A stretch of 64,000 nt of DNA, taken from positions 135,870 through 199,869 of the forward strand of contig CAWFHF010000006.1 of assembly GCA_963815615.1 (NCBI GenBank). The letters are read 5' to 3'. Positions within the stretch are counted from its first letter, which is position 1. The number at the start of each line of letters is the position of its first letter. The notes beneath the pieces were generated by a model, which had not been told where the DNA came from, did no database searches, and was given only the letters and a program-made list of their open reading frames with translations. This document shows positions 1 to 64,000 of this stretch, one piece after another. The position numbers were made by a program, and so were the translations under genes. Source of the stretch: an uncultured Actinomycetota bacterium (lineage in GTDB: Bacteria; Actinomycetota; Actinomycetes; Mycobacteriales; SCTD01).

Positions 1-1298
1 GCTCCTCGCGGTGCTGCCGCGGGCCGGCCCGCCGGGCGGCACCTCGTGCTGCTCGTCCTGGTGGTCGTGCTCTACTCGTCCGCCGGGCATCTACCGCAGC
101 CGGCTCGGCGCTGTCGGCCCTGGACGACCTGCCGGCGCTCGTCGGGCCGCGCGCTGGCCGCGGCCGCCGTCGCCGCCAGCGCTCGCCCTGCTCGTCGACC
201 CGACGCTCGCGGGCGCCGGCCTGCTCGGCGACGGCCGCTGCTGCTGGCGGTGCTCGTCGTGCGTGCTGCGCGGCCTCGGCCTACGCGGTCGTCCGCCGGT
301 TCCGCGGCGCGCGGCTGGGTCGCCCACCCCACGCTGGTGCTGGGCGCCGGTCGGGTCGGCGGGCAGGTCGCGACGCTGCTGCATGGACCACCCGGCGTAC
401 GGGCTGCGCGCCCGTCGGCTTCCTCGACGACGACCCCCTGCTCGCCGCGCGAGCGAGCGGCCGGTGCCCGCTGCTCGGCGGGCCACGGTCGACCTCGCCG
501 CGGTCATCGTGGAGTTCGGCGTCCGCGACGTCATCGTCGCCTTCGGGTCGATGCCGGAGTCGCAGATGGTCGACGTCATCCGCACCTGCGACCGGCTGGA
601 CGTCGAGATCTTCTTCGTGCCGCGGCTGTTCGAGCTGCACCACACGCAGCCGCGACATGGACCAGGTGTGGGGCCTGCCGCTGGTGCGGCTGCGCCGGGC
701 GGCCTTCCGCATCGCCCGCCTGGCGGCTCAAGCGGCTGCTGGACGTCGTCGTCTCCGCGGTCGCGCTGGTCGTCCTGGCGCCCGCTGCTGGCCGCTGATC
801 GCGCTCGCGGTGCGGCTCGAGGGCGGCCCGGGCGTGCTCTTCCGCCAGGAGCGGGTCGGGCTGGACGGCCGGCCGTTCGACGGTGCTGAAGTTCCGCTCG
901 CTGCGCCCGGTCGACGACGCCGAGTCGCAGACCGAGTGGAACATCGCGCACGACGACCGGCTCGGGCCCGGTCGGGCGGTTCCTGCGCCGGACCCGCCTG
1001 GACGAGCTGCCGCAGCTGTGGAACATCCTGCGCGGCGACATGACGCTGGTCGGCCCGCGCCCGGAGCGGCCGCACTTCGTCGAGCCAGTTCGCGCGCGAC
1101 GTTCCCGCGCTACACCGCGCGGCACCGGGTGCCCGCCGGGCTGACCGGCTGGGCGCAGGTGCACGGGCTGCGCGGCGACACCTCCATCGAGGACCGGGCC
1201 CGCTTCGACAACTACTACATCGAGAACTGGTCGCTCTGGCTCGACGTCAAGATCATGCTGCGGACGGTGACCGCGGTGCTGCGCCGCACCGGGCCTGA
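1..1298 (+). pseudogene. Initiating polyprenyl-phosphate sugar phosphotransferase (bacterial sugar transferase, WbaP/EpsB-like); 5' end off-window; at least 6 frame breaks
   Basis: Family motifs are split over all three + frames. VDLAAVIVEFGVRDVIVAFG..FFVPRLFEL is in ORF 11..889, RLKRLLDVVVSAVALVVLAP in 46..798, and [26 protein letters not shown] in 657..1043. [16 protein letters not shown] and [45 protein letters not shown] are in 883..1731. [26 protein letters not shown] was read by eye at about 980-1075. TGA 1296-1298 is reached after one more shift. Confidence 0.85.
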
Positions 1299-1311
1299 GC
1301 TGCAGCTCAGG
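1294..1311. terminator. Perfect 18-bp palindrome CCTGAGCTGCAGCTCAGG containing the stop codons of both convergent genes; candidate bidirectional terminator
   Basis: Read directly. TGA at 1296-1298 on + and TCA (=TGA) at 1307-1309 on -. No U-tract. Confidence 0.35.
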
Positions 1312-3245
1312 GAGCGGCACGGGCTCGTACCAGAACCTGCGCACGGCGGCGGCTCGACCGCCCGCGGCCAGCCGCCCCGTGCCGGGCCGGCATCGACGTC
1401 CGACGCACGCCGCGTCGAGCGGCGACCGCCCCGTCAGCGGCTGCGGTGTCCGGGCGGCGCGACAGCTCGGGCGCCGTCCGGCCGGCCGACGCGCACGTCG
1501 AGGCCGGCGTCGACGGCGAGCGGCTGGGGCACGAGCGCGAGCGCGGTAGCGGCCGTCCGACCAGCGGCAGCCGGTAGCGCAGGGTCCAGCTCGACCGTCG
1601 TCGCCGGGCGGCAGGGAGACGACGTCGGTGAGCACGCGGTGGTCGCCCTCGGGGCAGGGGCTCGCGCCACCGCCGCTGCCGGTCACGCCGGAACACCGGT
1701 CCGTCGGCCCGCGCGGGCAGGGCCAGCGTGACGAGGTTGAGCGATGGTCCCCGGGTCGCACTCGCCGGCGACGTAGAGCGGCAGGCCCGCGCCGGCGCCG
1801 TGTTGCGCAGCTGCACCGCCTGGGTGACGTCCGCGGTGCGCGTCGTCCAGCACGGCCGTCACCTGGACGAGCCGGCGCGCCGTAGTAGTCGAGCTTGTTG
1901 CCCTCGCCGTCCCCGCCGCCGAGGTTGTGCACGGCCACGGCGCCGAGGTCGCCCGCCCCGGGGCCGACCGCGCCCGGCGAGCCCGGCATCGACCCAGGGC
2001 GGCCTGCTCTGCGGGTCGCGCCGACCACAGCGCCAGGTGCGGCCCGCGCGCCGGCTTCGCGCCAGGGCCGGGCGCCAGCCGGGTGACGTCGGGGCTGCCT
2101 CAGCAGCCGCTCCACGACGGTGTCGGCCGCGGCCGCAGCGCCTGCCCGGCGCAGGCCCTGGCTGCGCGCGTCGTCGCCGGCTCCCGCGTAGGCGTCCGAG
2201 AGCAGCGCTCGACGGCGGTCGTCCCGGCGAGCACGGTCCCGTCGGGCAGGCTCGCCGGTGCCGTGGCGCCGAGGACGGCGGCGATGGCCCGCATGTCGAG
2301 CCAGATGACGCGTCCCGCGGGCGGCAGGCTCACCGCGGCCACCGCGGCGAGCACCTGCGACCAGGTCGGGACGTCCGGCGTCATGTTGACGTTCTTCCAC
2401 AGCGTCGTGTCGGCGAGGAAGGGCGCCCCAGAGGCGCTCGGTAGTCGGGCGGGGCGGGACGCGCCGCGCGCGGCCGGGCTCCGTCGGCGACGTCCTCGAC
2501 GTCGCGGAACGCCTGCAGCTCCACGGCGCCGCGCGGGCGTCGGCCTCGGCGAAGACGTCACCAGGCCGCCCGTGCCCCGCAGCTCGGCGTTGTTCTGCAG
2601 CAGGACGAGCAGCGGCGCTCGCCGTCGCCGCCGGCCAGCCCGCGCAGCGCCAGCACCGCGTGCGCGGCCTCGCGCAGCTGCCGCGGCACGCCGTCCACCT
2701 GCGCCCTCGCGTCGCGCACCCCCCTCCGCCAGCACGCGCGGCACCAGCGTCGTGGGGGCGTCGGCCAGCTCGCTGACCGGGGACTGCGTGCGGTCGGCGG
2801 CCCGGCGCAGGGCCCTGCTCACCCGTTCGAGCCCGGCGGGGTCCAGCCGGCCGTCCTGCACGACGGGGTCGCCGTCCTGCAGGGCGTCCAGGACGTCGCC
2901 GCCGGCGACGGCGACGGCGAGCGCGGCGGCGGTCGCCCGCCGGGCGGTGTCGTCCGGGGTGCGGCCCAGCAGGGGGACGCGGGCGGCGAGCGCCGGACCG
3001 GGGGCGGAGAGGCGGGCGTCGGCCCGGCGCAGGGCGCGCTGCGCGGTCGTCAGGTCCCGGCGGGCGTCGTCGAGGCCCTCGGCGGTGGACGCCCGGCGCA
3101 GCGCCGCCTCCGCGTCGGCCAGGTCGCCGCGCGCACGGAGCAGGGCCAGCGCCGCCCAGACCAGGGCGACCAGCAGCACGACAGCGCCGACGGCGAGCCC
3201 CCGACGCAGGACCAGCCGGGCGGATCGCACAGCGGAGTGTGTCAC
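1307..3245 (-). pseudogene. DUF4012-domain membrane protein (polysaccharide-locus associated), several frame breaks
   Basis: TM helix LAVGAVVLLVALVWAALALL, then hallmark LLVLLQNNAELRGTGGL and FLADTTLWKNVNMTPDVPTW, all in ORF 2100..3638. Later pieces ALLSDAYAGAGDD and AVHNLGGGDGEGNKLDYY lie in the 91..4272 frame; [15 protein letters not shown] lies in 1307..1816. The GTG start at 3245 is a guess and could be as far up as 3638. Confidence 0.7.
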
Positions 3246-3547
3246 CGGGCCGGCCCGCACAGCAGCGCGCCGCCCCGACCGGTGGTCGAGGCGGCGCGCA
3301 GGAGCGGTGGGCGGGAGGGTCAGCGCCCTGCCAGGCGGGTCCGGGGGCGGGTCGTCGTGGCCCACGCTCTTGGCGCGACGGGCGCCTGTGGTGACCACGG
3401 CCTTGCGGACGGGCGTCAGCCGGCTGGTCGCCTTGGTGGTGGGGGACGGACCGGGTCCGCGGCGCTGGCCGGCCGGGGCCGCGGCGCTCACCGTCGCCGG
3501 CGCGGCGACCGGGCCGATGAAGGGTGCCGTCGTCGTGGTGCCCGCGG

Positions 3548-4883
3548 TCACGACGGCCCGGGGGCAGCGGGGGCGGCGGCTGCGGGGGCAGCGGGGGTGG
3601 CGGCAGGGGGTGGTGGCGGTGGTGGCGGGTGCGGCCACCCGGGCGGCGGTCGTGGCAGCGGCAGCCAGGGGGGCGGGGCGGCGGCCCGGGGCAGCGACCG
3701 GGCCGCTGACGACGGGAGGCGGCGGCGGGGGCAGCGGCGGCCGGAGCAGCGGCAGCGGGAGCAGCGGCGACGGGAGCGGCGGCAGCGGGAGCAGCAGCGG
3801 CGGGAGCGACGCTCACGGGAGCGGCGGCCGGAGCGGTGGTGACCGGGGCAGCGACGGCGCGGTCGGGGGTGACCGGGGTGGTGGCCGCGGGAGCGGTGCC
3901 GAAGTGCGCCTTGTAGGCGGCGGCGGCCTTCGGGAAGTTGCTCAGCAGGTGGTCGCCGTCCTGGGCCGTGACGTTGAAGTAGGTCTCGTACAGCACGTGG
4001 TGGGAAGTCCACCCACCCGCAGGAAGTTCGTGATGAACAGCGGGTTGTCGCCGCCGCCGCCGCCGTTCTGGCCGGACGTCTCCCACAGGCCCCACTCGGG
4101 GAAGCCGAAGGGCTTGTCGCCGTGGCGCGCGGCGAAGTCCGCCCACCAGTCCAGCCCGTAGGTGCCGCCCTGCACGGCCGCCCAGCGCTGAGCCGGCGTG
4201 GCGGTGCTGTTGCCCCAGAGGCTGTCGTAGACGTCCAGGCCGATGACGTCGACGTACGCGTCGCCCGGCCACGCCGCGTTGGGCTTGGCCCCCCAGCTGC
4301 CCGCGCCGAGGGTGGGGTTGTACTCGAAGGAGAAGCGGGCGCCGGGGACCGCGCGCATGGTGGTGACGATGCGGCGGAAGTAGGCGGCGAACTCGGCCTC
4401 GTGGCCGATGATGCTCCAGGGGAACCAGTCGCCGTTCATCTCCCAGCCGAGCCGCAGGACGGCGTCGTCGTGGCCGGCGGCCACGAGGTTGCGGCCGAGC
4501 GCGGCGAAGTGCTGGTCGTAGCTGCCGGCGATGCCGGCGGCGAACGTGGTGCTGCCCTTGGCGCCCGGCAGGACCGGCACACCGAGCACCAGGCGGTCCA
4601 CCTTTCCGGCCGAGGCTCCGAGCAGCCAGCCCGGCCCCTGCACGCCGGCCCAGTCGTCGCCGGGGAGGAAGTCGCCGGCCACGGGGACGGCCTGGCCGCG
4701 CCAGGCGCCGAAGGACTGCGCCTGGCTGACCTTCACGCCGCCGGAGTAGACGCCGGACAGGGCGCGGTCGGCGGTGGCGGCCGAGGCCGGCGCGGCGGCG
4801 CCGACGAGCCCCCCGACGAGGCCGACCGTGAGGCCGAGGGCGGCAGCAGCACGCGCGAGCAGGCGGGGGCGAGCAGCAGACAT
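3548..4883 (-). pseudogene. Secreted GH26-like glycoside hydrolase (paralogue 1) with Pro/Ala-rich C-terminal tail; frame break near 4010
   Basis: ORF 3942..4883 has signal peptide MSAARPRLLARAAAALGLTVGLVGGLVGAAAPASA, then LRLGWEMNGDWFPW and FGFPEWGLWE. The C-terminus WTSHHVLYETYFNV..KAAAAYKAHFG plus the (PAAAA)n tail continues in the 91..4272 frame. The 3' end is uncertain. Confidence 0.75.
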
Positions 4884-5091
4884 GGGGGTCCTGACCCTTC
4901 CGGGGAACTCAGGGTCCCGACCGGTTTCGGATGCCTGGCGGGGTCCCGAGGGACCTCCATAGCTCTGCGTCCCCGCCTCACGACGGGTTTGCCATTGTCG
5001 ACCGGTCCTGCTGGTGGGTGTTCCTTGCTACTGACTGGGTTGGGCCGAAGCGGACATCACTGACTACTCCCATCGGGTGACCAGGCCGCGG

Positions 5092-6574
5092 TCACGCTCC
5101 GCTCACGCGCCGGTCGAGCTCCCACCGCTGGACTACGACGCCGCGCAGGACCTGCTCCGAAGCCAGCCGGTGGGCCCGGCCCAGCGCGTCCAGCACGGCG
5201 GTCACGTCCGGGTCGGCCTCGCCGTAGAGGCCGACGTGGCTCACCACGAGGTGGACGACCGGGGCGTCGCGGACGGCAGCCGCGACGTCGTCCTCGGGCA
5301 GCGGCACGTAGAAGAACAGGTCGGCGAGGTCGGCGCCCCACGGAACAGCGCCGGGAGCGCGGGGCGGCGCCGGCGGAGGTGGCGCGGCGTAGCGCGCGAA
5401 CGGCAGCCGGACGTACGGGGCCACGAACAGGACGCGGTCGGCAGGGCCCGCCCCGGCGGTCACCGCGGCCACGGCCCCGGGCCAGTCCTCGTCCTGGGTG
5501 CGCACGTACGCCAGGCCTGCCAGCAGGCCGAGGACGACGCCTGCGGCGGTCAGGGGGACCAGGGCACGTCGCCAGGGCAGCCGGTCCAGCACCGCCGCGA
5601 GGGCCAGCACGGCAGGAGGGACGCAGACCACGAGGTAGCGGGGGGCCAGCACCGGCTGCTTCAGCGCGGAGACGGCGACGGCCAGGGCGACGGGGACGAG
5701 CAGCCAGCACGTCACCAGCACCGCGGGCCAGTGCTCGGGAGCCGCCCGCAGGGGCAGGGGACGACCCTGGGCCCGCCGGCGCAGCGCCAGTGCCGCGACG
5801 ACGGTCAGGCCGAGGACGGCGACCACCGGGGCCCCCACCAGGAGGGCGCGCGCGAAGGGGGAGCCGTCGAGGTAGCCGACGCCGCTGGCGGCCTCGTCGG
5901 TCATCAGCCGGGGCAGCCCGGAGACCACGCCGACGTACAGCACCGCCGCGGGGGCGACATGGCGCGCCCCGCACCCCCGTGCCGCGCACGAGCAGCACGG
6001 CGCAGGCGTGGGACGGCGTCATCAGCAGCGCGAAGTAGTGCGCGTACACCTGCGACGCCGGCGACCAGCGCGTACGCGATGAAGGCGGCGGCCGTCGGGC
6101 GGCGGACGGCGCGGTCGAGCAGCAGCCCGGAGGCCACCGCCAGCGCCAGCAGCAGGGCGTAGCTGCGGGCCTCCACCGCGTGGGGCACCGTGACGGGGTT
6201 GCTGACGAGCAGGAGCGGCGCCACGAGGGCCGCTCGGCGGGGCAGCAGCCGTGCGGCCAGCACCGCGAGCAGGGCGACGGCGACGGCAGTGGCCGGCGGG
6301 GAGAACACGCAGGCCGAGGTCGCCGTCGGCGAGGTGCCGCCATCCGCGCAGGAGCACGGTGTGGAGCAGCCCGTTGCCCTCCCGGTCGAGCAGCACGCGG
6401 CGGAACGACGGCGCCGGCAGGCCGGCCAGGGTCGCGCTGGCCGCCTCGTCCAGCCACAGGGGCCGACGGCCCGCGAGGCCGGCCAGCGAGCAGGAGCAGG
6501 GCCGCGCAGAGACCGAGCACGGCGCGGGGCAGCGCCGGGGTGCCGGGGAGCGCCGTACCGGTGCGTGCGGTCAC
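5092..6574 (-). pseudogene. Polytopic membrane glycosyl/mannosyltransferase, GT39/ArnT-like (GT-C); at least 3 frame breaks
   Basis: N-terminus VTARTGTALPG..AVLGLCAALLLLAG is in ORF 5057..6697 and LLDREGNGLLHTVLLRGW in 6022..6396. TM block VFSPPATAVAVALLAVLAARLL..VEARSYALLLALAVASGLLLDR is in 5904..7931, QVYAHYFALLMTP in 5057..6697, and the intact C-terminal 283 aa in 5092..5943. The GTG at 6574 forms a GTGA overlap. Confidence 0.65.
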
Positions 6575-7972
6575 CTGGTCGCGCGGGCCCGCTTCTCGCG
6601 CGCGGGAGCGCGGGGCGCGCCCGTCCGTGCGGGGCGGCAGCGGCGCGCGCTTCTGGGGTGCCGCGGACGGGACCGGGGTGTCGGCGTCGTAGTACACATC
6701 CTCCTCGCCGCCGGCCCAGCTTGACCCGGGTCAGGACCACCCCGACGACGACGACGTCCGCCGCGCGCAGGCGCGCCACCGCCTTCTCGAGCTCGGCGAC
6801 GTCCAGGCGACGGGCGTCGGCCACGAGCAGGGTGCGCTCCGCCAGGGTGAGGACGCGCAGGGTCTCGGCGACGGACTCCAGGGGGGCGTGTCGACGAGGG
6901 CGAAGGCCTTGCGCGTCCTGGCGGCGGCGAGGGCGCGCGGCAGGGCGGCGTCGAGAACCTCGAGCGGGTGCCGGTCGGGCACGCCCGCGCTCAGCAGCCT
7001 CAGCGTGGGCTCGTCCGTGCGCTGCAGCAGCCCCGCCGGCTCGAGGACGGCCGCCTCCGCGAGGCCCGGGGTCAGGGCCGCCTCGAACTGCGTGTGCTGC
7101 GTGGGACGGCGCAGGTCGGCGTCGACCAGGACCACCTGCTGGCCGGCGACGGCCAGGGCCTGCACGAGGGCGGCGCTGAGCGAGGACTTCCCCTCGCTGG
7201 CGTGCACGCGAGGTGACGGCCAACGACTGGTCGGCGCCGGTGGCCCCCGCGCCCTCGAGGCCGATGCGCACCCGCTGCAGCGCCTCGACGAAGCGGGTGT
7301 CCGCCTGGTTGCGCAGCGTGGTCCCGCGACCCAGGCGCAGGCGCGGCAGCTCGCCGAGGACGGGGACGCCGGTGCGGCTGGGCACCACGTCGGCCAGCTC
7401 GGCCCGCGTGGACAGGGCACGGGCGAGCAGCGCCGCCGCGAGCCCGGCGAGGGCGGACAGGACGAGGCCGCCGAGCAGCGCGCGGCGGCACGGGGAGGGC
7501 CCGACGGCACGGTGGGCGTCACGGCGTCGTCGAGCACGGTCAGGCGCAGGCCGGCCAGGTCCCGCGCCTGCTTCACGCGCAGGGCGAACGAGGCGGCGTT
7601 CGCGAAGCGCGCCGCGGCGTCCTGCCGGGCCGAGGTCGCGGTGATGGTGAGCAGTCCCGTGCCGGGCTCGGCGCGCGCCTCGATCTCCACGTCGGCGTCC
7701 GCGAGGTCCGAGGGCAGCGAGCCGCGGACGAGCGCGTCGTTGGCCTCGCTCGTGGCGTAGGCCGCCAGGGTGGGCACGAGCACCGAGACGGCGGACGAGT
7801 AGCTGGCGACGTCGGTGGCGTCGGCAGGCTTGGCGATGACCGTGGCGGTGGCGGTGTACCGGTCGGCGGGCAGTGCGGCCGCCGCGACGGCCAGCAGCAG
7901 GACCAGCGTGCTCGCCAGCAGCGCCGCCCAACGGTGACGCCGCAGGGCGGAGAGCAGGTCGTCCAGAGTCAC
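6571..7972 (-). pseudogene. Polysaccharide chain-length determinant (Wzz) fused to BY-type tyrosine kinase; at least 3 frame breaks
   Basis: VTLDDLLSALRRHRWAALLASTLVLLLAV (Wzz N-terminus). Walker A is SEGKSSLSAALVQALA, Walker A' is VVLVDADLRRP and Walker B is FALVDTPP, all in ORF 6731..8431. The second TM and LAVTS, then LRVLTLAERTLLVADARRLDVAEL..VVGVVLTRV, lie in 5904..7931. An acidic YY tail (EEDVYYDADT) is present. The GTG at 7972 overlaps the wzy stop (GTGA). The 3' end is inferred. Confidence 0.75.
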
Positions 7973-9379
7973 GTGCGTCCCTCGGTCTGGGTCCGGGCTC
8001 CCGGGCGGGCCGCGGAGGTGCTGTCCGAGGAGTCTTCGGCAGCCAGGGCGCTGTCCGGGTCGAGCGCCAGCGCGAGTCCGGCGAGGAGCCCGAGCAGGAC
8101 GGCCAGCCGGTACTTCTCCAGCAGCGACTCCACCATGCCCTTGGTGACCCAGGCCAGGAGGCCGGCGGTGACGGCGGCGGCCAGCCCCACCAGGGCGGCC
8201 GAGGAGGGGCGCCGGAGGCGGCCGGCGCAGGCCAGGCAGGTGCTCGTCAGGGCCGCGCCGAACAGCAGGACCCCGACCAGCCCGGTCCGCAGCAGGAGGT
8301 CTCCGGCCACGTTGTGGGTGAGTCCCGAGCTGATGAACTCGCGGGGCCCCGGCTCGTAGTAGTCGTACCGGTAGCCCAGCCCGTGACCCTGCAGCGGTGC
8401 CTCCGCGAGCAGTGGGCGCACCTCGCGCCACTGGTTGAGGCGGCCCTGCGCGGCAGCTGCTTGCCCCGGCTGTCGATCGCCTCGCTGACGCTCGCCACGA
8501 GGGGGAGGTCGTCCGGCGCCTCGCCGGCGAGCGTCGCCACCAGCGTGGGCACGGTGAACAGCGTGGCCGTGACGAGCAGGACGATCACGACGTCGCCCCC
8601 GCGGGGCAGGACGGCGCTGCCGCCGCGGACCAGCAGGACGGCGGCCACCAGCAGCCCGGCGAGCATGCCGAGCAGGGCGGCGCGCTGGCCGGCTGCCGTC
8701 GGCGTCAGGAGCAGGGCGACGGCCGCCACGAGCATCGCCGTCCGGCCGCTGCCCGCCGTGAGGGCGCGGACCAGCGCCACCAGGCCGAGCGACGCCGCGG
8801 CGGTGGCCAGGTCCGCCCCGATGCCGCCGGTGTCCAGCAGCGGCAGGAGCGGCACGGCGGCGTCGGTGAGCAGGCCGGCCTGGCTGGTCACGAGCAGCAG
8901 CCCCGCACCGGCGCCGGACCAGAGCAGGAAGCGGTCCAGGACCCGCTGCCCCACTCGGAGGGGCGCACGCCGGAGGCCACGCAGAGCACGCCCAGGTAGG
9001 CCACGGCCTTGCCCTGGTAGACGATCTCGGTGGGGTCGTTGCCGACGAGGACGCCGCGCACGCCGGCGGCGGCGTACCAGACGAGGAAGGCCGCCCAGCA
9101 CAGCGCGGGCACCGACATCGAGGTGGGCATCCCGCGCCCCACGACCCGGGCGGCGAGCGCGGCCAGGACGACGACGTCGAGCAGGCGGAAGTTCGTCGCG
9201 CCGAGGTCGGGGTGGAACAGGCCGGCGGGCACCGTGTTCGGGTCGGGCCAGACGGCCGAGTCGACCAGCACCGTGCCGAGCACCCACAGCACGACGCCGA
9301 GGGTGCGGCCGGTGCGCTCGAGGTGGACGAAGCGCAGGAACAGCCCGAGCGCGAGGGCGAGCGCCAGAGCGGCGGCCAC
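7969..9379 (-). pseudogene. wzy: O-antigen ligase/polymerase family membrane protein (Wzy-like); 2 frame breaks
   Basis: The N-terminal TM region is ORF 8888..9379 and the middle TM block is in 8247..10316. The C-terminus, with QGHGLGYRYDYY..SSGLTHNVAGDLLLRTGLVGVLLF, is in 7969..10215. Confidence 0.7.
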
Positions 9380-9465
9380 GCTGCACCCCCCTGCGACCCG
9401 GCACGGCGGCGCCGCGACGGGGCGAGCGTACGGCCGGCCCGGGGCGTCCGCGGCGTTGTGGCACC

Positions 9466-10673
9466 GTGCGTCCGGTGACCCGTCGACCTGCCCAGCGCGC
9501 TGCGGCCGCCGCCCAGCTGCTGCTGTGGCCGGGCCTGGTGCACCTGGCCGCGGTCACGGTGGCGGGCGCGCTGCCGACGCCGCCGCCGCCGAGGCCGGGG
9601 CGCGGCGGGACGCTGCGCCTGGTCGTCGTGGTGCCGGCGCACGACGAGCAGGAGGGGCTGCCAGCGACACTGCGCTCCCTCGCCGCGGCGGCGCCCACGC
9701 GGGGCGGCACCTCCGTGCTCGTCGTCGCCGACCACTGCACCGACGGCACCGCCGACGTCGCCCGGGCGGCCGGCGTCCGGGTGCTGGAGCGCGACGGGGG
9801 GTCGGGCGGCGGCAAGGGCGCGGCCCTGGCCGAGGCCTTCGCGCTGCTGCTCGACGGGCCGGAGCCGCCGGACGCCGTCGCGGTGGTCGACGCCGACACC
9901 GAGGTCGACCACGGCTTCTGGCTCCTGGCCGAGCAGCGCCTGCTGGCGGGCGCCGACGTGGTCCAGGGGCGGTACCTGGCCGCGGAGCCCGTGCGGCGCA
10001 CGGTGGTGGCCTCGCTGGCGCAGGCGGCCGCGGCGTGCCAGTCCGTCCTGCGCCCGCGCGGGCGGGCGCGGCTGGGGGCGGCCGCGAAGCTGCAGGGCAA
10101 CGGCATGGTCTTCACCGCCGAGGTCCTGCGCGAGGTGCCGTGGGAGGCGTTCGGCGTCGCGGAGGACGTCGAGCACTGGTTCCGGCTGCTCCGTGCGGGG
10201 GTCCGCCCGGTGCACGAGCCGTCGGCGGGGGTGCGGGGCGCGATGCCCGAGGACCTCGCGGCCGCCCGGGTGCAGCGCACGCGGTGGGAGCAGGGTCGGG
10301 CGGCGGTGTCGCGCACCCCGCGCGCTCCGGGCTCGTCCAGGCCGCGCGCACCCGCGACCCCGTGCTGGCCGAGGCCGTCCTGTCCGAGCTCGTCCTGCCG
10401 CCGCTGGCCCTGCTCGGCGCGTGGGCGGCCGGTGCGGGCGCCGTGAGGGTGGTGTCAGCCGTTCCCGGCGGCCGACGCCGTGCGGCTCGGACGGCGTCCG
10501 TCCAGCTGGGGGTGCTCGCCGTGCACGTCCTGACGGCGCTGCGCGTCGCCGGTGCCCCGCCCCGCGACTACGCCGCCCTGGTCGCCGCCCCCGCCGTGGT
10601 CGGGTGGAAGGTGCTGGTCAAGGTGCGCTCGGTGGTGCGCCCCTCGACGGGGTGGGACCGCACGCCGCGCTGA
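9466..10673 (+). pseudogene. Family 2 glycosyltransferase with C-terminal TM segments; one frame break near 10310
   Basis: LRLVVVVPAHDEQEGL..VLVVADHCTDGT..AVAVVDADT..QGNGMVF..QRTRWEQG is in ORF 7873..10446. The TM tail ending at 10673 is in ORF 9030..10673. Start is GTG 9466 or 9475. Confidence 0.8.
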
Positions 10674-10674
10674 C

Positions 10675-11733
10675 TCAGCCCCCGTCCGCGACCTCGGCGT
10701 GGACCGCCCGCACCCCGGCCACCATCGCCCCGGGGCTGAACAGGGAGAGCGCGCGGGCGCGGCCGGCAGCACCGAGCCGGGCCCGGCGCTCCGGGTCGTC
10801 GAGCAGCGCGGCCAGCGCCGCGTGCAGCGCTCCAGCGTCCTCCGGCGGCACGAGGACCCCCGTGTCGCCGAGCACCTCGGGCAGCCCGTCGACGTCGCTG
10901 GCCACCACGGGCACCCCCGCGTGCATGGCCTCGACGGCGACCAGCCCGAAGGCCTCGAACCGGCTCGGGACAGCCAGGACGTCGAACGCCCCGACCAGGG
11001 CGGCGGCGTCGTCGCGCGGCCCGAGCAGCTCCAGGCCCCCGGCGCGGGCCAACGGTCCGTGGAGCGGTCCGTCGCCCACGACGACCACCCGGGCCTGCGG
11101 GTGCGTCCCGCGCAGCAGGCGGCCGGCCTCGGCCAGGACCTCCCAGCCCTTCTGCTCGCGCAGCCGCCCCACGCCGCCGACCACCAGGGCGTCCGGCGGC
11201 AGCCCGAGGCGGGCGCGGGGGTCCGGGTCGAGGGGGACGGGGTCGAGGCCGTTGTGCACGACGGACGTGCGCGCCCCGGCCGCCCGGGCGTGCCTCCCGA
11301 CCGCCTCGGAGACCGCGACGACCCGGTCGGCCTGCCGCAGGACGAGCCCGGACAGCCGCTCCCGCCACGCCGCGGTCCCCGGGATGGCGTTGTGCAGGAC
11401 GGCGACGACCGGCACGCCCAGACCCCGCACGGCCGCCACCAGCACCAGGCCGTCGCCCTGGTCGGTGAGGTTCAGGTGCACCACGTCGGGGCGGGAGGCC
11501 CGCACCGCCCGCCGGACGGCAAGCGCCGCTGCCGGCGAGGGGCGCCGGGCCAGCCCCGGCACGGCGACGACCGGACCGAACGGCGCCAGGCGGCCCGCGA
11601 CCTGCGGGTCGGCCTGCTCGGGGAGCACGATCGCGACCTCGTCCCCGGCTGCGGTCATGCCCTGCAGCAGGACCTCGAGGGCCCGCTCCGCCCCGGCGAA
11701 CAGCACGGCGTCGAGCAGGACGGCGACCCTCAC
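10675..11733 (-). CDS. Family 4 (GT-B) glycosyltransferase
   Basis: ORF 10675..11838 contains VGGVGRLREQKG..FDVLAVPSRFEAFGLVAVEAMHAGVPVVASDVDGLPEV. The GTG at 11733 overlaps the upstream stop (GTGA). Confidence 0.85.
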   Translation of the reverse strand: MRVAVLLDAVLFAGAERALEVLLQGMTAAGDEVAIVLPEQADPQVAGRLAPFGPVVAVPGLARRPSPAAALAVRRAVRASRPDVVHLNLTDQGDGLVLVAAVRGLGVPVVAVLHNAIPGTAAWRERLSGLVLRQADRVVAVSEAVGRHARAAGARTSVVHNGLDPVPLDPDPRARLGLPPDALVVGGVGRLREQKGWEVLAEAGRLLRGTHPQARVVVVGDGPLHGPLARAGGLELLGPRDDAAALVGAFDVLAVPSRFEAFGLVAVEAMHAGVPVVASDVDGLPEVLGDTGVLVPPEDAGALHAALAALLDDPERRARLGAAGRARALSLFSPGAMVAGVRAVHAEVADGG

Positions 11734-12872
11734 CCGGCGCTCCCGCGGTCGATCTTCGGCCAGAGCGCGCCGCTGTCGGAGGACCGGAGCCAGCGCCAGG
11801 TGCCGCCCACGCCCACGGCCTGCAGGAACGCGACCCACCCGGCTGCCGCCAGCGGCCCGGGCAGGACCGCACCGCGGGCGGTCGCGACCGCCGCGCCGGC
11901 AGCAGCGGCGTTGCCCGCGACGAAGAGCGCGGCCGGCACCCGACCGGCGCCCGGGCGGACGGCGCGCTGCGCGGCCAGCACCAGGAGCGCGGCGTGCGCC
12001 AGCGGACCGGCGCTCACGCGCACCAGCCGGTGACCCCAGAGCTGCGCCGCGACGACGTCAGCGCGCAGCAGGGCGCGCCGACGCTCGGCGAGCACGCTGA
12101 GCATCCCGGCGACGACGCGGGTCCGGCGCTCCCACTCCTCGCGCGCGGTCGGGCTGGCGTCCTCGAAGGCCCGCGCCTGCGGCTCGTAGGCGACGCGCAG
12201 CCCCTGCTCCAGGACGTCGAGGGCGATCCAGAGGTCGTCGACGGGCACGTGCGCCGGCACGTCGCGCCAGACCGAGCGCCGGACGGCGGCGACCTCGCCG
12301 ACGAGGCCCACCGTGCCCCCCAGGCGGTCCTCGCACCGCTTGAGCCAGGACTCGAAGCGCCAGTAGGCGCCCTGCCCGCCGCCCCGCACCGCCTTCTCGC
12401 CGGCCACCGCACCGACGTGCGGGTCGGCGAACCAGCGCGCCAGCGCGGCGAGGGCTCCCTGCTCGAGCTCGGTGTTGGCGTCGGTGAGCACGACGACGTC
12501 GCCGGTGGCCGCGGCCACGCCGTGCCCGAGCGCCGCGGACTTGCCTCGCCGCGCCGCCGACGCGACCACGACCGCTCCGGCGGCGCGGGCCGCCTCCGCG
12601 GTCGCAGGGTCGTCCGCGACGACGACGACCTCGAGCGGACCGGGGTAGCCGTTGCCGAGGGTGTCCGCGACCTTGCCGGCGATGACGTCGGCCTCGAGGT
12701 AGGCGGCCACGACCACGCTGACGGCCGGCCAGTCCGCGTCGTCGGGGGGCGCGAGCGCGGGCCTCCGTCGGGCGGCCAGCGTCAGCGCGACGGGGTACAG
12801 CACGGGCCCCGCGGCGGCGACGGCCAGCAGCCCGGCGACGGCGGCCCGCTCCGCGGGACGGGTGCTGCTCAT
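11730..12872 (-). CDS. Family 2 glycosyltransferase, membrane-anchored
   Basis: Intact 380-aa ORF with VSVVVAAYLEADVIAGKV..VVVVADD..VVVLTDANT..EEWERRTR plus flanking TM helices. Confidence 0.85.
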   Translation of the reverse strand: MSSTRPAERAAVAGLLAVAAAGPVLYPVALTLAARRRPALAPPDDADWPAVSVVVAAYLEADVIAGKVADTLGNGYPGPLEVVVVADDPATAEAARAAGAVVVASAARRGKSAALGHGVAAATGDVVVLTDANTELEQGALAALARWFADPHVGAVAGEKAVRGGGQGAYWRFESWLKRCEDRLGGTVGLVGEVAAVRRSVWRDVPAHVPVDDLWIALDVLEQGLRVAYEPQARAFEDASPTAREEWERRTRVVAGMLSVLAERRRALLRADVVAAQLWGHRLVRVSAGPLAHAALLVLAAQRAVRPGAGRVPAALFVAGNAAAAGAAVATARGAVLPGPLAAAGWVAFLQAVGVGGTWRWLRSSDSGALWPKIDRGSAG

Positions 12873-12903
12873 GCGGCAGAGCCTGGCGCACGGTCCGCGG
12901 GGC

Positions 12904-14055
12904 TCACGCGCCCCCGTCCCGCAGGCGGGGGCCGAACAGCTCCCGGTAGGCCGCGCCGGCCTCGGGGAAGCGCGAGTCCTCGCAGCGCAGGCAGTGGTCG
13001 AGGCTCTCGGTGGTGGTGTCGAAGTAGGACGCGTAGGCGTAGGGGCGGTCCTGCAGCCAGTCCGCGACCCGCCGGACGAAGGCGGCGTCGTCGCCCCCGC
13101 CGTTGTCGCTGCCCTGCAGCCGCAGGAGCAGACCCCACTCCGGCAGGCTCATCGCCTTGCCGTGCGCCGCCGCGAACCCCTCCTGCCAGCGGAGCCCGTA
13201 CCCGGTGCCACCCCCGTCGACCAGGCCGTCGAGCTGGTACTGCCAGCGGCGCTCCTCGTCCCAGTCGAGCCTGTCGGAGGGCCCGGCGTCGTACAGGTCC
13301 AGGCCGACCAGGTCGACGACGTCGTCGCCCGGCCAGGCGGCGGCGGGGTCGCCGGCGGTCGAGCGCTCGTCCTGCAGCAGCAGCCCCCAGTCGACGACGA
13401 AGTGCTGGCCGCGGGCCCCGCGCAGGGCGCGCACGGCGCTCGCGAAGGCCTCGGCGTAGAGGCCGGCCTTGCGGTCGACGGTGTAGCCGTCCTCCGGCTC
13501 GCCGTAGGACCAGGGGAAGGTCGTGGTGTTCGGCTCCCAGCCGATCCGCAGCACGGCGTCGGACTGCCCGGCCTCGACGAGGCGCCGGCCCAGCGCGGCG
13601 AAGTACCGGTCGTGGTCGCCGTCGGCGCCGGCCGCGAGCAGCTCGCCGTTCCCGCCCGCCTCGACCGCCCGCCCGTCGATCGCCGTGGGCAGCAGCGGCA
13701 CGCCGTAGACCACACGCAGGCCGGTGCCCTCCCACCGCTGGAGCGGGTAGCCGGACGACGCGGCGACGGTCGACCAGTCGTCGGCCGACAGGAAGTCGCT
13801 CACGAGGCGGACGTCGGCACCGCCGCCGACCCACTGCTCGAACGCCCGGACGGCGTCGGGGTCGCCCGCCCCCACGTACACGCCCGTGCCGGGCAGGTCC
13901 TCCAGGGCCGCCCCGGTGCTGCCGATGCCGACAGCGCGGAGGCCGACGACGGCCACCGCCGCGACCAGGAGCACCGCCAGAGCCACGAGGCGGGGTCGCC
14001 GAGCGCTCCGGCGGCGCGGAGCAGGCACCGGGAGGGGGTCGGACGACATGCGCAC
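12904..14055 (-). CDS. Secreted GH26-like glycoside hydrolase (paralogue 2)
   Basis: Intact 383-aa ORF with an N-terminal TM/signal anchor, then LRIGWEPNTTTFPW and MSLPEWGLLL. It is colinear with the 3548..4883 gene. Confidence 0.8.
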   Translation of the reverse strand: MRMSSDPLPVPAPRRRSARRPRLVALAVLLVAAVAVVGLRAVGIGSTGAALEDLPGTGVYVGAGDPDAVRAFEQWVGGGADVRLVSDFLSADDWSTVAASSGYPLQRWEGTGLRVVYGVPLLPTAIDGRAVEAGGNGELLAAGADGDHDRYFAALGRRLVEAGQSDAVLRIGWEPNTTTFPWSYGEPEDGYTVDRKAGLYAEAFASAVRALRGARGQHFVVDWGLLLQDERSTAGDPAAAWPGDDVVDLVGLDLYDAGPSDRLDWDEERRWQYQLDGLVDGGGTGYGLRWQEGFAAAHGKAMSLPEWGLLLRLQGSDNGGGDDAAFVRRVADWLQDRPYAYASYFDTTTESLDHCLRCEDSRFPEAGAAYRELFGPRLRDGGA

Positions 14056-14161
14056 AGTGTCGTCGTCGCGCGCCCCTCGTGCCGGGGCTGCCTCCGCCGG
14101 TGCTCCGCCTACGCTGAGCGGGTCGAGGTGTGACCCTGCGTGGTCGGAGCGGCGAGGAGCG

Positions 14162-15679
14162 ATGGCGACGCTGCCGGCGGGCTACGGCCGCAGCACGATC
14201 AGCAACTACGTCACGACGCTGACGAGCATCGTCGTGGCGCTGGTGACGGTGCCCCTGCTCACGCGCGGCCTCGGGCAGGAGGCCTACGGCGTCTGGGTGC
14301 TGGTGGGCGCCACCGTGCTCTACCTCGAGCTGCTGGAGTTCGGCTTCGGCGCCACGACGATCCAGTACGTCTCGGCCGCCCGGGCGCGCGGCGACGACCC
14401 GGGCGTGCGCACCGCGGTCGCGACGTCGTTCTGGCTGCTGGCCGTCCCGGGCGCGGTCGCCCTCGTGCTCGCCCTGGTGCTGGCCGCCGTGTTCCCGCGC
14501 CTGTTCGACGTCGCGCCGGAGCTGGTCGGCCCCACGCGGGTGCTGCTGGTGCTGCTCGCCGTCGACCTCGCGGTCTCCATCCCGAGCGACTGCTTCGGCG
14601 GCACGCTCATCGCCCTGCAGCGCTACGACCTGCTCAACGCCACCCTCGTCTCGGTAGCGGTCCTCCAGGCCGTGGGCTGGGCCGTCGTGATCGCCGCCGG
14701 GGGCGGTCTCGTCGAGCTCGGGATCGTCACCGTGGCCCTGGGCCTCGGCGGCCAGCTGGCCCGCTACCTGCTGTGCCTGCGGCTGCTGCCCGGGCTGTCG
14801 CTGCGCCGGCAGCACGTGTCCCGCGACCTCGTGCGCCCCTACGCCGGGACCTCCGTCTGGTTCGCCCTGTCCGAGATCAGCACCGTGGTCATCGCCCGCA
14901 TCGACACGATCGTGGTCGGGGCCGTCGTCGGTGTCGCCGAGGCGGGCGTGTACGCCGTGGGGCAGAAGCTGGCGCTGCTGGCCGCCCGTGCGTCGAGCCC
15001 GGCCATCGCGGTCCTGTTCCCCCACGGCGCCGCCCTGGCCGCCGCCGACGACGACGAGGGCCTGCGCCGCGGCGCCCTGCTCGGGACCAGGATCTCGGCC
15101 GGCGTCGCGCTCCCGCTCGCGCTCGTGCTCGGCGTGCTGGCCGGTCCCGCCGTCGACGTCTGGGTCGGCCCGGCCTTCGGGGACGCCGCGACGGTGGTCC
15201 TGCTGCTCACTGCCGGCACCGCGGTCGCCGCGGTCGGAGGGGCCGCCCGCACCCTGGTGCTCGGCACCAGCGGTGTGCGGGGCGTCGCTCTCGTGGAGAC
15301 CGGCGAGGCCGCCCTGAACCTCGTTCTCAGCGTGCTGCTCGGCCTGCGCTTCGGGCTGGTCGGCGTGGCCGCCGCGACCCTGGTGGCCGGGGTCCTGAGC
15401 ACCGTGCTCGGCATCGTCCCCTACGCCTGCCACCGCCTCGGGCTGCACCAGCTGGCCCTGTACGTCCTGGTCGTGCGCGGGCACCTGCTGCCGGCCGCCG
15501 TGACCGGGGGCGCGGCCGCGGCGCTGCTCCAGCACGCCGCGCTCGACCGGCTGCTGCCGCTCCTCGCCGCCGGTGCCGGCCTGGGCGCCCTCTACCTGCT
15601 CGTCCTGGCAGCGACCGGCCTGGCCCCCGACGAGCGGGCCCGGGTGCGCGAGCGCGTGCGCCTGCGCGGCGCCGCATGA
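14162..15679 (+). CDS. wzx: Polysaccharide flippase (Wzx, MOP/PST superfamily)
   Basis: ATG at 14162 within ORF 13886..15679. About 505 aa with 12-14 TM helices and an N-terminus (ISNYVTTLTSIVVALVTVPLLTRGLGQEAYGVW) typical of PST flippases. Confidence 0.85.
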   Translation: MATLPAGYGRSTISNYVTTLTSIVVALVTVPLLTRGLGQEAYGVWVLVGATVLYLELLEFGFGATTIQYVSAARARGDDPGVRTAVATSFWLLAVPGAVALVLALVLAAVFPRLFDVAPELVGPTRVLLVLLAVDLAVSIPSDCFGGTLIALQRYDLLNATLVSVAVLQAVGWAVVIAAGGGLVELGIVTVALGLGGQLARYLLCLRLLPGLSLRRQHVSRDLVRPYAGTSVWFALSEISTVVIARIDTIVVGAVVGVAEAGVYAVGQKLALLAARASSPAIAVLFPHGAALAAADDDEGLRRGALLGTRISAGVALPLALVLGVLAGPAVDVWVGPAFGDAATVVLLLTAGTAVAAVGGAARTLVLGTSGVRGVALVETGEAALNLVLSVLLGLRFGLVGVAAATLVAGVLSTVLGIVPYACHRLGLHQLALYVLVVRGHLLPAAVTGGAAAALLQHAALDRLLPLLAAGAGLGALYLLVLAATGLAPDERARVRERVRLRGAA

Positions 15680-17874
15680 GCCGGGTGCTGATGGTCGACC
15701 CCAGCGCCCGGGGCGGCATCGCCAGCTACACCCGCCGCCTCACCGAGGCGCTGTCGGTGGTCGACCAGCCGGTCACGCTGCTGGCCAGCCGCGGCCTGCC
15801 CGAGCCGGCGCCGCTGACCGGCGTGCAGGTCCGGCGCGACCTGCCGGACCACGCCTGGGGCCGCCCGGAGGTCGTCGGGCCCGGCTTCTACGCCCGCCGG
15901 GCCGGGCACGCCCTCGACGCCGCCCAGGCCGTGGCGCGTGCCGTCCGGAGCCTGCGGCCCGACGTCGTCCACCTCCAGCACGGTCTCCACGCCCGCCTGG
16001 ACGCCGCGCTCGTGCGGGCCCTGCGGCGCAGCGCCGCGGTGGTCTGGACCGCCCACGACGTCGTCCCGTTCGAGGGCGACCCGCACGCCGCCCTCGCCCC
16101 GCTGCGCGAGGCCGACCTCGTCCTGGTGCACACCGAGCCGGCGCGGCAGCTGCTGCACGAGCAGGGGGTCGAGGCCCAGGTCGTGGCCCACGTGCCCGCC
16201 GGCGTTCCGGAGGGGGTCGACCCGGTGCAGGACCGGGCCGCCCTGCGCCGCGAGCTGGGGCTGCCGGGGGAGGGCCGGCTGCTGGCCGCCCTCGGCTTCG
16301 TGCGCGACTACAAGGGCTACGCCCTGCTCGCCGACGTGTGGGAGGCGCTCGGCGACGCCGCGCCCTGGCTGCTCGTCGTCGGGCAGCCCTGGGGACCGGC
16401 GGACGAGGAGGTCCTCGACCGGCTCGAGGCCACCGGGCGCGCGGTCGTCCGGCGCGGCTACGCGGACGACGCCGGCCTCGCCCGGGCCGCCCGGGCCGCG
16501 GACGCGCTCCTGCTGCCCCACGTGACGGCGAGCGACAGCGGGCTGCTGCACCTCGCCCGGGCCGTCGGGACGCCCGTGCTCGCCAGCGACGCGCCGCAGC
16601 TGGCGGCGTCCGTGCGGGCCACCGGCGGCGGCGACGTGCTGCCACGGACGGTCCCGGCCTGGTCGGCGGCTGTGGTGGGCGACCTGCCGGCTGCGCCCCC
16701 GGCCGCGGCCCCGCTGGCCGAGACCGGGAGAAGGCACGTCGCGGCGTACGCCGAGGCCGTCCGCCGTCGCGCGCAGGTCCGGCCGCGGCTGCTGCTGTGC
16801 TCCGACGCCCGGGCGTGGGGCGGGGCCGAGGTCGTCGCCGCCCAGCTGCTGCAGGACCTCGCGCCGTCCTGGCACCGCACGGTGCTCGGGGTCGACGCCG
16901 ACGTCGTGGGCCGGCTGCGCGGACGGCACGACCCCGCCGCGGCACGCGTCCTGCGACCGGTCGACGGCAAGCGCGACCTCCGGGGCGTCCTGGCCCACGT
17001 CCGTGCCGTGCGGGCGGCCCGGCCCGACGTCGTGCTGCTCAACCTGCAGGTCCCGTGGGCCGGGCAGTACGCGCTGCTGGCGGCCGGCCTGCTGCCCGGC
17101 GTCCCCGTCGTCGCCGTGGAGCACTGCCCGCTGCCGACGTCCAGCGCCGTCCAGCGCGCGGTCAAGCGGTGGGGAGCGCGCCGCCTCGCGGCCCACGTCG
17201 CGGTCAGCACGGCCGCCGCCCGACGCACCGAGGAGGTGACCGGCCTGCCCCGCGGCAGCGTCGGGGTCCTGCGCAACGGCGTGGTCCGGCCGCCGTCCGT
17301 CGAGCCCGACCCCCTGCCAGCAGGGCTCGCGCGGCCGGTGGTCGTCGCCGTCGGCCGGCTCGACCCCGTGAAGGGGTTCGACGTGCTCCTGCGCGCGCTG
17401 GCGCAGGTCCCCGACGCGTCGCTCTGGCTGCTGGGTGAGGGCGAGGAGCGGGAGGCCCTGGAGGCCCTGGCCGTCGAGCTCGGCGTGCAGGGACGCGTGC
17501 TGCTGCACGGCTGGCACGACGCGCCCCTGCGGGCGCTGGCCGCCGCGGACGTCGCCGCGCTGCCCAGCCGCTACGAGTCCTCGCCCTTCGTGGTCGCGGA
17601 GGCCCTGCTGATGGGGGTCCCGCTGGTGGCCAGCGACGTCGGCGGCGTGCACGAGCTGGCGGGGGAGGGGGCCGTGCTCGTCCCGCCGGACGACCCCGCT
17701 GCGCTGGCCGCAGCCCTCCGGGCGCTGCTCACCTTCCCGGAGGCGCGGGAGGGGCTGCGCGAGCGGGCCCGCTCGGCCGCGGACGCGCTGCCGACGACGG
17801 AGCAGGCGGCCGCGGCCTACGACCAGCTGTTGCGCGGGCTGCTGGGGTCGCGGAGGACCCACCAGGCCTCGTAG
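15676..17874 (+). CDS. Two-domain GT4-GT4 fusion glycosyltransferase (732 aa)
   Basis: ATG at 15676 overlaps the wzx stop (ATGA), in the frame of ORF 14140..17874. The first GT-B module runs MSRVLMVDPSARGGIASY..LLPHVTASDSGLLHLARAVGTPVLASD. The second runs RLLLCSDARAWGGAEVV..AALPSRYESSPFVVAEALLMGVPLVASDVGGVHEL. Confidence 0.8.
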   Translation: MSRVLMVDPSARGGIASYTRRLTEALSVVDQPVTLLASRGLPEPAPLTGVQVRRDLPDHAWGRPEVVGPGFYARRAGHALDAAQAVARAVRSLRPDVVHLQHGLHARLDAALVRALRRSAAVVWTAHDVVPFEGDPHAALAPLREADLVLVHTEPARQLLHEQGVEAQVVAHVPAGVPEGVDPVQDRAALRRELGLPGEGRLLAALGFVRDYKGYALLADVWEALGDAAPWLLVVGQPWGPADEEVLDRLEATGRAVVRRGYADDAGLARAARAADALLLPHVTASDSGLLHLARAVGTPVLASDAPQLAASVRATGGGDVLPRTVPAWSAAVVGDLPAAPPAAAPLAETGRRHVAAYAEAVRRRAQVRPRLLLCSDARAWGGAEVVAAQLLQDLAPSWHRTVLGVDADVVGRLRGRHDPAAARVLRPVDGKRDLRGVLAHVRAVRAARPDVVLLNLQVPWAGQYALLAAGLLPGVPVVAVEHCPLPTSSAVQRAVKRWGARRLAAHVAVSTAAARRTEEVTGLPRGSVGVLRNGVVRPPSVEPDPLPAGLARPVVVAVGRLDPVKGFDVLLRALAQVPDASLWLLGEGEEREALEALAVELGVQGRVLLHGWHDAPLRALAAADVAALPSRYESSPFVVAEALLMGVPLVASDVGGVHELAGEGAVLVPPDDPAALAAALRALLTFPEAREGLRERARSAADALPTTEQAAAAYDQLLRGLLGSRRTHQAS

Positions 17875-18620
17875 GCCATCGCCTGCCGCAGGGTCCACGT
17901 GCCGTGCGGCCCGTAGGTGAGCTGGTCGAGCTGCTCGCGGTAGGGCTGCAACGCGGCGAGCTTGGCGTCGAGCTGCTCCTCGCCGAGGCCCACGACCTGG
18001 TGGGGCAGGCCCCGTGGCAGCCGGAGCTTCGCGAGCGCGGAGGACCACTGGGTGGCCATGTCGTCGCGACGGCGGCGGAGCACATGGCGGGTCCACGCGT
18101 ACGGGAAGCGGGGCGTTCCGCCGCCCTCCACCCAGGCGGGCCAGCCCCAGCCGCAGGCGTACGGCTGGTCGGCGAACACGCGCACCCGCGGCGGGGCGGG
18201 CGAGCCCTCGACGGCCTGCAGGGCCGCGCGGGCGGTGAGCCGGTGGTCCACGTGCAGGCCCAGGCCGACCGGGATCCAGACCTCCTCGCTCTCCCGCAGG
18301 ACGGGTCGCAGCTGCTCGGTCAGGGCCGCGAGGGTGCCGCCGTCGCCCGCGCTGCGGTCGCGGTAGTCGACGTCGAGGTGGTCGAGGTGGACGGCGCGGG
18401 CGCCGCACGCGGCCAGGGCGCGCACGTCGGCGTCCCGGCGCGCGAGGGCGGCGTCGGCGGGGTCGGAGTAGCCGCACCGGGCGTCCCAGGCCGCCACCGG
18501 CCGGCCGCGCTCGGGCACGCCGGCGAAGCAGGTCACGGCCTGCGCCTCGGGGGCGGCCGTGAGCACGGACCAGACGCTGAGCACGGCGTCGTCCAGGTGC
18601 GGTGACACCACGGTCAGCAC
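17817..18620 (-). CDS. PIG-L/LmbE family deacetylase
   Basis: Intact 267-aa ORF containing VVSPHLDDAVLS and HVDH. Its 3' end overlaps the convergent GT gene by 58 nt. Confidence 0.85.
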   Translation of the reverse strand: MLTVVSPHLDDAVLSVWSVLTAAPEAQAVTCFAGVPERGRPVAAWDARCGYSDPADAALARRDADVRALAACGARAVHLDHLDVDYRDRSAGDGGTLAALTEQLRPVLRESEEVWIPVGLGLHVDHRLTARAALQAVEGSPAPPRVRVFADQPYACGWGWPAWVEGGGTPRFPYAWTRHVLRRRRDDMATQWSSALAKLRLPRGLPHQVVGLGEEQLDAKLAALQPYREQLDQLTYGPHGTWTLRQAMAYEAWWVLRDPSSPRNSWS

Positions 18621-18640
18621 GTCGGGTGCTCCTCTCTCCA

Positions 18641-18680
18641 GGTGGTCAGGACGGGCTCCAGGTGGTCAGGACGGGCTCCA
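18641..18680. repeat. Perfect 20-bp tandem duplication GGTGGTCAGGACGGGCTCCA x2 (followed by a partial GGGTCAGGGG)
   Basis: Read directly in the 81-bp spacer between the kinase-like gene stop (18702) and the PIG-L start (18620). Confidence 0.9.
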
Positions 18681-18701
18681 GGGTCAGGGGGCGCCCGGTG
18701 G

Positions 18702-20090
18702 TCAGCGGGCGCCCCAGTCCGTCAGCGCGGGCCAGGAGGCGCCGAGCGACGGGTCGGTCAGCCACGCCTGCGCCAGTTGCGCCGCCGGCGGGGGCTCGCC
18801 GCCGACGAGCGGTCCGCCCTGGGCAGCGTGGTGCATCCAGGTGGCCAGGGCGAGGGCGCCCACGGCCTCTTCCCCCACCCCGCAGGCGCGGGCCGCCCGG
18901 CGCAGGGCGGCGAACAGCAGGCCCGACGCCGGGAGCAGGCCGCGGTGCAGGTCGAGCGCGTGGCGGGTCCGCTCGGCGGTGGTGCGGGCGCCGTCGAGGG
19001 CGCCGAGGCCGTCGGTGAGCAGGTACAGCAGGTCGGACAGGGGCAGGCCGTACCCGCCGTCCTCCCAGTCGAGGACCGTGAAGAGGCCGGCCCGGTCGAC
19101 CACGACGTTCCAGGTGCCCAGGTCGGCGTGCACGAAGACCGCCGGCAGCGCCGCCAGGCGCGCCCGGGCAGGTCCCGGCAGCCCGTCGGGCAACCGCGCA
19201 GGCTCCGCCCTCCTGGTCGTCCGGGCGACGTCGGCCAGCCACTCCTCCATGTCGCGCAGGAGCTGCAGGCCCTCGGCCCGCCGCGCAGGCGTCTGGAGGA
19301 CCCACAGGAGCAGACCGCCGCTGCCCTGCGACTGCGCCAGCCAGGACAGCACGGGCCCTCCCGCCGGGCCGGCGAGCTCCCCGGTGCCCGACAGGCGCGG
19401 GCTGCGCCGGGCCACGGCCGGCAGGGCCGCGACCTGTCGCAGCGCGTGCGCCTCCTGCACGCCGGACGGCCGCAGGCCGGGGGCGCGCTCCACCTTGACC
19501 GCCGTGCGCCGGCCGGGCACCACCGCCACCACCCGGTTGCCGTCGACCTGCCCCCGGTAGGCGACCACGCACGGGCCGGCGACACCCGCGGCCTCCGCGA
19601 GGGCCGGCCAGCCGCCGCCGGGGCTCCACACGCAGGCGACGGGCAGGGGCGGCAGGGCTCCCAGGTCCAGGCAGCGCCGCACGACGGCGTTGCGCACCTG
19701 CTGCGCGCGGGACTGCGCACCCACCATGTCGACGAGCCCGGCGCGGCTGGCCGCCGGTGCGCGGGCGGGGACTGCGAGGGAGGGCCCCGCCGGCCCGGGC
19801 AGCAGCAGCCAGTCGCGCCCCCGCAGACCGGCGCGGGCCAGCGCCCGGCGCCCGGTCGCTCCGCGGCCGAGGACGACGAGGCCGCCGCCCGGGCGACCCG
19901 CGCCCACCACCGACGCGGGGTCGCACAGCACCGCGTCCGGCTCCCGGTCGGCCCCCACGACCTCGTGGCCGGCCGCGCGCAGGCCGTGGGCGAGAGAGGG
20001 CGGCAGGCCCAGCACCGCGACGCGCGCCGGCCAGGACGGCAGCAGGAACCGGAGGTCGGCGGCGCGCAGCGGGGCGACCGTCGGTTCCAC
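18702..20090 (-). CDS. Phosphotransferase (aminoglycoside-phosphotransferase/choline-kinase fold) with an N-terminal Rossmann-like extension
   Basis: ORF 18702..20147 contains VFVHADLGTWNVVVDRAGLFTVLDWEDGG (Brenner/APH motif). The start is uncertain: GTG at 20090, 20108 or 20147. Confidence 0.7.
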   Translation of the reverse strand: MEPTVAPLRAADLRFLLPSWPARVAVLGLPPSLAHGLRAAGHEVVGADREPDAVLCDPASVVGAGRPGGGLVVLGRGATGRRALARAGLRGRDWLLLPGPAGPSLAVPARAPAASRAGLVDMVGAQSRAQQVRNAVVRRCLDLGALPPLPVACVWSPGGGWPALAEAAGVAGPCVVAYRGQVDGNRVVAVVPGRRTAVKVERAPGLRPSGVQEAHALRQVAALPAVARRSPRLSGTGELAGPAGGPVLSWLAQSQGSGGLLLWVLQTPARRAEGLQLLRDMEEWLADVARTTRRAEPARLPDGLPGPARARLAALPAVFVHADLGTWNVVVDRAGLFTVLDWEDGGYGLPLSDLLYLLTDGLGALDGARTTAERTRHALDLHRGLLPASGLLFAALRRAARACGVGEEAVGALALATWMHHAAQGGPLVGGEPPPAAQLAQAWLTDPSLGASWPALTDWGAR

Positions 20091-20149
20091 CTCGTGATCC
20101 TCGCGCACCGGGGCAAGGCGGCAGGCGCTCCGCCCCGTAGCGTGCACCC

Positions 20150-21184
20150 GTGCGCGTCCTCGTCACCGGCTCCGGCGGCTACCTCGGCGCGGTGCTGGTC
20201 CCCCTCCTGCGGGCCGGGGGCCACGAGGTCGTCGGGCTCGACAGCGGGCTGTTCGACGCCTGCTCGCTCGGGCCCGACGTCGGCCAGGCCGAGGTCGGCG
20301 TCGACGTGCGCGACGTGACCGCCGCGCACCTGGACGGGGTCGACGCCGTCGTGCACCTGGCCGCTCTGTCCAACGACCCCCTGGGCGACCTGGCGCCGGA
20401 GACGACGCACGACGTGAACCACCTGGCCACCACCCGCCTGGCCCGGCTGGCCCGCGAGAGCGGCGTCCGCCGTTTCGTCTACTCCTCCACCTGCAGCGTC
20501 TACGGCGCCACCGGCGGCGACGCGCTCGTCGACGAGGACGCCCCGCTCGCGCCCGTCACGCCCTACGCGGTGAGCAAGGTCCGGGCCGAGCGCGACCTGC
20601 ACGCCCTCGGGACCGACGCCTTCACCACGGTGGCGCTGCGCAACGCCACCGTGCACGGCCTGTCGCCCCGGCTGCGCGCGGACGTCGTCGTCAACGACCT
20701 CGTGGCGTCAGCCGTCCTGACCGGCACCGTGAAGGTGCTCTCGGACGGCACTCCCTGGCGGCCGCTGGTGCACGTCGACGACGTCTGCGCGGCCTTCGCC
20801 GCGGTGCTCGAGGCGCCGCACGAGCGGGTCCACGGGAAGAGCCTCAACGTCGTCCGCCCCGAGGAGAACCACCGGGTGAGCGACGTCGCCGAGCTGGTGG
20901 CCGAGGCCGTGCCCGGCACGCGGGTGGAGATCACCGGCGAGCGCGGCGGCGATCCCCGCTCCTACCGCGTCGACCCGTCCCGCTTCCTCGACGCCGTCCC
21001 CGCCTGGCGCCCGACGTGGACCGTGGCGAGCGGCGCCGCCCAGCTCGCCGGGGCCTACGCACGGCTCGGCCTGACCGAGGTCGACGCCCGCACCCGCCTG
21101 GTGCGGCTGCGCTGGCTGGCCCACCTGCAGCAGTCGGGCCTGGTGGGCGCCGACCTGCGCTGGGCGGGCGCTCAGCGGCCGTAG
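20150..21184 (+). CDS. NAD-dependent epimerase/dehydratase (extended SDR)
   Basis: Intact 344-aa ORF with VLVTGSGGYLG, SSTCSVYG and YAVSK (YxxxK). Confidence 0.9.
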   Translation: MRVLVTGSGGYLGAVLVPLLRAGGHEVVGLDSGLFDACSLGPDVGQAEVGVDVRDVTAAHLDGVDAVVHLAALSNDPLGDLAPETTHDVNHLATTRLARLARESGVRRFVYSSTCSVYGATGGDALVDEDAPLAPVTPYAVSKVRAERDLHALGTDAFTTVALRNATVHGLSPRLRADVVVNDLVASAVLTGTVKVLSDGTPWRPLVHVDDVCAAFAAVLEAPHERVHGKSLNVVRPEENHRVSDVAELVAEAVPGTRVEITGERGGDPRSYRVDPSRFLDAVPAWRPTWTVASGAAQLAGAYARLGLTEVDARTRLVRLRWLAHLQQSGLVGADLRWAGAQRP

Positions 21185-22320
21185 AAGGAGCGCACCCCGT
21201 CGACGACGCGGTCGCGTGCCTCCTGCGGCATGACCGACCACAGCGGCAGGGTCACGACCTCGCGGGAGAGCTGCTCCGTGACGCGGAGGTCGCCCCGGCG
21301 GGCACCCGCGTACTGGGTGAACTCGTGGGCGCCCTGCCCCCAGTGGACGTTCGCCATGACCCCGCGGTCCCGGAGCGAGCGCAGCAGGTCGAGCCGGCTG
21401 TCCGGGTCGACCCGCACGACGTAGACGAACGGGCCGGTGCGCGACCAGTCCCAGCCCGTGGTGCGGACCTCGGGCACGTCGGCCAGGCGCTCGTCGTACT
21501 CGGCGCAGTACGCGCGCCGGTTCTCCACGAAGGAGTCGAGCTGCGCCAGCTGGGCCAGGCCGACGCTGGCCGGCACGGCACCCAGGTGGTAGCGGTAGCC
21601 CTGCCGCACGACGTCGTACTCCCAGAACCGCTCGTGGCGCGTCCGGGCCTCGAGGTCCTGGTCGGCGCCCAGCATGCGCCGCTCGCGGTTGACGACGTCC
21701 TCGGCGGCGTCCGGGGTGATCAGGGCCCCGCCCTCGAGCGTCGTCAGGGTCTTGACCGGGCCGAAGGAGAAGGCGACCAGGTCTCCGGCGGCCCCCACCC
21801 TGCGGCCGTCCGGCAGCAGCGAGCCCAGGGCGTGGGCGGCGTCCTCGATGACCCGCAGCCCGTGCTGGGCGGCCACCTCGTACGTGCCCGCGAGGTCACC
21901 GACGTGCCCCGCGTAGTGCATCGTCATCACGGCGACCGTGCGGTCCGTGACCAGCTCCCGCACGCGTGCGGGGTCGACGGAGAAGGTCGCCTCGTCGACG
22001 TCGGCGAACACGACGTCGGCCCCCGTCATCGACACGGCCTGGTGCGCCGCGACGTACGTGAAGGACGGGCAGACGACCTCCGTGTCGGGGCCGGCACCGG
22101 CCAGCAGGGCCGCCAGGTGCAGCGCTGCCGTGCAGCTGTTCGTCGCCGTGAGGTGCCGGTCCTGCAGGCCCAGCCAGCTGCCGAGCTCGCGCTCGAAGCG
22201 GCCGGTCGCCGGCCCGAGGCCCAGGTAGCCGACGTCCAGCGCGGCGAGCACGGCGGTCCGCTCGTCGGCCCCGATCTGCGGCCTGAACACCGGCAGGACG
22301 TCCTCGGTCTGGGTCTTCAC
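21172..22320 (-). CDS. DegT/DnrJ/EryC1/StrS-family PLP-dependent sugar aminotransferase
   Basis: ORF 21172..22440 with GTG at 22320 (VKTQTEDVLPVFRPQIG). Contains IEDAAHALGS and FSFGPVKTLT, with the catalytic Lys retained. Confidence 0.9.
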   Translation of the reverse strand: MKTQTEDVLPVFRPQIGADERTAVLAALDVGYLGLGPATGRFERELGSWLGLQDRHLTATNSCTAALHLAALLAGAGPDTEVVCPSFTYVAAHQAVSMTGADVVFADVDEATFSVDPARVRELVTDRTVAVMTMHYAGHVGDLAGTYEVAAQHGLRVIEDAAHALGSLLPDGRRVGAAGDLVAFSFGPVKTLTTLEGGALITPDAAEDVVNRERRMLGADQDLEARTRHERFWEYDVVRQGYRYHLGAVPASVGLAQLAQLDSFVENRRAYCAEYDERLADVPEVRTTGWDWSRTGPFVYVVRVDPDSRLDLLRSLRDRGVMANVHWGQGAHEFTQYAGARRGDLRVTEQLSREVVTLPLWSVMPQEARDRVVDGVRSFYGR

Positions 22321-22387
22321 CTGTTCCTCGTCCTCCGGTCGGGGTCCTCGGACTGTCTCTCGGGAGGTCCGGGCCGGACCTGGAGGG

Positions 22388-23437
22388 GTGGGTACGGTCC
22401 CGCACGTGCCGGGGCCCGCCATCACCGTCGTCGTGCCCACGCACGACCGGCTCGACTACCTGCGGCAGGCCGTGGGGTGCGTGCTGGGCCAGACCCGGGG
22501 CGACCTGCGGCTCGTGGTCAGCGACAACGCCTCCACCGACGGGACAGCGGAGTGGCTCGCGGGACTGCGCGACCCGCGGGTGTCCCTGGTGCGCCACCCC
22601 GTCGACGTGGGGATGACGGCCAACTTCAACAGCGCGCTGGCCGCCGTCGACACCCCCTACACGGCGCTGCTGCTCGACGACGACCTGTGGCACCCGCGCA
22701 TGCTCGAGCGCTGCCTGCCGGCCCTGGAGGGCGACGCGCGCGTCGGGATGGTCCACGCGGCCTTCAGCGTCCTCGACGCCGAGGGGCGGGTGCTGCAGGC
22801 GCGCGAGGACTGGCACGCCCCCGGCCGGGCGGTCGACGGGCGGCGACCCGGGCGGGCCCTCGTCGAGGACCTGCTGGCGCGGTCGAACCCGGTGATGACC
22901 AGCTCGGTGCTCCTGCGGACACGGGCGCTGCCGCCGCAGCTGTTCGACGCGCGTGACGTGCAGGCGGAGGACCTCGGGCTGTGGCTGCGCCTGGCCCTGG
23001 ACCACGACGCCACCTTCGTGCCGGAGCCCCTCGCGTCGTTCCGCCGGCACGGGGGCAGCGTCTCGGTGGGCGCGTCCCACGACGTCGGCGAGGGCACGGT
23101 GCCCGGCTTCCGGCAGGTGGCGCAGCGACGGGCCGCGAAGGAGCGGTTCCTGGACGAGGAGGGCGCGCGTCTGGGCGACGTCCCCTCCTGGCGGCGACGC
23201 GTGGCGAGGCAGGCCTGCGACGACGCCCTCGGCACCGTGTGGGCCCTGACCCGCGCGCAGCGCGACCTGCGCGGGACCCGCGCCCTGCTCGGCCAGGCGG
23301 CGGCGGAGGTGCCCGAGGTGCGCCGCGACCCGCGCGCCGCGCGGCTGCTGGTCCTGGCGACCGCGGCGACCGCGCGCCGGGCGCTCAGTCCTGCCAGGTC
23401 CTCCACGGCGCCCGGCCGGAGTCCCACAGCCCGTTGA
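22388..23437 (+). CDS. Family 2 glycosyltransferase
   Basis: Intact 349-aa ORF with ITVVVPTHDRLDYLRQAVGCVLGQT..LVVSDNASTDGT..LLLDDDD-type DxD. Confidence 0.85.
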   Translation: MGTVPHVPGPAITVVVPTHDRLDYLRQAVGCVLGQTRGDLRLVVSDNASTDGTAEWLAGLRDPRVSLVRHPVDVGMTANFNSALAAVDTPYTALLLDDDLWHPRMLERCLPALEGDARVGMVHAAFSVLDAEGRVLQAREDWHAPGRAVDGRRPGRALVEDLLARSNPVMTSSVLLRTRALPPQLFDARDVQAEDLGLWLRLALDHDATFVPEPLASFRRHGGSVSVGASHDVGEGTVPGFRQVAQRRAAKERFLDEEGARLGDVPSWRRRVARQACDDALGTVWALTRAQRDLRGTRALLGQAAAEVPEVRRDPRAARLLVLATAATARRALSPARSSTAPGRSPTAR

Positions 23438-24199
23438 GGTGGGTCCACTCGCGGTAGGTGTCCATGCCCATCCAGAACCCGCGTGGGCGTGCAGGCCGAG
23501 CTGTCCCTCGTGGGCGAGCCGCTGCAGCGGCGCGTGCTCCAGCACCAGGTCCGGGTCGTCGTCGAGGTCGTCGTCGAGGAAGGACCGCTCGAAGACGAAG
23601 TAGCCGCCGCTGACCCAGCCGTCGGGCGCGGTCGGCTTCTCGTTGAAGGCGTGACGGCCCGAGGGTCGTCGTCGACGGTAGCTCGCCGTAGCGGCCGGTC
23701 GGGTGGACGCCCGTGACGGTCGCGGTCAGGCCGGTGCGGGCGTGCGCCTGCAGCAGCGCCGGCACGTCGACGGCGCCGACGCCGTCGGCGTACGTGGCCA
23801 TGAACGGGCCGTCGCCCAGGTGCTCGCGGCAGCGGCGCAGCCGGGCACCGGTGCCGTGAGCAGGCCGGTCTCGACGAAGGTGACCTCCCAGTCCTCGACG
23901 CCCACCTCGTTGTGGAAGACCGGGGCGCTGCCGTCGCCCATGTGCAGGGTGAAGTCGGAGACGTTCTCCCGGTAGTGCAGGAACCAGCGCTTGATGTCCT
24001 CGCTCCGGTAGCCGAGCGCCAGCACGAAGCGCGTCACCCCGAACGCGGCGTAGGTCTTCATGACGTGCCACAGGACCGGCTTGCCGCCGATCGCGACGAG
24101 CGGCTTGGGCAGGCGCTCGTCGACGTCGCGCAGGCGCGTGCCGAGGCCGCCGCAGAGGATGACGACCGGGACGTCTCGCGGGTCGGGGACGGCGTGCAC
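23385..24199 (-). pseudogene. rfbF: Glucose-1-phosphate cytidylyltransferase; about 3 frame breaks
   Basis: VVILCGGLGTRLR..LPKPLVAIGGKPVLWHVMKTYAAFG..VTFVETG is in ORF 23726..24199. GTGARLRR..FMATYADGVGAVDV..TVTGVHPTGRYGEL and FWMGMDTYREW..LW are in 23385..24350. LEHAPLQRLAHEGQL is in 21896..23545. Confidence 0.85.
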
Positions 24200-24243
24200 G
24201 CGGCTCCTCGGGGTGGCAGGCGGGCGGACCGTAGCCTTCGGGG

Positions 24244-25494
24244 GTGAGCACGGGCGGGAGGGTCACGGCGTGCCGCGGGTGCGACGGGCCCGCTCCGGTG
24301 CCGGTCCTGGACCTCGGGCGCACCGCTGTCGCGAACCGTCTGCCGTCCACGCCCGACGCCGACGAGGCGCGCTACCCGCTCGAGGTCGGGCTGTGCGAGC
24401 GGTGCGCGCTGGTGCAGCTGACGTGGGCCCTGCCGGCGGAGGACCTGTTCGACGCCGACTACCCCTACCTGTCGTCCGTCACGGACAGCCTCGTGCAGCA
24501 CGCGCGCACCCACGCCCTCGGGCTCGTGGCGCAGCGGGGCCTCGGTCCGGAGTCCCTCGTCGTCGAGGTCGGGAGCAACGACGGCTACCTGCTCCAGCAC
24601 CTCGTCGAGGCGGGCGTGCCGGTCCTCGGGGTCGAGCCGACCCCGGGGCCCGCCGCCGCCGCCCGGGCCCGGGGGGTGCGCACCGTGGAGGCCTTCTTCG
24701 GCAGCGCTCTCGCCCGGCGTCTGGTCGCCGAGCACGGGCGGGCCGACGTCGTGGTCGCGAACAACGTGCTCGCACACGTGCCCGACCTGCAGGACGTCCT
24801 CGCGGGGGTGGCCCTGCTGCTCGGCCCGGACGGCGTGGCCACGGTCGAGAACCCGGGGGTGGGGCAGCTGCTCGACCGCGTCGCGTTCGACACCGTCTAC
24901 CACGAGCACTACTGCTACCTGTCGTGCCTGAGCGTGCAGGCGGTGGCGGCACGGGCAGGCCTGGTGCTCGTCGACGCGGAGGAGTTCCCGGCGCTGCACG
25001 GCGGGACCCTGCGCTGGCACCTGGCCCACGGGGGGACCCCGTCCCCGCGCCTGAGGGAGCGGCTGGCCGACGAGCGGGCCCGCGGCCTGGACCGGGTCGC
25101 GACCTACCTCGGCTTCGGGGAGCGGGTCCGCGGGCTGCAGGACGCCCTGCGCGCCGAGCTCGACCGGCTCCACGACGCCGGCCGCACGGTCGCGGCCTAC
25201 GGCGCTGCCGCCAAGGGCGCGACGCTGCTCGGCACCACCGGCGTCGACGTCTCCCGCGTGGCCTTCGTCGTCGACCGCAGCCCCGCCAAGCAGGGCCGGT
25301 ACCTGCCGGGCACGGGCATCCCCGTGCTGGCGCCGGAGGAGCTGCTGGCGCGCCGGCCCGACGTCGTTCTCCTGCTGGCGTGGAACGTCGCGGACGAGGT
25401 GGTCCGCCAGCAGGCGGACTACCTCGCCGGCGGCGGTGCCTTCCTGGTCCCGGTCCCCGCCCTGAGCTACCTCGGCGGACCGGCTCCCGCCTAG
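24244..25494 (+). CDS. SAM-dependent NDP-hexose C-methyltransferase-like protein with N-terminal zinc knuckle
   Basis: Intact 416-aa ORF with CRGCDG..CERCALVQL, then VVEVGSNDGYLL (SAM site) and a C-terminal AYGAAAKGATLL domain. Confidence 0.8.
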   Translation: MSTGGRVTACRGCDGPAPVPVLDLGRTAVANRLPSTPDADEARYPLEVGLCERCALVQLTWALPAEDLFDADYPYLSSVTDSLVQHARTHALGLVAQRGLGPESLVVEVGSNDGYLLQHLVEAGVPVLGVEPTPGPAAAARARGVRTVEAFFGSALARRLVAEHGRADVVVANNVLAHVPDLQDVLAGVALLLGPDGVATVENPGVGQLLDRVAFDTVYHEHYCYLSCLSVQAVAARAGLVLVDAEEFPALHGGTLRWHLAHGGTPSPRLRERLADERARGLDRVATYLGFGERVRGLQDALRAELDRLHDAGRTVAAYGAAAKGATLLGTTGVDVSRVAFVVDRSPAKQGRYLPGTGIPVLAPEELLARRPDVVLLLAWNVADEVVRQQADYLAGGGAFLVPVPALSYLGGPAPA

Positions 25495-26518
25495 CGGATC
25501 TCGGGCAGGCAGCCGGCGCCGCGGCCGAGGGCGCCCAGGCCGGCCAGGTCGCCGCTGCCGAAGCCGGTGACGTCGCGGCCGATGACCGCGTTCATCACCT
25601 GGGAGGCGTCCTCGACGTGGGCCAGGCCGACGGCGTGGCCGAGCTCGTGCAGGGCGTAGGTGAACCAGGAGCCGGCGCCGCTGGTCCCCGCCCTGGTCGC
25701 GCTGTTGAGGGCGACGACGCCGGAGGCGATCTGGGTGCGGTTGGCGCCGGTGCTGTCGTAGGAGCCGGTCCACAGGACGCGGGTCATGCCGACGGTGGTC
25801 GCGGTGCGGCCGGCGAGCAGGTCGGAGGCGCTGGCGCTGGTCCAGCCGACCAGCAGCGGCTGGAACTGGGCCCAGCCCTGCTGCAGGTAGCCGCCGGTCG
25901 GGCGCCGCGGTCGGTGGTGCCCTGGTAGGCGAAGGTCAGGCCGGTGCGGCTGCTGAGCTCGGCGACGGCGGCCTGGACGGCGGCGAGGCCGCCCGCGGGG
26001 GCACCGGCGGGGTTGAAGCTCCACGGGACGTCGGCGCAGGGGTTCCAGCGGACCGGGGCGCCGGCGTCGACGTGCAGGAAGGCGTAGGCGCCGGTGCGCG
26101 CGGCCGGGGCGGCGGCGGGCAGGGCGGCCGGGCGCGACCGGCGGCAGGGCCGCACGGGCTTGGTCACCGGGAGCGGCAGCGGGCTTGGTCACCGGGGCGG
26201 CAGCGGGGCGGGTGGTCGTGCGGGTCGGTCGTCGCCGGGCGGGTGGTCGTGCGCGTGGCCGGGCGGGCGGTCGCCTTCGGCCGGGCGGCGGCGCGGACGG
26301 CGGCTGGGGACCGTCGTGCGCAGGGTGCTGCCGGTCGGGGCGGCGAGCCGGCTGCGGGTGACCGCCGCGGACCGGGAGAGCGCGCTGCGGGTGCCGGCCT
26401 GGTCCGCGGAGACGGCGGAGGGGGCGGGCGTGCCGGCCGTCGCCGTGGCGGGGACCGCCGCGAGGGGAGCGGCGAGCAGCCCGAGGGCGAGGACGGAGGA
26501 GAGGCAGGACCGGCGCAT
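25491..26518 (-). pseudogene. Secreted zinc metalloprotease (matrixin-like HExxHxxGxxH); 2-3 frame breaks
   Basis: The signal peptide MRRSCLSSVLALGLLAAPLAAVPATA is in ORF 26189..26518. AYAFLHVDAGAPVRWNPC..LTFAYQGTTDR is in 25784..26167. The catalytic YALHELGHAVGLAH is in 25491..26192. Confidence 0.75.
26156..26205. repeat. 25-bp tandem duplication (GGGCTTGGTCACCGGGAGCGGCAGC / GGGCTTGGTCACCGGGGCGGCAGCG) inside the protease linker, followed by a 17-bp direct repeat at 26206 and 26237
   Basis: Read directly. The unit length is not a multiple of 3 and coincides with the frame break between ORFs 26189..26518 and 25784..26167. Confidence 0.85.
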
Positions 26519-26748
26519 GCTCAGTGGTTCGGAGACCGCGACGGCGGGTCTGGAGGCGGAGCGGGACTGTTCACCCCTGCGGGCGAACCCGACATCGTGC
26601 GTCCGAACGGCGCAGTCCGTCTGGTCACCCGGGAGGGTGGTCTCGGCGCGGGCCTGGCCAGGACGCGCCCCGGTCGTGACGCTGCGTCACCGGCGGGATC
26701 GACGCCCGATCGGGTGAGATCGACGTCTGCCGCGGCTAGCCTCGGCGG

Positions 26749-27285
26749 GTGCGCGCAGCCCTGGCCCTCGGCCTCACGGCCCTGCTGGCCACCGGCTGCT
26801 CGGGCAGCCCCGCCCCCCGCGCGGCCGGGCCCTCGCCGACGCCGTCGACCACCGCTCCGTCGGCCGCCGCCGCGGCGGCGGCCCCCTCCTGCCCGGCCGG
26901 CGGGGGCGACCGCGCCTGGCCGGCCGGCGTCCCGGCCGACCTCCCCGTCCCGCCGACGGCGGAGCTGGGCCCGGCCGAGCAGAGCCCCGGCGGCCTGACC
27001 CTGGTGCGCTTCACGACGTCGCAGTCGGTGCGCGACGGCGTCGTCTTCCTGTCCCGCGCCCTGCAGCCGGCCGGCTTCACCCTCGGGCGCGGCGACGCGG
27101 AGGCGCTCGAGGCCGACGTGCCCTTCAGCCGCGGGCCGCTGCGCGGGCTGCTCAAGATGATCGCCGACCAGCCGTGCCGCACGCAGTGGGTGCTGGCCCT
27201 GCAGACCGGCCCCGGCCCGTCCGCGGGCGCGCCGCTGCTGCAGCCCGTGACGACGGCGAGCCCCAGCCCGCTGCCCTTCGGCTGA
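26749..27285 (+). CDS. Lipoprotein of unknown function
   Basis: Intact 178-aa ORF with lipobox LLATGC, then a Pro/Ser/Ala linker and a globular C-terminus. Confidence 0.65.
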   Translation: MRAALALGLTALLATGCSGSPAPRAAGPSPTPSTTAPSAAAAAAAPSCPAGGGDRAWPAGVPADLPVPPTAELGPAEQSPGGLTLVRFTTSQSVRDGVVFLSRALQPAGFTLGRGDAEALEADVPFSRGPLRGLLKMIADQPCRTQWVLALQTGPGPSAGAPLLQPVTTASPSPLPFG

Positions 27286-27314
27286 GCCGCCCGCTGCAGG
27301 GCTAGGGTCCGCCG

Positions 27315-28246
27315 GTGGACCCGGGCGTGCTGCTGCAGGCGGTCCTCACCGGGCTGTCCGCCGGGGCCGTGCTCGGTCTGGTCGCCCTGGGCTTCACGCT
27401 CGTCGCCGGGACCGTGCGGGTGCTGCACCTGGCGCACGGCGACGTCGTCGTCGCGTCCGTGCTGACGGCGGGCGTGGTCGTGCTGGGGACGACGCCGGTG
27501 GCGACCCGGCTGGCGCCCGCACCGGCCGTGGCGCTCGTGCTGCTGGTCCTGTCCGCCGGCACCGGGCTCGCCCTGGGCGTGGCCCTGCTGGCCGTGCGCC
27601 CCTGGCTCCCCGACGTCGCCGCGGGCCGCGAGGGCGACCCCCTCGGCTGGCTGGCCGGGACGGTCGCGGCGGGGCTGGTGCTGCGCGAGGCGCTCGGCCT
27701 GCTGCTGCCCGGCGAGGGCTACGCCGTGCCCGACCCGCTGCGGCTGTCGGGGTGGGCCGAGCGCGGCGTGGTCGACCTGCCGCTCGGGGGCGTGCTCGAC
27801 GCCCGGGTGCCCGCCGTCCTCGTCCTCGGCCGCCGCGGTCGGCCTGCTGGCCGAGCGGCTGGTCGTGCGGTCGCGGGCCGGGCGGGCGATGAGGGCGGTC
27901 GCCGAGGACCCCGACGCCGCGGTGCTCTGCGGCGTCCCGCCCCGGCGCACCCTGCTGCTGGCCTTCGGCACGGCCGGGCTGCTCGCCGGCGTCGCCGGCC
28001 TGCTGGACGCCCCGGGCGGCGCGGTGTCGGTCGACGACGGCGTCGTGCTGGGGCTGGCCGGGGCGGCGGCGGCCCTGCTCGGCGGCCTCGGCTCGCTGCG
28101 CGGCGCCCTGGTCGGGGGCCTCGCGCTGGGGGTCGCCCAGCAGCTGGTCGTCGTCGGGCTGGGGGCCGGCGTGGTCCGACGTCGTCCCGCTGGGGCTGCT
28201 GGTCGTGCTGCTGGCCGTCCAGCGGGCGCCCCGGGTGCTCGTCTGA
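27315..28246 (+). pseudogene. livH: Branched-chain amino acid ABC transporter permease (LivH-like); 2 frame breaks
   Basis: LLQAVLTGLSAGAVLGLVALGFTLVAG is in ORF 27315..28640. RAMRAVAEDPDAAVLCGV..LLGGLGSLRGALVGGLALGVAQ is in 27865..29946. The end WSDVVPLGLLVVLLAVQRAPRVLV* was read by eye, with TGA at 28244-28246. Confidence 0.8.
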
Positions 28247-29196
28247 GCGCGGTCGAGGTCGCCACGGCCCTCTACCTGCTGCTGGCGGCCTTCGGCCTGG
28301 CCCTGCCGGTGGCCGCGGGCCTGCCGGTGCTCGGCCAGGGCGCGTTCGTGGCGGTCGGCGGCGTCGGCACGGCGCTGCTGGGGCCGGGCGGTGCGGGGCT
28401 CCCGCTCGGGGCGGCCTGCGCCCTGGCGGTGCTCACGGCCGGGCTGGCCGGGCTGGCTGGTCGCCCTCGGGGCCGGCCGGCTCGAGGGCGCGGCCCTCGG
28501 CCTCGCGACCTGGGGGCTCGCCTGGCTGGTGCACCGCGTCCTGCTGTCCTTCCCCGCGGTCTCGGGCGGCGCCGCCGGGCTGGTCCGCCCGACGCCGGCC
28601 CGGCTGGTCAGCCCGGTGCTCGGGGTCGAGGTGGTGCTGACCCCGCGGGTGCACGTCGTCGTCGCAGGGGTGCTGTGCCTGCTGGCCGCGGGAGCGCTGG
28701 CCCGGCTGGCCCGCGGCCCGGCCGGGCGGGACCTGGCGGCGCTGCGCGAGGGGCCGGCCCTGGCGGCGTCGCTCGGCGTGCCGGTGGCGGCGCGGCGGCG
28801 GGCGGTGCTGACGGCGGGCGCCGCGCTCGGCGGCCTGTCCGGCGCGGGCACGGTGGTGCTGCTCGGCCTGGTGGCGCCTGCCGACGTCGGCCCGCTGCTG
28901 TCGCTGCAGCTGTTCGTGGCGGTGCTGGTCGGCGGGGCGGGGCGCTGGTGGGGCCCGGTGCTCGGGGTGGCGCTGCTGACCGTGCTGCCGCGCGCCGCCG
29001 ACGCCCTCGGGGCCCTCGCCGGGTCGGACGGGCAGCGGCTGCGCGGCCTGCTGACCGCGCTGCTGCTGGTGGCGGTGCTGGCGCTGCGCCGGCTGCCGGC
29101 GCGCACGACCACGGGGGACGGCACCGGCGCGGCCACCCCGGGCGACGGCACGGGTCCGACCACCTCCCCGTCGCTCACCAGCCCCGGTGGGCGCCC
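28243..29196 (+). pseudogene. livM: Branched-chain amino acid ABC transporter permease (LivM-like); frame break near 28440; 3' end unresolved
   Basis: VEVATALYLLLAAFGLALPVAAGLPVLGQGAFVAVGG is in ORF 27865..29946. RDLAALREGPALAASLGV..GLVAPADVGPLLSLQLFVAVLVGGAGRWWGPVLG is in 28391..29458. The only start candidate is CTG at 28243 (CTGA overlap with the livH stop). No stop occurs before livG in the reading frame. Confidence 0.65.
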
Positions 29197-29946
29197 GTGC
29201 TGCTGCGCGCCCGCGGCGTCGAGGTGGCGTTCGGCGCGGTGCGGGCGCTCGACGGCGTCGGGCTGGACCTGCGCGGCGGACAGGTGCACGCCCTGGTGGG
29301 CCCGAACGGCTCGGGCAAGTCGACGCTGCTGCGGGTGCTGTCGGGCGAGCTGCTCCCCGACGCCGGCGCGCTCGAGGTCGCCGGCACCGCCGCCGCGCCC
29401 GGGGTGGCGACGGGGGTGGTGCGCACCCCGCAGCGCACGGTCGTGCTGCCCCGCCTGACCCCGGCCGAGCAGGTCGCCGTCGGTGCCCGCGGCGGCAGCG
29501 CGACCCGCGGCGCCGTCCTGCGCCACCTGCTGGCGACGCCGGGCAGCAGGGTCGCGGAGGCCCGGACCCGGCGCGCGGTGTCCGCGGCGCTCGCCGCCAC
29601 CGGGCTCGGCGGGGCGGCCGACGCCGACCCGGCGACCCTCGCCGTGGGGGAGCAGCGGCTGCTGCAGGTCGCCCGGGCGGTGGCCACGGGGGCGACGGTG
29701 CTGCTGCTGGACGAGCCGGCCGCGGGCATGACCGCGGGGGAGCGGGTGCGGCTGGTGCAGGTGCTCCGGGCGCTGGCCGGCGGCGGGGCGGCCGTGCTGC
29801 TCGTCGAGCACGACCTGCGCCTGGTGGGCGCCGTCGCCGACCGCGTGACGGTGCTCGTCGCCGGCCGGGTCGCGGCGTCCGGCACCATCGAGCAGGTGCG
29901 CGCCGACCCCGCGGTGCGCGCGGCCTACCTGGGAGGTGCGGCGTGA
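29197..29946 (+). CDS. livG: ABC transporter ATP-binding protein (LivG-like)
   Basis: GTG at 29197 in the frame of ORF 27865..29946. Contains GPNGSGKSTLL (Walker A), a LAVGEQRLLQVARA signature and LLLDEPAAG (Walker B). Confidence 0.85.
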   Translation: MLLRARGVEVAFGAVRALDGVGLDLRGGQVHALVGPNGSGKSTLLRVLSGELLPDAGALEVAGTAAAPGVATGVVRTPQRTVVLPRLTPAEQVAVGARGGSATRGAVLRHLLATPGSRVAEARTRRAVSAALAATGLGGAADADPATLAVGEQRLLQVARAVATGATVLLLDEPAAGMTAGERVRLVQVLRALAGGGAAVLLVEHDLRLVGAVADRVTVLVAGRVAASGTIEQVRADPAVRAAYLGGAA

Positions 29947-31098
29947 GGCGTGCGACGGCCGCGGCCGCCCTGCTCGTGCTCCCGGCCTGCGCCGGCGGGG
30001 GAGAGCCTGCCGGCGACGCCGCGCTGGTCGTCGTCAGCGCCCCCCTGACGGGCCAGCCGTGGGTGGGCCGCAACGTCGAGCGGGGTGCCCGGCTGGCCGC
30101 GCAGCAGGCCGACGGCCGGGTGCGGCTCGAGGTGCTCGACAACGGCGGGTCGCCGCAGCGCGCGGCCGCCCACGCGCGGCAGGCGGTCGAGCAGGGGGCG
30201 GCGGTGCTCGTGACGGACGGCGTGGGGGCCGCCGCCGTCGCCGAGGTCACCGACCCGGCCCGGCTCCCGGTCTTCGTCGTCTTCGAGGGCGGCGGCTCCT
30301 TCATCGACCCGCAGGAGAACCCGTCGCTGTTCCGGCTGGCCCCTGCCGACCGGCCCATGACCCGGCGCCTCGCCGACTACCTGTCCGAGAAGGCCGACCT
30401 GGTGGCGGTGATCGCGGACGACTCCTCCTACGGCCGCGAGGGGGCGGACGCCGTGGCCGCCGGCCTTCGCCCGCAACGAGGTCACCGTGACCAGCCGGCA
30501 GAGCGTGCCCGCGGGCTCGTCCGACGTCGCCGCGCAGGTGCTGGCCGCCCGGCGCAGCGGCGCGCGGCTGCTGGTGGTGTGGGCGCGGGCCGAGGGCGTG
30601 GCGGCCGTCGTGCGGGCGGCCCGCCAGTCCGGCTGGGACGTCCCGGTCTGGGCCGGGCCCACCGCCGAGGACCCCCTGGTGCGCCGGCAGCTGGCCGACC
30701 ACCCCGAGTGGGTCGACGGCCTGGGCTTCGTCAGCTTCCGGATCACCAGCGAGGTCGGCCCGGAGCCCTTCGCGGAGTACCGGGCGGCCTACGAGGCCGA
30801 GCACGGGCAGGAGGAGGTCGGCGTCGGGGACGTCGTCCAGCCGCCCGACTGGTCCATGTACTCCTACGACGCCGTCGTGCTCACCCTGGCGGCCCTGGAC
30901 GCGGGCGGCCCGCTGCTGGAGGCGCTGGAGCGGACCGTGGTCACGGGGGCGAACGGTGACGAGCGCGGCTTCGGCCCGGCCGACCGCGAGGGGGTCAGCC
31001 CGGACGACATGGCCTTCGCCCGCTTCGGCCGCGACTTCCGCTTCACCCCCGTCGACGACGACGTGCTCAGTCGCGACCTGCCGCCGGTGGAGCAGTAG
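29943..31098 (+). pseudogene. ABC transporter substrate-binding lipoprotein (Leu/Ile/Val-binding family); frame break near 30470
   Basis: GTG at 29943 (GTGA overlap). Lipobox LLVLPACAG. The N-lobe is in ORF 29187..30959 and the C-lobe is ORF 30487..31098. Confidence 0.8.
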
Positions 31099-31100
31099 CG

Positions 31101-31784
31101 GTGTGCGGCCGCTACGCCAGCGGGCGTGACCCGCGCGACCTGCAGAGCCACTTCTCGGTCGAGGAGCCGCCCGAGGAGGTGCTGCCCCCGCGGTACAACG
31201 TCGCCCCGACCGACCCCGTGTACGGCGTGCTGGAGCGCGGCGGCGTCCGGGCGCTGCGGGTGCTGCGCTGGGGGCTGGTGCCGAGCTGGGCGAAGGACGC
31301 CAAGGGCGGCGCCCGGCTCATCAACGCCCGCCGCGAGACGGTGACCGAGAAGCCCGCGTTCCGGGCCGCCTACGCGCGCCGCCGCTGCCTGCTGCCGGCC
31401 GACGGCTACTACGAGTGGCAGAAGACCGACGGCGGCAAGCAGCCCTGGTACCTGTCCAGCCGGGACGGGACGCCGCTGGCGATGGCCGGGCTGTACGAGG
31501 TGTGGGGCGAGGGCGAGACGCGCCTGTGGACCTGCACCGTGATCACGACGGACGCCGCCGACGAGCACGGCGACATCCACGACCGCACCCCGCTGCTCGT
31601 CCCGCAGCAGGACTGGGCGCGCTGGCTCGACCCCGACGTCGAGGACCCCGGGCAGGACCTGCTGGTCCCGGGGACGCCCGGGGTGCTGCAGGCGTGGCCG
31701 GTCGGGGCGGCCGTCGGGAACGTCCGCAACGACGGGCCGGAGCTGACGGCGCCGCTGCGCGAGGACCCGCAGACGCTCTTCTAG
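31101..31784 (+). CDS. SOS response-associated peptidase (SRAP/YedK family abasic-site processing protein)
   Basis: Intact 227-aa ORF with N-terminal MCGRY, plus RYNVAPT, RWGLVPSW, INARRET and PADGYYEW. Confidence 0.9.
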   Translation: MCGRYASGRDPRDLQSHFSVEEPPEEVLPPRYNVAPTDPVYGVLERGGVRALRVLRWGLVPSWAKDAKGGARLINARRETVTEKPAFRAAYARRRCLLPADGYYEWQKTDGGKQPWYLSSRDGTPLAMAGLYEVWGEGETRLWTCTVITTDAADEHGDIHDRTPLLVPQQDWARWLDPDVEDPGQDLLVPGTPGVLQAWPVGAAVGNVRNDGPELTAPLREDPQTLF

Positions 31785-33025
31785 CTGACCCTCCACAGGC
31801 CGGCGGCGCCCGCGAGCACCAGCAGCCCGGCGAGCCCGGCGAGCGCGATCGCCGCCGGGCGCGGGGTCAACGGCACCGCGGCCGCGACGGCGGCGGGCGC
31901 CGGCAGCAGGCCCCACCGGTAGACCGTGCTCCCGGTGCCCGGCAGGTCGGCGCCGAGGTAGGGCGAGTAGGAGGCGGCGCGGGCACCGGACGCGGCGACG
32001 TCGACCAGGAGGTCCAGCGCGGCCCGGCGCTCGGCCTGCGGCGGGCCCGCCTCGGCCCAGGCCCGCCACGACGCCGCGCCGCCCGGCGGCACCAGCGGAC
32101 GCGGGTCGAGGGCGGGGACGGCCTTCAGGTCCAGGCCGAGGGCTCCGGCGGCGGGGACGTCGACCGTGAAGACCGCCTCCCCCGTGGTCAGGGTGCCGGC
32201 CAGCGCGGCGCCGTCGGGCAGGGTCGTCGTGCCGGGGCCGCGGACGGTGGCGCCCGGGGCGGTGAGCCGGCCGGTGACCCGCAGGGGGACCGCGCGGACG
32301 CCGGCCCGCTCGGCCACCGGGCCGGCGTCCAGGGCGGCCGGGAGCCCGGCGCCGGCGGTGGGCGGGCGGGGGCCGGGAGCGGCGGCGGCCCGGCGCAGCG
32401 CGTCCAGCGGCGGGGCCAGCGCGGCAGCGGGGGCGTCCGCGGCGGTCGGCAGCACCGCGGGCTGGGCGGTCTGCGCGGTCAGCCGGACCGTGACGGTCCC
32501 CGGGCCGGGGATCCCGCCCTGCGGGCCGAGCGGCCGGGACGCCCCGCCGGTCTCCGGGACGAACGACACGTCGACCGCCAGCGGCAGCCGCGGGGCCTCC
32601 AGCACCGGGTCGAGGGTGAGCAGGGCGGCCAGGTCGCGGGTGCCGGGGGAGAACCCCTGCCAGACCACGGCGCCGGACTTGGTCACCGGCGGCGGCTCCT
32701 CGCCGAGCGCCAGCGCCGCGCGGGCCGGGCCGCGCTCGCGCACCTGGTAGTCGCCCTGCCCGGTCAGCCCGAGCCGCTGCTCCACCTGCACCCGCTCGAC
32801 GCCGTCCGGCCCGAGCCCGACCCGCACCACCTCGTCGTTGCGCACCGGTCCCGGCACGACGCTGCGCAGCACCCGGTCGGGACGGGCCCCGACGTCGTCG
32901 AGCAGGTCGGACACCTCGACGCTGCCGGGCGCGGGCAGCCGCAGGACGTCGGCGCGGGCCGCCGGGGCGGGCGCGGCGGCCAGGCCCAGCACGACGAGCA
33001 CCAGCCCTGCCGCCCGCGCGCGCAC
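31781..33025 (-). CDS. Secreted protein with C-terminal TM anchor, unknown function
   Basis: Intact 414-aa ORF. Signal peptide MRARAAGLVLVVLGLAAAPAPAARA; C-terminal hydrophobic AAIALAGLAGLLVLAGAAGLW. No family recognised. Confidence 0.6.
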   Translation of the reverse strand: MRARAAGLVLVVLGLAAAPAPAARADVLRLPAPGSVEVSDLLDDVGARPDRVLRSVVPGPVRNDEVVRVGLGPDGVERVQVEQRLGLTGQGDYQVRERGPARAALALGEEPPPVTKSGAVVWQGFSPGTRDLAALLTLDPVLEAPRLPLAVDVSFVPETGGASRPLGPQGGIPGPGTVTVRLTAQTAQPAVLPTAADAPAAALAPPLDALRRAAAAPGPRPPTAGAGLPAALDAGPVAERAGVRAVPLRVTGRLTAPGATVRGPGTTTLPDGAALAGTLTTGEAVFTVDVPAAGALGLDLKAVPALDPRPLVPPGGAASWRAWAEAGPPQAERRAALDLLVDVAASGARAASYSPYLGADLPGTGSTVYRWGLLPAPAAVAAAVPLTPRPAAIALAGLAGLLVLAGAAGLWRVS

Positions 33026-33093
33026 GCCCTCAGGCTAGGGCCGGGCGACAGGGGGTAGGGGCTGCGCGACGTCCACCTCTGGAGGAGCACCCC

Positions 33094-33453
33094 GTGACCA
33101 CGGCCAGCCACGACACCGCCCGCACCCGGCTCGAGCAGACCCTCGCCGAGCTCGACAGCGCGACCGCGACGCTCAAGGACGAGGGCGCCGGGGAGACCAG
33201 CGAGCTCAGCCACATCACGCAGCACCCGGGCGACGTCGGCACCGAGGTCGCCGACAACGACCGCGAGATCGCCCTGCTCGAGGCGGGGGCGACGCAGCGC
33301 GAGCAGGTCGTGGCCGCCCTCGCCCGGCTCGACGACGGCACCTACGGCACCTGCGTCGACTGCGGGCAGCCCATCGCGCCGGAGCGGCTGGAGGCGCGCC
33401 CCGAGGTCTCCCGCTGCCTGGAGGACCAGCAGAAGGCCGAAGCCCGGGCCTGA
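33094..33453 (+). CDS. DksA/TraR-family C4 zinc-finger protein
   Basis: Intact 119-aa ORF with a coiled-coil N-terminus and CVDCGQPI..RPEVSRC. GGAGGAG sits upstream of the GTG. Confidence 0.85.
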   Translation: MTTASHDTARTRLEQTLAELDSATATLKDEGAGETSELSHITQHPGDVGTEVADNDREIALLEAGATQREQVVAALARLDDGTYGTCVDCGQPIAPERLEARPEVSRCLEDQQKAEARA

Positions 33454-33463
33454 CCGTCCTGCT

Positions 33464-33495
33464 GCCGGCCCCCGCCCCTCGGGACGGGGGCCGGC
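33464..33495. terminator. Hairpin (11-bp stem GCCGGCCCCCG/CGGGGGCCGGC) between convergent genes
   Basis: Read directly, 10 nt after the dksA-like stop and 8 nt before the methyltransferase stop. Confidence 0.5.
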
Positions 33496-33502
33496 GTGCG
33501 TC

Positions 33503-34273
33503 TCAGGCCGGGCGGCGGGCGCTGGCGACCAGGTGCAGGCCGCCGGCCTCGCCCTCGCGCTCGGCGGCCAGCGTCAGCTCCGAGCGCACCAGCGTCGCCA
33601 GCGCGGCCTCGCCGCCCTGCTCGACGGCGCGCTCGACCGCGGCGGGGGACAGGACGCTGCGCGGCCGCACCCACTCGACCTCCAGCCCGACGGCGTCCAG
33701 CAGCGCGGTCACCTCGCCGGGGAAGAAGCAGCGGGTGATGCCCCCGTCGGGGTCGTCGGCCTCGGCGGGCACCAGGACGACGTCGGCCTGCGGCACGTCG
33801 GCGAGCTCGGCCCAGCGGCCCTGCCCGGCCAGCCGGGCGAGCCCGGTGGTGAGGGAGTCGACGACGAGCAGCAGCCGTCCGCCGGGCCGCAGCACCCGGG
33901 ACAGGTCCGACGCCGTCACCTCGGTGGCCAGGCACATCGACAGGGCGCGGCCCTCGGCGAGCACCGCGTCGACGCTGCCGTCGGCCAGGAACGCCAGCGA
34001 GCGCCGGTCGGCGAGCACGGGCACCACCCGGCCGGGGCCCTCGTGGGACAGCTCGAGCTCCTCGACCCGCTCCCGGACCTGGACCACCTCGTGCCCGGCG
34101 AGGACCAGCTGGCCGGCGAACAGCGAGCGCTCGCCCGACAGGTCGAGCACCCGGCTGGGGGCGGCCGGGGCCCAGGCGGCCACCTGCGCCGCCGCGACCC
34201 GGTCGTAGAAGCGCCAGTACGCCGAGCCGGCGTCGGGGAGGAGGGCCGGTGCAGGGGCCCGGGAGGAGCTCAC
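33503..34273 (-). CDS. Class I SAM-dependent methyltransferase
   Basis: ORF 33503..34822 with GTG at 34273. Contains RVLDLSGE..GHEVVQV and LRPGGRLLLVV. Confidence 0.8.
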   Translation of the reverse strand: MSSSRAPAPALLPDAGSAYWRFYDRVAAAQVAAWAPAAPSRVLDLSGERSLFAGQLVLAGHEVVQVRERVEELELSHEGPGRVVPVLADRRSLAFLADGSVDAVLAEGRALSMCLATEVTASDLSRVLRPGGRLLLVVDSLTTGLARLAGQGRWAELADVPQADVVLVPAEADDPDGGITRCFFPGEVTALLDAVGLEVEWVRPRSVLSPAAVERAVEQGGEAALATLVRSELTLAAEREGEAGGLHLVASARRPA

Positions 34274-34282
34274 GGCCCTACC

Positions 34283-34899
34283 GTGCCCCGTGTGCAACAC
34301 ACCCGCACCTGCGCGACGCCGTCGGGTGCGGCCCGGGTGCACCTCGAGGGGGTTCCCGGCCGGCTGCTGGTGCTCGGTCACGGGGCCGGCGGCGGGGTCG
34401 ACGCCCCCGACCTGCTCGCCGCGCGCGACGCCGCGCTCGCCCTGGGCTGGGGGGTGGCCCGGGTGGAGCAGCCCTGGCGGGTGGCCGGGCGCCGGGTGGC
34501 GGAGGCCCCGCCGCGGCTGGACGCCGCCTGGCTGGCGGTGCTGGGCGACGCTGGAGCGCGACGTGCTCGTCGTCGGGGGGCGCAGCGCGGGCGCCCGGGT
34601 GGCCTGCCGGACGGCGACCGCCACCGGCGCCGCGGGGGTGCTCGCGCTCGCCTTCCCGCTGGTCGCGCCGAACGGCCGCAGCCGGGAGGCGGAGCTGGCG
34701 CTGCCGGCCGTCCCGGTGCGCGTGGTGCAGGGCGGGCGCGACCCCTTCGGCGTCCCGCCGGGGGCGCACGTCGTCGACGGCGCGGACCACGGGTTCGCCG
34801 TGCGCAGGAAGGACGGCCGCACCGCCGAGGACGTCGCCGCCGAGGTGCGCGCGGCCGTGGCGGCGTCCTGTCCGGCTCGAGCCAGGCCGGCGGGCTTAG
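34283..34899 (+). pseudogene. Alpha/beta hydrolase (KANL3/Tex30 / dienelactone-hydrolase-like); frame break near 34545 and unresolved 3' end
   Basis: LLVLGHGAGGGVDAPDLL is in ORF 33533..34906. VVGGRSAGARVA (GxSxG), QGGRDPFG and DGADHGF are in ORF 34290..35366. Confidence 0.6.
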
Positions 34900-35556
34900 A
34901 CGCTGACGTAGACCTCGGCGGCGACGCTGCTGGACAGCCGGACGTCGGCGCCGTCGACGTCGAGGGCGAGGACGCCGTCGTCGAGCTCGCCGACCCGGAC
35001 CAGCTGGCCGGGCAGCAGGCGCGCGTCGTGGAGCTCCTGCATGCGCGGGACGAGGGTCTGCAGGTGCTCGTCGATGCGGCGCACCGTGCAGGTCGAGCCG
35101 GTGGTGACGGTCGACAGCGCCTGCAGCGGCCCGGTCTCGACGATGTTGGCCGAACCGGGGATGGGGCTGCCGTGCGGGCACGCGCCGGGGTCGCCGAGCA
35201 GGGCGACGAGGTGGCGCTCGAGGTTGTCGCTGATGGCGTGCTCGAGCCGGCAGGCCTCGTCGTGCACCTGCGGCCACGGGACCTTGAGGACCTCCACGAG
35301 CAGCACCTCGGCCAGCCGGTGCTTGCGCAGCATCGAGGTGGCGTAGGCCCGGCCGGTGCTCGGTGAGGCGCAGCACGCGGTCGGCGTCGACGACCAGGTA
35401 GCCCTCGCGCTCGAGCCGCTTGACGGTCTCGCTGACGGCGGGCGCGGACACCCCGAGGCGCTCCACGATCCGGGCCCGCAGCGGGACGATGCCGGCCTCC
35501 TCGAGCTCGAGCACGGTCTCGAGGTACTGCTCGACCGCGGGGTGGTGGCCGTCCAT
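34896..35556 (-). pseudogene. ideR: DtxR/IdeR-family metal-dependent transcriptional regulator with C-terminal SH3-like (FeoA) domain; one frame break near 35350
   Basis: MDGHHPAVEQYLETVLELEEAGIVPLRARIVERLGVSAPAVSETVKRLEREGYL is in ORF 34378..35661. MLRKHRLAEVLLVEVL..HDEACRLEHAIS..CPHGSPIP and the SH3-like tail are in ORF 34896..35882. Confidence 0.85.
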
Positions 35557-35595
35557 CGCGCGCAGCCTACGGCGCAGGGGGCCCCGCGACGGGCG

Positions 35596-35622
35596 GGAAT
35601 CGGCGGTCGCCGCGGCGGTGTT
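35596..35622 (+). promoter_or_regulatory. Candidate SigH/SigR-type promoter GGAAT-N19-GTT
   Basis: GGAAT at 35596-35600 and GTT at 35620-35622, oriented toward sigH. About 285 nt upstream of the predicted start, so it is speculative. Confidence 0.25.
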
Positions 35623-35905
35623 GGAGCAGGTGTCGCAGGCCGCTCCCCGCGGGCCGGGCACGAACGCGGCACGGACGACCCGAGGAGCCCCATGCCCAGC
35701 GCACGCCTCCGCCGCGCCAGCGCGGCCGACCGCCCGGCCGACCCGGCCGGCGGCCCGTCCCGGAGCCCGCTCCGCGCCGCGCGGCGTCCGGCTGGTGCCC
35801 GTCGGCTCCGGGCCGCCGCCGGAGCCGCCGACGAGCAGGGAGGCGCCGTCCGCGTAGGATCAGGGGCTGCCACGGCGCGCACCGCGTCGGCAGGACGCGG
35901 GGACG

Positions 35906-36515
35906 GTGAGCGGTATCAGCGGGAGCGTCGAGGGAGACGAGCGAGCAGCGCAGGGCGCGGTTCGAGCGTGACGCTCTGCCGTTCCTGGACCAGCTCTACG
36001 CCGCGGCGATGCGCATGACGCGCAACCCGTCCGACGCCGAGGACCTCGTCCAGGAGACGTTCGTCAAGGCGTTCGCGGCCTTCCACCAGTTCCAGGAGGG
36101 CACCAACCTCAAGGCCTGGCTGTACCGCATCCTCACCAACACGTTCATCAACACCTACCGCAAGAAGCAGCGGCAGCCGCAGCAGAGCCCGACCGAGCAG
36201 ATCGAGGACTGGCAGCTCGCGGCCGCCGAGGGGCACACCTCCTCCGGGCTCAAGAGCGCCGAGACCGAGGCCCTCGACCACCTGCCGGACTCCGACGTCA
36301 AGCAGGCCCTGCAGGCGCTGCCCGAGGACTTCCGCATGGCGGTCTACCTCGCCGACGTCGAGGGGTTCTCCTACAAGGAGATCGCCGAGATCATGGGCAC
36401 CCCGATCGGCACCGTGATGTCGCGGCTGCACCGCGGCCGCCGGGGTCTGCGCACCACGCTGGCCGACTACGCCGTCGAGCGCGGCCTGGTGAAGACCGCG
36501 GAGCAGCCGTCATGA
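35906..36515 (+). CDS. sigH: ECF sigma factor SigH/SigR orthologue (apparent frame break near 35940 at the 5' end)
   Basis: ORF 36009..36515 closely resembles mycobacterial SigH ([85 protein letters not shown]). The conserved [14 protein letters not shown] lies in frame upstream with no start codon. GTG at 35906 is in another frame. Confidence 0.85.
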
Positions 36516-36543
36516 GCCGCTCCTCGGACGTGGCGGTGACGTC

Positions 36544-36828
36544 ATGAGCTGCGGGGACCCGCACGAGACGCCCTGCAGCGAGGTGCTGGAGGCGGTCTAC
36601 CTCTACCTCGACGGCGAGCAGGACGGCACCGGCCGCGACAAGGTGCGCATCCACCTCGACGAGTGCGCGCCCTGCCTGCGCCAGTACGGGCTCGAGCAGG
36701 CCGTGAAGTCGCTGGTCGCCCGCTGCTGCGGCAACGACCCCGCGCCGGTCGACCTGCGCGACCGGGTGCTGCTGCGCATCCAGCAGGTCCGCGTCGAGAT
36801 CGACCAGGTCGAGTACCGGGCGGAGTGA
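36544..36828 (+). CDS. rshA: Anti-sigma factor RshA/RsrA (ZAS, redox-sensing)
   Basis: Intact 94-aa ORF with C..HLDECAPC (HxxxCxxC), directly downstream of sigH. Confidence 0.9.
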   Translation: MSCGDPHETPCSEVLEAVYLYLDGEQDGTGRDKVRIHLDECAPCLRQYGLEQAVKSLVARCCGNDPAPVDLRDRVLLRIQQVRVEIDQVEYRAE

Positions 36829-36846
36829 GCCCCTAACGTCTCCGCC

Positions 36847-37828
36847 ATGAGCTGGCTGGTGACGGGTGGGGCGGGCTACATCGGCGCGCACGTGGTGCGG
36901 GCGATGGTGGCCGACGGCCTGGAGGTCGTGGCGGTCGACGACCTGTCCACCGGCGACGCCTCGCGGGTCGACCCGGGCGCGACCCTCGTCGAGGGCTCGG
37001 TGCTGGACCGCGGCCTGGTCCGGCGGGTGCTGCGCGAGCACGCCGTCAGCGGGGTCGTGCACATCGCGGCCAAGAAGCAGGTCGGGGAGTCGGTCGCCGA
37101 CCCGCTGCTGCTACTGGCACGAGAACCTGGGCGGGCTGGTGAGCCTGCTGTCGGCGTGCCAGGACAAGGGTGTCGACAAGGTCGTCTTCTCCTCCAGCTC
37201 GGCCACCTACGGCATGCCCGACGTCGACCTCGTGACCGAGGACGTCGAGGGCAGCCCGCTGTCGCCGTACGGCATGACCAAGAAGGTCGGCGAGCAGGTG
37301 CTGCGCGACTGCGACACCGCCTTCGGCCTGCGCACGATGCACCTGCGCTACTTCAACGTGGCGGGGGCGGCGACGCCCGAGCTCGGCGACGTCGGCGTGT
37401 TCAACCTCATCCCGATGGTGTTCGAGCGGCTGGAGGCCGGGGAGCGCCCGCGGGTCTTCGGCGCCGACTACCCGACGCCGGACGGCACCTGCATCCGCGA
37501 CTACGTCCACGTCGCCGACATCGCCGCCGCCCACCTCGCCGCGGCGCGGGCGCTGGAGGGCGGGGCGCCGAGCGCGGCCTACAACATCGGGCGCGGCGAG
37601 GGCTCCAGCGTGCTGGAGGTGATCGACATGGTGGGCAGGGTGACCGGCAGGGACGTCGCCCACGAGGTCCTCGACCGGCGGCCCGGCGACCCCGCCCGGA
37701 TCGTCGCCGCGGTCGACCGCATCCGCGAGGGGCTGGGGTTCGAGGCGACGCACGACCTGCGGCGCATGGTCGAGAGCGCCTGGGCCGGCTGGCGGCTGCG
37801 CCACCCGGAGACGGCGCCGCGGCCGTGA
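36847..37828 (+). pseudogene. galE: UDP-glucose 4-epimerase; one frame break near 37110
   Basis: WLVTGGAGYIGAHVV..HIAAKKQVGESVADPLL is in ORF 36847..38697. YWHENLGGLVSLL..SSSSATYG..YGMTKK..LRYFNVAGA continues in ORF 36866..37828. Confidence 0.85.
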
Positions 37829-38697
37829 TGCGCGTCGCGTCGCTGCACCGCTTCCCGGTCAAGTCGATGCTGGGCGAGGAGCTGGTCGAGGCCGTCGTGT
37901 CCGAGCGCGGACTGCTCGGCGACCGCGGCTACGCGCTGGTCGACGCCGCGGACGGCACCGTCGCGAGCGCCAAGCACCCGCGCAAGTGGAGCGCGCTGCT
38001 CGGCATGTCGGCCCGCTACGTCGACGAGCCGCAGGCCGGCGCGCCGCTGCCCCCGGTCGCCGTCACGCTGGCCGACGGGAGCGTGCTGCGCAGCGACGAC
38101 CCCGGCACGGACGCCGCGCTGTCCGGCGTGCTCGGCCGCGAGGTCCGGCTGACGAGCGACCCGCCGCCCGGCAGCCGCTTCGAGGAGCAGTGGCCGGCCT
38201 TCGAGGGCCTCGCCCCGGCCGACTTCATCGCCCGCACCACGACCTCGCACGAGGGCGACGAGCCGGTGAGCACCATCGACCTCGGCCTGCTCGCCCCGCC
38301 GGGCACCTTCTTCGACCTCGCCGTCCTGCACGTCCTGACGACGTCGACGCTCGCCACGCTGTCGGCGCTGACCCCCGGGCCCGCCTACGACGTGCTGCGC
38401 TACCGCCCGAACGTGCTGCTCGACGGCGCCCCGGACGGGTTCGCCGAGGACGCCTGGACCGGCCGCGAGCTCGCCCTCGGCGAGGAGGTCCGGGCGGCGG
38501 TGAGCATGCCGACCATGCGCTGCGTCATGACGACGCTCGGCCAGGGCGAGCTGCCCGAGGACCGCGACACCCTGCGCGGGATCGCGAAGCACCACCGGGT
38601 CGAGATCCCCGGCTTCGGGACGTGGGCCTGCGCCGGTGCCTACGCCGGGGTCACCGCCGGGGGCGTGCTGCGCACCGGCGACGCCGCCTCGGTCTGA
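37828..38697 (+). CDS. MOSC domain-containing protein
   Basis: ATG at 37828 overlaps the galE stop (TGATG). MRVASLHRFPVKSMLGE..YRPNVLLDG..RCVMTT in the frame of ORF 36847..38697. Confidence 0.85.
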   Translation: MRVASLHRFPVKSMLGEELVEAVVSERGLLGDRGYALVDAADGTVASAKHPRKWSALLGMSARYVDEPQAGAPLPPVAVTLADGSVLRSDDPGTDAALSGVLGREVRLTSDPPPGSRFEEQWPAFEGLAPADFIARTTTSHEGDEPVSTIDLGLLAPPGTFFDLAVLHVLTTSTLATLSALTPGPAYDVLRYRPNVLLDGAPDGFAEDAWTGRELALGEEVRAAVSMPTMRCVMTTLGQGELPEDRDTLRGIAKHHRVEIPGFGTWACAGAYAGVTAGGVLRTGDAASV

Positions 38698-38723
38698 CGC
38701 GCTCGGCAGGCCCGGGACGCACG

Positions 38724-38755
38724 CGAGCCCCCGACCAGCGGTGGTCGGGGGCTCG
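38724..38755. terminator. Hairpin with 14-bp perfect stem (CGAGCCCCCGACCA / TGGTCGGGGGCTCG) and 4-nt loop; bidirectional terminator candidate
   Basis: Read directly, between the convergent MOSC gene and the bL37 gene. Confidence 0.55.
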
Positions 38756-38788
38756 TCGCGTGGTGCTGGTGCTGGTGCTGCTGCTGGT

Positions 38789-38863
38789 CTAGGCGTTCGG
38801 GCGCTTGCCGTGGTTCGCGGCGTTCTTCTTGCGCGCACGGCGCTTGCGGCCTCGCTTGGCCAT
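38789..38863 (-). CDS. Actinobacterial small basic ribosomal protein bL37-like (24 aa, MAKRGRKRRARKKNAANHGKRPNA)
   Basis: Translated by eye; too short for the ORF track. ATG at 38863 is preceded by GAGGAGG, and TAG is at 38789-38791. The sequence pattern matches the conserved K/R-rich ..ANHGKRPN micro-protein of Actinobacteria. Confidence 0.7.
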   Translation of the reverse strand: MAKRGRKRRARKKNAANHGKRPNA

Positions 38864-38884
38864 GAGGTCCTCCTCGGTCGGCTC

Positions 38885-38914
38885 TTGACGTCGAGGGCAA
38901 GGGTTGCACACAAT
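38885..38914 (+). promoter_or_regulatory. Candidate housekeeping-type promoter TTGACG-N18-CACAAT upstream of hsp20
   Basis: Read directly. It lies in one of the lowest-GC stretches of the window, about 90 nt upstream of the hsp20 ATG. Confidence 0.3.
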
Positions 38915-39006
38915 CGGAGGTGAGCGCTGGGGGCTCAAGGAGCCGCACAGCGCTCCGAGCAGGTACACCCACCGATCAGCACGAGCACAGCAGGAGAGTG
39001 AGCACG

Positions 39007-39543
39007 ATGCAGGTGCGACCCGTGACCTGGCGGACCTGGGACCCCTTCACCGCCCTGGCCAAGCTGGACCGCGACCTCGACGAGGTCGCCCGCCGCAGCG
39101 GGCTGGGCGGGGGGCAGGTCGCTCCCACGTTCGTCCCGGCCGTCGAGGTGGTCCGGGACGGGCAGGACGTCGTCGTCCGGTTCGAGCTGCCGGGCATGGC
39201 AGCCGACGACATCGCGATCGAGGTCGAGCGCGGCAGGCTGGTGGTCAGCGGCGAGCGGTCCGCGCCGCCGGTGCGCGAGGACGACGACTCCCGCGTCCTG
39301 GTCCGCGAGCTGCGCTACGGCGCGTTCCGCCGGGAGTTCGCGCTGCCGCAGGGCATCAGCCCCGAGCAGGTCGAGGCCTCCTACGACGCCGGCATGCTCG
39401 ACGTCCGCGTGCGGGCCGTCGTCCAGCCCACCCCGACGCCGGTCCGCGTGCCGGTGACCGCCGGAGCCCGCGAGCAGGCCCCGGTGGTCGAGCACGACGC
39501 GCCGGCCGCCGTCGAGAGCGGCGAGCGGGAGAGCGTCGCGTAG
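39007..39543 (+). CDS. Hsp20/alpha-crystallin family small heat-shock protein
   Basis: ATG at 39007 in ORF 38920..39543. Contains VPAVEVVRDGQDVVVRFELPGM..IEVERGRLVVSGER..FRREFALP..ASYDAGMLDVRV. Confidence 0.9.
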   Translation: MQVRPVTWRTWDPFTALAKLDRDLDEVARRSGLGGGQVAPTFVPAVEVVRDGQDVVVRFELPGMAADDIAIEVERGRLVVSGERSAPPVREDDDSRVLVRELRYGAFRREFALPQGISPEQVEASYDAGMLDVRVRAVVQPTPTPVRVPVTAGAREQAPVVEHDAPAAVESGERESVA

Positions 39544-39546
39544 CGG

Positions 39547-40146
39547 TCAGTCGACGCGGACGCCGCCGCGCAGCCAGTCGCGGCCGGCGTCGACCGGGGG
39601 CCGGTCCCGCCGCAGGCGCGGCAGGGGCCGGCCCCCGCGCATGCCCAGCACGACCAGCTGCCCGACGCCGGCGGCCACCAGGACGTCGCCGGGGCTCACC
39701 ACCTGCGGCAGCCGGGGGAGCGGCACCGGGACGACGTCGGCCAGCGCGGGCAGCACGGTGGCGTCGTCGAGCAGCTCGTGGCGCGGGTCCTGGCCCGCCA
39801 CGATCGCCTGCGTGGTCACCCCGGCGCGGGCAGCGGCGTCCAGCGACACGGGCATCGCGCCGTTGACCCCGACGACGAGCGCGTTCGCCACCACGCCCAG
39901 GCCCACCAGCCCGGTGCCGCGCACGCCGCGGCTGCCCAGCAGGAAGGCGACCGCGAGGACCGCGCTGACCGCCAGGCCCGCCGGGTAGGCGGGCCCGCCG
40001 GCGAGGGTGCCGGCCACCTGCGCGAGCAGCGCCGCGGCGACGAGCCACCGGCGGCGCAGCGGGAGGTCCCCCAGCCGCTCCAACGAGCCGCCGAGCACCC
40101 AGCCGAGGACCAGCGCGCAGGCCAGCACCACCAGGACCAGGGACAC
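39547..40146 (-). CDS. DUF5317-like integral membrane protein
   Basis: C-terminal part of ORF 39547..41091 with TM helices plus ANALVVGVNGAMPV and VVSPGDVLVAAG. GTG at 40146 is preferred over ATG at 40179. Confidence 0.55.
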   Translation of the reverse strand: MSLVLVVLACALVLGWVLGGSLERLGDLPLRRRWLVAAALLAQVAGTLAGGPAYPAGLAVSAVLAVAFLLGSRGVRGTGLVGLGVVANALVVGVNGAMPVSLDAAARAGVTTQAIVAGQDPRHELLDDATVLPALADVVPVPLPRLPQVVSPGDVLVAAGVGQLVVLGMRGGRPLPRLRRDRPPVDAGRDWLRGGVRVD

Positions 40147-40177
40147 GCCCTGCAGTGTGGTCGATACCGTCGCTCCC

Positions 40178-40936
40178 ATGAGCGACCTCGCCGTCACCCG
40201 CGGCCCCGTCCTGCGCCTGCACATCGACCGGGAGGCCAAGCGCAACGCCCTGAGCAGCGACGTGCTGAGCGGCATGCTGGCCGCCCTGCGGGAGCCGGGG
40301 GAGGCCCGGGTCGTGCTGGTCACCAGCGCCGGCGAGAAGGTGTTCTGCGCCGGGGCGGACCTGGTGCAGATGGCCCCGGACGCGACCGGCCTGGAGGTCC
40401 ACGAGTCGCGCGGGCTGCTGCGCGAGGTGCTGCTGGCCATGCGCGACTGCCCCGTCCCCGTCGTCGCGAGCGTGCAGGGGCTGTGCCTGGCGGGCGGCGT
40501 CGGGCTGGTGATGGGCTGCGACGTCGTCCTGGCCGCCGAGGGAGCGGCCTTCGGGCTGCCGGAGGTCGACCTGGGGCTGTGGCCGTTCATGGTGAGCGCG
40601 CTGCTCGGTCGGCACGTCAGCCCCAAGCGGGCGATGGAGATGATGCTCAGCGGTCGCCGCGTCCCGGCGGCGGAGGCGCTCGAGATGGGGCTGCTGTCGC
40701 GCGTCGTCGCCGACCTGCCCGGCGAGACCGAGGCGCTGGTCGCGGCGCTGGCCGCCAAGCCGCCGGTCGCCGTCCGGCTGGGCAAGCGGGCGTTCGCGGC
40801 GGCGCTGGAGAGCACGCTGGAGGCCGGGCTCGACGCCATGCAGGCGCAGCTGTCGCTGCTGAACACCACCGAGGACGCCGCCGAGGGCGTGGGAGCCTTC
40901 CTGCACAAGCGCAGTCCCGAGTGGAAGGGCCGGTAG
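40178..40936 (+). CDS. Enoyl-CoA hydratase/isomerase (crotonase) family protein
   Basis: ATG at 40178 in ORF 40007..40936. Contains FCAGADL, ASVQGLCLAGGVGL and FGLPEVDLGLWP. Confidence 0.9.
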   Translation: MSDLAVTRGPVLRLHIDREAKRNALSSDVLSGMLAALREPGEARVVLVTSAGEKVFCAGADLVQMAPDATGLEVHESRGLLREVLLAMRDCPVPVVASVQGLCLAGGVGLVMGCDVVLAAEGAAFGLPEVDLGLWPFMVSALLGRHVSPKRAMEMMLSGRRVPAAEALEMGLLSRVVADLPGETEALVAALAAKPPVAVRLGKRAFAAALESTLEAGLDAMQAQLSLLNTTEDAAEGVGAFLHKRSPEWKGR

Positions 40937-42397
40937 ATGTCGGACGAGATGAGGGCCGGGCAGCCGGTCGACCTGCCCGAGACCACCCCGCAGGAGGCGT
41001 CCGACGGTGTCCCGCCCGGGACCGCCTCGCACGACCCCGACCGGCCGCCGGCGCTGCTGGAGCTCATGTCGACGGGCTGGGCGCCGCGCACCGAGGAGCT
41101 GCCCGCCGAGCACCCCGCCGCGCCCCACCGCGCAGCCCGGCGGCGGGCGCTGGCCGAGCGCTTCCCCGGCGAGGTGCTCGTCGTGCCGACCGGCGGCTAC
41201 AAGACGCGCGCCAACGACACCGAGTACCGCTTCCGCCCGGGCACCGAGTTCGCCCACCTGGTCGGCTCGCACGAGCCCGACGCGGTCCTCGTCGTCGACA
41301 GCGACGGCAGCAGCGTGCTGTACCAGGCGCCGTCGATGGACCGGTCCACCCCGGCGTTCTTCACCGACCGCGTCTACGGCGAGCTCTGGGTGGGCCCCCG
41401 CCCGACGCTCGCGGCCACCAGCGCGCTGCTCGGGATCGAGACCCGTCCGCTGGAGGAGCTGACCAAGCTGGGCGGCCCGGCCCGCGTCGTGCGCGGCTAC
41501 GACGCCCGCGTCGAGGGCCTGTTCGACACCGACGAGCAGGCCGACGGGGAGCTCGCGACGTTCCTGTCCGAGCTGCGGCTGGTCAAGGACGCGCACGAGG
41601 TCGCCCAGCTGCAGGACGCCGTCGACGCGACGGTGAAGGGCTTCGAGGACGTCGTGCGGGCGATGCCCCAGGCCGTGCAGACCAGCGAGCGCTGGCTCGA
41701 GGGCGTGTTCGGCCTGCGCGCCCGGGTCGAGGGCAACGACGTCGGCTACGGCAGCATCTGCGCCGCGGGCAGCCACGCCTGCGTCCTGCACTGGACCGAC
41801 AACGACGGCCCCGTGCGCGAGGGCGAGCTGGTCCTGCTCGACATGGGCGTGGAGAACGACGAGCTCTACACCGCCGACGTCACCCGCACCCTGCCGGTCA
41901 GCGGCACGTTCACGCCCCGCCAGCGCGAGGTCTACGACCTGGTCTTCCGGGCCCAGGAGGCCGGCTTCGCCGCCTGCCGGCCCGGCGCGGACTTCCTGGA
42001 CCCGCACCGGGCCTGCATGCGGGTGATCGCCGAGGGCCTGCAGCAGATGGGGGTGCTCGACGACGCCGAGGCGGCGCTCGCCGAGGACGACCAGCGCTAC
42101 CGCCGCTGGACCCTGCACGGCGTCAGCCACATGCTCGGCATCGACGTCCACGACTGCGCCCACGCCCGCGACGAGACCTACCGCAAGGGCACCCTGCAGC
42201 CCGGCTTCGTCCTCACCATCGAGCCGGGGCTGTACTTCCAGCCCGACGACCTCACCGTGCCGGAGGACCTGCGCGGCATCGGCGTGCGGATCGAGGACGA
42301 CGTGCTGGTCACCGAGGACGGCATGGTCAACCTCTCGGCCGCCCTGCCCCGCTCGCCCGACGACGTCGAGGCGTGGATGGCCCGGCTGCGCGCGTAG
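40937..42397 (+). CDS. Xaa-Pro aminopeptidase (M24B, aminopeptidase P family)
   Basis: Intact 486-aa ORF with VLHWTDNDGP, LLDMGVE..YTADVTRT, HGVSHMLGIDVHD and IEPGLY..GIGVRIEDDVLVT. Confidence 0.9.
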   Translation: MSDEMRAGQPVDLPETTPQEASDGVPPGTASHDPDRPPALLELMSTGWAPRTEELPAEHPAAPHRAARRRALAERFPGEVLVVPTGGYKTRANDTEYRFRPGTEFAHLVGSHEPDAVLVVDSDGSSVLYQAPSMDRSTPAFFTDRVYGELWVGPRPTLAATSALLGIETRPLEELTKLGGPARVVRGYDARVEGLFDTDEQADGELATFLSELRLVKDAHEVAQLQDAVDATVKGFEDVVRAMPQAVQTSERWLEGVFGLRARVEGNDVGYGSICAAGSHACVLHWTDNDGPVREGELVLLDMGVENDELYTADVTRTLPVSGTFTPRQREVYDLVFRAQEAGFAACRPGADFLDPHRACMRVIAEGLQQMGVLDDAEAALAEDDQRYRRWTLHGVSHMLGIDVHDCAHARDETYRKGTLQPGFVLTIEPGLYFQPDDLTVPEDLRGIGVRIEDDVLVTEDGMVNLSAALPRSPDDVEAWMARLRA

Positions 42398-42411
42398 GGC
42401 ACCCCGCACGA

Positions 42412-42444
42412 CAGCACCCCCGGTCGGCGCGACCGGGGGTGCTG
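42412..42444. terminator. Hairpin with 14-bp perfect stem (CAGCACCCCCGGTC / GACCGGGGGTGCTG) and 5-nt loop; bidirectional terminator candidate
   Basis: Read directly, between the convergent aminopeptidase and pirin genes. Confidence 0.55.
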
Positions 42445-42457
42445 GCGTGGAAGGGTC

Positions 42458-43459
42458 CTAGCGGCCGGTGTGCGGCATGAGCGCGCCGGCCGGGATCTGG
42501 CCGAAGCGGCCGCTGTTGAAGTCGTCCACGGCCTGCTGCAGCTCGGCGCGGGTGTTCATGACGAACGGGCCGTACTGCACGACGGGCTCGCGGATCGGCT
42601 GACCGCCGAGCACGATGACCTCCAGGGCGCTGTGCCGGCTGTCCTGCTTCGCCGATGCGCTGATCGTCAGGCGGTCGCCGTCGCCGAACACGGCGGTCTG
42701 GCCGGTGGTGACCTTCTGGGCCTGCCCGAAGGCCGCCCCGGCGCCGACGCTGCCGTCGCCGGACAGCACGTAGACGAGCGCGTTGAAGGCCGGGTCCCAC
42801 GGCAGCGACAGCTGGGCGCCGGGGGTGACGGAGGCGTGCATGAGCGTGATGGGCGTGCGGGTGGCGCCGGGACCGCGGACCGCGGTGCCGTCGCCCGCGG
42901 GCAGGTCGCCGGCGATGAGGCGCAGCAGCGAGCCGCCGTCGGCGGAGGCCAGCAGGACGACGTCGCCGCCCTCGAGGTTCTGGTAGGCCGGCGTCGTCAT
43001 CTTGTCCTGCGACGGCAGGTTGACCCAGAGCTGGATGCCGTGGAAGACGCCGCCGCTCTTGACCAGCTCGACCGGCGGGGTCTCGATGTGCAGGATCCCG
43101 CCGCCGGCGGTCATCCACTGCGTGGCGCCGTCGGTGATGAGGCCGCCGCCGCCGTGGCTGTCCTGGTGCTGGAAGGCGCCGTCCATGATGTAGGTGACGG
43201 TCTCGAAGCCGCGGTGCGGGTGCCAGGAGGTGCCCTTGGGCTCGCCCGGCGCGTACTCGACCTCGCCCATCTGGTCCATCATGATGAACGGGTCGAGGAA
43301 GCGCGGCTGGATGCCGGCGAAGGCGCGGCGGACGGGGAAGCCCTCGCCCTCGTAGCCCTGCGGGGCGGTGGTGACGGCGAGGACCGGGCGCTCGACGTCG
43401 CCGAGCCCGGCGGCGGGGACGCGCGGCAGCGCGAGGGTGTCTGCGGTGACGGCGGGCAT
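42458..43459 (-). CDS. Pirin family protein (bicupin)
   Basis: ATG at 43459 in ORF 42458..44629. Contains FPVRRAF, DPFIMMDQMG and HPHRGFETVTYIMDG..HQDS. Confidence 0.9.
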   Translation of the reverse strand: MPAVTADTLALPRVPAAGLGDVERPVLAVTTAPQGYEGEGFPVRRAFAGIQPRFLDPFIMMDQMGEVEYAPGEPKGTSWHPHRGFETVTYIMDGAFQHQDSHGGGGLITDGATQWMTAGGGILHIETPPVELVKSGGVFHGIQLWVNLPSQDKMTTPAYQNLEGGDVVLLASADGGSLLRLIAGDLPAGDGTAVRGPGATRTPITLMHASVTPGAQLSLPWDPAFNALVYVLSGDGSVGAGAAFGQAQKVTTGQTAVFGDGDRLTISASAKQDSRHSALEVIVLGGQPIREPVVQYGPFVMNTRAELQQAVDDFNSGRFGQIPAGALMPHTGR

Positions 43460-43491
43460 GTCGGCCTCCAGGGCTTCCGGGGTGGTGCTTT

Positions 43492-43505
43492 GTTGCTGGT
43501 GCAAC
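43492..43505. promoter_or_regulatory. Palindrome GTTGC-TGGT-GCAAC in the pirin/pilT divergent region (nested in TGCTGG..CCAGCA)
   Basis: Read directly, in a locally low-GC 132-bp divergent intergenic region. Confidence 0.3.
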
Positions 43506-43591
43506 GATCCTGCCAGCAGATCATTCCCGTGTCGAGCAGCACCGCCGACCGTCCGGTCAAGCCCGGGGCCGGTCCTGCCGAACGAGGACTC

Positions 43592-44671
43592 GTGACCACC
43601 TCGATCGAGCCCTTCCTGCGCGCCCTGGTGGAGTGCGGGGGCTCCGACCTGCACGTCAAGGTCGGCTCCCCGCCCCGGGTCCGCATCGACGGGCGGCTGC
43701 GCAAGCTGCAGACCCGCGACCTCACGGCCGCCGACACCGAGCAGATGGTCGAGGAGGTCATGCGCGACGACCTCGCCGAGGAGTTCCTGCGCACCAACGA
43801 GGCCGACTTCGCCTACTCGCTGTCCGGCGTCGGGCGCTTCCGCGTCAACGCCTTCCGCAGCCGCGGCTCGTGCGGCCTGGTCTTCCGCCGCGTCAGCGTC
43901 GGCGCCATCCCGCTGACCGACCTCGGTCTGCCGCCCGTGCTGGCCAGCCTGGCCATGGAGCCGCGCGGCCTGGTGCTGGTCACCGGCCCGACCGGCTCGG
44001 GCAAGACGACGACGCTGGCCGGGATGATCGACCACATCAACTCCTCCAAGGAGTGCCACATCGTCACCATCGAGGACCCCATCGAGGTCCTGCACTTCGA
44101 CAAGCTGGCGATGGTCAACCAGCGCGAGGTGCGGGTCGACACCGAGGACTTCGTGACCGCGATGCGCGCCGCGATGCGCCAGGACCCCGACGTCATCCTG
44201 GTCGGCGAGATGCGCGACCACGAGACCGTCAAGAGCGGCCTCGCCGCCGCCGAGACCGGCCACTTCGTGATGTCGACGCTGCACACCACCGACGCCGCGG
44301 AGACCATCAACCGCGTCATCGACTTCTTCCCGCCGCACGAGCAGAAGCAGGTCCGCCTGGCGCTCGCCGGTGCGCTGCGCGGGATCATCTGCCAGCGCCT
44401 GGTGCCGCGCGCCGACGGCGAGGGCCGCTGCGTCGTCATGGAGATCGCCGTGAACACCGGCCGCATCGCCGACGCCATCATCGACCCCGACAAGACCTCG
44501 ACGATCAGCCAGCTCATCGCCGAGGGCACGTACTACGGCATGCAGACCTTCGACCAGCACCTGGTCTCGTTCATCCGCGACGGCGTGATCACGCTGGAGG
44601 CGGCCATGGCGGCGAGCACCAACCCCCACGACCTCACGGTCGAGCTGCGCCGCCTGGGCCTCGTCGCGTAA
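43592..44671 (+). CDS. pilT: PilT-family type IV pilus retraction (twitching) ATPase, orphan
   Basis: GTG at 43592 in ORF 42470..44671. Contains GGSDLHV, GPTGSGKTTTLA (Walker A), TIEDPIE, DPDVILVGEMRD and HFVMSTLHT. Confidence 0.85.
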   Translation: MTTSIEPFLRALVECGGSDLHVKVGSPPRVRIDGRLRKLQTRDLTAADTEQMVEEVMRDDLAEEFLRTNEADFAYSLSGVGRFRVNAFRSRGSCGLVFRRVSVGAIPLTDLGLPPVLASLAMEPRGLVLVTGPTGSGKTTTLAGMIDHINSSKECHIVTIEDPIEVLHFDKLAMVNQREVRVDTEDFVTAMRAAMRQDPDVILVGEMRDHETVKSGLAAAETGHFVMSTLHTTDAAETINRVIDFFPPHEQKQVRLALAGALRGIICQRLVPRADGEGRCVVMEIAVNTGRIADAIIDPDKTSTISQLIAEGTYYGMQTFDQHLVSFIRDGVITLEAAMAASTNPHDLTVELRRLGLVA

Positions 44672-44677
44672 GGGCGG

Positions 44678-45001
44678 TCAGCGCCCCCCGCACTCCTGCT
44701 CCACGAAGGCGGCGACCGTCGCGTCCAGCCCGTCGTCGGGGCCGGCGCCGCCCTCGAGCTCGCGCAGCGCGGTGACGACGTCCTCGGGCGCCGGCGGCGT
44801 CGCCCCGAGCTGCACCAGGACGCGCCGGCTCGCCGCCCGGACGGCGGCCGCGTCGCCGTCCTCCCGCGCCGCGACCACCGTGCGCAGGTCGTCGCAGAGC
44901 GCGCTGTCCACCCGCGGCCGCCCCTCGGGGTCCGCCGCCCGCTCCTGCTCGCCGCCCCCGCACGCTGTCAGGGCCAGGACCAGCAGCAGCGCCGCCCTCA
45001 C
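44678..45001 (-). CDS. Small lipoprotein, unknown function
   Basis: GTG at 45001 (GTGA overlap with the upstream stop). Lipobox [10 protein letters not shown], with two further Cys. Confidence 0.55.
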
Positions 45002-45672
45002 GACGCCGCCCGCTCCCCGTGCTCCACGCAGCGCGCCGTCCAGCCGGTGGGGTGGACCTGCACGACCATCCGACGCCGGCACTGCGGGCAGTAGCGGGGC
45101 GGCTCGAGCTCACGGGCGCCCCGGCAGCGGGCGTGGCCCTCGCCGGTCAGCGCCTCGCCGCACTGGTCGCACCACGGCACCAGCGGCAGCGCGTAGGTGA
45201 TCAGGTGCAGGCCCGGCACCGGGTCCCAGTCGAAGGACGGGGTGCGGCTGAACCCCAGGCGCTCGTAGAGCCGGTGCGCGGCGTGCATGTCGAGCTGGCT
45301 GGACAGCCGGACGAGGTGGCAGCCGTCGGCAGCGGCGCGGTCCAGGCAGGCCCGCACCAGCGCCTCGCCGGTCCCGCGACCGCGCCCGGGGGCGGCGACG
45401 ACGAGCATCCGCACCACCGCCTCGCCCGTCGCCGCCTGCTCGGCCCACTCCCCGCCGCGGGTCGCGACGGTCACGGCGCCCAGCAGGGGAGCGTCGTCGC
45501 CCCCGTCGTCCACGGCGACGAGGACGGTCGCGCTCGCCGCCCGGGAGGCGGCGTCGCGCAGCGCGGGCTCGTAGTCGGCGCTGCTGAAGCCCTCGCCGCG
45601 GTAGACGCCGGCCGTCAGGTCGGCGACGGCCGGGAGCTCGGCGGGCAGCACCTCGCGCACACGGGTAGACAC
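44998..45672 (-). CDS. GNAT N-acetyltransferase fused to a C-terminal CxxC..CxxC zinc ribbon
   Basis: GTG at 45672 in ORF 44998..46587. Contains [20 protein letters not shown] (acetyl-CoA site) and HRLYERLGF, then CDQCGE..CPQCRRR. Confidence 0.8.
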
Positions 45673-45687
45673 GGCAGCGTGTCTACC
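45664..45687. promoter_or_regulatory. Perfect 9-bp inverted repeat GGTAGACAC-N6-GTGTCTACC that contains both divergent GTG start codons
   Basis: Read directly. GTG at 45672 (-) and GTG at 45679 (+) both begin V-S-T. Confidence 0.45.
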
Positions 45688-46539
45688 GCAGCAGGCCTGC
45701 GGCTCCTCGTGCGGGACGTCGTCCGCAGCACGCGCGGCCACGACCTCGCCCTCTACGCCGCCGGCGTCACCCTCTACGCCGCGATCGGCTTCGTGCCGCT
45801 GCTGCTGCTGGCCCTGTACCTGGCCGGGCTGATCGCCGGGGAGTCGACGGTGTCGGGCCTGGCCGACGCGCTGGCCCGGCTGCTGCCGAACGACCTGGGG
45901 GCAGAGGACGCCGGGCAGTTCCTGGCCAAGCAGGGGGCCTCGCTCGGGCTGGTCAACGCGGCCGTCAGCCTGGTGCCGGCCACCCTCTACGGGGAGGGGC
46001 TGGTGCGCGCGTTCGACCGCCTCTCGGAGGCGGGGGAGGCGGGCCGGCGGTCGCTGCGCGGGCGGGCCGGCTCGCTGCTGCTGGTCGCCGCGAGCCCGTT
46101 CCTGCTGCTGCTCGGCCTGACCACCAGCCGCGGGCTGACCGGCGCGCTCGGCGACGGCGTCGGCGCGACGCTGCTCGGCGTCTACGTGGCGTTCCTGGTC
46201 GGCTGGATCAGCATCAGCGTGCTGCTGGTGCTGGTCTACCGCGGGATCGCCCCGGACCGCTGCTGCCTGCGCGCCCTGCTGTGGGGCGCCTTCTCGACCG
46301 GCTCGTTCCTGTCGGGGACGTCGCTGGGCTTCGTGCTGTTCCTGTCGCTCGGCATCGACCTCGGCGGCGCCTACGGCGGCTCGACCGTCCTGGCCACCGG
46401 GGCGGTGGCGCTCGGCTGGCTGCTGCTGCTGCACGGCGTCGTGCTGGTCGGCTACGTGCTCACCCTGCAGCTCGAGGCCCGGCAGGGGCACCCGCTGCAG
46501 GCGGCCACCGGTCCCGAGCTCGTCAAGGACGCTGCGTGA
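45679..46539 (+). CDS. YihY/BrkB (virulence factor BrkB / former RNase BN) family membrane protein
   Basis: GTG at 45679 in ORF 45019..46539. [22 protein letters not shown] and 5-6 TM helices. Confidence 0.75.
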
Positions 46540-46567
46540 CCGGCCCGCAGCGGGGTAGGCGCCGGAC

Positions 46568-46663
46568 GTGTTCTTCTTCCTGTCCAACCGTCTCGGTTGC
46601 CTGCCCAGCCTCCTGCTCTCCGTCGTCGTGACGGCGGTGCTGCTCCTGCTGCTGAACCGCTAG
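46568..46663 (+). CDS. Candidate 31-aa single-TM micro-protein ([31 protein letters not shown])
   Basis: Translated by eye; GTG at 46568 and TAG at 46661-46663. It fills an otherwise empty 128-bp gap, and its codon third positions are GC-rich as in real genes. Confidence 0.4.
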
Positions 46664-46667
46664 GGCG

Positions 46668-48308
46668 TCAGGTCGACGACACCGGCTCCGGCAGGTCGGC
46701 CGTCACGCCGGGGTCGCCGATCTCGGCGGTGTAGTCCTCGGTGCGGGTCGTGTCCTCGCCGTCGGGCACCCGTCCGCGCAGCAGGAGCGTGCCGAGGACG
46801 CAGACCACGAGGTTCGCCAGGATCGCCAGGATGCCGGCGTAGATCGTGATCGGGGTGTCGAAGCCCAGGTTGCTGAGCGGGTAGGCCGAGCCGCCGAAGT
46901 GCTCCTTGAGCACCGTGACCTGGCCGTCGGGGCCGAAGGCGCGCTGCGGGATCTGGTACAGCGTGACCGTCCCGACGGCCATGCCGGCGACCCAGCCGGC
47001 GATGAGCGCCCTGCTGTGCAGCCAGCGCGTGTACAGGGCGATCGCGACCGCGGGCAGGGTCTGCAGCATGATCACGCCGCCGAACAGCTGCAGGTCGATG
47101 GAGAACTGCGGGTCGATGAGCAGGATGGCCAGCAGGGCGCCGACCTTGACCACCAGCGAGGCGAGCTTGCTGCTGCGCGCCTCCTGCTTCGGCGTCGCGT
47201 CCTTGTTCAGGTACTCCTTGTAGATGTTGCGGGTCCACAGGTTCGCCGCCGCGATCGACATGATCGCCGCGGGGACGAGGGCGCCGATGCCGATGGCCGC
47301 GAAGGCGACGCCGGCGAACCAGCTCGGGAACTGCTGCTCGAACAGCAGCGGGACGATGGTGTTGCCGTCCGGGCGGCCGTTCTCGCCGGTGATCGGCTTC
47401 ACGCCCGCGGCGATCGCCATGTACCCGAGCAGGGCCAGCAGGCCGAGCACGAAGCTGTAGGCGGGCAGCGCCGCCATGTTCTTCTTGATCGTGTCGCGGC
47501 TGCGCGCGGCGAACACGCCCGTGAGCGAGTGCGGGTAGAGGAACAGCGCCAGCGCCGAGCCGAACGCCAGGGTCGCGTACTGCAGCTGGTTGGTGGCGCC
47601 GAGCAGGATCCCGTCGCCGGGGTTCGGGGAGGCGTCGAACTTGGCCTCTGCGGCGCCGAAGATCTCGTCCCAGCCGCCGAGCTTGACCGGGATGACGATC
47701 ACCGCGGCGATCACGACGATGTAGATCAGCGTGTCCTTGACGAACGCGATGAGCGCCGGCGCGCGCAGCCCGGAGTTGTACGTGTAGGCCGCCAGGATGA
47801 CGAAGGCGACGATGATCGGGATCTCGCCCTCGACGCCCATCGCCTTGAGCACGGCCTCGATGCCGACGAGCTGCAGGGCGATGTAGGGCATCGTCGCGAC
47901 GATGCCGGTGAGCGCGACGAGCAGGGCCAGCGTCGGCGACCCGGAGCGCGCGCGGACGAAGTCGGCCGGCGTCACGAAGCCGTTGACGTGGCTGACCGAC
48001 CACAGCCGGGCCAGCACGAAGAACACGATCGGGTAGACCACGATCGTGTAGGGCAGCGCGAAGAAGCCGAGGGCTCCGGCGCCGAACACCAGCGCGGGGA
48101 CGGCGACGAACGTGTACGCCGTGTAGAGGTCGCCGCCGATGAGGAACCAGGTGATCCAGCCGCCGAAGCTGCGGCCGCCGAGCCCCCACTCGTCGAGGTT
48201 GTCCAGGGTGTCGCCCTTGCGCCAGCGCCCGGCGACGAAGCCCAGCGCGCTGACGGCGACGAACAGCAGCGTGAAGACGACCAGCTCGGTGGTCTGGATG
48301 CCCTCCAC
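46668..48308 (-). CDS. Sodium:solute symporter (SSS) family, monocarboxylate/acetate permease-like (MctC/ActP-like)
   Basis: Intact 546-aa ORF with 13-14 TM helices and an N-terminus typical of SSS. Confidence 0.9.
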   Translation of the reverse strand: MEGIQTTELVVFTLLFVAVSALGFVAGRWRKGDTLDNLDEWGLGGRSFGGWITWFLIGGDLYTAYTFVAVPALVFGAGALGFFALPYTIVVYPIVFFVLARLWSVSHVNGFVTPADFVRARSGSPTLALLVALTGIVATMPYIALQLVGIEAVLKAMGVEGEIPIIVAFVILAAYTYNSGLRAPALIAFVKDTLIYIVVIAAVIVIPVKLGGWDEIFGAAEAKFDASPNPGDGILLGATNQLQYATLAFGSALALFLYPHSLTGVFAARSRDTIKKNMAALPAYSFVLGLLALLGYMAIAAGVKPITGENGRPDGNTIVPLLFEQQFPSWFAGVAFAAIGIGALVPAAIMSIAAANLWTRNIYKEYLNKDATPKQEARSSKLASLVVKVGALLAILLIDPQFSIDLQLFGGVIMLQTLPAVAIALYTRWLHSRALIAGWVAGMAVGTVTLYQIPQRAFGPDGQVTVLKEHFGGSAYPLSNLGFDTPITIYAGILAILANLVVCVLGTLLLRGRVPDGEDTTRTEDYTAEIGDPGVTADLPEPVSST

Positions 48309-48309
48309 G

Positions 48310-48544
48310 TCAGCGCCCGCCCGTCTTGGTCGCGCGGTAGACCGCGTAGGTCGAGGCCACCCCGACGACGACGACGGCCAGCTGGTACCAGTAGAAGAAC
48401 GGGATGCTGAACAGCTCCGGCGTCGCCCGGTTGTAGAGCGGCGGGTACAGCGTCACCAGCAGCGGGAGCAGCAGGAGCCAGTTCCAGGGGCTGCGGTCGG
48501 TGCGGCGCGGCGGGCGGCCGGGTCGTTCGGCGGCGCGTGGTCAT
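48310..48544 (-). pseudogene. DUF3311 small membrane subunit paired with the SSS symporter; frame break near 48520
   Basis: Read by eye: SPWNWLLLLPLLVTLYPPLYNRATPELFSIPFFYWYQLAVVVVGVASTYAVYRATKTGGR*. The stop is 1 nt before the symporter GTG. The only ATG (48544) is in a different frame. Confidence 0.7.
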
Positions 48545-48590
48545 GGCTGCTCCTCGGGCGTCGGGCGGGGCGAGCGCACGCTACGCCCGG

Positions 48591-48606
48591 TGTGAGGCGG
48601 TGCACA
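48591..48606. promoter_or_regulatory. CRP/GlxR-like site TGTGAGGCGGTGCACA (9/10 to TGTGA-N6-TCACA)
   Basis: Read directly, centred about 54 nt upstream of the DUF3311-SSS operon start. Confidence 0.4.
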
Positions 48607-48639
48607 CCACGGCGTGCCCGCGTGTCCGGGTCGGCCCGG

Positions 48640-49353
48640 TCAGCCGAGCAGCGCCTGCACCAGCACGACCGCGCCGCCGGCCCCGGCCAGCAGCAGCGTC
48701 GCGCGCGCGGCGGCCGCCTCGTGCACCCGGCGGGCCAGCGGCACCCCGAGGGCCGCGCCGAGCCCGAGGGCGGCCAGGCACAGCAGCAGCGTCCGCGCCC
48801 CCACCCGCGGCAGCCCGAGCGAGGGGAGCGCCACCAGGTTCACCCCGAGGAAGTACGCCTGCAGCGTCGCGCGCTGCACCCGGGCCGGCCAGCCCGCGTT
48901 CGCCGCCCACAGGGCGACCGGCGGTCCGGCCACGCTGGCGGCCACGGTGGTCGCCCCCGCGACGACGCCCGCCGCGACGGCCCCCGCCCGCCCGCGCGCC
49001 GCCCGCCACCGCAGGCCGCTGCCCAGCAGCAGCGCTCCCAGCACGACCACACCCCCCGCCGCGGCGGCGGCCGCCCGCTCGGGCACGGCGCGGGCGAGGA
49101 CGGCGAACAGCGGCACGGTCAGCGCCGTCGGGAGCAGCAGGAGCAGCGCGCCCCGTCGGTCGACCTCGCGGCGGTAGCGCGTGACCAGCACGACGTTGAG
49201 GGCCAGGCTCAGCAGCACCCCCAGCCGGACGCCGTCCGCCGCGCCGAGGGCCGCCACGAGCAGCGGGCCGCACACCAGGCTGAAGCCGATGCCGCTGACC
49301 GACTGCGCCAGCGCCCCGACGAGCACGCTGAGGCCGACGAGCAGGGTCAGCAC
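48640..49353 (-). CDS. TauE/SafE family sulfite/anion exporter
   Basis: Intact 237-aa ORF. GALAQSVSGIGFSLVCGPLL, with 7-8 TM helices. Confidence 0.85.
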   Translation of the reverse strand: MLTLLVGLSVLVGALAQSVSGIGFSLVCGPLLVAALGAADGVRLGVLLSLALNVVLVTRYRREVDRRGALLLLLPTALTVPLFAVLARAVPERAAAAAAGGVVVLGALLLGSGLRWRAARGRAGAVAAGVVAGATTVAASVAGPPVALWAANAGWPARVQRATLQAYFLGVNLVALPSLGLPRVGARTLLLCLAALGLGAALGVPLARRVHEAAAARATLLLAGAGGAVVLVQALLG

Positions 49354-49354
49354 G

Positions 49355-49918
49355 TCAGCGGCTCAGGGCCTCGGCGCGCTCGGCCTCCGCCCGCTCGCGG
49401 GCCCCGCACCCGACGAGGTGGTCACCGACCAGCCCGCACGCCTGCAGCAGTGAGTAGACCGTCGTCGGACCGACGAACACGAACCCCGCCCGCTTGAGCC
49501 GCTTCGCCAGCCGCGCCGACGACGCCGTGCTGCCGGGCACGTCGGTCCACCGCGCGACGGCGGGGCTCGGCAGCTCGGCGTGCTCGCGGACCAGGGCGGG
49601 CAGCCCGCCGGCGTCGCGCAGGGCGAGCGTGGCCTCGGCGTTGCGCACGCAGGCGTGCAGCTTCGGGCGGCTGCGGATCAGCCGGGCGTCCTGCAGCAGC
49701 GGCGTGACGTCCTGCCCCGCGACCTGCTCGGGGTCGAAGCCGCCGAACACCTCGCGCAGGGCGTCGCGCTTGCGCAGCACGGTGATCCAGGCGAGCCCGG
49801 CCTGGAAGCCCTCCAGGCAGACCTTCTCGTACAGCTGCTGCTCCGACAGCTGCGGGCGGCCCCACTCGTCGTCGTGGTACGCCTCGTAGACGGGGTCGCC
49901 GTCTCCGAAGCACCTCAG
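49355..49918 (-). CDS. tag: DNA-3-methyladenine glycosylase I
   Basis: C-terminal part of ORF 49355..50359 with [37 protein letters not shown] and [18 protein letters not shown]. The only in-frame start is CTG at 49918 (CTGA overlap with the bioB stop). Confidence 0.85.
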
Positions 49919-50936
49919 AGCGTCGAGCCCAGCGCCTTGATCGGCATCTGGAGGTCGGCGAGCATGTCGAGGTCGGCCGTGGCGGGGCGGCCGAGCGTCG
50001 TCAGGTAGTTGCCGACGATGACGGCGTTGATGCCGCCGAGCATGCCGTCGGTGGCGAGGTCGCCGAGAGTGATCTCGCGGCCGCCGGCGAAGCGCAGGAT
50101 CGTGCGCGGCAGCGCCAGCCGGAAGACGGCGACGGCCTGCAGGGCCTCCTGCGCCGGCAGCACCGGCAGGTCGCCGAAGGGGGTGCCGGGGCGGGGGTTG
50201 AGGAAGTTCAGCGGCACCTCGTCGGGCTCGAGCACCGCGAGCTGCGCGGCGAACTCGGCCCGCTGCTCCAGCGTCTCGCCCATGCCGAGGATGCCGCCGC
50301 AGCAGACCTCCATGCCGGCGTCGCGGACCATCTCGAGCGTGCTCCAGCGCTCCTCCCACGAGTGCGTCGTCACGACGTTCGGGAAGTGCGACCGGGCGGT
50401 CTCCAGGTTGTGGTTGTAGCGGTGCACGCCCATCGCCGAGAGCCGGTCGACCTGCTCCTGGCTGAGCATCCCGAGGCTGCAGGCGACCTGGATGTCGACG
50501 GCCTCGCGGATCGCCGCGACGCCCTTCTCGACCTGGTCCATGAGCTTGTCGTCCGGCCCGCGCACGGCGGCGACGATGCAGAACTCGGTGGCGCCGGTGG
50601 CCCGCGTCTCGACGGCCGCCTTGACCAGGCTCGGGATGTCGAGCCAGGCGGCGCGCACGGGGGAGGGGAACAGGCCGGACTGGCTGCAGAAGTGGCAGTC
50701 CTCGGGGCAGCCGCCGGTCTTGAGGCTGACGATGCCCTCGACCTCGACCTCGGGCCCGCAGTGGCGCAGCCGCACCTCGTGGGCGAGCTGCAGCAGCTCG
50801 GGCAGCCGGTCGGCCGGCAGGCGCAGCGCCTCGAGGGCCTGCTCCTGGGTCAGCCCGACGCCGCGCTCGAGCACCTGCTCGCGCCCACGGCCAGCGGGTC
50901 GGTCGTCTCGGCGGGGGCGTCGATCAGCTCGGTCAC
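49915..50936 (-). CDS. bioB: Biotin synthase (apparent frame break near 50885 at the 5' end)
   Basis: ORF 49915..50874 contains [22 protein letters not shown] and [10 protein letters not shown]. An upstream [17 protein letters not shown] from GTG at 50936 would join ..REQVLERG after a 1-nt correction. Confidence 0.9.
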
Positions 50937-50979
50937 GAGCCGAGAGTCTGCCAGGTCCGCCGGGTCTGCAGCAGCGCTG

Positions 50980-51696
50980 CTACGCGCCGTGCCCGGCCCG
51001 GAAGGCGCGCGGGTCGAAGGCGCCGCCGAGCGGGCGGCCGAGCCCGCGCGCGGCGGCGAGCAGGAAGTCGTCGCGCCCCAGCGCCCCCGCGCCCTGCTCC
51101 AGCACGCCGAGCAGCGGCCGGGCGGCCAGCGTCTCCAGGTCGCGCAGGTTGCTCCGCTCGGCCAGGCCCGGCTCGGCCGGCCACGCCCCGACGACGACCC
51201 CCGACAGCTCCAGCCCGCGGTGCGCCAGCGCCTCCAGCGTCAGCGCGGTCGCGTTCAGGGTGCCGAGCCCGGCAGCGGCGACGACGAGCACGGGAGCGCG
51301 CACCGCCCGGGCGACGTCGGCCAGCGTCAGCCCGTCCTCGTCGAAGCGCACCAGCAGCCCGCCGGCGCCCTCCACGAGCACCAGGTCGTGCGCGGCGTCC
51401 AGCCGCAGCAGCAGGTCGACGCAGGCGGCGAGGTCGAGGGGGTCGCGGCCGCTGAGCCGGGCCGCCGCGGCGGGGCTGAGCGGGTCGGGGTAGCGGACGA
51501 GCTCGTGCAGCTCGGTGGCACCGGACAGGCGAGCGACGTCGGCGAGGTCGCCCGGGGCGTCGTCGGCGATGCCGGTCTGCCCGGGCTTGACGACGGCGCA
51601 CGAGGCGCCGCGGGACAGGGCCAGGGCGGCGACGGCGGCGGTCACCACGGTCTTGCCGACGTCGGTGCCGGTGCCGGTGACCACGAGGAGCGTCAT
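50980..51696 (-). CDS. bioD: Dethiobiotin synthase
   Basis: ATG at 51696 in ORF 50980..52041. Contains LVVTGTGTDVGKTVVTAA, VVKPGQTG and LVEGAGGLLV. Confidence 0.9.
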   Translation of the reverse strand: MTLLVVTGTGTDVGKTVVTAAVAALALSRGASCAVVKPGQTGIADDAPGDLADVARLSGATELHELVRYPDPLSPAAAARLSGRDPLDLAACVDLLLRLDAAHDLVLVEGAGGLLVRFDEDGLTLADVARAVRAPVLVVAAAGLGTLNATALTLEALAHRGLELSGVVVGAWPAEPGLAERSNLRDLETLAARPLLGVLEQGAGALGRDDFLLAAARGLGRPLGGAFDPRAFRAGHGA

Positions 51697-51731
51697 GGGC
51701 GACGACGGTACGGGCGGCGCGGGGCAGCGGC

Positions 51732-52732
51732 TCAGTGGCCGCCCTCGGCGGGCTCCTCCTCCTTCGCCGCGTGGCCCTCGGCCGCCTCGCCGCCCTCGTG
51801 GGCGGCCTCCTCGGCAGCGCCCTCGGTGCAGGCGGGCGCGTCCTGCTCGTGCGCGGCGGGCTCGGCCTCGTCGGCGGTCGCCTCGTGCTCGCCTCGGTGG
51901 CGGGCTCGGCCGCGTGCTCCGCGGCCTCGGCGCGGGGCGGCGTGCTCGGCGGGGGCGGCGTGCTCGGCGGCGCGGCGTGCTCGGCGGGAGCCGCGTGCTC
52001 CGCTCCCTCAGCGTGCTCGGCCACCGGCTGCGCAGCGCCACTCGCCGCGCCCGTGGTGCCGGCCATCGCGGCCCGGGCGGCCGCTGCCGCCCGCTCGGCC
52101 TCGACCTGCGCCGCCTTCGCCTGCTCCGCCGCCTGCGCGGCGAGCACCGCGGCGTGCGCGGCCTCGACCGCCTTCACCGCGGCCTTCACCGCCTCGGCCG
52201 CCTGCCCGGTGCTGCCGTGCCCGGTGCTGCCGGTGCTGCCGGTGCTGCCGGTGCTGCCGTGGCCGGCGTCGACGGCGGCCGCGCCCTCGGTGCCGCGCAG
52301 CGCCACGACGACGGGCGCGGCAGCCGCGTGCGCCGACACCTTCGCGCCCTCGCCCGACGCCGCCTCGGCGAGCTTGTCCTCCGCGGCCTGCAGCGCCTTG
52401 ACCAGGTCGACCTGCTCGGCGGCCGTCTCGTCCTCGGTCGGCGCCGCGGGCGCAGCAGCCTCGGTCCCCTCCGCGTGCTCGCCCTCCGCGGCAGCTCCCG
52501 CGTGCTCGCCCTCCGCAGCGGCCTCCCCGTGGCCCTCCTCTGCGGCAGCCGCCCCGTGCTCGCCCTCCGCAGCGGCCGTCCCGTGCGCCGCCTCCGCCGC
52601 CGGAGCGCACGCCTCGGCCCCCGCCGCCTCGGCCTCCTGCTCCCCGCCGCCCCCACAGGCAGCCAGGGCCAGCGCCAGCAGCGGGCAGAGCAGCAGGCGG
52701 GCAGGGCGTGCGAGACCGGTCACCCTGTGCAC
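51732..52732 (-). CDS. His/Glu/Ala-rich repeat lipoprotein of unknown function (frame breaks inside the C-terminal repeats)
   Basis: GTG at 52732 or 52723; lipobox LALAAC. Repeats are AAEGEHG/AAEGEHA, a (GST)n run and a central Ala-rich helix (ORF 50933..52732). The AEHAAP repeats and the tail ..AAHEGGEAAEGHAAKEEEPAEGGH* were read by eye, ending at 51732. Confidence 0.6.
52208..52258. repeat. 9-bp coding microsatellite GGTGCTGCC (4 perfect tandem copies at 52223-52258 plus one at 52208) encoding (GST)n
   Basis: Read directly. Confidence 0.9.
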
Positions 52733-52757
52733 GTCGGCGCCGGGCCGGCGCCCTGGA

Positions 52758-53888
52758 CTACCCGGTCGGGCGGTCCGGCACGGCGCGGCGGACGACGGCG
52801 GCGGCCCGGTCGAGGTCGGCGTCGGACAGGTCGGCGCGCAGGGCCAGGCGCAGGCAGGCCTCGCCGTCGGGCACGGACGGCGGCCGGAAGCAGCCCACCC
52901 GGACGCCCTCGCGCAGGCACGCCTGCTGCGCCGCCAGCGCCGTCGCGGCGTCCCCGACCGGCACCCGCACCACGGCCCCCGACGACGCCGGCACCCCGAG
53001 CGCGGCGGCGACCCGGTCGGCGGCCCGCCGCAGGCGGGCGACCCGGTCGTCGTCGACCAGGTGCAGGGCGGCCCCGGCGGCGGCCGCGGCGGACGGGGCC
53101 AGGCCGGTGTCGAAGACGAAGGAGCGGGCGGTGTCGACGAGGTGCTCGCGCAGCAGGGCGGGCCCGAGGACGGCGCCGCCCTGGCTGCCCAGCGACTTCG
53201 ACAGCGTCGCCGTCGCGACGACGTCGGGCTCGCCGGCGATCCCCGCCTCCGCGCAGGCGCCGGCCCCGGACGGGCCGCGGACCCCGAGCGCGTGGGCCTC
53301 GTCGACGAGCAGCACCGCGCCGGCGTCGCGGGCCGCGCGGTGCAGCGCCTGCAGCGGCGCGAGGTCGCCGTCGACGCTGAACACCGCGTCGGTGACCACG
53401 AGCGCCGGGCCCTCCCAGGTCGACAGCGCCCAGCGGACGGCGCCCGGGTCGCCGTGCGGGACGACCTGCACCTCGGCCCGGGACAGGCGGCAGGCGTCGA
53501 CGAGCGAGGCGTGGTTGGCGGCGTCGGACACGACGAGCGACCCGGGGCGGGCGAGCGCCGTCACGGCGCCGAGGTTCGCCAGGTAGCCGGAGGAGAAGAC
53601 CAGGGCGGACGCGAAGCCGGTGCGGGCGGCCAGCGCGCGCTCCAGGTCGCCGTGCGCCGCGGTGGTGCCGGTGACCAGGCGCGAGCCGGTCGAGCCGACG
53701 CCCCAGCCGGCGAGGGCGGCGGTCGCGGCGGCGACGACGTCGGGGTGGCGGCTGAGCCCGAGGTAGTCGTTGGAGGCGAGGTCGAGGACGTCCTCGGGGC
53801 CGGCGGGGCGCTCGACGAGGGTGCGGTGCAGCCCGGCGGCGCGGCGGTCCGCGGCCGCCTGCTCCAGCCAGGCCAGCGGGTCTCCCAC
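52758..53888 (-). CDS. bioF: 8-amino-7-oxononanoate synthase
   Basis: Intact 376-aa ORF with LDLASNDYLGL, GSTGSRLVTG, DEAHALG and TLSKSLGSQGG (PLP Lys). Confidence 0.9.
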   Translation of the reverse strand: MGDPLAWLEQAAADRRAAGLHRTLVERPAGPEDVLDLASNDYLGLSRHPDVVAAATAALAGWGVGSTGSRLVTGTTAAHGDLERALAARTGFASALVFSSGYLANLGAVTALARPGSLVVSDAANHASLVDACRLSRAEVQVVPHGDPGAVRWALSTWEGPALVVTDAVFSVDGDLAPLQALHRAARDAGAVLLVDEAHALGVRGPSGAGACAEAGIAGEPDVVATATLSKSLGSQGGAVLGPALLREHLVDTARSFVFDTGLAPSAAAAAGAALHLVDDDRVARLRRAADRVAAALGVPASSGAVVRVPVGDAATALAAQQACLREGVRVGCFRPPSVPDGEACLRLALRADLSDADLDRAAAVVRRAVPDRPTG

Positions 53889-53928
53889 CCGCCGGACGCT
53901 AGCCGGGCGCGCTCAGTAGGGTCGCGCG

Positions 53929-55422
53929 GTGTCGACGCTGACGGACCTCGCGCGGGCCCGCACCGACCTCACCCGGCCCGACGTCGACCACCTGCACCGC
54001 CTGGTCGCCGAGTGGACCCTGGTCAGCGACCTGTCCTTCGCCGACCTGGTCCTGTGGGTGCGCACCCGGTCGGGCGACTGGCTGGCGGTGGCGCTCGTCC
54101 GCCCGACGACGGGGGCGACCGCCCACCCCGAGGACCTGGTCGGCAGCACGGCCCCGGCCGAGGCGGCCCTGCGGCTGGAGCAGGCGGCGCGCAGCGGGCG
54201 GATCGTGCGCGAGGGCGACCCCGACGCCGCGCGCCGCAGCGGGCGGGTGCGCAGCGACGCCGTCCCGGTGCAGCGGGGCGGTCGGACGGTCGCCGTCCTC
54301 AGCCGGGACGCCCGGGCGTCGGCGGCGCGCACGCCGAGCCCCCTGGAGCTCGCCTACCTGTCGTCGGCGGGGGAGCTGCTGCAGATGGTCGCGGAGGGGA
54401 CCTTCCCCTACCCGGTGGAGGTGTCGGCGGAGGTCGACCCCGAGCACGCCCCCCGGGTCGGCGACGGGCTGCTGCGGCTGGACCGGACCGGCCACGTCGT
54501 CTACGCGAGCCCGAACGCCCTGTCGGCGCACCGCCGGCTCGGGGTCACGGGCGACCTGCTCGGCCAGCACCTCGGGCAGACGGTGGCGCGGCTGTCGGCG
54601 CCGAGCCGGCTGGACGAGCCGCGGGCCTCGGCGGCGCTGGCGGCGGCGCTGCGCTACGCCGAGCCGCGCGAGAGCGAGGTGGAGGCGCAGGGGGCGACCG
54701 TGCTGCTGCGGGCCATGCCGCTGGTCCCTGCGGGCGAGCGGCGCGGCGCGCTGGTGCTCGTCCGCGACGTCACCGAGCTGCGCCGGCGCGACCGCCAGCT
54801 CATGGGCAAGGACGCGACCATCCGCGAGATCCACCACCGGGTGAAGAACAACCTGCAGACCGTCGCCGCGCTGCTGCGCCTGCAGGCCCGGCGGATGGGC
54901 GACCCCGCCGCCCGCAGCGCGCTGGAGGAGTCGGTGCGCCGGGTGTCGAGCATCGCGCTGGTGCACGAGACGCTGTCGCTGACCCTGGAGGAGCGCGTCG
55001 CCTTCGACGCGGTGGCCGACCGGGTGCTGGCGATGTGCGCCGAGGTCGCGACGCCGGAGAGCGACGTCCGGGTGGTGCGCGAGGGCAGCTTCGGCGAGCT
55101 GCCCGCCCAGGTCGCGACGCCGCTCGCGATGGTGCTGACCGAGCTGGTGCAGAACGCCGTGGAGCACGCGTTCGGCAGCGACGTCCCGTCCGGGCGGGTC
55201 ACCGTGTCGGCCCGCCGGCACGCGGACGCGCTGGACGTCGTGGTCGCCGACGACGGCGCGGGCCTGCCCGAGGGCTTCGACCCGGCGGCGCCGTCGACGC
55301 TCGGGCTGCAGATCGTGCGCACCCTCGTCGAGGGCGAGCTGCGCGGCAGCCTGCTGCTGCGGACGGCGCCCGCCGGCGGCACCGAGGTGGTGCTAGGCGT
55401 CCCGCTGGAGGAGCAGGGCTGA
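53929..55422 (+). CDS. pdtaS: Cytoplasmic GAF/PAS sensor histidine kinase PdtaS (HisKA_2/HWE-type)
   Basis: Intact 497-aa ORF with REIHHRVKNNLQTVAALLRLQ and ELVQNAVEHAF..DDGAGLP. Adjacent to whiB1, as in mycobacteria. Confidence 0.85.
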   Translation: MSTLTDLARARTDLTRPDVDHLHRLVAEWTLVSDLSFADLVLWVRTRSGDWLAVALVRPTTGATAHPEDLVGSTAPAEAALRLEQAARSGRIVREGDPDAARRSGRVRSDAVPVQRGGRTVAVLSRDARASAARTPSPLELAYLSSAGELLQMVAEGTFPYPVEVSAEVDPEHAPRVGDGLLRLDRTGHVVYASPNALSAHRRLGVTGDLLGQHLGQTVARLSAPSRLDEPRASAALAAALRYAEPRESEVEAQGATVLLRAMPLVPAGERRGALVLVRDVTELRRRDRQLMGKDATIREIHHRVKNNLQTVAALLRLQARRMGDPAARSALEESVRRVSSIALVHETLSLTLEERVAFDAVADRVLAMCAEVATPESDVRVVREGSFGELPAQVATPLAMVLTELVQNAVEHAFGSDVPSGRVTVSARRHADALDVVVADDGAGLPEGFDPAAPSTLGLQIVRTLVEGELRGSLLLRTAPAGGTEVVLGVPLEEQG

Positions 55423-55605
55423 GCGGGCCTGCAGGCCCGGGTCCTGCGAGGCGGCGTCGTTGAGCACGCTGTAGGCGTAGGCCAGGCCGACGGTCAGCAG
55501 GGCCAGCACCAGCAGGACGACGACGCGGAACGGCCAGACGGCGCGCCACGCCGCCGGCGCCTCGGTGGGCACCAGCGGCGGGCGGACGTACCGCTCGCGC
55601 GCCAC
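55393..55605 (-). CDS. Possible small single-TM protein downstream of whiB1
   Basis: GTG at 55605 in ORF 55393..55842, with TM WPFRVVVLLVLALLTVGLAYAY. It overlaps the pdtaS 3' end by 30 nt. Support is weak. Confidence 0.35.
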   Translation of the reverse strand: MARERYVRPPLVPTEAPAAWRAVWPFRVVVLLVLALLTVGLAYAYSVLNDAASQDPGLQARSALLLQRDA

Positions 55606-55624
55606 GGGGAGGACGCGGGGCCGG

Positions 55625-55870
55625 TCAGGCCGTGCGCAGGGCGGAGCGGGTGCGGGTGAGCGCGCGGCGCTCGTCCTCGCTGGTGCCCCCCCAGACGCCG
55701 GAGTCCTGGCCGCTCTCGAGGGCCCACTCGAGGCACGCCTCGGTGACGGTGCAGCGGCCGCAGACGACCTTGGCCTCCTCCACCTGGACGGCGGCCGGGC
55801 CGCTCGTCCCGATCGGGAAGAAGAGCTCCGGGTCCTCGTCACGGCAGAGCGCGTGGTGGCGCCAGTCCAT
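55625..55870 (-). CDS. whiB1: WhiB-family [4Fe-4S] transcription factor, WhiB1/WblE-like
   Basis: Intact 81-aa ORF: MDWRHHALCRDEDPELFFP..C..C..C..GVWGGTSEDERRAL. Confidence 0.9.
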   Translation of the reverse strand: MDWRHHALCRDEDPELFFPIGTSGPAAVQVEEAKVVCGRCTVTEACLEWALESGQDSGVWGGTSEDERRALTRTRSALRTA

Positions 55871-55894
55871 CTGGTCCGTCTCCTCGGTCGCAGG

Positions 55895-55952
55895 CAGGTG
55901 CAGGGTCAGGTGCGGGTCAGGTGCGGGGTCGGGCGCAACCTCGGCGCAACCT
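55895..55952. repeat. Tandem short repeats in the whiB1 leader: CAGGTGC(A/G)GG(G)T x3, then CGG(G)CGCAACCT x2
   Basis: Read directly, 25-82 nt upstream of the whiB1 ATG. Confidence 0.85.
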
Positions 55953-56063
55953 CACCCAACCAGCGGCTCCAGGCGGAGGCAAGCACTCGCCGCCCTCGAA
56001 CTGGCCCGCCCGTGTCGGGTTCGTCACGTAGGGACCGTCTGGTCCCGGCCGCGCCCTGCCCCC

Positions 56064-56079
56064 TGTGGGCCTGCTCACA
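56064..56079. promoter_or_regulatory. CRP-like site TGTGGGCCTGCTCACA (9/10), with a weaker TGTCGGGTTCGTCACG at 56013-56028
   Basis: Read directly in the whiB1 upstream intergenic region. whiB1 is CRP-controlled in M. tuberculosis (established knowledge). Confidence 0.4.
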
Positions 56080-56102
56080 CCCGCGGCCCCTGACGTGCAG
56101 GG

Positions 56103-57038
56103 TCAGACCAGGACGTCGAGGGCCGCGGGGACGCTGCGCAGGGTCACCGACGTGCGGTCGCCGAGGTCGTCGCCGTCGACCTGCAGGGCCACCGGGACCT
56201 CCGCGTGCAGGCGCAGCTCGGGGGCGTCGTGCACCTGCACCAGCTGCCGCCCGCCGGGCCGGGCCCCCTCGGAGCTGAGGATCTGGCGCAGGTGGCGCAG
56301 CGTGGAGACGGTCGACAGCCGGCGCAGCCCGAACAGGTCCAGGCCGCCGTCGAAGGACGCGTCGGGGCAGGCCCGCACCGGCCGCTGCCCGAGGTAGGTC
56401 CAGGGGTCGGTGTTGCAGACCAGCGCCATGCCCAGCGCCTCGTCGTCGGCGCCGTCGCGCGACAGCGTCAGCACCGGGTCGGCGGGGGTGTTGAGCAGGA
56501 ACTCCGCGAAGCCCTCGCGGACGAACAGCCCGGGGGTGGCCCGGGCCCCGCGGTCGCGCTTGCGCTCCACCCTGCGCACGACGGCGGCGTCGAGGCCGAG
56601 GCCGGCGCAGAAGGTGAACCAGCGGTCGGCCCGGCCGGGGGTCGCGACCGTGCCCAGGCCGATGCGGCGGCGGCGGTCGGCGTGCAGGGCCTCCAGCAGC
56701 CAGCTCGTGCCGTCGACCGCGCCGTTGGGCAGGCCGAGCGCGCGGGCGAAGACGTTGGCGCTGCCGCCCGGGACGACGGCCAGCGCGGGGCCGTCGGGGC
56801 ACGGGCCGTCGTCCAGCAGGCCGTTCACGACCTCGTTGACGGTGCCGTCGCCGCCGAGCGCGACGACGACGTCGAGCCCGTCGACGCGGGCCTGCGCGGC
56901 GAGCTCGGTGGCGTGCCCGCGGGCGCGGGTGACCTCGACGTCGAGCTTGACCTCGCTCGACAGCGCGGAGGCCAGCACCTCGCGGGTGCGCGGCGTCGTC
57001 GCCGTGGCCTTCGGGTTGACGACCAGCAGAGCGCGCAT
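56103..57038 (-). CDS. Diacylglycerol kinase catalytic-domain family lipid kinase
   Basis: Intact 311-aa ORF with LLVVNPKA, VVVALGGDGTVNEVVNGL and PGGSANVFAR. Confidence 0.85.
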   Translation of the reverse strand: MRALLVVNPKATATTPRTREVLASALSSEVKLDVEVTRARGHATELAAQARVDGLDVVVALGGDGTVNEVVNGLLDDGPCPDGPALAVVPGGSANVFARALGLPNGAVDGTSWLLEALHADRRRRIGLGTVATPGRADRWFTFCAGLGLDAAVVRRVERKRDRGARATPGLFVREGFAEFLLNTPADPVLTLSRDGADDEALGMALVCNTDPWTYLGQRPVRACPDASFDGGLDLFGLRRLSTVSTLRHLRQILSSEGARPGGRQLVQVHDAPELRLHAEVPVALQVDGDDLGDRTSVTLRSVPAALDVLV

Positions 57039-57073
57039 GTCCTCACGGTAACGGCCCGGCTACGGTCGGGGCC

Positions 57074-57460
57074 GTGAACACGCCTGTGAGACGTGCCGCC
57101 CTGCTGGTCGCGCTGGAGGGCGTCCTGCTCGTCGGGCTGGGCGTGGTCTACGGCGTCGCCGGGCTGCTGGGCGAGCCGTCCGACCGGCTGGCCACCGAGC
57201 TCGAGGCGGTCATGGTCGTCGTCGTCGGGGCGCTGCTGCTGCTCGTCGCCCGCGGGCTCGACCGCACCCGCGCGTGGTCGCGCTCACCGGCCGTGGTGGT
57301 GCAGCTGTTCGCGCTGCCCGTGGGCTACGGGCTGGCCCAGAACGCGCGCTGGCCGGCGGCCGTCGTCGTGCTCGGCCTGTCGGTGGCGGTGCTGCTGCAG
57401 CTCGCGGCCCCGCAGGCCCGCGACGCGTTCGCCCCGCCCGAGCGGCCTACTCCTCGCTGA
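57074..57460 (+). CDS. Integral membrane protein, unknown function (4 TM)
   Basis: Intact 128-aa ORF with hydrophobic helices. Confidence 0.6.
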   Translation: MNTPVRRAALLVALEGVLLVGLGVVYGVAGLLGEPSDRLATELEAVMVVVVGALLLLVARGLDRTRAWSRSPAVVVQLFALPVGYGLAQNARWPAAVVVLGLSVAVLLQLAAPQARDAFAPPERPTPR

Positions 57461-58457
57461 GCAGGCCGGTCCGCAGCTGGGCCAGCGTGCGGGCCAGCAG
57501 CCGCGACACGTGCATCTGGCTGATGCCGAGCTCGCCGGCGATCTGGCTCTGCGTCATGTTGCCGAAGAAGCGGAGCATGAGGATCTTCTTCTCGCGGGCG
57601 GGGAGCTTCTCCAGCAGCGGCTTGAGCGACTCCCGGTACTCCACGCCCTCGAGCGCGTCGTCCATGACGCCGAGGCTGTCCGCGACTGCGGGGCTGTCGT
57701 CGTCGCCACCGCCGTCGGGGGCGTCGAGCGAGACGGCCGAGTAGGCGTTCGCGGACTCCAGGCCCTCGAGGATCTCCTCCTCGGTGAGCCCGAGGTGCCC
57801 GGCGAGCTCGGCGACCGTGGGGGAGCGGCCGTTCTTCTGCGACAGCTCGCTGGTGGCCTTGGTGAGGCTGAGCTTGAGCTCCTGCAGGCGGCGGGGCACG
57901 CGGATGGCCCAGCCCTTGTCGCGGAAGTGCCGCTTGATCTCGCCGACGATGGTCGGGGTGGCGTAGGTGGAGAACTCCACGCCGCGCTCGAGGTCGAAGC
58001 GGTCGACCGACTTGATCAGGCCGATGGTGGCGACCTGCACGAGGTCGTCGAGCGGCTCGCCGCGGTTGCGGAAGCGGCGGGCCAGGTACTCGACCAGCGG
58101 CAGGTGGGCCTCGACGAGGTCGTCGCGCAGCCGGGTGCGACGCGGGTCGCCCTCCTCGGTGGCGGCGAGCTCGACGAACATCGCCCGGGCGCGGGCGCGG
58201 TCGAGCGCGGTCTTCTCGCTGCGCGTGGTGGTGGCGGGCGCGACGCTGTCGGCCGAGCCGTCGGGCTGCTGCACGACCGTCACCTGCTGCACGGCCTCGA
58301 CCGCCGCGACGACGTCGCTGTCGAGCACGGTGTCGTCGGCACCGTCGAGAGGACTGTCGAGAACGCTGTCGGGAGCCCCGTCGGGAGCGGCCTGGCCGGA
58401 GGGGGCCAGCGCCGGGTCGGCGGTCTGCACGGTGCCGTCGGGGTCCGTCGAGGTCAC
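57447..58457 (-). CDS. sigF: SigB/SigF-subfamily RNA polymerase sigma factor with acidic N-terminal extension
   Basis: GTG at 58457 (GTGA overlap) in ORF 57447..58982. Contains DDLVQVATIGLIKSVDRFDLERGVEFSTYATPTIVGEIKRHFRDKGWAIRVPRRLQEL and MTQSQIAGELGISQMHVSRLL. Confidence 0.85.
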   Translation of the reverse strand: MTSTDPDGTVQTADPALAPSGQAAPDGAPDSVLDSPLDGADDTVLDSDVVAAVEAVQQVTVVQQPDGSADSVAPATTTRSEKTALDRARARAMFVELAATEEGDPRRTRLRDDLVEAHLPLVEYLARRFRNRGEPLDDLVQVATIGLIKSVDRFDLERGVEFSTYATPTIVGEIKRHFRDKGWAIRVPRRLQELKLSLTKATSELSQKNGRSPTVAELAGHLGLTEEEILEGLESANAYSAVSLDAPDGGGDDDSPAVADSLGVMDDALEGVEYRESLKPLLEKLPAREKKILMLRFFGNMTQSQIAGELGISQMHVSRLLARTLAQLRTGLLSEE

Positions 58458-58888
58458 AGGCCGCCCCCGGTCATGTCGTCGCGGTGCTTGCGCAGGTTGA
58501 GGGTGACACGGCTGTCGGCGTCGACCGAGCTGTCGACCTCGCCGGCGAGCGCGGTGAGGACGGTCCAGGCGAAGGTGTCGCGGGAGGGCTGCTCGCCGTC
58601 GAGGGTGAGCACGCTGACCGAGACGGCGATGGCGTCGCCGGTGAGCTCGAAGCTGCACTCGAGGTCCGCGCCGGGGACGGCCTGGGCCAGCAGCATCGCG
58701 CAGGCCTCGTCGACCGCGATGCGCAGGTCCTCGATGTCGTCGATGGTGAAGTCGAGCCGGCTCGCGAGGCTCGCCGTGGCGGTGCGCAGGACCGACAGGT
58801 AGGCGCCCGCCGCAGGCAGGCGCAGGGTCACGACGTCGCGGCCGGCCCCGGACAGGGCCTCCCCGCGTGCGGCCTCGGTCTCGGTCAT
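58454..58888 (-). CDS. Anti-sigma factor (RsbW/UsfX-like)
   Basis: ATG at 58888 preceded by GGAGGAGG, in the frame of ORF 58454..60757. LRLPAAGAYLSVLRTATASLASRLDFTIDDIEDLRIAVDEAC. Translationally coupled to the sigma gene. Confidence 0.8.
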   Translation of the reverse strand: MTETEAARGEALSGAGRDVVTLRLPAAGAYLSVLRTATASLASRLDFTIDDIEDLRIAVDEACAMLLAQAVPGADLECSFELTGDAIAVSVSVLTLDGEQPSRDTFAWTVLTALAGEVDSSVDADSRVTLNLRKHRDDMTGGGL

Positions 58889-59105
58889 GCCCCCTCCTCC
58901 TGCACCCTCCGGTGCGGACGTGCCTCCCGTGCGGGACGCGGCCCCCCGGGACAGGCGGGGACGCCGGGCTCCGCCCGGGCACCCGACGATCCTACGGGCG
59001 CCGCGCCCGTGCCCCGAGGCAGCCGCGGGCGGCGCGGCTGGCAGCCTGGCGGCGCTGCCTGCGGACGCGGCCGCACGAGGTGGCACGGGGTGGCGTGGAG
59101 GTGGC

Positions 59106-59528
59106 GTGGCAGGAGCCGGCGTGGCAGCAGGGGCGGGGGCAGGGGCAGGGGCGACGGCGGGCGCGTGGCGCACGGCGGCGCTGGTCGCCGTCGGCGGCGC
59201 GGCCGGCGGGGCGGCGCGGTACGGCCTGGCGGTCGCCCTGCCGGCCGGGCCCGGTGACCTGCCGCTCTCCACCCTGCTGGCCGACTGGCTGGGGTGCCTG
59301 CTGCTCGGCCTGCTGATCGGCGCCCGGCCGCACTCCCCGGTGCTGCGCCCGCTGCTCGGCACCGGCGCCCTCGGCGGGTTCACCACCTTCTCGGCGCTCG
59401 CCCTGCAGACCGACCGGCTGCTGGCCGACGCCCCGGCGGTCGCCGTCCTGCACCTCGCCCTGACCACGGGCGGCGGGCTGCTGCTGGCCGCCGTCGGGCT
59501 GCGGGCGGGCGGGAGGGCGCGGCGGTGA
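59106..59528 (+). CDS. crcB: Fluoride channel CrcB/FluC, subunit 1
   Basis: Frame of ORF 58887..59528. Contains VAVGGAAGGAARYG and GTGALGGFTTFSA. The start is uncertain (GTG at 59106 or 59121). Confidence 0.75.
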   Translation: MAGAGVAAGAGAGAGATAGAWRTAALVAVGGAAGGAARYGLAVALPAGPGDLPLSTLLADWLGCLLLGLLIGARPHSPVLRPLLGTGALGGFTTFSALALQTDRLLADAPAVAVLHLALTTGGGLLLAAVGLRAGGRARR

Positions 59529-59836
59529 CGGTGCTGCTGGTCGCCCTCGGTGCCGCCGTCGGGGCGGTGCTCCGGCACGCCGTGGCCGTCGCCCTGCCCG
59601 GCCGCCGGGCGACGCTGCTGGTGAACCTCGCCGGCAGCCTGCTGCTCGGGCTGCTGGCCCCGGCGGCCCCCGCCGCCGCGGCGCTGCTCGGCGTCGGGCT
59701 GTGCGGAGGGCTGACGACCTTCAGCACCTACGCGCTCGAGGTGCTGGACGGCGGCGGCTGGCGCTACGCCGCCGGCAGCACCGCGGGGTGCCTGGCGGCC
59801 TGCGCCCTCGGGCTGCTGCTCAGCGGACCTGCGTGA
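59525..59836 (+). CDS. crcB: Fluoride channel CrcB/FluC, subunit 2
   Basis: GTG at 59525 (GTGA overlap) in ORF 59294..59836. Contains LGAAVGAVLRH and GLCGGLTTFSTY. Confidence 0.85.
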   Translation: MTVLLVALGAAVGAVLRHAVAVALPGRRATLLVNLAGSLLLGLLAPAAPAAAALLGVGLCGGLTTFSTYALEVLDGGGWRYAAGSTAGCLAACALGLLLSGPA

Positions 59837-61113
59837 GGCCGGCGGGGCCCTGCACGGACGCTCGTCGCGGCGTACCAGCGCTGGTCGGACGTCGCCCGGT
59901 AGGTGACGGTGCCCGGGCCGGTCAGGGTGCGGCGGGCCGTGAAGGCCTGACCGGCGCCGCGGAGGAACACCCGGGTGAGCGTGCCGGAGGGGGCCGCGAC
60001 CCGCAGCACGACCGTCGCGCCGGGGCGCACGACCGCGGGACCGGTGACCACCGGGACGGCCTGCGTCAGCCCGGGAGCACTCGTGCAGCCGGTGCCGGTG
60101 CGGGCGTACCAGCGGTGGTCGTCGACGGCCCGCCAGGTGGTGGCGAAGCGGCCGTCGTCGCCGGCGATCAGAGTGCGGCGGACGGCGAACCCCTGCTCCC
60201 CCCGACGGCGGAACAGCACCTCGACCGTGCTGCCCGGCGCGGTGCTGCCGCCCAGCACGACGGGGTCCCCGGCGATCGCGCGGCCCGGGCCGGTCAGCGT
60301 CACCGGCGCGCACGACGGCGCCGGCGGCTGCTGCTGCGGCGGGCCGACCTCGACCTGCACGGCGTACGCCCGCTGGGCCAGGGCGCAGGACGGCGTCGTG
60401 TGCAGGCAGGGGGCGTCGTAGCCGGCGCCGACGTCGGCGCCGCCGGTGCCCTGCGGACGGAAGACGGCGTCGACCGTCCCGCGCGAGCGGTCCACCGAGG
60501 CCAGCACCCGGTACAGCGGCCGGCTGCCCCGCGGCGCCCGCGCGTACGGCGCGGCGCAGCCGTCGAGCTGCACCGACAGCAGGCCGTCCTGCGGGACGGT
60601 CACCGTGCGGCCGTCGTCGCCGGCGTCGAGGGTCACGCTGCCGGGAGCGGCGCTCGCGGTCGGGCGGGCGGCCTGCGTGCAGGCGGTGTCGCCGGACTGC
60701 ACGGGACCGTCCGCGACGACGACCGACAGCGACCACGTCTCGTCCGGGCGGGCGCACGGCGTCGGGGCGTAGGAGCAGGGGTGGTCCCCGGCGGCGCGCA
60801 GGGCCTGGGGTTCGGCCTGCGGGGCGAGGGCGCGCAGCCGGGCGGTGAGCGGGGCCTGCAGCCCGGTGCGCAGCGACAGCAGCTGCAGGGTCGCGGTGCC
60901 GGACTCCAGGCCCTCGACGCCGCGCCAGGCCCCGTCGGACAGGGCGTCGAGCCGCACGTCGAGCAGGTCGCCGGGGTGCAGCGTCACGGTCCGCCCGCTG
61001 TCCGCGCCCGTGACGGTCAGCGTGCCCGGCCCGGGGGTGGGCGAGGGGCCGGGCTGGGCGGCGGCCCCCAGCAGCAGGGGCAGCAGGAGCAGGGGGGCGA
61101 GCAGCCGGCGCAC
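59820..61113 (-). pseudogene. Secreted protein with 2+2 internally duplicated domains, unknown function; frame break near 59865
   Basis: GTG at 61113 preceded by GGAGG; signal peptide VRRLLAPLLLLPLLLGAAAQ. Found in ORF 59764..62529. The tail SVQGPAGLTQVR* (stop at 59820) parallels SAPGLTQAV of the preceding repeat after a 1-nt shift. Confidence 0.55.
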
Positions 61114-61206
61114 GGCGACCTCCGGGGGGCGAGGGGGTGTCACCTGACAGGGGCCCCTGGGGGTCTGCTTGGGTTGCCCGGCAGACCCCGAGCCTCCGGA
61201 GGACCC

Positions 61207-62175
61207 GTGCGCGCCATCCAGATCACCACCCTCGACGGCCCCGGGGCGGTCGAGCTCGTCGACGTCCCCGAGCCGGTGGCCGGTCCCGACCAGGTGCTCG
61301 TCGACGTCGAGGTCGCCGGGGTGACCTTCCCGGAGGTCCTGCAGAGCCGCGGGCAGTACCAGATGAAGCCGGCGCTGCCGTTCGTGCCCGGCTCGGAGGT
61401 CGCCGGGGTGGTCCGCAGCGCGCCCGACGGCGCCGCCGTGAAGGCCGGCGACCGGGTCGCGGCCTTCCCGGGCCTCGGCGGCTTCTCCGAGGTCGTCGCC
61501 GTCGCTCCCTGGGGCGTGTTCCCCCTGCCCGACGCCGTCTCCTTCGAGGCCGGCGCGTCCCTGCCGATGAACTACCTGACGATGCACTTCGGGCTCAAGC
61601 GGCGCGGCCGGCTGCAGGAGGGCGAGACCGTGCTGGTCCACGGCGCGGCCGGCGGCATCGGCACGGCGTCGATCCAGCTGGCCAAGGCCTGGGGCGCGCG
61701 GGTGATCAGCGTGGTGTCGACCCCGGAGAAGGCCGAGGTGGCCCGGGCGGCCGGCTCGGACGAGGTCGTGCTCACCGAGGGGTTCAAGGACGCCGTCAAG
61801 GAGCTGACCGGCGGCAAGGGCGTCGACCTCGTCGTCGACCCCGTCGGCGGCGACCGGATGACCGACTCGCTGCGCAGCCTGGGCCGCGAGGGGCGGCTGC
61901 TGGTCATCGGCTTCACCGAGGGCGAGATCCCGACCGTCAAGGTCAACCGGCTGCTGCTGGCCAACGTCTCGGTGGTCGGCGTCGGCTGGGGCGCCTTCTG
62001 GACGGCCGACCCGGCCTACCTGCAGGAGCAGTGGGCCGAGATCGCGCCGCTGCTGGAGTCGGGGCAGCTGCAGCCCCCGGTGAGCAGCGTCCGCCCGCTG
62101 GCCGAGGCCGCCGAGGCGCTCAAGGAGATCGACGAGCGGCGCGCCGCCGGCAAGGTGCTGCTCAGGGTGCGGTAG
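61207..62175 (+). CDS. qor: NADPH:quinone oxidoreductase (zinc-type MDR family)
   Basis: GTG at 61207 in ORF 59701..62175. Contains VAGVTFPEVLQSRGQY, PFVPGSEVAGVV and VHGAAGGIGTASIQLAK. Confidence 0.9.
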   Translation: MRAIQITTLDGPGAVELVDVPEPVAGPDQVLVDVEVAGVTFPEVLQSRGQYQMKPALPFVPGSEVAGVVRSAPDGAAVKAGDRVAAFPGLGGFSEVVAVAPWGVFPLPDAVSFEAGASLPMNYLTMHFGLKRRGRLQEGETVLVHGAAGGIGTASIQLAKAWGARVISVVSTPEKAEVARAAGSDEVVLTEGFKDAVKELTGGKGVDLVVDPVGGDRMTDSLRSLGREGRLLVIGFTEGEIPTVKVNRLLLANVSVVGVGWGAFWTADPAYLQEQWAEIAPLLESGQLQPPVSSVRPLAEAAEALKEIDERRAAGKVLLRVR

Positions 62176-62644
62176 CCGCGCCGCCGAGCCGCTGCAGGGC
62201 GTCGCCGTCGACCCGCATCGTCGTCCAGGCGTCCTGCGGCACCGCGCCGAGCGCGCGGTAGAAGCCGATGGCCGGGGTGTTCCAGTCGAGCACCCACCAC
62301 TCGAAGCGCGGGTAGCCGCGCTCCACGCACACCGCCGCCAGTGCCTGCAGCAGCGCGCGCCCGAGGCCGGCGCCGCGGGCCGAGGGCCGGACGAACAGGT
62401 CCTCCAGCCACAGGCCGGGGCGGCCGGTCCAGGTCGAGAAGGTGACGTACCAGAGGGCGAACCCGACGACCTCGCCCGCCTCGTCCAGGGCGACGTGGCA
62501 GGACGCCGTCCCGTCGGTGAACAGGGCACGCGCCAGGTCGTCCTCGGTGGCCTCGACGGCGTCGGGCTCGCGCTCGTAGGCGGCCAGCTCGTGGACGAGC
62601 TGCAGCAGCACCGGGACGTCGTCGGGGGTGGCGGTGCGGATCAC
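62162..62644 (-). CDS. GNAT family N-acetyltransferase
   Basis: GTG at 62644 (GTGA overlap) in ORF 62162..63217. Contains IRTATPDDVPVL, LEDLFVRPSARGAGLGRALL and FYRALG. Confidence 0.85.
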   Translation of the reverse strand: MIRTATPDDVPVLLQLVHELAAYEREPDAVEATEDDLARALFTDGTASCHVALDEAGEVVGFALWYVTFSTWTGRPGLWLEDLFVRPSARGAGLGRALLQALAAVCVERGYPRFEWWVLDWNTPAIGFYRALGAVPQDAWTTMRVDGDALQRLGGAATAP

Positions 62645-63204
62645 GGGACGTCCCACTCCTTGACGACGCGGTGGTCGCGGTAGGTGCCGAGCACGGAGAC
62701 CCGGGCGGGCTCCATGGTGAACAGCCCGCCCTGCGACGCCGGCAGCCCGAGCCAGACAGCGGCCAGCGCGCGCAGCGTGTGGCCGTGCCCGACGCAGACG
62801 ACGTCGCCCTGCTCCAGCAGCGGGGTGACGCGCTCCACGACCCGGGCGCAGCGGAGGCCGACCTGCTCGTGCGTCTCGCCCCCGGGGGCGCCGTCGGTCC
62901 AGAGCCACCAGCCCGGGCGGTCGGCGCGGATCTCGGCGGTGGTGCGGCCCTCGTCGTCGCCGTTGTCCCACTCGACGAGGTCGGGGTCGACGTCGGGCGT
63001 CAGGCCGGCCAGCTCGGCGGTGCGGCGGGCGCGCTGCAGGGGGCTGACGAGGGCGGCGACGAGCGGGCGCCCGGCCAGCCGGGGCGCCAGCGCGCGGGCC
63101 TGCTGCTCGCCGTGCTCGGACAGCGGGACGTCGGTGAGGCCGGTGTGCCGGTGCGAGGCCGACCAGGCGGTCTCGCCGTGGCGGACGAGCAGGAGGTCTC
63201 CCAT
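62641..63204 (-). CDS. Histidine phosphatase (phosphoglycerate mutase-like) family protein
   Basis: ORF 62641..63213 with LLLVRHGETAWS, SPLQRARRTAE and VGHGHTLRAL. ATG at 63204 is preferred. Confidence 0.85.
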   Translation of the reverse strand: MGDLLLVRHGETAWSASHRHTGLTDVPLSEHGEQQARALAPRLAGRPLVAALVSPLQRARRTAELAGLTPDVDPDLVEWDNGDDEGRTTAEIRADRPGWWLWTDGAPGGETHEQVGLRCARVVERVTPLLEQGDVVCVGHGHTLRALAAVWLGLPASQGGLFTMEPARVSVLGTYRDHRVVKEWDVP

Positions 63205-63220
63205 GCGGGCCACCCAACCA

Positions 63221-63260
63221 GCAGCCGGCCCGGCCCCCGTGAGAGGGCCGGGCCGGCTGC
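63221..63260 (-). terminator. Hairpin with 16-bp perfect stem (GCAGCCGGCCCGGCCC / GGGCCGGGCCGGCTGC) and 8-nt loop, downstream of sodN
   Basis: Read directly, 21 nt after the sodN stop. Confidence 0.55.
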
Positions 63261-63280
63261 CGGTGCGGGTGCCGGTGCTG

Positions 63281-63712
63281 CTAGGCCTGGTCGGCCGACT
63301 GCGGGACCACGTACTCCTTGCCCTTGGTCTCCCAGAAGATCGTGGCGATCTGGTCGATGCCGTCCAGCAGCGCCTGGCCGGTGGCCGGGTCGAGCGAGCC
63401 GCGGGCGCCGGTGCCGCTGGCGGACTTGATCGTCTTGTTGATCAGGTCGTGCAGCTGGGGGTACTTCTCGAAGTGCTCGGGCTTGAAGTAGTCGTGCCAC
63501 AGCACGGCCAGGTGGTGCTTCGCCAGGCCGGCGCGCTCGTGGATGATGATCTCGGCGCGCTCGCGGAAGCGCTCGTCGTCGTTGGCCTGGGCCTTCTTCT
63601 GCATGCCGAGGACCGAGGTCGCCTCGATGCGCGCCTGCGCGGGGTCGTACACGCCGCAGGGCAGGTCGCAGTGGGCGGTGACGACCGTGCGGGGGGTCAG
63701 GAAGCGGAGCAC
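63281..63712 (-). CDS. sodN: Nickel-containing superoxide dismutase precursor
   Basis: Intact 143-aa ORF. A 13-residue propeptide is followed by the Ni-hook HCDLPCGVYDP. Confidence 0.95.
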   Translation of the reverse strand: MLRFLTPRTVVTAHCDLPCGVYDPAQARIEATSVLGMQKKAQANDDERFRERAEIIIHERAGLAKHHLAVLWHDYFKPEHFEKYPQLHDLINKTIKSASGTGARGSLDPATGQALLDGIDQIATIFWETKGKEYVVPQSADQA

Positions 63713-63786
63713 GTGGTGTCCTCTCGTGGGGGTGTCGGTCGGGGTCCTTCTCCGGTCCCCTACCCGGTCGCGCCGACACTAGAGGC

Positions 63787-64000
63787 GTGATCCACGTCCC
63801 GCGCCCGCGGACCCGGCTGGGCACGGTCCTGGTGCAGGGGCCGTCGATGGAGCCCACTCTGCAGAGCGGCGACTGCCTGCTCGTGCGCTACGGCGGGCGG
63901 GTGCGCCCGGGCGCCGTCGTCGTCGCGCGGCCGTGGACGCGGCCCGAGCTGCTGGTGGTCAAGCGGGCGGTCGAGGAGGTCGCGGGCGGCTGGGTGCTGG
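63787..64000 (+). CDS. sodX: NiSOD maturation protease SodX (S26 signal-peptidase family), 3' end off-window
   Basis: GTG at 63787. VQGPSMEPTLQSGDCLLV..VVKRAV read by eye. Divergent from sodN. Confidence 0.85.
   Translation, partial: MIHVPRPRTRLGTVLVQGPSMEPTLQSGDCLLVRYGGRVRPGAVVVARPWTRPELLVVKRAVEEVAGGWVL

Follow-up and report, generated by a model that had tools for sequence, protein, structure and literature searches.

Phase variation classically acts on glycan loci, and strain-variable glycan islands are frequent assembly break points. In decaying bacterial genes, substitutions far outnumber indels, and Mira, Ochman, and Moran reportedly found in 2001 that the decay of bacterial pseudogenes is deletion-biased and covers a broad range of sizes. 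Frameshifts can also originate in the assembly itself: frameshift-free long-read assemblies need ~40-fold coverage, indel frameshifts being a known failure at low coverage (PMC9262707), and uncorrected PacBio-type reads are insertion-biased, with ~8% insertions versus 3% deletions (bioRxiv 10.1101/2021.08.23.457338).

Here, we analyze 64 kb (64,000 nucleotides; hereafter, ‘the window’) of a public contig from an uncultured Actinomycetota bacterium, in which the genes of a polysaccharide locus are interrupted by many frame breaks. These breaks are already present in the deposited 559,052-bp contig (NCBI, ENA): the truncated 313-aa product of a GH26 gene, with its out-of-frame tail, is an exact entry for the public contig (P0225), the deposit’s call for a DUF4012 protein is a 483-aa fragment (P0244), and 12 other proteins of the window match the 559,052-bp contig exactly. 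We conclude that the breaks are very likely indel errors that became fixed in the consensus of the deposited assembly, and not mutations in the organism.

Distribution of frame breaks along the window

Break coordinates were obtained in a first pass by Viterbi segmentation on codon usage, independent of an earlier first-pass annotation of this DNA, and breaks were placed with a purpose-written frameshift-aware protein-to-DNA alignment against intact orthologues. Plain tblastn was unsuited to this placement because its gapped extension crossed out-of-frame sequence. Segmentation and frameshift-aware alignments both bear out the annotation’s claim that breaks are packed into the first 10 kb. The segmentation reproduces the break coordinates given there, with its own placements at 649, 724, 778, 880, 964, 1084, 1309, 4012, 8452, 8953, and 10294. 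By alignment, all seven genes in 1–10.3 kb are disrupted (7/7, ~56 breaks), just as had been stated for every gene of this interval; frame changes are present in the orthologue alignments, and the break calls stand. The number of breaks listed earlier was too low, the true number being about three times larger. Most dense-zone breaks fall in two genes, an initiating sugar transferase (~21) and a DUF4012 gene (20).

The dense zone exists but is not flat across 10 kb, since density decays from window position 1, with 21, 13, 8, 0, 2, 3, 4, 2, 2, 0, and 1 breaks in successive kb, followed by 0 breaks over 13 kb. At a uniform rate (70 breaks/64 kb), 3.0 breaks would be expected in 1–2730, where 42 were seen (P = 3.5e-33). 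The hyper-dense block (1–2726) holds ~42 breaks, i.e., 15 per kb with a mean spacing of 66 nt, and ends abruptly: 2727–3215 is event-free, which has a probability of 0.0006 at the rate of the block. Expressed as an indel error rate, this amounts to ~1.5% over the initial 2.7 kb, ~0.18% from there to 10.3 kb, 0 in the next 13 kb, and ~0.04% in later patches.

The initiating sugar transferase (CoA_binding_3 + Bac_transf; 1–1293, plus strand), which the window edge truncates near residue 55–60, carries ~18–21 frameshifts, with consensus break positions at 21, 85, 107, 144, 181, 230, 240, 262, 278, 306, 382, 410, 454, 467, 493, 647, 711, 781, 794, 882, 964, and 1083. The frame-corrected protein is 80% identical to an intact 481-aa homologue (P0001) over 420 residues, and its stitched fragments match positions 1–178 of the 179-position Bac_transf Pfam model (216 bits). 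The DUF4012 protein (1312–3215, minus strand), which may have a Pro/Ala-rich N-terminal extension up to ~3800, contains 20 frameshifts, all in 1357–2726 and none in 2727–3215. After frame correction, it is 54% identical over 615 residues to its orthologue in a related locus (L001), and it matches positions 1–144 of 144 in the DUF4012 Pfam model across five junctions.

The five remaining genes of the dense zone have fewer breaks. The GH26-family hydrolase (3679–4883, minus strand, ATG start at 4883; 61% identity to the orthologue in a second related locus, L013) carries a +1 break at each of 4019 and 4009, and the PMT_2/GT39-like membrane glycosyltransferase (5119–6477, minus strand) has three to five, at 6303, 6050, 5968, and, less certainly, 5388 and 5344. 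In the Wzz/BY-kinase-like co-polymerase (6581–7972, minus strand), alignments to two separate orthologues agree on breaks at 7482, 7208, 6879, and 6701. The Wzy_C polymerase (8008–9379, minus strand) is broken at 8943 and 8452, and the GT2 glycosyltransferase (9481–10670, plus strand) has a single break of −1 nt at 10331, the last of the dense zone.

The first-pass annotation had confined the clustered breaks to one glycan locus, a view that does not hold, as the clean zone (10675–23437) belongs to the same locus. Its description of 10.7–23.4 kb as intact is correct: 10–11 uninterrupted genes lie there, in the order GT4, GT2, GH26-like, Polysacc_synt flippase, double GT4, PIG-L, APH-like, epimerase, DegT aminotransferase, and GT2, each with a stop codon no more than 52 nt from the end of the coding signal and a full-length Pfam or orthologue match. 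The only independent contig found for the same species (L015, run ERR11523665), whose overlap covers the clean zone only, aligns to 18727–22396 with 12 mismatches and 0 gaps in 3,670 bp (99.67% identity). To look for another assembly that includes the dense zone, the frame-corrected DUF4012 protein was used as a query; it matched only the deposit’s own fragment, other relatives having at most 59% identity. The GT4 protein at the boundary, compared with GTDB representative genomes, gave no close relative (best match, 47%). Set against the remainder of the window, the break-free run of 13 kb stands out only marginally (P(0) = 0.01–0.03), and the intervals 37.2–48.5 kb and 52–64 kb are just as clean.

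Some 15 more breaks are scattered over 23–52 kb. Those named by the annotation were verified, except for the one claimed in the 59.8-kb secreted protein, for which verification failed. Three lie in the rfbF-like nucleotidyltransferase (23386–24237, minus strand) at ~23854, 23653, and 23479, where the NTP_transferase model spans the junctions, and another in an M10-like protease. In the liv-type ABC transporter genes (27313–31095, plus strand), livH is broken at 27829 and 28177, livM at 28456, and the substrate-binding protein at 30463, with an ambiguous junction at 29152. Abhydrolase_11, ideR, sigH, and galE (34363–37809) have one break each, at 34549, 35359, ~35940 (the sigH N-terminus), and 37111, respectively; for sigH, the in-frame sequence ahead of the conserved N-terminus contains a stop but lacks a start codon. 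Likely single breaks affect the N-terminus of DUF3311 (~48520), the N-terminus of bioB (50881), and a His-rich lipoprotein (51892), all on the minus strand in 48319–52740. Independent contigs across these scattered breaks were sought via the clusters of nine flanking intact genes, eight of which are singletons (8/9); the ninth, RshA, belongs to a 463-member cluster with close homologues from other contigs. An alternation of error-bearing and clean blocks at ~13 kb, as from single reads of differing quality, was considered and dropped, given the likely break at ~48.5 kb.

Coding signal and indel type in the broken genes

We see no relaxation of selection in the affected genes. Across ~3,200 frame-corrected codons, not one in-frame stop occurs, and the GC3 of the corrected genes, 0.93–0.98, is the same as that of the clean genes (0.983 for the transferase). 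In a neighbor-joining (NJ) tree, the terminal branch of the corrected transferase measures 0.0895 versus a median of 0.1045 for 42 intact homologues (rank 28/43). Identity to the syntenic L013 genome is 52–61% for the broken genes and 54.5–61.9% for the intact GT4, GT2a, and flippase, and more than 100 orthologues are free of interruption. Programmed ribosomal frameshifting, which uses one, rarely two, conserved sites per gene, was rejected in view of the uninterrupted orthologues and of a single gene with as many as 21 sites.

All breaks are 1–2 nt in size, with no longer indel, and the alignments are collinear across every junction, where the same protein continues without loss of residues. 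Insertions exceed deletions in the whole set of breaks and number ~21 versus 0–1 in the transferase. Homopolymers are not enriched near the breaks: the mean longest run is 2.71 versus 2.78 at random positions, and runs of at least five are found at 5% of breaks versus 6% of random positions. The homopolymer location expected of consensus errors is, in other words, not observed. No simple-sequence repeat was found at the break sites. A link to local GC was tested and rejected, as was the idea that the dense block is marked by a depletion of homopolymers of at least five, since their density of 0.5 per kb in 1–2000 lies within the range of other 2-kb intervals. In the transferase, runs of exactly four are rare.

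Origin of the breaks

The artefact reading, raised in the first-pass annotation, gains strong support from the combination of 0 stops, preserved GC3, lack of excess divergence, breaks of 1–2 nt with an insertion bias, and damage to ideR, sigH, galE, bioB, and livHM. The break distribution tracks position, not gene function: the boundary between the dense and clean zones falls inside one glycan locus, and unrelated housekeeping genes are also broken. In the proposed mechanism, the consensus in part of this contig, which comes from a very GC-rich (77%) Frankiales-like actinobacterium, would rest on reads that were too scarce or disagreed, and single extra or missing bases would have outlasted polishing in the poorly supported part. 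The decay from position 1 over about one long-read length could reflect read depth ramping toward the end of a contig, and a poorly supported patch would produce the same decay pattern. We infer the depth ramp, the contig-end position, and the long-read-type platform; a single end-of-contig ramp cannot cover all breaks, as the patches at 23–37 kb and 48–52 kb are far from the start. Because the breaks are almost certainly single-base consensus errors, the glycan genes of the dense zone are probably intact in the organism.

A related possibility, which we regard as unlikely, is that the artefact stems from a hypervariable glycan island in which at least two diverged strain haplotypes were collapsed and mixed by the polisher into spurious insertions; the pile-up of breaks would then mark real microdiversity and not low depth. 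Consistent with this idea, public data include another strain of this species (99.67% identity, 12 SNPs in 3.7 kb), L001 and L013 differ by rearrangements of the locus, as in a flexible island, and insertion-only errors outside homopolymers fit a consensus graph that takes bases from two haplotypes. However, the equally strain-specific part with GT4, GT2, and the flippase is error-free, distant housekeeping genes are also broken, and a depth ramp accounts for the smooth decay away from the window edge better than a boundary between haplotypes would.

It is highly improbable that the indels are real and that the organism carries true pseudogenes in a polysaccharide locus that has only recently been inactivated. 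Seven adjacent genes of one pathway are indeed all broken, the breaks stand in the deposited record, and they are uncontradicted in the dense zone, given that the independent contig overlaps the clean zone only. Nevertheless, neutral decay, in which bacterial genes gain many more substitutions than indels, cannot yield 21 indels in 1.3 kb without excess amino-acid change, without stops, and with a GC3 of 0.983. The events are all 1–2 nt and mostly insertions, where a deletion bias and a broad range of sizes would be expected; one half of this locus remains intact; and ideR, sigH, galE, bioB, and livHM would have to be dead too. More improbable still are truly genomic insertions, either in genes expressed via recoding or from targeted insertion mutagenesis at one end of the locus without substitutions; real breaks would be extraordinary, but nothing here supports them.

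The least credible proposal is that the breaks are functional and switch capsule or EPS production as phase-variable contingency sites, programmed frameshifting, or transcriptional slippage: although glycan loci are the classic targets mentioned above, the sites show neither homopolymer enrichment nor simple-sequence repeats, there are up to 21 per gene versus one tract per gene in switching systems, and the same type of break occurs in unrelated genes, so that phase-variable or programmed switching is effectively refuted. The suggestion in the first-pass annotation that the locus might be inactivated or switch-prone is likewise not supported, with breaks outside repeats, ~20 of them in one gene, and a glycan locus that is intact from 10.7 to ~25 kb.

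Consensus error, the preferred reading, means that the break pattern is in all likelihood not a real feature of the organism, and the record calls for a quality warning. The public 559-kb contig holds a stretch with ~1.5% indel error, and the errors make a complete polysaccharide locus, together with ideR, sigH, galE, and bioB, look like pseudogenes. Pseudogene counts, inferences of capsule or EPS loss, and model training on this record would all be misled, and the locus is due for frame correction or re-polishing before use.

Comparison with known systems

The Pfam set of the locus (Bac_transf, Wzy_C, Polysacc_synt, Wzz + CbiA, GT2, and GT4) is that of a Wzx/Wzy-dependent system, and the locus underneath the breaks is an ordinary Wzx/Wzy-type polysaccharide locus that is probably fully functional. 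It shares its gene set (priming transferase, DUF4012, GH26, PMT_2, Wzz/BY-kinase, Wzy, GT2, GT4, and flippase) with Frankiales/Geodermatophilaceae-like Wzx/Wzy loci, namely L013 (GCA_016650445.1) and L001. The L013 locus is largely syntenic with that of the window, apart from small inversions, with an identity of only 52–62%. Unlike the window genes, the L013 and L001 orthologues are uninterrupted.

Phase-variable capsule and LPS loci, which switch by slipped-strand mispairing, share with the window frameshifts in glycan-synthesis genes, but here the breaks have no repeat tracts and there are many per gene. True bacterial pseudogenes have in common with it that several adjacent genes of one pathway are frameshifted; in contrast to them, the window has no stops, no excess of substitutions, and no multi-base or deletion-biased indels, and it keeps its codon bias. 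The frameshifts of long-read (nanopore/PacBio) assemblies, like those seen here, consist of single-base errors, leave gene fragments with perfect family matches, and affect housekeeping genes; a rate that depends on local depth would be a further shared trait. The contig itself (559 kb, deposited in ENA and NCBI) resembles long-read MAG contigs of relatives. Classic nanopore errors concentrate in homopolymers, whereas the present breaks do not, and the insertion bias of the first 1.3 kb resembles uncorrected PacBio-type errors.

Reading-frame breaks in the first 10.3 kb

The window is 77% G+C, and plain open reading frames (ORFs) are uninformative because nearly every frame is open. Genes were therefore delineated with a codon-usage model, trained on 16 long, strongly GC3-biased ORFs, and a Viterbi segmentation into seven states (six frames and non-coding). 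Between 1 and 10.3 kb, this segmentation split the sequence into short pieces on the same strand, 30-1,086 nt long (median ~220 nt), with breaks, i.e., reading-frame shifts by small indels, at 649, 724, 778, 880, 964, 1084, 1309, 4012, 8452, 8953, and 10294, almost exactly where the first-pass annotation had put them. Since plain tblastn extended through out-of-frame sequence, breaks were placed with a purpose-written protein-to-DNA dynamic programme that allows explicit frameshift moves.

When the segments are joined gene by gene, Pfam models match straight over the junctions. Bac_transf aligns over positions 1-178 of 179 in the stitched sugar transferase (216 bits), DUF4012 over 1-144 of 144, and Wzy_C, Wzz with CbiA, PMT_2, GH26, and GT2 are similarly recovered. 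Intact 480-aa orthologues in Frankiales and Geodermatophilaceae-like genomes share 82% identity with the stitched transferase. Frameshift-aware alignment to ten orthologues places 17-21 events at consistent positions in this gene (1-1293) and is collinear over every junction (80% identity, 420 residues). Nearly all events add one extra base, with at most one deletion, and the few '+2' calls become two close +1 events when other orthologues are used.

Against L001, a relative's locus with uninterrupted orthologues, the DUF4012 gene has 20 events, all within 1357-2726. The remaining genes were aligned to L013, a largely syntenic locus in a Frankiaceae MAG (GCA_016650445.1), which places breaks at 4019 and 4009 in GH26; at 6303, 6050, and 5968 in PMT_2, with 5388 and 5344 less certain; at 7482, 7208, 6879, and 6701 in Wzz/BY-kinase; at 8943 and 8452 in Wzy; and at 10331 in GT2. 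Hence, all seven genes in 1-10.3 kb are broken, as the first-pass annotation had claimed, and the orthologue alignments it proposed uphold its break calls. The region holds ~56 breaks rather than the dozen or so listed there. Between 3559 and 3828, GC-rich tandem arrays (repeat units of 15, 30, and 45 nt, and a CGG-like array with a 3-nt period) code for Ala/Pro-rich linkers at the GH26 C-terminus and in the DUF4012 N-terminal extension, where frameshifts are not assessable by homology.

The breaks are also present in the public record. Exact protein matches (n = 14) place the window on one 559,052-bp contig in NCBI and ENA, and include the truncated 313-aa GH26 product with its out-of-frame tail; a homology search identified the 483-aa DUF4012 fragment as another gene call on this contig. 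Because truncated products are among the public gene calls, the breaks were already in the sequence as deposited rather than arising afterwards. Outside the window, a contig of equal length (559,052 bp) encodes an intact 476-aa sugar transferase (P0020), 73-77% identical to the broken one, so the genome probably carries another priming transferase or an additional polysaccharide locus.

Distribution of breaks along the window

Break density is highest at the window start, with 42 breaks in 1-2730 (15.4 per kb; P = 3.5e-33 against a uniform rate), followed by 14 in 2731-10331 (1.8 per kb) and none in 10332-23385. Counts in successive kb are 21, 13, 8, 0, 2, 3, 4, 2, 2, 0, and 1, the fourth kb being partly low-complexity and not assessable. 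Beyond the empty 13 kb, which are only mildly unusual against the background that follows (P = 0.01-0.03), there are 12 breaks in 23386-37200 (13.8 kb; 0.87 per kb) and about three in 37201-64000 (about 0.1 per kb), all between 48.5 and 51.9 kb. Outside the first 10.3 kb, breaks are thus patchy, with none for ~11 kb after the group of 12 and none in the final 12 kb, which suggests local variation of assembly support along the whole contig.

Genes in 10.7-23.4 kb are intact, in agreement with the first reading. Each occupies a single segment of ~0.8-2.2 kb, reaches an in-frame stop within 52 nt, and has a full-length Pfam match or a single-HSP orthologue match. Their order is GT4, GT2, GH26-like, Polysacc_synt flippase, double GT4, PIG-L, APH-like, epimerase, DegT aminotransferase, and GT2. 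The gene content here is still that of a glycan locus, so broken and intact genes meet inside one locus.

Past 23.4 kb, runs of same-strand segments were stitched, and Pfam coordinates with stop and start positions separated frameshifts from gene boundaries. The scattered breaks of the first-pass annotation, apart from that in the 59.8-kb secreted protein, were borne out in the rfbF-like gene (three), livH (two), an M10-like protease, livM, a substrate-binding protein, Abhydrolase_11, and ideR, as well as in sigH, galE, the DUF3311 N-terminus, bioB, and a His-rich lipoprotein; the sigH frame, for instance, contains a stop but lacks a start codon ahead of its conserved N-terminus. The remaining frame changes are ordinary gene boundaries.

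Owing to the galE frameshift at ~37111, a 616-codon ORF (36847-38697) begins at the start codon of this gene and crosses out-of-frame sequence into a same-frame downstream MOSC-domain gene, called separately in the deposit (P0287). At the livM/ABC-ATPase junction (29152), the livM frame has no stop for 303 nt beyond the start of the ATPase coding signal, and only one ABC_tran domain was found in the liv operon; this could be a further frameshift or an unusual gene arrangement. The lipoprotein (51736-52740) adjoins bioD, bioB, and a bioF-like gene, has no Pfam match, shows a high content of His, Ala, Glu, and Gly with repeats such as HGSTGSTGSTGSTGHGSTG and AAEGEH, and has one likely frameshift at 51892.

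Consensus error versus inactivation

The breaks could reflect consensus indel errors or a polysaccharide locus that is truly inactivated or switch-prone. Phase variation is removed by the sequence context of the breaks, which shows no simple repeats and no homopolymer enrichment (mean longest run within 6 nt of 2.71 versus 2.78 at random positions). The homopolymer location that the first reading asked to be checked was thus not found, and the breaks are not classic homopolymer errors; local GC is not enriched either. Within the transferase (1-1293), runs of exactly 4 are scarce, at 1.5 per kb versus 5-15 in other 2-kb windows and ~10 in the L001 orthologue, and runs of at least 5 are likewise few. 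The scarcity of exactly-4 runs may be a signature left by the way the consensus was built.

Real pseudogene decay in bacteria is deletion-biased, with varied indel sizes and many more substitutions than indels. Here, all events are 1-2 nt and insertions predominate (~21 versus 0-1 deletions in the transferase). The corrected transferase has a neighbor-joining terminal branch of 0.0895, versus a median of 0.1045 for 42 intact homologues, and a root-to-tip distance below their mean. Frame-corrected genes have a GC3 of 0.93-0.98, no in-frame stop in ~3,200 codons, and a codon signature indistinguishable from that of clean genes. Similarly, identity to L013 is 52-61% for the broken genes and 54.5-61.9% for the intact GT4, GT2a, and flippase. 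Inactivation and switching thus find no support in decay, codon usage, indel spectrum, or sequence context, and the artefact reading is strongly supported.

Origin of the breaks

The breaks are most likely consensus indel errors that persist in an assembly of long-read type. They are no biological feature, and the genes beneath them form a polysaccharide cluster of the ordinary Wzx/Wzy type. Such error would be densest where read support is thinnest, and the monotonic decay seen over ~10 kb from the window edge is what would be expected if read depth ramped up from a contig end. Strain-variable glycan islands are common breakpoints of assemblies, and a transferase cut at position 1 would fit a contig end, though it would equally follow from a window boundary inside the gene. 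A consensus from collapsed strain haplotypes is a variant of the artefact explanation, from which only reads would separate it.

The window epimerase clusters with a protein on an independent Logan contig (L015, run ERR11523665), positions 1-3670 of which match 18727-22396 of the window (99.67% identity; 12 mismatches, zero gaps). Thus, a near-identical strain exists in a second public dataset, relative to which this part of the clean zone is indel-free. Homology and cluster look-ups found no independent sequence covering the dense zone or adjoining the scattered breaks; run ERR11523665 could serve to re-check the dense zone.

Published work supports the general mechanism. Indels in nanopore assemblies lead to frameshifted gene calls below ~40-fold coverage (PMC9262707); related soil MAGs in ENA/NCBI are nanopore-only, built with Flye and one Medaka round (PMC12313526); and uncorrected PacBio-type reads are insertion-biased (bioRxiv 10.1101/2021.08.23.457338).

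Follow-up and report, generated by a model that had tools for sequence, protein, structure and literature searches.

Five genes at positions 20150-25494 of the window (the whole 64,000-nucleotide stretch of DNA that was analysed) are best explained as one nucleotide-sugar module within a Wzx-type cell-envelope polysaccharide locus of a Frankiales-like actinobacterium, an explanation that, taken as a whole, we give a somewhat better than even chance. The likely product, as predicted from the encoded protein families, is CDP-4-amino-4-deoxy-3-C-methyl-hexose.

Gene content of the locus

The region contains five open reading frames with a third-position GC of 0.94-0.97 (ORF analysis), in a locus that is high-GC and actinobacterial. 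An earlier note, made from the letters and translations, had placed here an extended SDR, a DegT protein that retains the PLP-binding lysine, a GT2, rfbF and an NDP-hexose C-methyltransferase, and all five were found in those places, the methyltransferase being of the TcaB9 type. The HMM assignment that it had proposed as a check returned the Pfam families given below for the SDR, DegT, GT2 and methyltransferase genes, and its quoted motifs were present: GSGGYLG and YAVSK (SDR), FSFGPVKTLT (DegT) and CxxC...CxxC (methyltransferase). The features are as follows:

18702-20147, minus strand: APH-family kinase-like gene, adjoining the SDR gene (Pfam APH, 1.6e-10)
20150-21184, plus strand: extended SDR of the 'SSCS' class, 344 aa (Pfam Epimerase, 7e-44)
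21172-22320, minus strand: DegT-family PLP aminotransferase, reading frame open to 22440 (Pfam DegT_DnrJ_EryC1, 2.7e-85)
22388-23437, plus strand: GT2 glycosyltransferase, 349 aa (Pfam Glycos_transf_2, 5.5e-21)
23385-24199, minus strand: rfbF, glucose-1-phosphate cytidylyltransferase, interrupted (TIGR02623)
24244-25494, plus strand: NDP-hexose C-methyltransferase of the TcaB9/KijD1/TylC3 type, 416 aa (Pfam Methyltransf_13, Methyltransf_23 and Methyltransf_14)

A canonical 4,6-dehydratase, which the note had also failed to recognise, was found neither in the gene set nor anywhere in the window. The APH-family protein is 100% identical and equally positioned in the independent contig L086, and its gene is missing from L089 and L091; it is a conserved neighbour and at most a candidate pathway member. 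The predicted decoration can be called rare only with respect to glycan chemistry described so far, whereas the protein families each have thousands of homologues, Frankia, Geodermatophilus and Streptomyces included.

The methyltransferase, aminotransferase and glycosyltransferase

The methyltransferase is of the sugar 3-C-methyltransferase type and not of the lipid or protein type, as indicated by its full-length PDB matches to KijD1 (1.1e-83), TcaB9 (8.6e-83) and MtmC (7.3e-73) and by the retention of its zinc and catalytic residues. The zinc cysteines C10, C13, C51 and C54, which form the N-terminal CxxC..CxxC knuckle described earlier, are conserved, all five TcaB9 catalytic positions are kept (Y73, H178, Y219, E221 and H222), and the Pfam domains were detected with E-values of 1e-15 to 1e-49. 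It shares 41% identity with TcaB9 and 69% with the L083 protein, and averages 43% against the homologues from 80 genome loci.

The DegT protein is transaminase-type, as had been proposed: its lysine (FGPVKTL) falls in the same alignment column as that of the ArnB motif FSFHAIKNIT, and its best matches are 4-aminotransferases. We propose that it is a C-4 transaminase. The best PDB match was ArnB (1mdo, 2.6e-53), the nearest solved structures being ArnB, TlmJ and perosamine synthase, and the best NCBIfam matches, PseC (232 bits) and ArnB (211 bits), were both under the cut-off. The start probably lies near 22320, since an independent gene call gave 382 aa and the Pfam coverage runs from residue 55 onward. 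Identity is 99.5% in L086 and 63-89% in L083-L085, L087-L089 and L091/L092. The GT2 protein, probably the dedicated transferase of the product sugar, has an LLDDD motif and a GTG start preceded by GGAGGG; orthologues stand beside the cassette in L087 (73%), L089 (59%) and L091 (50%), and the convergent overlap of 53 nt between its gene and rfbF has a counterpart in L089.

Linkage in related loci

The established features of the set are the family membership and catalytic residues of its proteins, their gene linkage, and an either/or pattern with RfbG. RfbF was encoded within 10 kb of a methyltransferase homologue in 69 of the 80 genomes, a linkage that supports the predicted CDP activation. 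The genes for RfbF, SDR, DegT and GT2, together with the methyltransferase gene where the contig extends that far, recur in relatives, in which rfbF is intact. The arrangements DegT|MT-RfbF-SDR in L083 (identities of 75, 69, 63 and 47%, respectively) and rfbF-GT2-DegT-SDR in L089 support the prediction that the five genes act as one module, and the order SDR|DegT|GT2 is found in L086 (99%), L087 and L088.

The 80 loci, a non-random sample of methyltransferase homologues chosen by peptide patterns, included 32 with an RfbG bearing the S/T-D-K motif, 26 with an SSCS-class SDR and none with both (Fisher p = 3.6e-8), a pattern that shared ancestry among the loci could inflate. The SDR fills the middle slot of rfbF-X-MT in L009, L020 and L041, a slot that elsewhere is that of RfbG, and the L091/L092 cassette, RfbF-DegT-SDR-GT2, has neither a methyltransferase nor a further redox enzyme. 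The aminotransferase of that cassette still requires a keto substrate, so that the presence of the SDR there supports a keto-forming role.

Identity and role of the SDR

Because the SDR class and RfbG never occur together in the 80 loci, and because L091 has only RfbF-DegT-SDR-GT2, the SDR is most likely the enzyme that forms the 4-keto group, and we propose it as a CDP-hexose C4-oxidising enzyme. It has the motif Y-S-S-T-C-S-V-Y-G besides YAVSK, and it meets no NCBIfam cut-off (galE, 91 vs 262; CDP_4_6_dhtase, TIGR02622, 21 vs 278 bits); TIGR01181 gave 60 bits, well under its cut-off. Assignment as a 4,6-dehydratase found no support in the TIGR02622 score or in the S-T-C-S motif, which replaces S/T-D-K or T-D-E. 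The earlier suggestion that the SDR may stand in for the dehydratase thus held as to its place in the cassettes and failed on motif and profile.

The nearest solved relative, by sequence and predicted fold, is the C4-dehydrogenase Cj1427, which was the top PDB sequence match (6vo6/6vo8, 9.5e-31) and, with an AlphaFold model of pLDDT 92, the top Foldseek match (6vo8, E = 5e-25, TM 0.77/0.87). The 5,6-dehydratase TunA came second in the fold search, and several 4-epimerases scored nearly as high. With 26-29% identity, and with Cys115, invariant in the SDR class, missing in Cj1427, the SDR is at most a candidate orthologue. Cj1427 is described as a C4-dehydrogenase/oxidase that uses alpha-ketoglutarate and yields a 4-keto sugar without deoxygenation (PMC10680097, PMC7949155, PMC9978623). 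Since the SDR replaces the dehydratase and resembles this enzyme, the product may retain its 6-OH, and 'deoxyhexose' is therefore not established.

The version that follows the earlier note, with the SDR as an unorthodox CDP-glucose 4,6-dehydratase and a kansosamine-like CDP-4-amino-4,6-dideoxy-3-C-methyl-hexose as product, seems unlikely to us. The replacement of RfbG in the genomes fits it as well, TunA is the second structural match, the invariant Cys115-Ser116 after the catalytic Ser/Thr could in principle give acid/base chemistry, and TcaB9, KijD1 and the TylC3-type enzymes act, to our knowledge, on 6-deoxy sugars only. However, the Asp/Glu or Asp-Lys pair that comes after the catalytic Ser/Thr in dTDP-, CDP-, GDP- and UDP-sugar 4,6-dehydratases is missing throughout the SDR class, both dehydratase profiles scored well under their cut-offs, and the closest characterised enzyme halts at the 4-keto stage. 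A similarly low probability attaches to the SDR being a 4-ketoreductase or epimerase, with the dehydratase encoded elsewhere and the SDR and DegT enzymes perhaps serving separate sugars (a C-methyl deoxyhexose and an amino sugar). The SDR is GalE-like by HMM, its S-S-C motif recalls GDP-fucose synthase, which is an epimerase/reductase, many SSCS-class loci contain an RmlC-like epimerase and would need a final reduction, and the window covers only 64 kb of the genome. Yet a reductase would be expected beside a dehydratase and the SDR is never found with RfbG, several RfbG cassettes have a separate G-T/S-C-A-E-Y SDR class in the position where a reductase would be expected, the SDR is the sole possible keto-former in RfbF-DegT-SDR-GT2 (L091) and rfbF-SDR-MT-DegT (L009), and it forms with DegT a convergent pair conserved across all close relatives.

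Frameshifts in rfbF

The rfbF gene adjoins the methyltransferase gene, as previously described, but is not intact: single nucleotides are missing at four sites (near 23856, 23679, 23655 and 23480), which divides it into four reading-frame segments, with residues 1-115 alone sharing one frame and the remainder lying in two others. On the TIGR02623 profile, positions 3-104 are covered by a fragment in one frame and positions 105-163 by a fragment in another. With four bases restored, a continuous protein of 272 aa is obtained that spans positions 3-255 of 255 and scores 276 bits (cut-off, 300); the intact L083 orthologue scores 269, and the L091 orthologue passes with 315. The scores below the cut-off could mean that the nucleotide or the hexose differs. 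The repaired protein is 73% identical to the intact 272-aa orthologue of L089, 63% to that of L083 and 62% to that of L091, and the related contig L093 has extra bases at all four deletion sites.

Since four added bases yield a full RfbF without other decay, the breaks are probably assembly indels, and we consider consensus errors of a long-read assembly their fairly likely origin, the alternative being a very recent inactivation. That the pathway is off, with rfbF a true pseudogene and the module either decaying early or using an unlinked cytidylyltransferase, is possible but rather improbable. Four breaks in this 0.8-kb gene are far above the window-wide frame-break rate; they fall within 0.4 kb, with none in the 4.5 kb of the set that flank them, and over the 3.67 kb where this flanking sequence could be compared with L086 the two do not differ by a single indel, so the assembly of the window is not uniformly poor. 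The database holds from this genome a 157-aa N-terminal RfbF fragment alone and no near-identical intact RfbF, no paralogue was found within the window, and the adjacent peptidase gene and the liv genes are broken likewise. Against a pseudogene, there is no substitutional decay in rfbF (third-position GC of 0.98, 41 of the 43 columns conserved at >=90% retained, bit score as high as an intact orthologue's), frameshifts of the same kind occur in the housekeeping gene galE, the broken genes, galE and liv among them, all keep a third-position GC of 0.97-1.0, the remaining four genes of the set have no breaks, and a relative's contig of this locus, with the assembler-style name contig_94449, is itself noisy (209 gap openings in 13 kb). 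A dead rfbF lacking a paralogue, which the earlier note regarded as refuting its pathway, thus describes the gene as assembled and the window, but the breaks look artefactual.

Proposed pathway and comparison with known systems

Substrates, regiochemistry, step order and the fate of C-6 are given here as we infer them. RfbF would make CDP-glucose from CTP and glucose-1-phosphate, and the SDR, in the place that RfbG holds in sister cassettes, would oxidise C-4 to give CDP-4-keto-hexose; as it is most likely a Cj1427-like C4-dehydrogenase, 6-deoxygenation need not happen. The TcaB9-type methyltransferase, a type whose mechanism requires an adjacent 4-keto group, would then use that group to form a C-3 enolate and add a methyl from SAM, the DegT enzyme would transaminate C-4, and GT2 would transfer the sugar of CDP-4-amino-4-deoxy-3-C-methyl-hexose to the glycan. 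The CDP, C-methyl and amino parts of the product named earlier, a CDP-activated, C-methyl-branched amino-deoxyhexose, are thus backed by sequence and linkage, whereas its '6-deoxy' part is unsupported.

The TcaB9, KijD1 and TylC3-MtmC pathways (dTDP-tetronitrose, kijanose and mycarose) share with the window the three-part methyltransferase architecture, the Cys4 zinc site, the five catalytic positions, and DegT and SDR partners of like enzyme kinds. However, they belong to antibiotic clusters and use dTDP (RmlA/RmlB), 2,3-dehydratases and 6-deoxy or 2,6-dideoxy substrates, whereas the set in the window has an RfbF (CDP) partner in a cell-envelope glycan locus and lacks RmlB, RfbG and a 2,3-dehydratase. 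In rfbF-rfbG-methyltransferase(-rmlC) cassettes, the commonest arrangement (32/80 loci), the methyltransferase next to RfbF belongs to the clade seen here (41-51% identity), with a true CDP-glucose 4,6-dehydratase (S/T-D-K) where the window instead has the SSCS-class SDR; the window has a DegT aminotransferase in addition. In one such cassette, Sinorhizobium meliloti SMb21416-21418, the genes are annotated as ddhA, ddhB and NDP-hexose 3-C-methyltransferase (PMC4053727). A literature search found no characterised product of a CDP-linked C-methyltransferase, in either the RfbG or the SDR version.

In the Cj1427 pathway, too, later tailoring enzymes receive a 4-keto sugar nucleotide that has not been 6-deoxygenated, but its substrate is a GDP-heptose, its motif is T-N-S-G-Y-G as against S/T-C-S-x-Y-G in the SDR class of the window, and its partners are epimerases and reductases instead of a C-methyltransferase and an aminotransferase. 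A direct succession of sugar-nucleotide dehydrogenase and PLP aminotransferase is found in WbpB/WbpE of Pseudomonas aeruginosa, and by analogy a similar coupling may exist between the SDR and DegT enzymes. WbpB, a Gfo/Idh/MocA-fold enzyme, acts at C-3 of a UDP-sugar; its mechanism is ping-pong, with alpha-ketoglutarate serving to regenerate NAD+. Among actinobacterial cell-envelope sugars, the N-acyl-kansosamine of the Mycobacterium kansasii lipooligosaccharide is 4-amino-4,6-dideoxy-3-C-methyl-2-O-methyl-L-mannose, for which we know of no established biosynthetic genes or activating nucleotide. Kansosamine is methyl-branched at C-3 and aminated at C-4 like the predicted product, but it is 6-deoxy.

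Gene content and setting

The window has a GC content of about 77% and carries long spurious ORFs throughout; coding frames were picked by third-position GC together with frame-aware HMM searches. The set under study, at 20150-25494, consists of five genes in alternating orientation:

20150-21184, plus strand, SDR
21172 to about 22320, minus strand, DegT gene
22388-23437, plus strand, GT2 gene
23385-24199, minus strand, rfbF
24244-25494, plus strand, methyltransferase (MT) gene

The ORF families and motifs quoted in an earlier note, read from the sequence without searches, were all confirmed, the families by Pfam and NCBIfam; the exception is rfbF, which is not intact. Upstream of the set lie a GT2, a Wzx-type flippase, a double GT4, a PIG-L deacetylase and an APH-like kinase, with a DUF4012 gene and a GH26 gene farther upstream. 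In Parafrankia, a homologue of the methyltransferase lies in a locus whose gene content resembles that of the window, and the nearest named relatives of the set's proteins are found in Frankiales MAGs, Frankia and Geodermatophilus, indicating that the setting is an actinobacterial cell-envelope polysaccharide locus. The APH-family kinase-like gene (18702-20147, minus strand) is immediately upstream of the SDR, and a 100% identical protein occupies the matching position in L086, an independent contig. Since the anomeric sugar kinases AmgK and NahK are members of the APH family, this kinase might feed the cytidylyltransferase.

The methyltransferase and its probable association with CDP-sugars

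The methyltransferase has a three-part Pfam architecture, with a zinc domain (PF08421, residues 10-69), a SAM-binding fold (PF13489, 103-243) and a C-terminal sugar-binding domain (PF08484, 251-405), and matched the solved sugar 3-C-methyltransferases KijD1, TcaB9 and MtmC over its full length (E = 1e-83 to 7e-73). The next PDB matches were UbiG-type enzymes (E = 1e-5), so a non-sugar methyltransferase was rejected and the clustering with lipid or protein methyltransferases envisaged in the earlier note was not found. The zinc-binding cysteines C10, C13, C51 and C54 are conserved, and Y73, H178, Y219, E221 and H222 align, once the PDB chain is shifted by 2 residues, with Tyr76, His181, Tyr222, Glu224 and His225 of TcaB9, which we take to be its catalytic residues, a list that reportedly comes from mutagenesis work. 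The cysteines and the five catalytic positions were conserved in 74-88 of 88 aligned methyltransferase sequences, and the Pfam domains and TcaB9 alignment bear out the predicted CxxC zinc site and NDP-hexose C-methyltransferase layout. Identity to TcaB9 was 41%; for the 80 listed genome homologues it averaged 43%, and for Frankia-type and metagenome relatives it was 57-69%. By analogy with the nearest solved enzymes, the protein would use SAM to methylate an NDP-4-keto-hexose at C-3.

A GTG start at 24244 agrees with the solved homologues; the methyltransferase gene and rfbF, which diverge, then begin only 44 bp apart. The database gene call P0001 (398 aa) begins past the first CxxC and would lose half of the zinc site (window 24244-24298).

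Gene neighborhoods were compared in 80 genome loci among the matches listed for the methyltransferase, whose relatives there are 40-51% identical. An RfbF homologue was present within 10 kb of the methyltransferase in 69 of these 80 loci, mostly around -2 or +1 kb, a linkage that ties this clade to a cytidylyltransferase and supports the CDP-hexose, as the earlier note had proposed. The most frequent layout among the 80 was rfbF-rfbG-MT-rmlC, where RfbG is the CDP-glucose 4,6-dehydratase; Sinorhizobium meliloti SMb21416-21418 are annotated with a layout of the rfbF-rfbG-MT type (PMC4053727).

Frame breaks in rfbF and elsewhere in the window

As assembled, rfbF is not one reading frame: it has four 1-nt deletions, and its fragments match TIGR02623 (RfbF) in different frames. 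One frame covers residues 1-115, a second the following ~60 and a third ~10 more, while the C-terminal part has ~75 residues in the first alternative frame again and the final 31 in the second. Inserting single bases at four positions (about 23856, 23679, 23655 and 23480) restored a 272-aa RfbF that scored 276 bits over profile positions 3-255 of 255. Both this protein and the intact orthologue of the related locus L083 (269 bits) fall below the curated cut-off of 300.25 bits; the L091 orthologue (314.9 bits) is above it. The repaired protein aligned end to end with the intact orthologues of L089 (73% identity, 272 aa), L083 (63%) and L091 (62%), and retained 41 of the 43 columns conserved at 90% or more (family baseline 0.97, minimum 0.86). 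The assignment as a glucose-1-phosphate cytidylyltransferase is thus backed by the full profile span and the conserved residues, although the frame is broken and the score is under the cut-off.

Frame breaks were also detected in three features downstream of the set:

25491-26192, minus strand, matrixin-type (M10) zinc peptidase with HELGH; the coding frame covers the C-terminal two thirds only, with a break near 25899
27300-31100, plus strand, branched-chain amino-acid (liv)-type ABC transporter (two permeases, ATPase, binding protein), in pieces in different frames
36850-37825, plus strand, galE (UDP-glucose 4-epimerase), with a single frameshift at about 37104-37112; repaired, it scores 333.8 bits on TIGR01179 (cut-off 262)

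The rfbF breaks are probably assembly indels, and a real, very recent inactivation leaving a pseudogene is the less likely reading. The latter would agree with the concentration of the four breaks within 0.4 kb, with none in the remaining 4.5 kb of the set, and with an assembly that is clean over window 18727-22396, as shown by the gap-free match of that interval to L086 (99.67% identity), which ends 1 kb short of rfbF. From the source genome, the protein collection contained just the 157-aa RfbF fragment. A search of independent assemblies for a near-identical intact RfbF yielded none above 73% identity, which is compatible with either reading. However, if the four indels were real, numerous GC-to-AT substitutions would be expected beside them, whereas the repaired gene has no further decay, with a third-position GC of 0.98, nearly all conserved columns kept and a score equal to that of an intact orthologue, which favors the artefact. 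The single break in galE, a housekeeping gene otherwise undamaged, also points to assembly indels, and the fragmented liv genes, with breaks near 27827, 28455, 29147 and 30466 and with the BPD_transp_2 and Peripla_BP_6 profiles each divided between ORFs, still show a third-position GC of 0.97-1.0. About 20 frame breaks occur in the whole 64 kb, in scattered patches.

L093 (ENA ERZ25039498 contig_94449), a 26.5 kb contig from a relative with about 92% identity, is equivalent to window 12330-25468 and contains the whole locus. It has extra bases at all four rfbF sites (two at about 23856, one at each of the others), yet it is itself too noisy to decide between artefact and pseudogene, with every gene fragmented and 209 gap openings over 13 kb. 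Its name looks like long-read assembler output, and it illustrates the possible noise level in assemblies of this lineage. No paralogues of RfbF, RfbG or RmlC were found within the 64-kb window; the concern in the earlier note that rfbF might be dead with no paralogue therefore applies to the sequence as assembled, but the breaks themselves are probably artefactual. Indels in high-GC assemblies can imitate pseudogenes and mislead pathway calls.

About eight coding-frame changes were also observed in 4.4 kb at window 5100-9500, where there was no match to Pfam or to the tested Frankia proteins flanking Frankia's own methyltransferase locus. This stretch may represent an unknown gene with many frameshifts or have an unusual composition.

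An SDR class in place of the CDP-glucose 4,6-dehydratase

The SDR scored 21.4 bits on TIGR02622 (RfbG), against a cut-off of 278. Its motif, S-T-C-S-V-Y-G, has Cys-Ser after the catalytic Ser/Thr, at the point where CDP-glucose dehydratases have Asp-Lys (S/T-D-K in 32/32 RfbG-class neighbors in the listed loci) and RmlB has Asp-Glu. By the usual sequence tests, it is not a 4,6-dehydratase. Among the 80 listed loci, 32 carried an RfbG-class SDR, 26 an SDR of the window's class (S-S-C-S-x-Y-G, hereafter SSCS) and none carried both (one-sided Fisher p = 3.6e-8, a value inflated by shared ancestry). RfbF was also present in 23 of the 26 SSCS-class loci, and in three (L009, L020 and L041) the SSCS SDR occupied the central slot of rfbF-X-MT.

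The suggestion in the earlier note that the SDR fills the dehydratase role is consistent with this replacement of RfbG; in its literal form, an atypical 4,6-dehydratase giving a 6-deoxy product, it is improbable, with the profile score far under the cut-off and neither the S/T-D-K nor the T-D-E acid/base pair present. The SDR is most likely the keto-forming step, since the aminotransferase needs a keto substrate and the SDR is the sole redox enzyme of the L091 cassette. A third SDR class (G-T/S-C-A-E-Y; G-T/S-C-x-E-x) was found beside both kinds of cassette, many rfbF-rfbG-MT and two SSCS-type (L003, L013, L015, L019, L032, L037, L038, L041 and L071). This third class, rather than the SSCS class, is the likelier reductase, and is probably a 4-ketoreductase finishing non-aminated C-methyl sugars.

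The best PDB sequence match of the SDR was the C4-dehydrogenase Cj1427 (6vo6, 9.5e-31; second-best match 3e-22). A fold search with its predicted model (pLDDT 92) placed 6vo8 and 6vo6, whose identity as Cj1427 was taken from the search description, at ranks 1-6, with 4-epimerases and TunA scoring nearly as high. Identity to Cj1427 is 26-29%, with T-C-S-V-Y-G against T-N-S-G-Y-G, so that the resemblance may concern the mode of action and carries no family assignment. Cj1427 oxidizes a GDP-heptose at C-4, giving a 4-keto sugar with no deoxygenation, and its bound cofactor is recycled with alpha-ketoglutarate (PMC10680097, PMC7949155, PMC9978623). A C4-dehydrogenase retaining the 6-OH is a candidate reading of the SDR, indirectly supported by the cassette arrangements; we give it somewhat less than an even chance, still ahead of the dehydratase.

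A second SDR in the window (36850-37825), considered as the missing dehydratase, was rejected, as the repaired protein is GalE (334 bits, cut-off 262). A metagenome scan with the set's SDR returned one true family member, L094 (MT-RfbF-SDR), the other matches being distant SDRs.

Aminotransferase and glycosyltransferase

The DegT protein matched the Pfam DegT/DnrJ/EryC1 family (287 bits). Dehydratases of this family have His in place of the PLP Schiff-base lysine; here the lysine is retained and aligns with that of the ArnB motif FSFHAIKNIT, in agreement with the transaminase reading in the earlier note, and an E1/ColD-type dehydratase was rejected. None of the named equivalog cut-offs (including PseC, ArnB, WecE and DesI) was reached, the top score being for PseC (232 versus 423). 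The top matches were C-4 aminotransferases, both among HMMs (PseC, ArnB) and among solved structures (ArnB, TlmJ, perosamine synthase), with the C-3 enzymes DesV and QdtB ranking below, a ranking that suggests the specificity. Since neither a 3,4-ketoisomerase nor a 2,3-dehydratase is present alongside, amination at C-4 would be the simplest reading. The GT2 assignment was confirmed by a GT-A domain (PF00535, residues 13-125) and an acidic DxD-type motif, LLDDD; a GT2 accompanies the cassette in L087, L089 and L091.

Proposed pathway and distribution

In the proposed route, RfbF would make CDP-glucose, the SDR would oxidize it to a CDP-4-keto-hexose, the methyltransferase would methylate this intermediate at C-3, DegT would aminate it at C-4, and the GT2 would move the finished sugar onto the glycan. 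We consider a five-gene module of this kind somewhat better supported than not. As a speculative refinement, alpha-ketoglutarate from DegT might re-oxidize the SDR cofactor; WbpB, whose cofactor is re-oxidized by alpha-ketoglutarate, would with WbpE be the model for such cycling. More tentatively, the cassettes may represent an undescribed CDP-sugar branch, distributed in many phyla, in which a Cj1427-like SDR, oxidizing C-4 without 6-deoxygenation, replaces the CDP-glucose 4,6-dehydratase and supplies either a C-3-methyltransferase or a PLP 4-aminotransferase, or the two together, perhaps with WbpB/WbpE-like cycling. The products would be 6-hydroxylated 4-amino-4-deoxy-(3-C-methyl)-hexoses destined for cell-envelope glycans.

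The enzyme families are all known, and the RfbG-type cassette is routinely annotated. In a literature search, neither the replacement of RfbG by the SSCS class nor the joint use, on a CDP-bound sugar, of an SSCS SDR with C-methyltransferase and 4-aminotransferase was found described. Most known branched-chain amino sugars come from antibiotics made through dTDP; here, antibiotic-type methyltransferase chemistry appears to be coupled to CDP within a locus for a cell-envelope glycan. The SSCS cassette was spread over many phyla; in about one third of the sampled cassettes (26/80 methyltransferase loci among the matches listed) an uncharacterized SDR class stands where a 4,6-dehydratase is expected. 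If this SDR were a C4-dehydrogenase, it would be a new entry point into CDP-4-keto-hexoses and would predict 6-hydroxy C-methyl or 4-amino hexoses in these glycans. The earlier note had called the sugar a rare decoration: it would be unusual in described glycan chemistry, but among genomes the cassette is no rarity, as each of three protein searches returned homologues in the thousands.

Related cassettes

Several related contigs carry parts of the set in other arrangements. L083 has DegT / MT-RfbF-SDR; L086, L087 and L088 have SDR / DegT, after which comes a GT2 (L087) or a GT4 (L088); and L089 has rfbF-GT2-DegT-SDR-PIG-L...flippase, a mirror of the window order. In L091 and L092 the order is RfbF-DegT-SDR-GT2, with RfbF above the TIGR02623 cut-off and the methyltransferase absent. 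The amino-sugar cassette seems to be older, with the methyltransferase added to it later.

The L091 block (9239-14021), which lacks the C-methyltransferase, is immediately beside an SRAP gene. In window 20150-31784, ~6.7 kb containing the methyltransferase, peptidase and liv genes separates rfbF from SRAP, whose relative orientation is opposite to that in L091.

The 7-kb metagenome contigs L084 and L085 carry neither an SDR nor RfbF. At L084 5625-7301 and L085 5298-6974, a GMC-family FAD oxidoreductase follows the methyltransferase of a DegT / MT pair (75% and 66% identity), and this oxidoreductase may provide a third route to the keto sugar.

Follow-up and report, generated by a model that had tools for sequence, protein, structure and literature searches.

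The window, the whole 64,000-nucleotide stretch of actinobacterial DNA analysed here, carries a biotin operon on its minus strand in which a further gene, which we call X, lies between bioF and bioD. The order bioF-X-bioD-bioB had been proposed by a sequence-only reading, and profile matches for all three bio genes bear it out. The locus comprises:

52758..53888, minus strand: bioF (8-amino-7-oxononanoate synthase), the operon's first gene; PF00155 1e-50, TIGR00858 1e-108
51732..52732, minus strand: X, a lipoprotein gene of 334 aa once frame-corrected; start GTG 52732, stop TGA 51732-51734
50980..51696, minus strand: bioD (dethiobiotin synthase); PF13500 9e-37; database protein P0002 is 100% identical
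49915..50874, minus strand: bioB (biotin synthase); TIGR00433 5e-108
~49355-49921: tag, directly after bioB with no bioA in between
53929..55422, plus strand: divergent pdtaS-type histidine kinase gene; PF12282 GAF_PdtaS 4e-44; left border of the conserved locus

The position of pdtaS is the same in comparison loci L081, L083 to L087 and L089. X lies on one strand with the bio genes, its linkage to them is kept in relatives, and nothing resembling a terminator or a promoter was found within the bioF-X-bioD-bioB unit. Because 25 nt separate bioF from X and 35 nt separate X from bioD, with no terminator between the genes, X is probably co-transcribed with bioF, bioD and bioB.

The earlier reading also held that X occupies the place where bioA is expected, and that bioA is missing from the window. 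The absence stands, as tblastn with two BioA proteins over the 64 kb gave a best E above 1. The expectation does not: the gene order is bioF-bioD-bioB-bioA-tag in the sister clade and bioA-bioF-bioD or bioF-bioD-bioA in other relatives, and the X-bearing clade as a whole is without bioA after bioB. Might X then be bioA in another guise? As BioA itself, X was rejected on the grounds that it has no Aminotran_3 Pfam match and no tblastn similarity and carries an export signal; as a decayed bioA, it was rejected for want of similarity in any frame. Because of the export signal, the absence of aromatic residues and the absence of BioA similarity, X is unable to replace a cytoplasmic PLP aminotransferase.

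The features of X are as follows:

52655..52732, minus strand: signal peptide and lipobox, MHRVTGLARPARLLLCPLLALALAA followed by C; the predicted lipid-modified Cys is residue 26
52583..52609, minus strand: N-terminal Cys...His-Gly pair (C42-APAAEAA-H50-G), conserved in alignment A3
52474..52597, minus strand: 27-nt tandem repeats of AAAEGEHG(A)-type units (TRF: period 27, 4.6 copies, score 129; period 54, score 167)
52355..52435, minus strand: conserved helix 1, residues 100-126 (AAEQVDLVKALQAAEDKLAEAA), a helix in the AF2 model; AEQxDLVxxLxxAE is kept in A3
52203..52259, minus strand: HG(STG)n run with 9/15-nt repeats (TRF), an insertion in the window copy only, where the homologues are gapped in A3
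52031..52213, minus strand: long Ala/Val-rich helix, residues 174-234, the best conserved and best predicted part of X
51926..52021, minus strand: 18-nt tandem repeats of AEHAAP-type units (TRF, 51926-52000: 4.2 copies, 89% matches, 5% indels)
51735..51890, minus strand, other frame: C-terminal tail with the second conserved Cys...His pair, ending ...AEGHAAKEEEPAEGGH

Export was judged by a PS51257-type lipoprotein rule, which asks for a positive n-region, a hydrophobic h-region and a lipobox [LVI][ASTVI][GAS]C with its Cys at residues 15-35. X has CPLLALALAAC, Cys26, and R3, R9 and R12 in the n-region; the L083 and L084 homologues also conform, L084 having no K/R in its first 7 residues as counted from the annotated start. 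The signal peptide segment of X is kept in A3, and the LALAAC lipobox first noticed in the window fits the pattern and is kept in the three full-length homologues. This conservation supports the proposal that X would be exported and lipid-anchored on the outer face of the membrane.

The mature protein would have 309 residues, among them 20 His, 59 Asp+Glu, 19 aliphatic residues, one Met and no aromatic residue. It contains exactly two cysteines besides the lipid-bearing one, as do both full-length homologues. The symmetry that had been claimed for the two ends is real and conserved, each end having a Cys and then a His-Gly or His-Glu 6-17 residues on. At the N-terminal end, the His/Glu repeats of 27-bp periodicity and the Cys motif EACAP are present as described; in A3 the pair reads EACAP...AAHG in X, EGCAEPAAAHG in L084 and SGCPD...AAAHG in L083, and the 27-nt repeats are fewer in L084 and mostly missing from L083. 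The second pair is encoded by a Cys codon at 51828-51830 and a His codon at 51798-51800. The last residue of X and its homologues is always His, the homologues ending in ...KEGH, ...KKAAH and ...EEGGH, each followed by the stop, just upstream of bioD. Between the ends, the (GST)n/HG run followed by an Ala-rich helical core was recovered, the run by TRF and the core as helices predicted by AF2. The AF2 model of X is poor (mean pLDDT 50, pTM 0.29, two-sequence alignment); its helices span residues 100-126, 134-146 and 174-234, with pLDDT 70-90 over about 190-225, and residues 174-234, a segment kept in A3, carry V/L at heptad-like spacing. The tails, 28-95 and 247-328, have pLDDT below 50 in this weak model from a two-sequence alignment, and a composition consistent with disorder. 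Predicted structure thus supports a protein that would be disordered and His/Glu-rich at its ends and helical in the middle.

All the features described for 51732-52732 are present, but the interval is not a single ORF. It is 1001 nt long, no multiple of 3, and the frame from GTG 52732 is stop-free until 50933, giving 599 aa with an Arg-rich tail across bioD. The coding signal of X swaps frame near 51891, the HMM frame boundary lies at 51891/51892, and tblastn of the L084 homologue against the window passes from frame -1 to frame -3 at ~51890. The C-terminal third needs one single-base correction, or three by repeat register:

51966..51971 (~51969), minus strand: indel 1 (-1); the third AEHAAP unit has 17 nt, its C run being one base short by repeat register
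51930..51934 (~51932), minus strand: indel 2 (+1); an extra base after the fifth unit, with which the original frame is regained
51889..51893 (~51891), minus strand: indel 3 (-1), uncompensated; GAGGC-GAGCAC is short of one base

Between indels 1 and 2 X reads PPSTPPPPSTPPR instead of AEHAAPAEHAAP; the two could be a real, compensated pair or two sequencing errors. Indel 3, left uncorrected, is what carries X on to 50933. Because the frame shifts near 51891, the earlier description of the C-terminal end is valid only after correction, though its elements, the AEHAAP repeats of 18-bp periodicity, the APACTEG cysteine and the terminal sequence given above, are all there. The L084 counterpart units (AEHSAP/PEDSAP/AEDSAP) lie all in one frame.

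What is the origin of the broken frame? We regard the frameshifts of X as probable errors. An indel error of a long-read metagenome assembly is the likeliest cause, because conserved permease and kinase genes of the window, livH-like and livM-like genes among them, are also frameshifted: a BPD_transp_2 domain is split in two frames (profile positions 3-79 and 141-250), and a Wzz/BY-kinase gene is broken into four frame segments. In L083, from the same kind of assembly, pdtaS is broken into three. Programmed frameshifting or phase variation was considered and rejected, as the homologues are single-frame, the runs are just 2-5 nt and other window genes are shifted too.

A phmmer search with X of 1.84 billion representative proteins returned one match, P0001 (E 3e-5, 49% identity, residues 86-235), the core of which is the AEQxDLVxxLxxAE segment; no copy of X from the window's own genome appeared in that search, though the protein collection includes the BioD encoded on the contig that carries X. 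The homologues of X are L083:4052-4966, L084:4022-4978 and L081/P0001, with a fragment at L088:3-80. The three full-length ones are intact proteins of 304-318 aa, encoded on the bioD strand with stops ~20-40 nt before bioD; the fragment holds the final 25 codons of a fourth copy and stops 90 nt before bioD. Whether the bio linkage is conserved had been raised from the window alone, and it is: in L081, L083, L084 and L088 X immediately precedes bioD.

Sequence identity to X in A3 is 52% and 39%; conservation extends to the lipobox, both cysteines, the two helices, AAAHG and the His at the end. Among these genomes the proteins of the flanking genes share 77-93% identity, as against 39-52% for X. 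GC by codon position in X's frame follows the genome coding pattern (GC3 0.97-1.0 mid-gene), and third-position differences are ~1.8 times those at first and second positions. The dN/dS of X is 0.37-0.7, the upper value indicating that constraint on X would be weak; alignments of such low-complexity sequence are uncertain. The frame plot and the conserved lipobox and stop support X's strand, so that X is very unlikely to be an artefact of the wrong strand or frame, and the antisense ORF was rejected as the true gene on the same evidence. We are confident that X is a genuine conserved lipoprotein gene of an unrecognised family.

The absence of any characterised family, which the sequence-only reading had suspected, is borne out by Pfam, NCBIfam, PDB sequence and Foldseek searches, all of them empty. 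For X, for its core and for the homologues in L083 and L084, Pfam and NCBIfam yielded nothing above threshold; the X profile had 0 matches among PDB sequences; and Foldseek of the low-confidence X model against the PDB gave nothing meaningful (best E 9). Word-indexed searches with corrected X and core alignment A2 had no match at E <=10, Ala-rich words saturating the candidates. A metagenome scan with alignment A1 found only L082, an unrelated lipoprotein alike in signal peptide alone, and tblastn of X against 80 bioF-anchored loci found no match. A search for paralogues with an HMM over all ORFs of the window and 88 loci returned only locus-mates and signal-peptide look-alikes.

What evolutionary steps placed X in the biotin operon? 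In a BioD+BioB tree, the window groups with L083, L084 and L085 with bootstrap 200/200. In the sister loci, L086 and L087, the bioF-bioD spacer is 100 nt and X is absent. X is also missing from L085 and L089 of the same clade, where pdtaS abuts bioD; because these members do without it, X is not essential. In L083 and L084 bioF has been lost, leaving a ~20-nt relic of its 3' end (CCGCCCGACCGGGTAGTCCAG) upstream of X, and a functional link between pdtaS and X was rejected, since their adjacency in these two loci is secondary to the bioF deletion. These comparisons show that X is clade-restricted and rapidly evolving, and that it lay in the bioF-bioD spacer of the common ancestor of a few uncultured, Frankiales-like soil actinobacteria. 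They also trace a biotin cluster dismantled stepwise in one small clade, with bioA lost, then bioF, then X.

Does X bind metal? The proposal of a low-affinity metal buffer was drawn from the composition of the window copy, whose mature protein is 6.5% His versus 1.9% in the window's confident ORFs (binomial P 3e-6). From X through its full-length homologues the His content runs 6.5%, 5.1% and 3.3%, and the net charge -48, -29 and -7. The excess of His reaches significance for X (P 3e-6) and for L084 (P 6e-4), and not for L083 (3.3%, P 0.08). Because His content and charge drop across the homologues, the His/Glu repeats are lineage-specific expansions and not a family trait, and because these properties vary, the repeats are dispensable for the family's function. 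No known homologue links X to metals, and no metal-handling gene adjoins it: the operon has only bio genes, and no metal gene is a neighbour in the fetched loci. The idea of a metal buffer is thereby weaker than at first sight. Binding by a protein of this composition is plausible, as a guess; that it is the physiological job of X is possible but rather unlikely.

How else might the locus be explained? It is hard to credit that X is no gene, that is, a chance open frame in GC-rich tandem repeats or the shadow of a true gene on the other strand. Such a reading could appeal to low complexity, to the long ORFs found in all six frames at such GC, to zero family matches and to the composition HMM, which labels 52440-52735 plus strand (a mislabel). 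It fails to account for a conserved lipobox, for stops just before bioD in three full-length copies and the L088 fragment, for variable third positions with dN/dS below 1, or for independent assemblies in which genes are called on the strand of bioD. It is unlikely, though less so, that X is a pseudogene in the window's genome, with real frameshifts that mark a decay already complete by deletion in L085 and L089. Three indels inside 80 nt, a frame open for 599 aa across bioD, slippage-prone repeat tracts and the dispensability of X in clade members are what one would expect of decay. However, the conserved permease and kinase genes of the window are shifted as well, and one would hardly expect every one of them to be a pseudogene; pdtaS is frameshifted in a sister contig from an assembly of this kind; and the indels fall within short runs of C or G, where long reads typically err. 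Coding GC is clean in both halves of X, and the tail keeps its Cys...His pair and terminal His.

A tie to biotin, whether by replacement of BioA or by extracellular capture of a precursor (DAPA or dethiobiotin) for bioD-bioB, is most improbable. In each of the four X-carrying lineages X is linked to bioD, its gain and the loss of bioA from the cluster fall on the same branch, and a DUF3311+SSF symporter pair is nearby. A single shared branch is no correlation, however, and L085 and L089 keep bioD without X (bioB being confirmed in L085). X has an export signal and BioA is a cytoplasmic PLP enzyme; X is unlike Aminotran_3 or any binding-protein fold, and 0 aromatic and only 19 aliphatic residues make a small-molecule pocket unlikely. 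A serious possibility, if short of a probable one, is that X is an envelope lipoprotein of a generic, fast-drifting sort, for instance a stalk or spacer of coiled coil, or is nearly functionless, its His/Glu tails being neutral slippage products of a 77-80% GC genome whose role is not to bind metal. The repeat codons GCC, GAG, CAC, GGC and CCC are all favoured at high GC; the kind and number of repeats differ among homologues, L083 having Pro/Thr/Ser-rich linkers instead; His and charge vary widely; dN/dS reaches 0.7; X has been lost in L085 and L089; and only locus-mates were found among the 1.84 billion representative proteins. One would not expect drift, however, to leave the lipobox, two Cys...His pairs and a C-terminal His in every full-length copy at 39-52% identity, nor the Cys and terminal His in the L088 fragment as well. 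Moreover dN/dS is below 1 throughout, and His is 2.7- to 3.4-fold enriched in two of the three full-length copies.

The best explanation overall, which we put forward tentatively and at somewhat less than even chances, is that X is a real lipoprotein hitch-hiking in the operon, with a putative Cys/His metal site and a frame broken by sequence errors. X would be Sec-exported and is predicted to be anchored by lipid at Cys26 on the membrane's outer face. Its core would be short, helical and coiled-coil-like, rich in Ala/Val (residues ~100-146 and 174-234), and flanked by two disordered, very acidic tails. The Cys...His-Gly pair of each tail, with the invariant C-terminal His, may bind a divalent or Cu ion in a putative site of Cys2His2 type; or else a disulfide between the two cysteines might tie the tails together. 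In the window lineage, slippage would have made the AAAEGEHG and AEHAAP repeats, which supply many Glu-His pairs, and these could act as added low-affinity cation sites at the membrane surface. X would take no part in biotin chemistry and would ride on operon transcription; most likely it is an operon hitch-hiker with no biotin-synthesis role.

It is instructive to set X beside known metal-binding proteins. SilE and PcoE, of silver and copper resistance, are periplasmic "molecular sponge" proteins; SilE is soluble, is encoded with efflux pumps and binds Ag(I) and Cu(I) through His/Met motifs (PMC5008109). Like them, X would be small, exported and perhaps disordered, with repeated His motifs and possibly multi-ion binding with helix formation. 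Unlike them, X has Glu-His pairs, one Met in the mature protein, a predicted lipid anchor and an operon of biotin genes, with none for metals nearby, and no Pfam or NCBIfam match indicates SilE/PcoE homology. The envelope proteins ZraP, CpxP and Spy have an all-helical core and His-Gly motifs at their termini, and ZraP binds zinc. X shares the helical core, the terminal His-Gly motifs and the envelope location, and differs by its predicted lipid anchor, two conserved cysteines and far longer low-complexity tails; no LTXXQ or Metal_resist match in Pfam was seen at E <=1 for X, its core, L083 or L084. Hpn, like the tails of HypB, SlyD and UreE, stores or delivers nickel or zinc in the cytoplasm; these proteins are tied to hydrogenase or urease maturation and have a His density far above that of X and a low-affinity buffering role. 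The low-complexity His and acidic stretches of X may be analogous, whereas X is predicted to be extracytoplasmic and has merely 3-6.5% His. Finally, HxsA4 (NF038313) scored E 0.002 and 19.1 bits against X, below the cutoff of 55; the likeness is confined to the HG(STG)n insertion unique to the window copy, and no HxsBCD partner genes were seen.

If the metal-binding role is true, X would be a new, lipid-anchored type of extracytoplasmic His/Glu-rich cation binder in actinobacteria, and its compact, conserved Cys/His signature is easily probed by mutagenesis. The locus says nothing new on biotin synthesis and opens no long-standing question. It does warn that in long-read metagenomes low-complexity repeat genes are easily broken by indels and are then missing from protein databases.

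The locus is also a clean, datable case of an accessory gene colonising an operon spacer. Was X born there? It is quite improbable, in our judgement, that X is a young gene that arose de novo in the clade's bioF-bioD spacer with repeat expansion, possibly with a borrowed signal, and was selected because it serves a bioA-less biotin cluster perhaps by dealing with a metal, or with a precursor of biotin, at the surface of the membrane. De novo birth would fit the detection of locus-mates only among the 1.84 billion representative proteins, and the empty, 100-nt sister spacer. The same spacer has been taken in another actinobacterial lineage by an accessory gene of ~0.8-1 kb: in the Streptosporangiales loci L014, L018, L024, L026, L029, L032 and L033, a GntR/UTRA regulator lies between bioF and bioD. 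That protein, a transcription factor, stays in the cytoplasm, has a clear fold and probably a regulatory tie to biotin, whereas X is of low complexity, is predicted to be exported and is unrelated in sequence. As a minor observation, a small lipoprotein 7 kb from X has ~60 nt of its 5' end in common with X.

The biotin cluster of the window (GC 76.9%) is a run of four minus-strand genes, with a candidate lipoprotein gene, X, in second place:

bioF, 52758-53888, minus strand (Aminotran_1_2, 1e-50; TIGR00858, 1e-108)
X, 51732-52732, minus strand, between bioF and bioD
bioD, 50980-51696, minus strand (AAA_26, 9e-37)
bioB, 49915-50874, minus strand (TIGR00433, 5e-108)

Only 25 nt and 35 nt separate X from its neighbors, and a consensus scan of 49800-54100 found no terminator-like or promoter-like site. 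Every feature that the sequence-only reading had listed for X was found, here with residues numbered on the frame-corrected protein of 334 aa:

Lipobox, LALAAC
AAAEGEHG-type units from a 27-nt repeat (TRF period 27, 4.6 copies)
(GST)n run and Ala-rich middle
AEHAAP units from an 18-nt repeat (4.2 copies)
Two further cysteines, one each in EACAP and APACTEG
C-terminal end, ...AEGHAAKEEEPAEGGH and stop

Two parts of that reading's description did not stand, namely that X is a single ORF and that it occupies the position of bioA. As to the first, the interval is 1001 nt long, and the frame from the GTG at 52732 stays open to 50933, giving 599 aa of which the last 340 are Arg-rich, out-of-frame sequence running through bioD. 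A GC frame plot and a six-state composition HMM agree on a frame switch at ~51891, and the frame also changes there when the homologue from the related locus L084 is placed on the window by tblastn. Read against the 18-nt repeat register, X carries three single-base indels:

~51969, a repeat unit of 17 nt
~51932, the fifth unit followed by an extra base
~51891, GAGGC-GAGCAC one base short, uncompensated

The first two cancel out, so that AEHAAPAEHAAP becomes PPSTPPPPSTPPR. Are these breaks in the genome or in the assembly? The indels might mean that X is a real pseudogene in the window's genome, which we consider unlikely; errors of assembly are a good deal the more probable source, because the indels fall in short C or G runs, because other genes of the window are split as well, and because a gene of the related locus L083 is split too. 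Apparent frameshifts in conserved genes of the window lie at:

27281-29147, plus strand
5963-8953, minus strand
487-1328, plus strand
23479-23841, minus strand

In a LivH-type permease, BPD_transp_2 profile positions 3-79 and 141-250 match in two different frames; a second, LivM-type permease is split near 28455; and a Wzz/BY-kinase gene (6708-8022) is broken into four frame segments. This suggests an indel every several kb or so, much as an unpolished long-read assembly would show. In L083, from the same kind of source, the histidine kinase gene pdtaS (L083:2406-4052) lies in three frame segments, with a spurious antisense ORF called there, an assembly error of the same sort as the window's.

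Relatives of X proved hard to find by its own sequence. Word-indexed searches gave no matches, a metagenome scan yielded nothing but a signal-peptide look-alike, and an exhaustive phmmer search of 1.84 billion representatives gave a single match, P0001 (E 3e-5, 49% identity over residues 86-235). P0001 is encoded on a contig of 1.1 kb, where it is flanked by the starts of bioD and, on the opposite strand, of pdtaS. Further loci were reached through a BioD search and the contigs of the closest BioD relatives.

Gene orders at the loci compared, with BioD identity to the window (the slash marks the divergent pdtaS at the left border; tag is the gene that in the window directly follows bioB)
L083, 86%: pdtaS / X (304 aa)-bioD-bioB-tag
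L084, 87%: pdtaS / X (318 aa)-bioD-bioB-tag
L088, 85%: C-terminal fragment of X, ...ACVPGEAGGAGATADEAAATEEGGH and stop, then bioD-bioB-tag
L085, 89%: pdtaS / bioD-bioB-tag
L089, 83%: pdtaS / bioD
L087, 77-79%: pdtaS / bioF-bioD-bioB-bioA-tag, bioF-bioD spacer 100 nt
L086, 77-79%: like L087, contig stops after bioB

In an alignment of X with two full-length homologues, whose identities to it are 52% and 39%, the conserved elements are the signal peptide and LA(A/G)CGGG lipobox, a Cys followed by AAHG, the helix AAEQxDLVxxLxxAE, the motif AHAAAxPxVVAL, an Ala- and Val-rich helix of ~50 residues, a second Cys with H(G/E) 8-10 residues on, and a last residue that is His. Third codon positions carry ~1.8 times the differences of first or second positions, and codon-level comparison gives dN/dS of 0.37-0.7. 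Identity among the flanking proteins is 77-93%. Purifying selection thus acts on X, which still evolves several times faster than its neighbors. Judged by sequence, X is a real gene with relatives.

How did X come to lie where it does? Upstream of X in L083 and L084 there is a ~20-nt block that exactly matches the final bioF codons of the window, CCGCCCGACCGGGTAGTCCAG (L083:4014-4051, L084:3985-4010; window 52755-52775). The ancestor therefore had the order bioF-X-bioD, as the window has today, and bioF was deleted later in those lineages. A BioD+BioB tree groups the window with L083, L084 and L085 (200/200 bootstrap) and makes L086/L087 the sister of this clade, but does not resolve the branching order inside it. 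The simplest history would have X arise between bioF and bioD at the base of the window clade and bioA lost from the bioB/tag interval on that same branch; some lineages would later have lost bioF, and L085 and L089, in which pdtaS directly adjoins bioD, would have lost bioF and X together. These gene orders indicate that the biotin cluster of the X-bearing clade is undergoing stepwise dismantling.

The same comparison disposes of the idea that X sits where bioA is expected. Relatives put bioA after bioB or outside bioF-bioD, so that it is there, and not at X, that the gene would be looked for. In the sister lineage L087 bioA (412 aa, Aminotran_3) lies between bioB and tag; throughout the X-bearing clade there is none in that interval at this locus (window 49355-49921 / 49915-50874; L083, L084, L085, L088), and tblastn with two BioA proteins from related loci found none within the 64 kb (best E > 1). 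Among more distant relatives, bioF mostly adjoins bioD. In Streptosporangiales the bioF-bioD spacer holds an unrelated GntR/UTRA-type regulator of ~250 aa (L014, L018, L024, L026, L029, L032 and L033, about 7100-8100), a candidate biotin-operon regulator.

What might X do? An SPase II-type signal is predicted, and X and its homologues have no Pfam, NCBIfam or PDB sequence match above threshold, which bears out the earlier view of an external lipoprotein of no known family. HxsA4 was rejected, its marginal match (19 bits, cutoff 55) falling on a (STG)n insertion peculiar to the window copy. Mature X is 37.5% Ala, 17% Glu, 12% Gly and 6.5% His, with zero aromatic residues and a net charge of about -48. 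A weak AF2 model (mean pLDDT 50) places helices at 100-126, 134-146 and 174-234 and gives the tails a pLDDT under 50, and hydrophobic residues show heptad-like spacing along the long helices. We infer that X is a lipid-anchored protein on the outer face of the membrane, its core coiled-coil-like and its two acidic tails disordered.

The metal-buffering role also proposed for X is possible but weakened. Across the three full-length copies the His content runs 6.5%, 5.1% and 3.3% and the net charge -48, -29 and -7, and L083 has Pro/Thr/Ser linkers in place of the repeats, which are thus lineage-specific slippage products and not a conserved feature of the family. The sole candidate functional site is probably the conserved Cys...His pairs and terminal His, which might bind a single metal ion; alternatively, a disulfide may link the two cysteines. 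The Glu-His repeats of the window lineage would in addition bind cations at low affinity, a likeness in principle only to SilE, a disordered sponge (PMC5008109). Nothing in this analysis ties X to biotin chemistry, and X appears to be an operon hitch-hiker. It is an uncharacterised, clade-restricted family, of a kind, low-complexity exported proteins, that is already known.

Several other elements of the window deserve mention. A TauE/SafE-family membrane protein gene (48640-49353, minus strand; Pfam 2.9e-14) sits between tag and a DUF3311 gene, and is not at this position in L084; it is therefore another lineage-specific insertion at the locus. The DUF3311 small-protein gene and a sodium:solute symporter (SSF) gene form a pair (46668-48522, minus strand) kept beside the bio cluster and 87-88% identical to the L084 pair; its candidate substrate may be a vitamin or a precursor. 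At 44681-45109 (minus strand) lies a small lipoprotein gene whose product has a signal and two further cysteines. Its 5' end matches that of X over ~60 nt (score 61, against 24.5 +/- 3.4 in shuffles), which may mean that the two signal sequences have a common origin, or simply that codon bias acts on similar peptides. Finally, a c-di-GMP-I riboswitch (Rfam RF01051; 44 bits, gathering score 35) lies at 4926-5003 on the minus strand.
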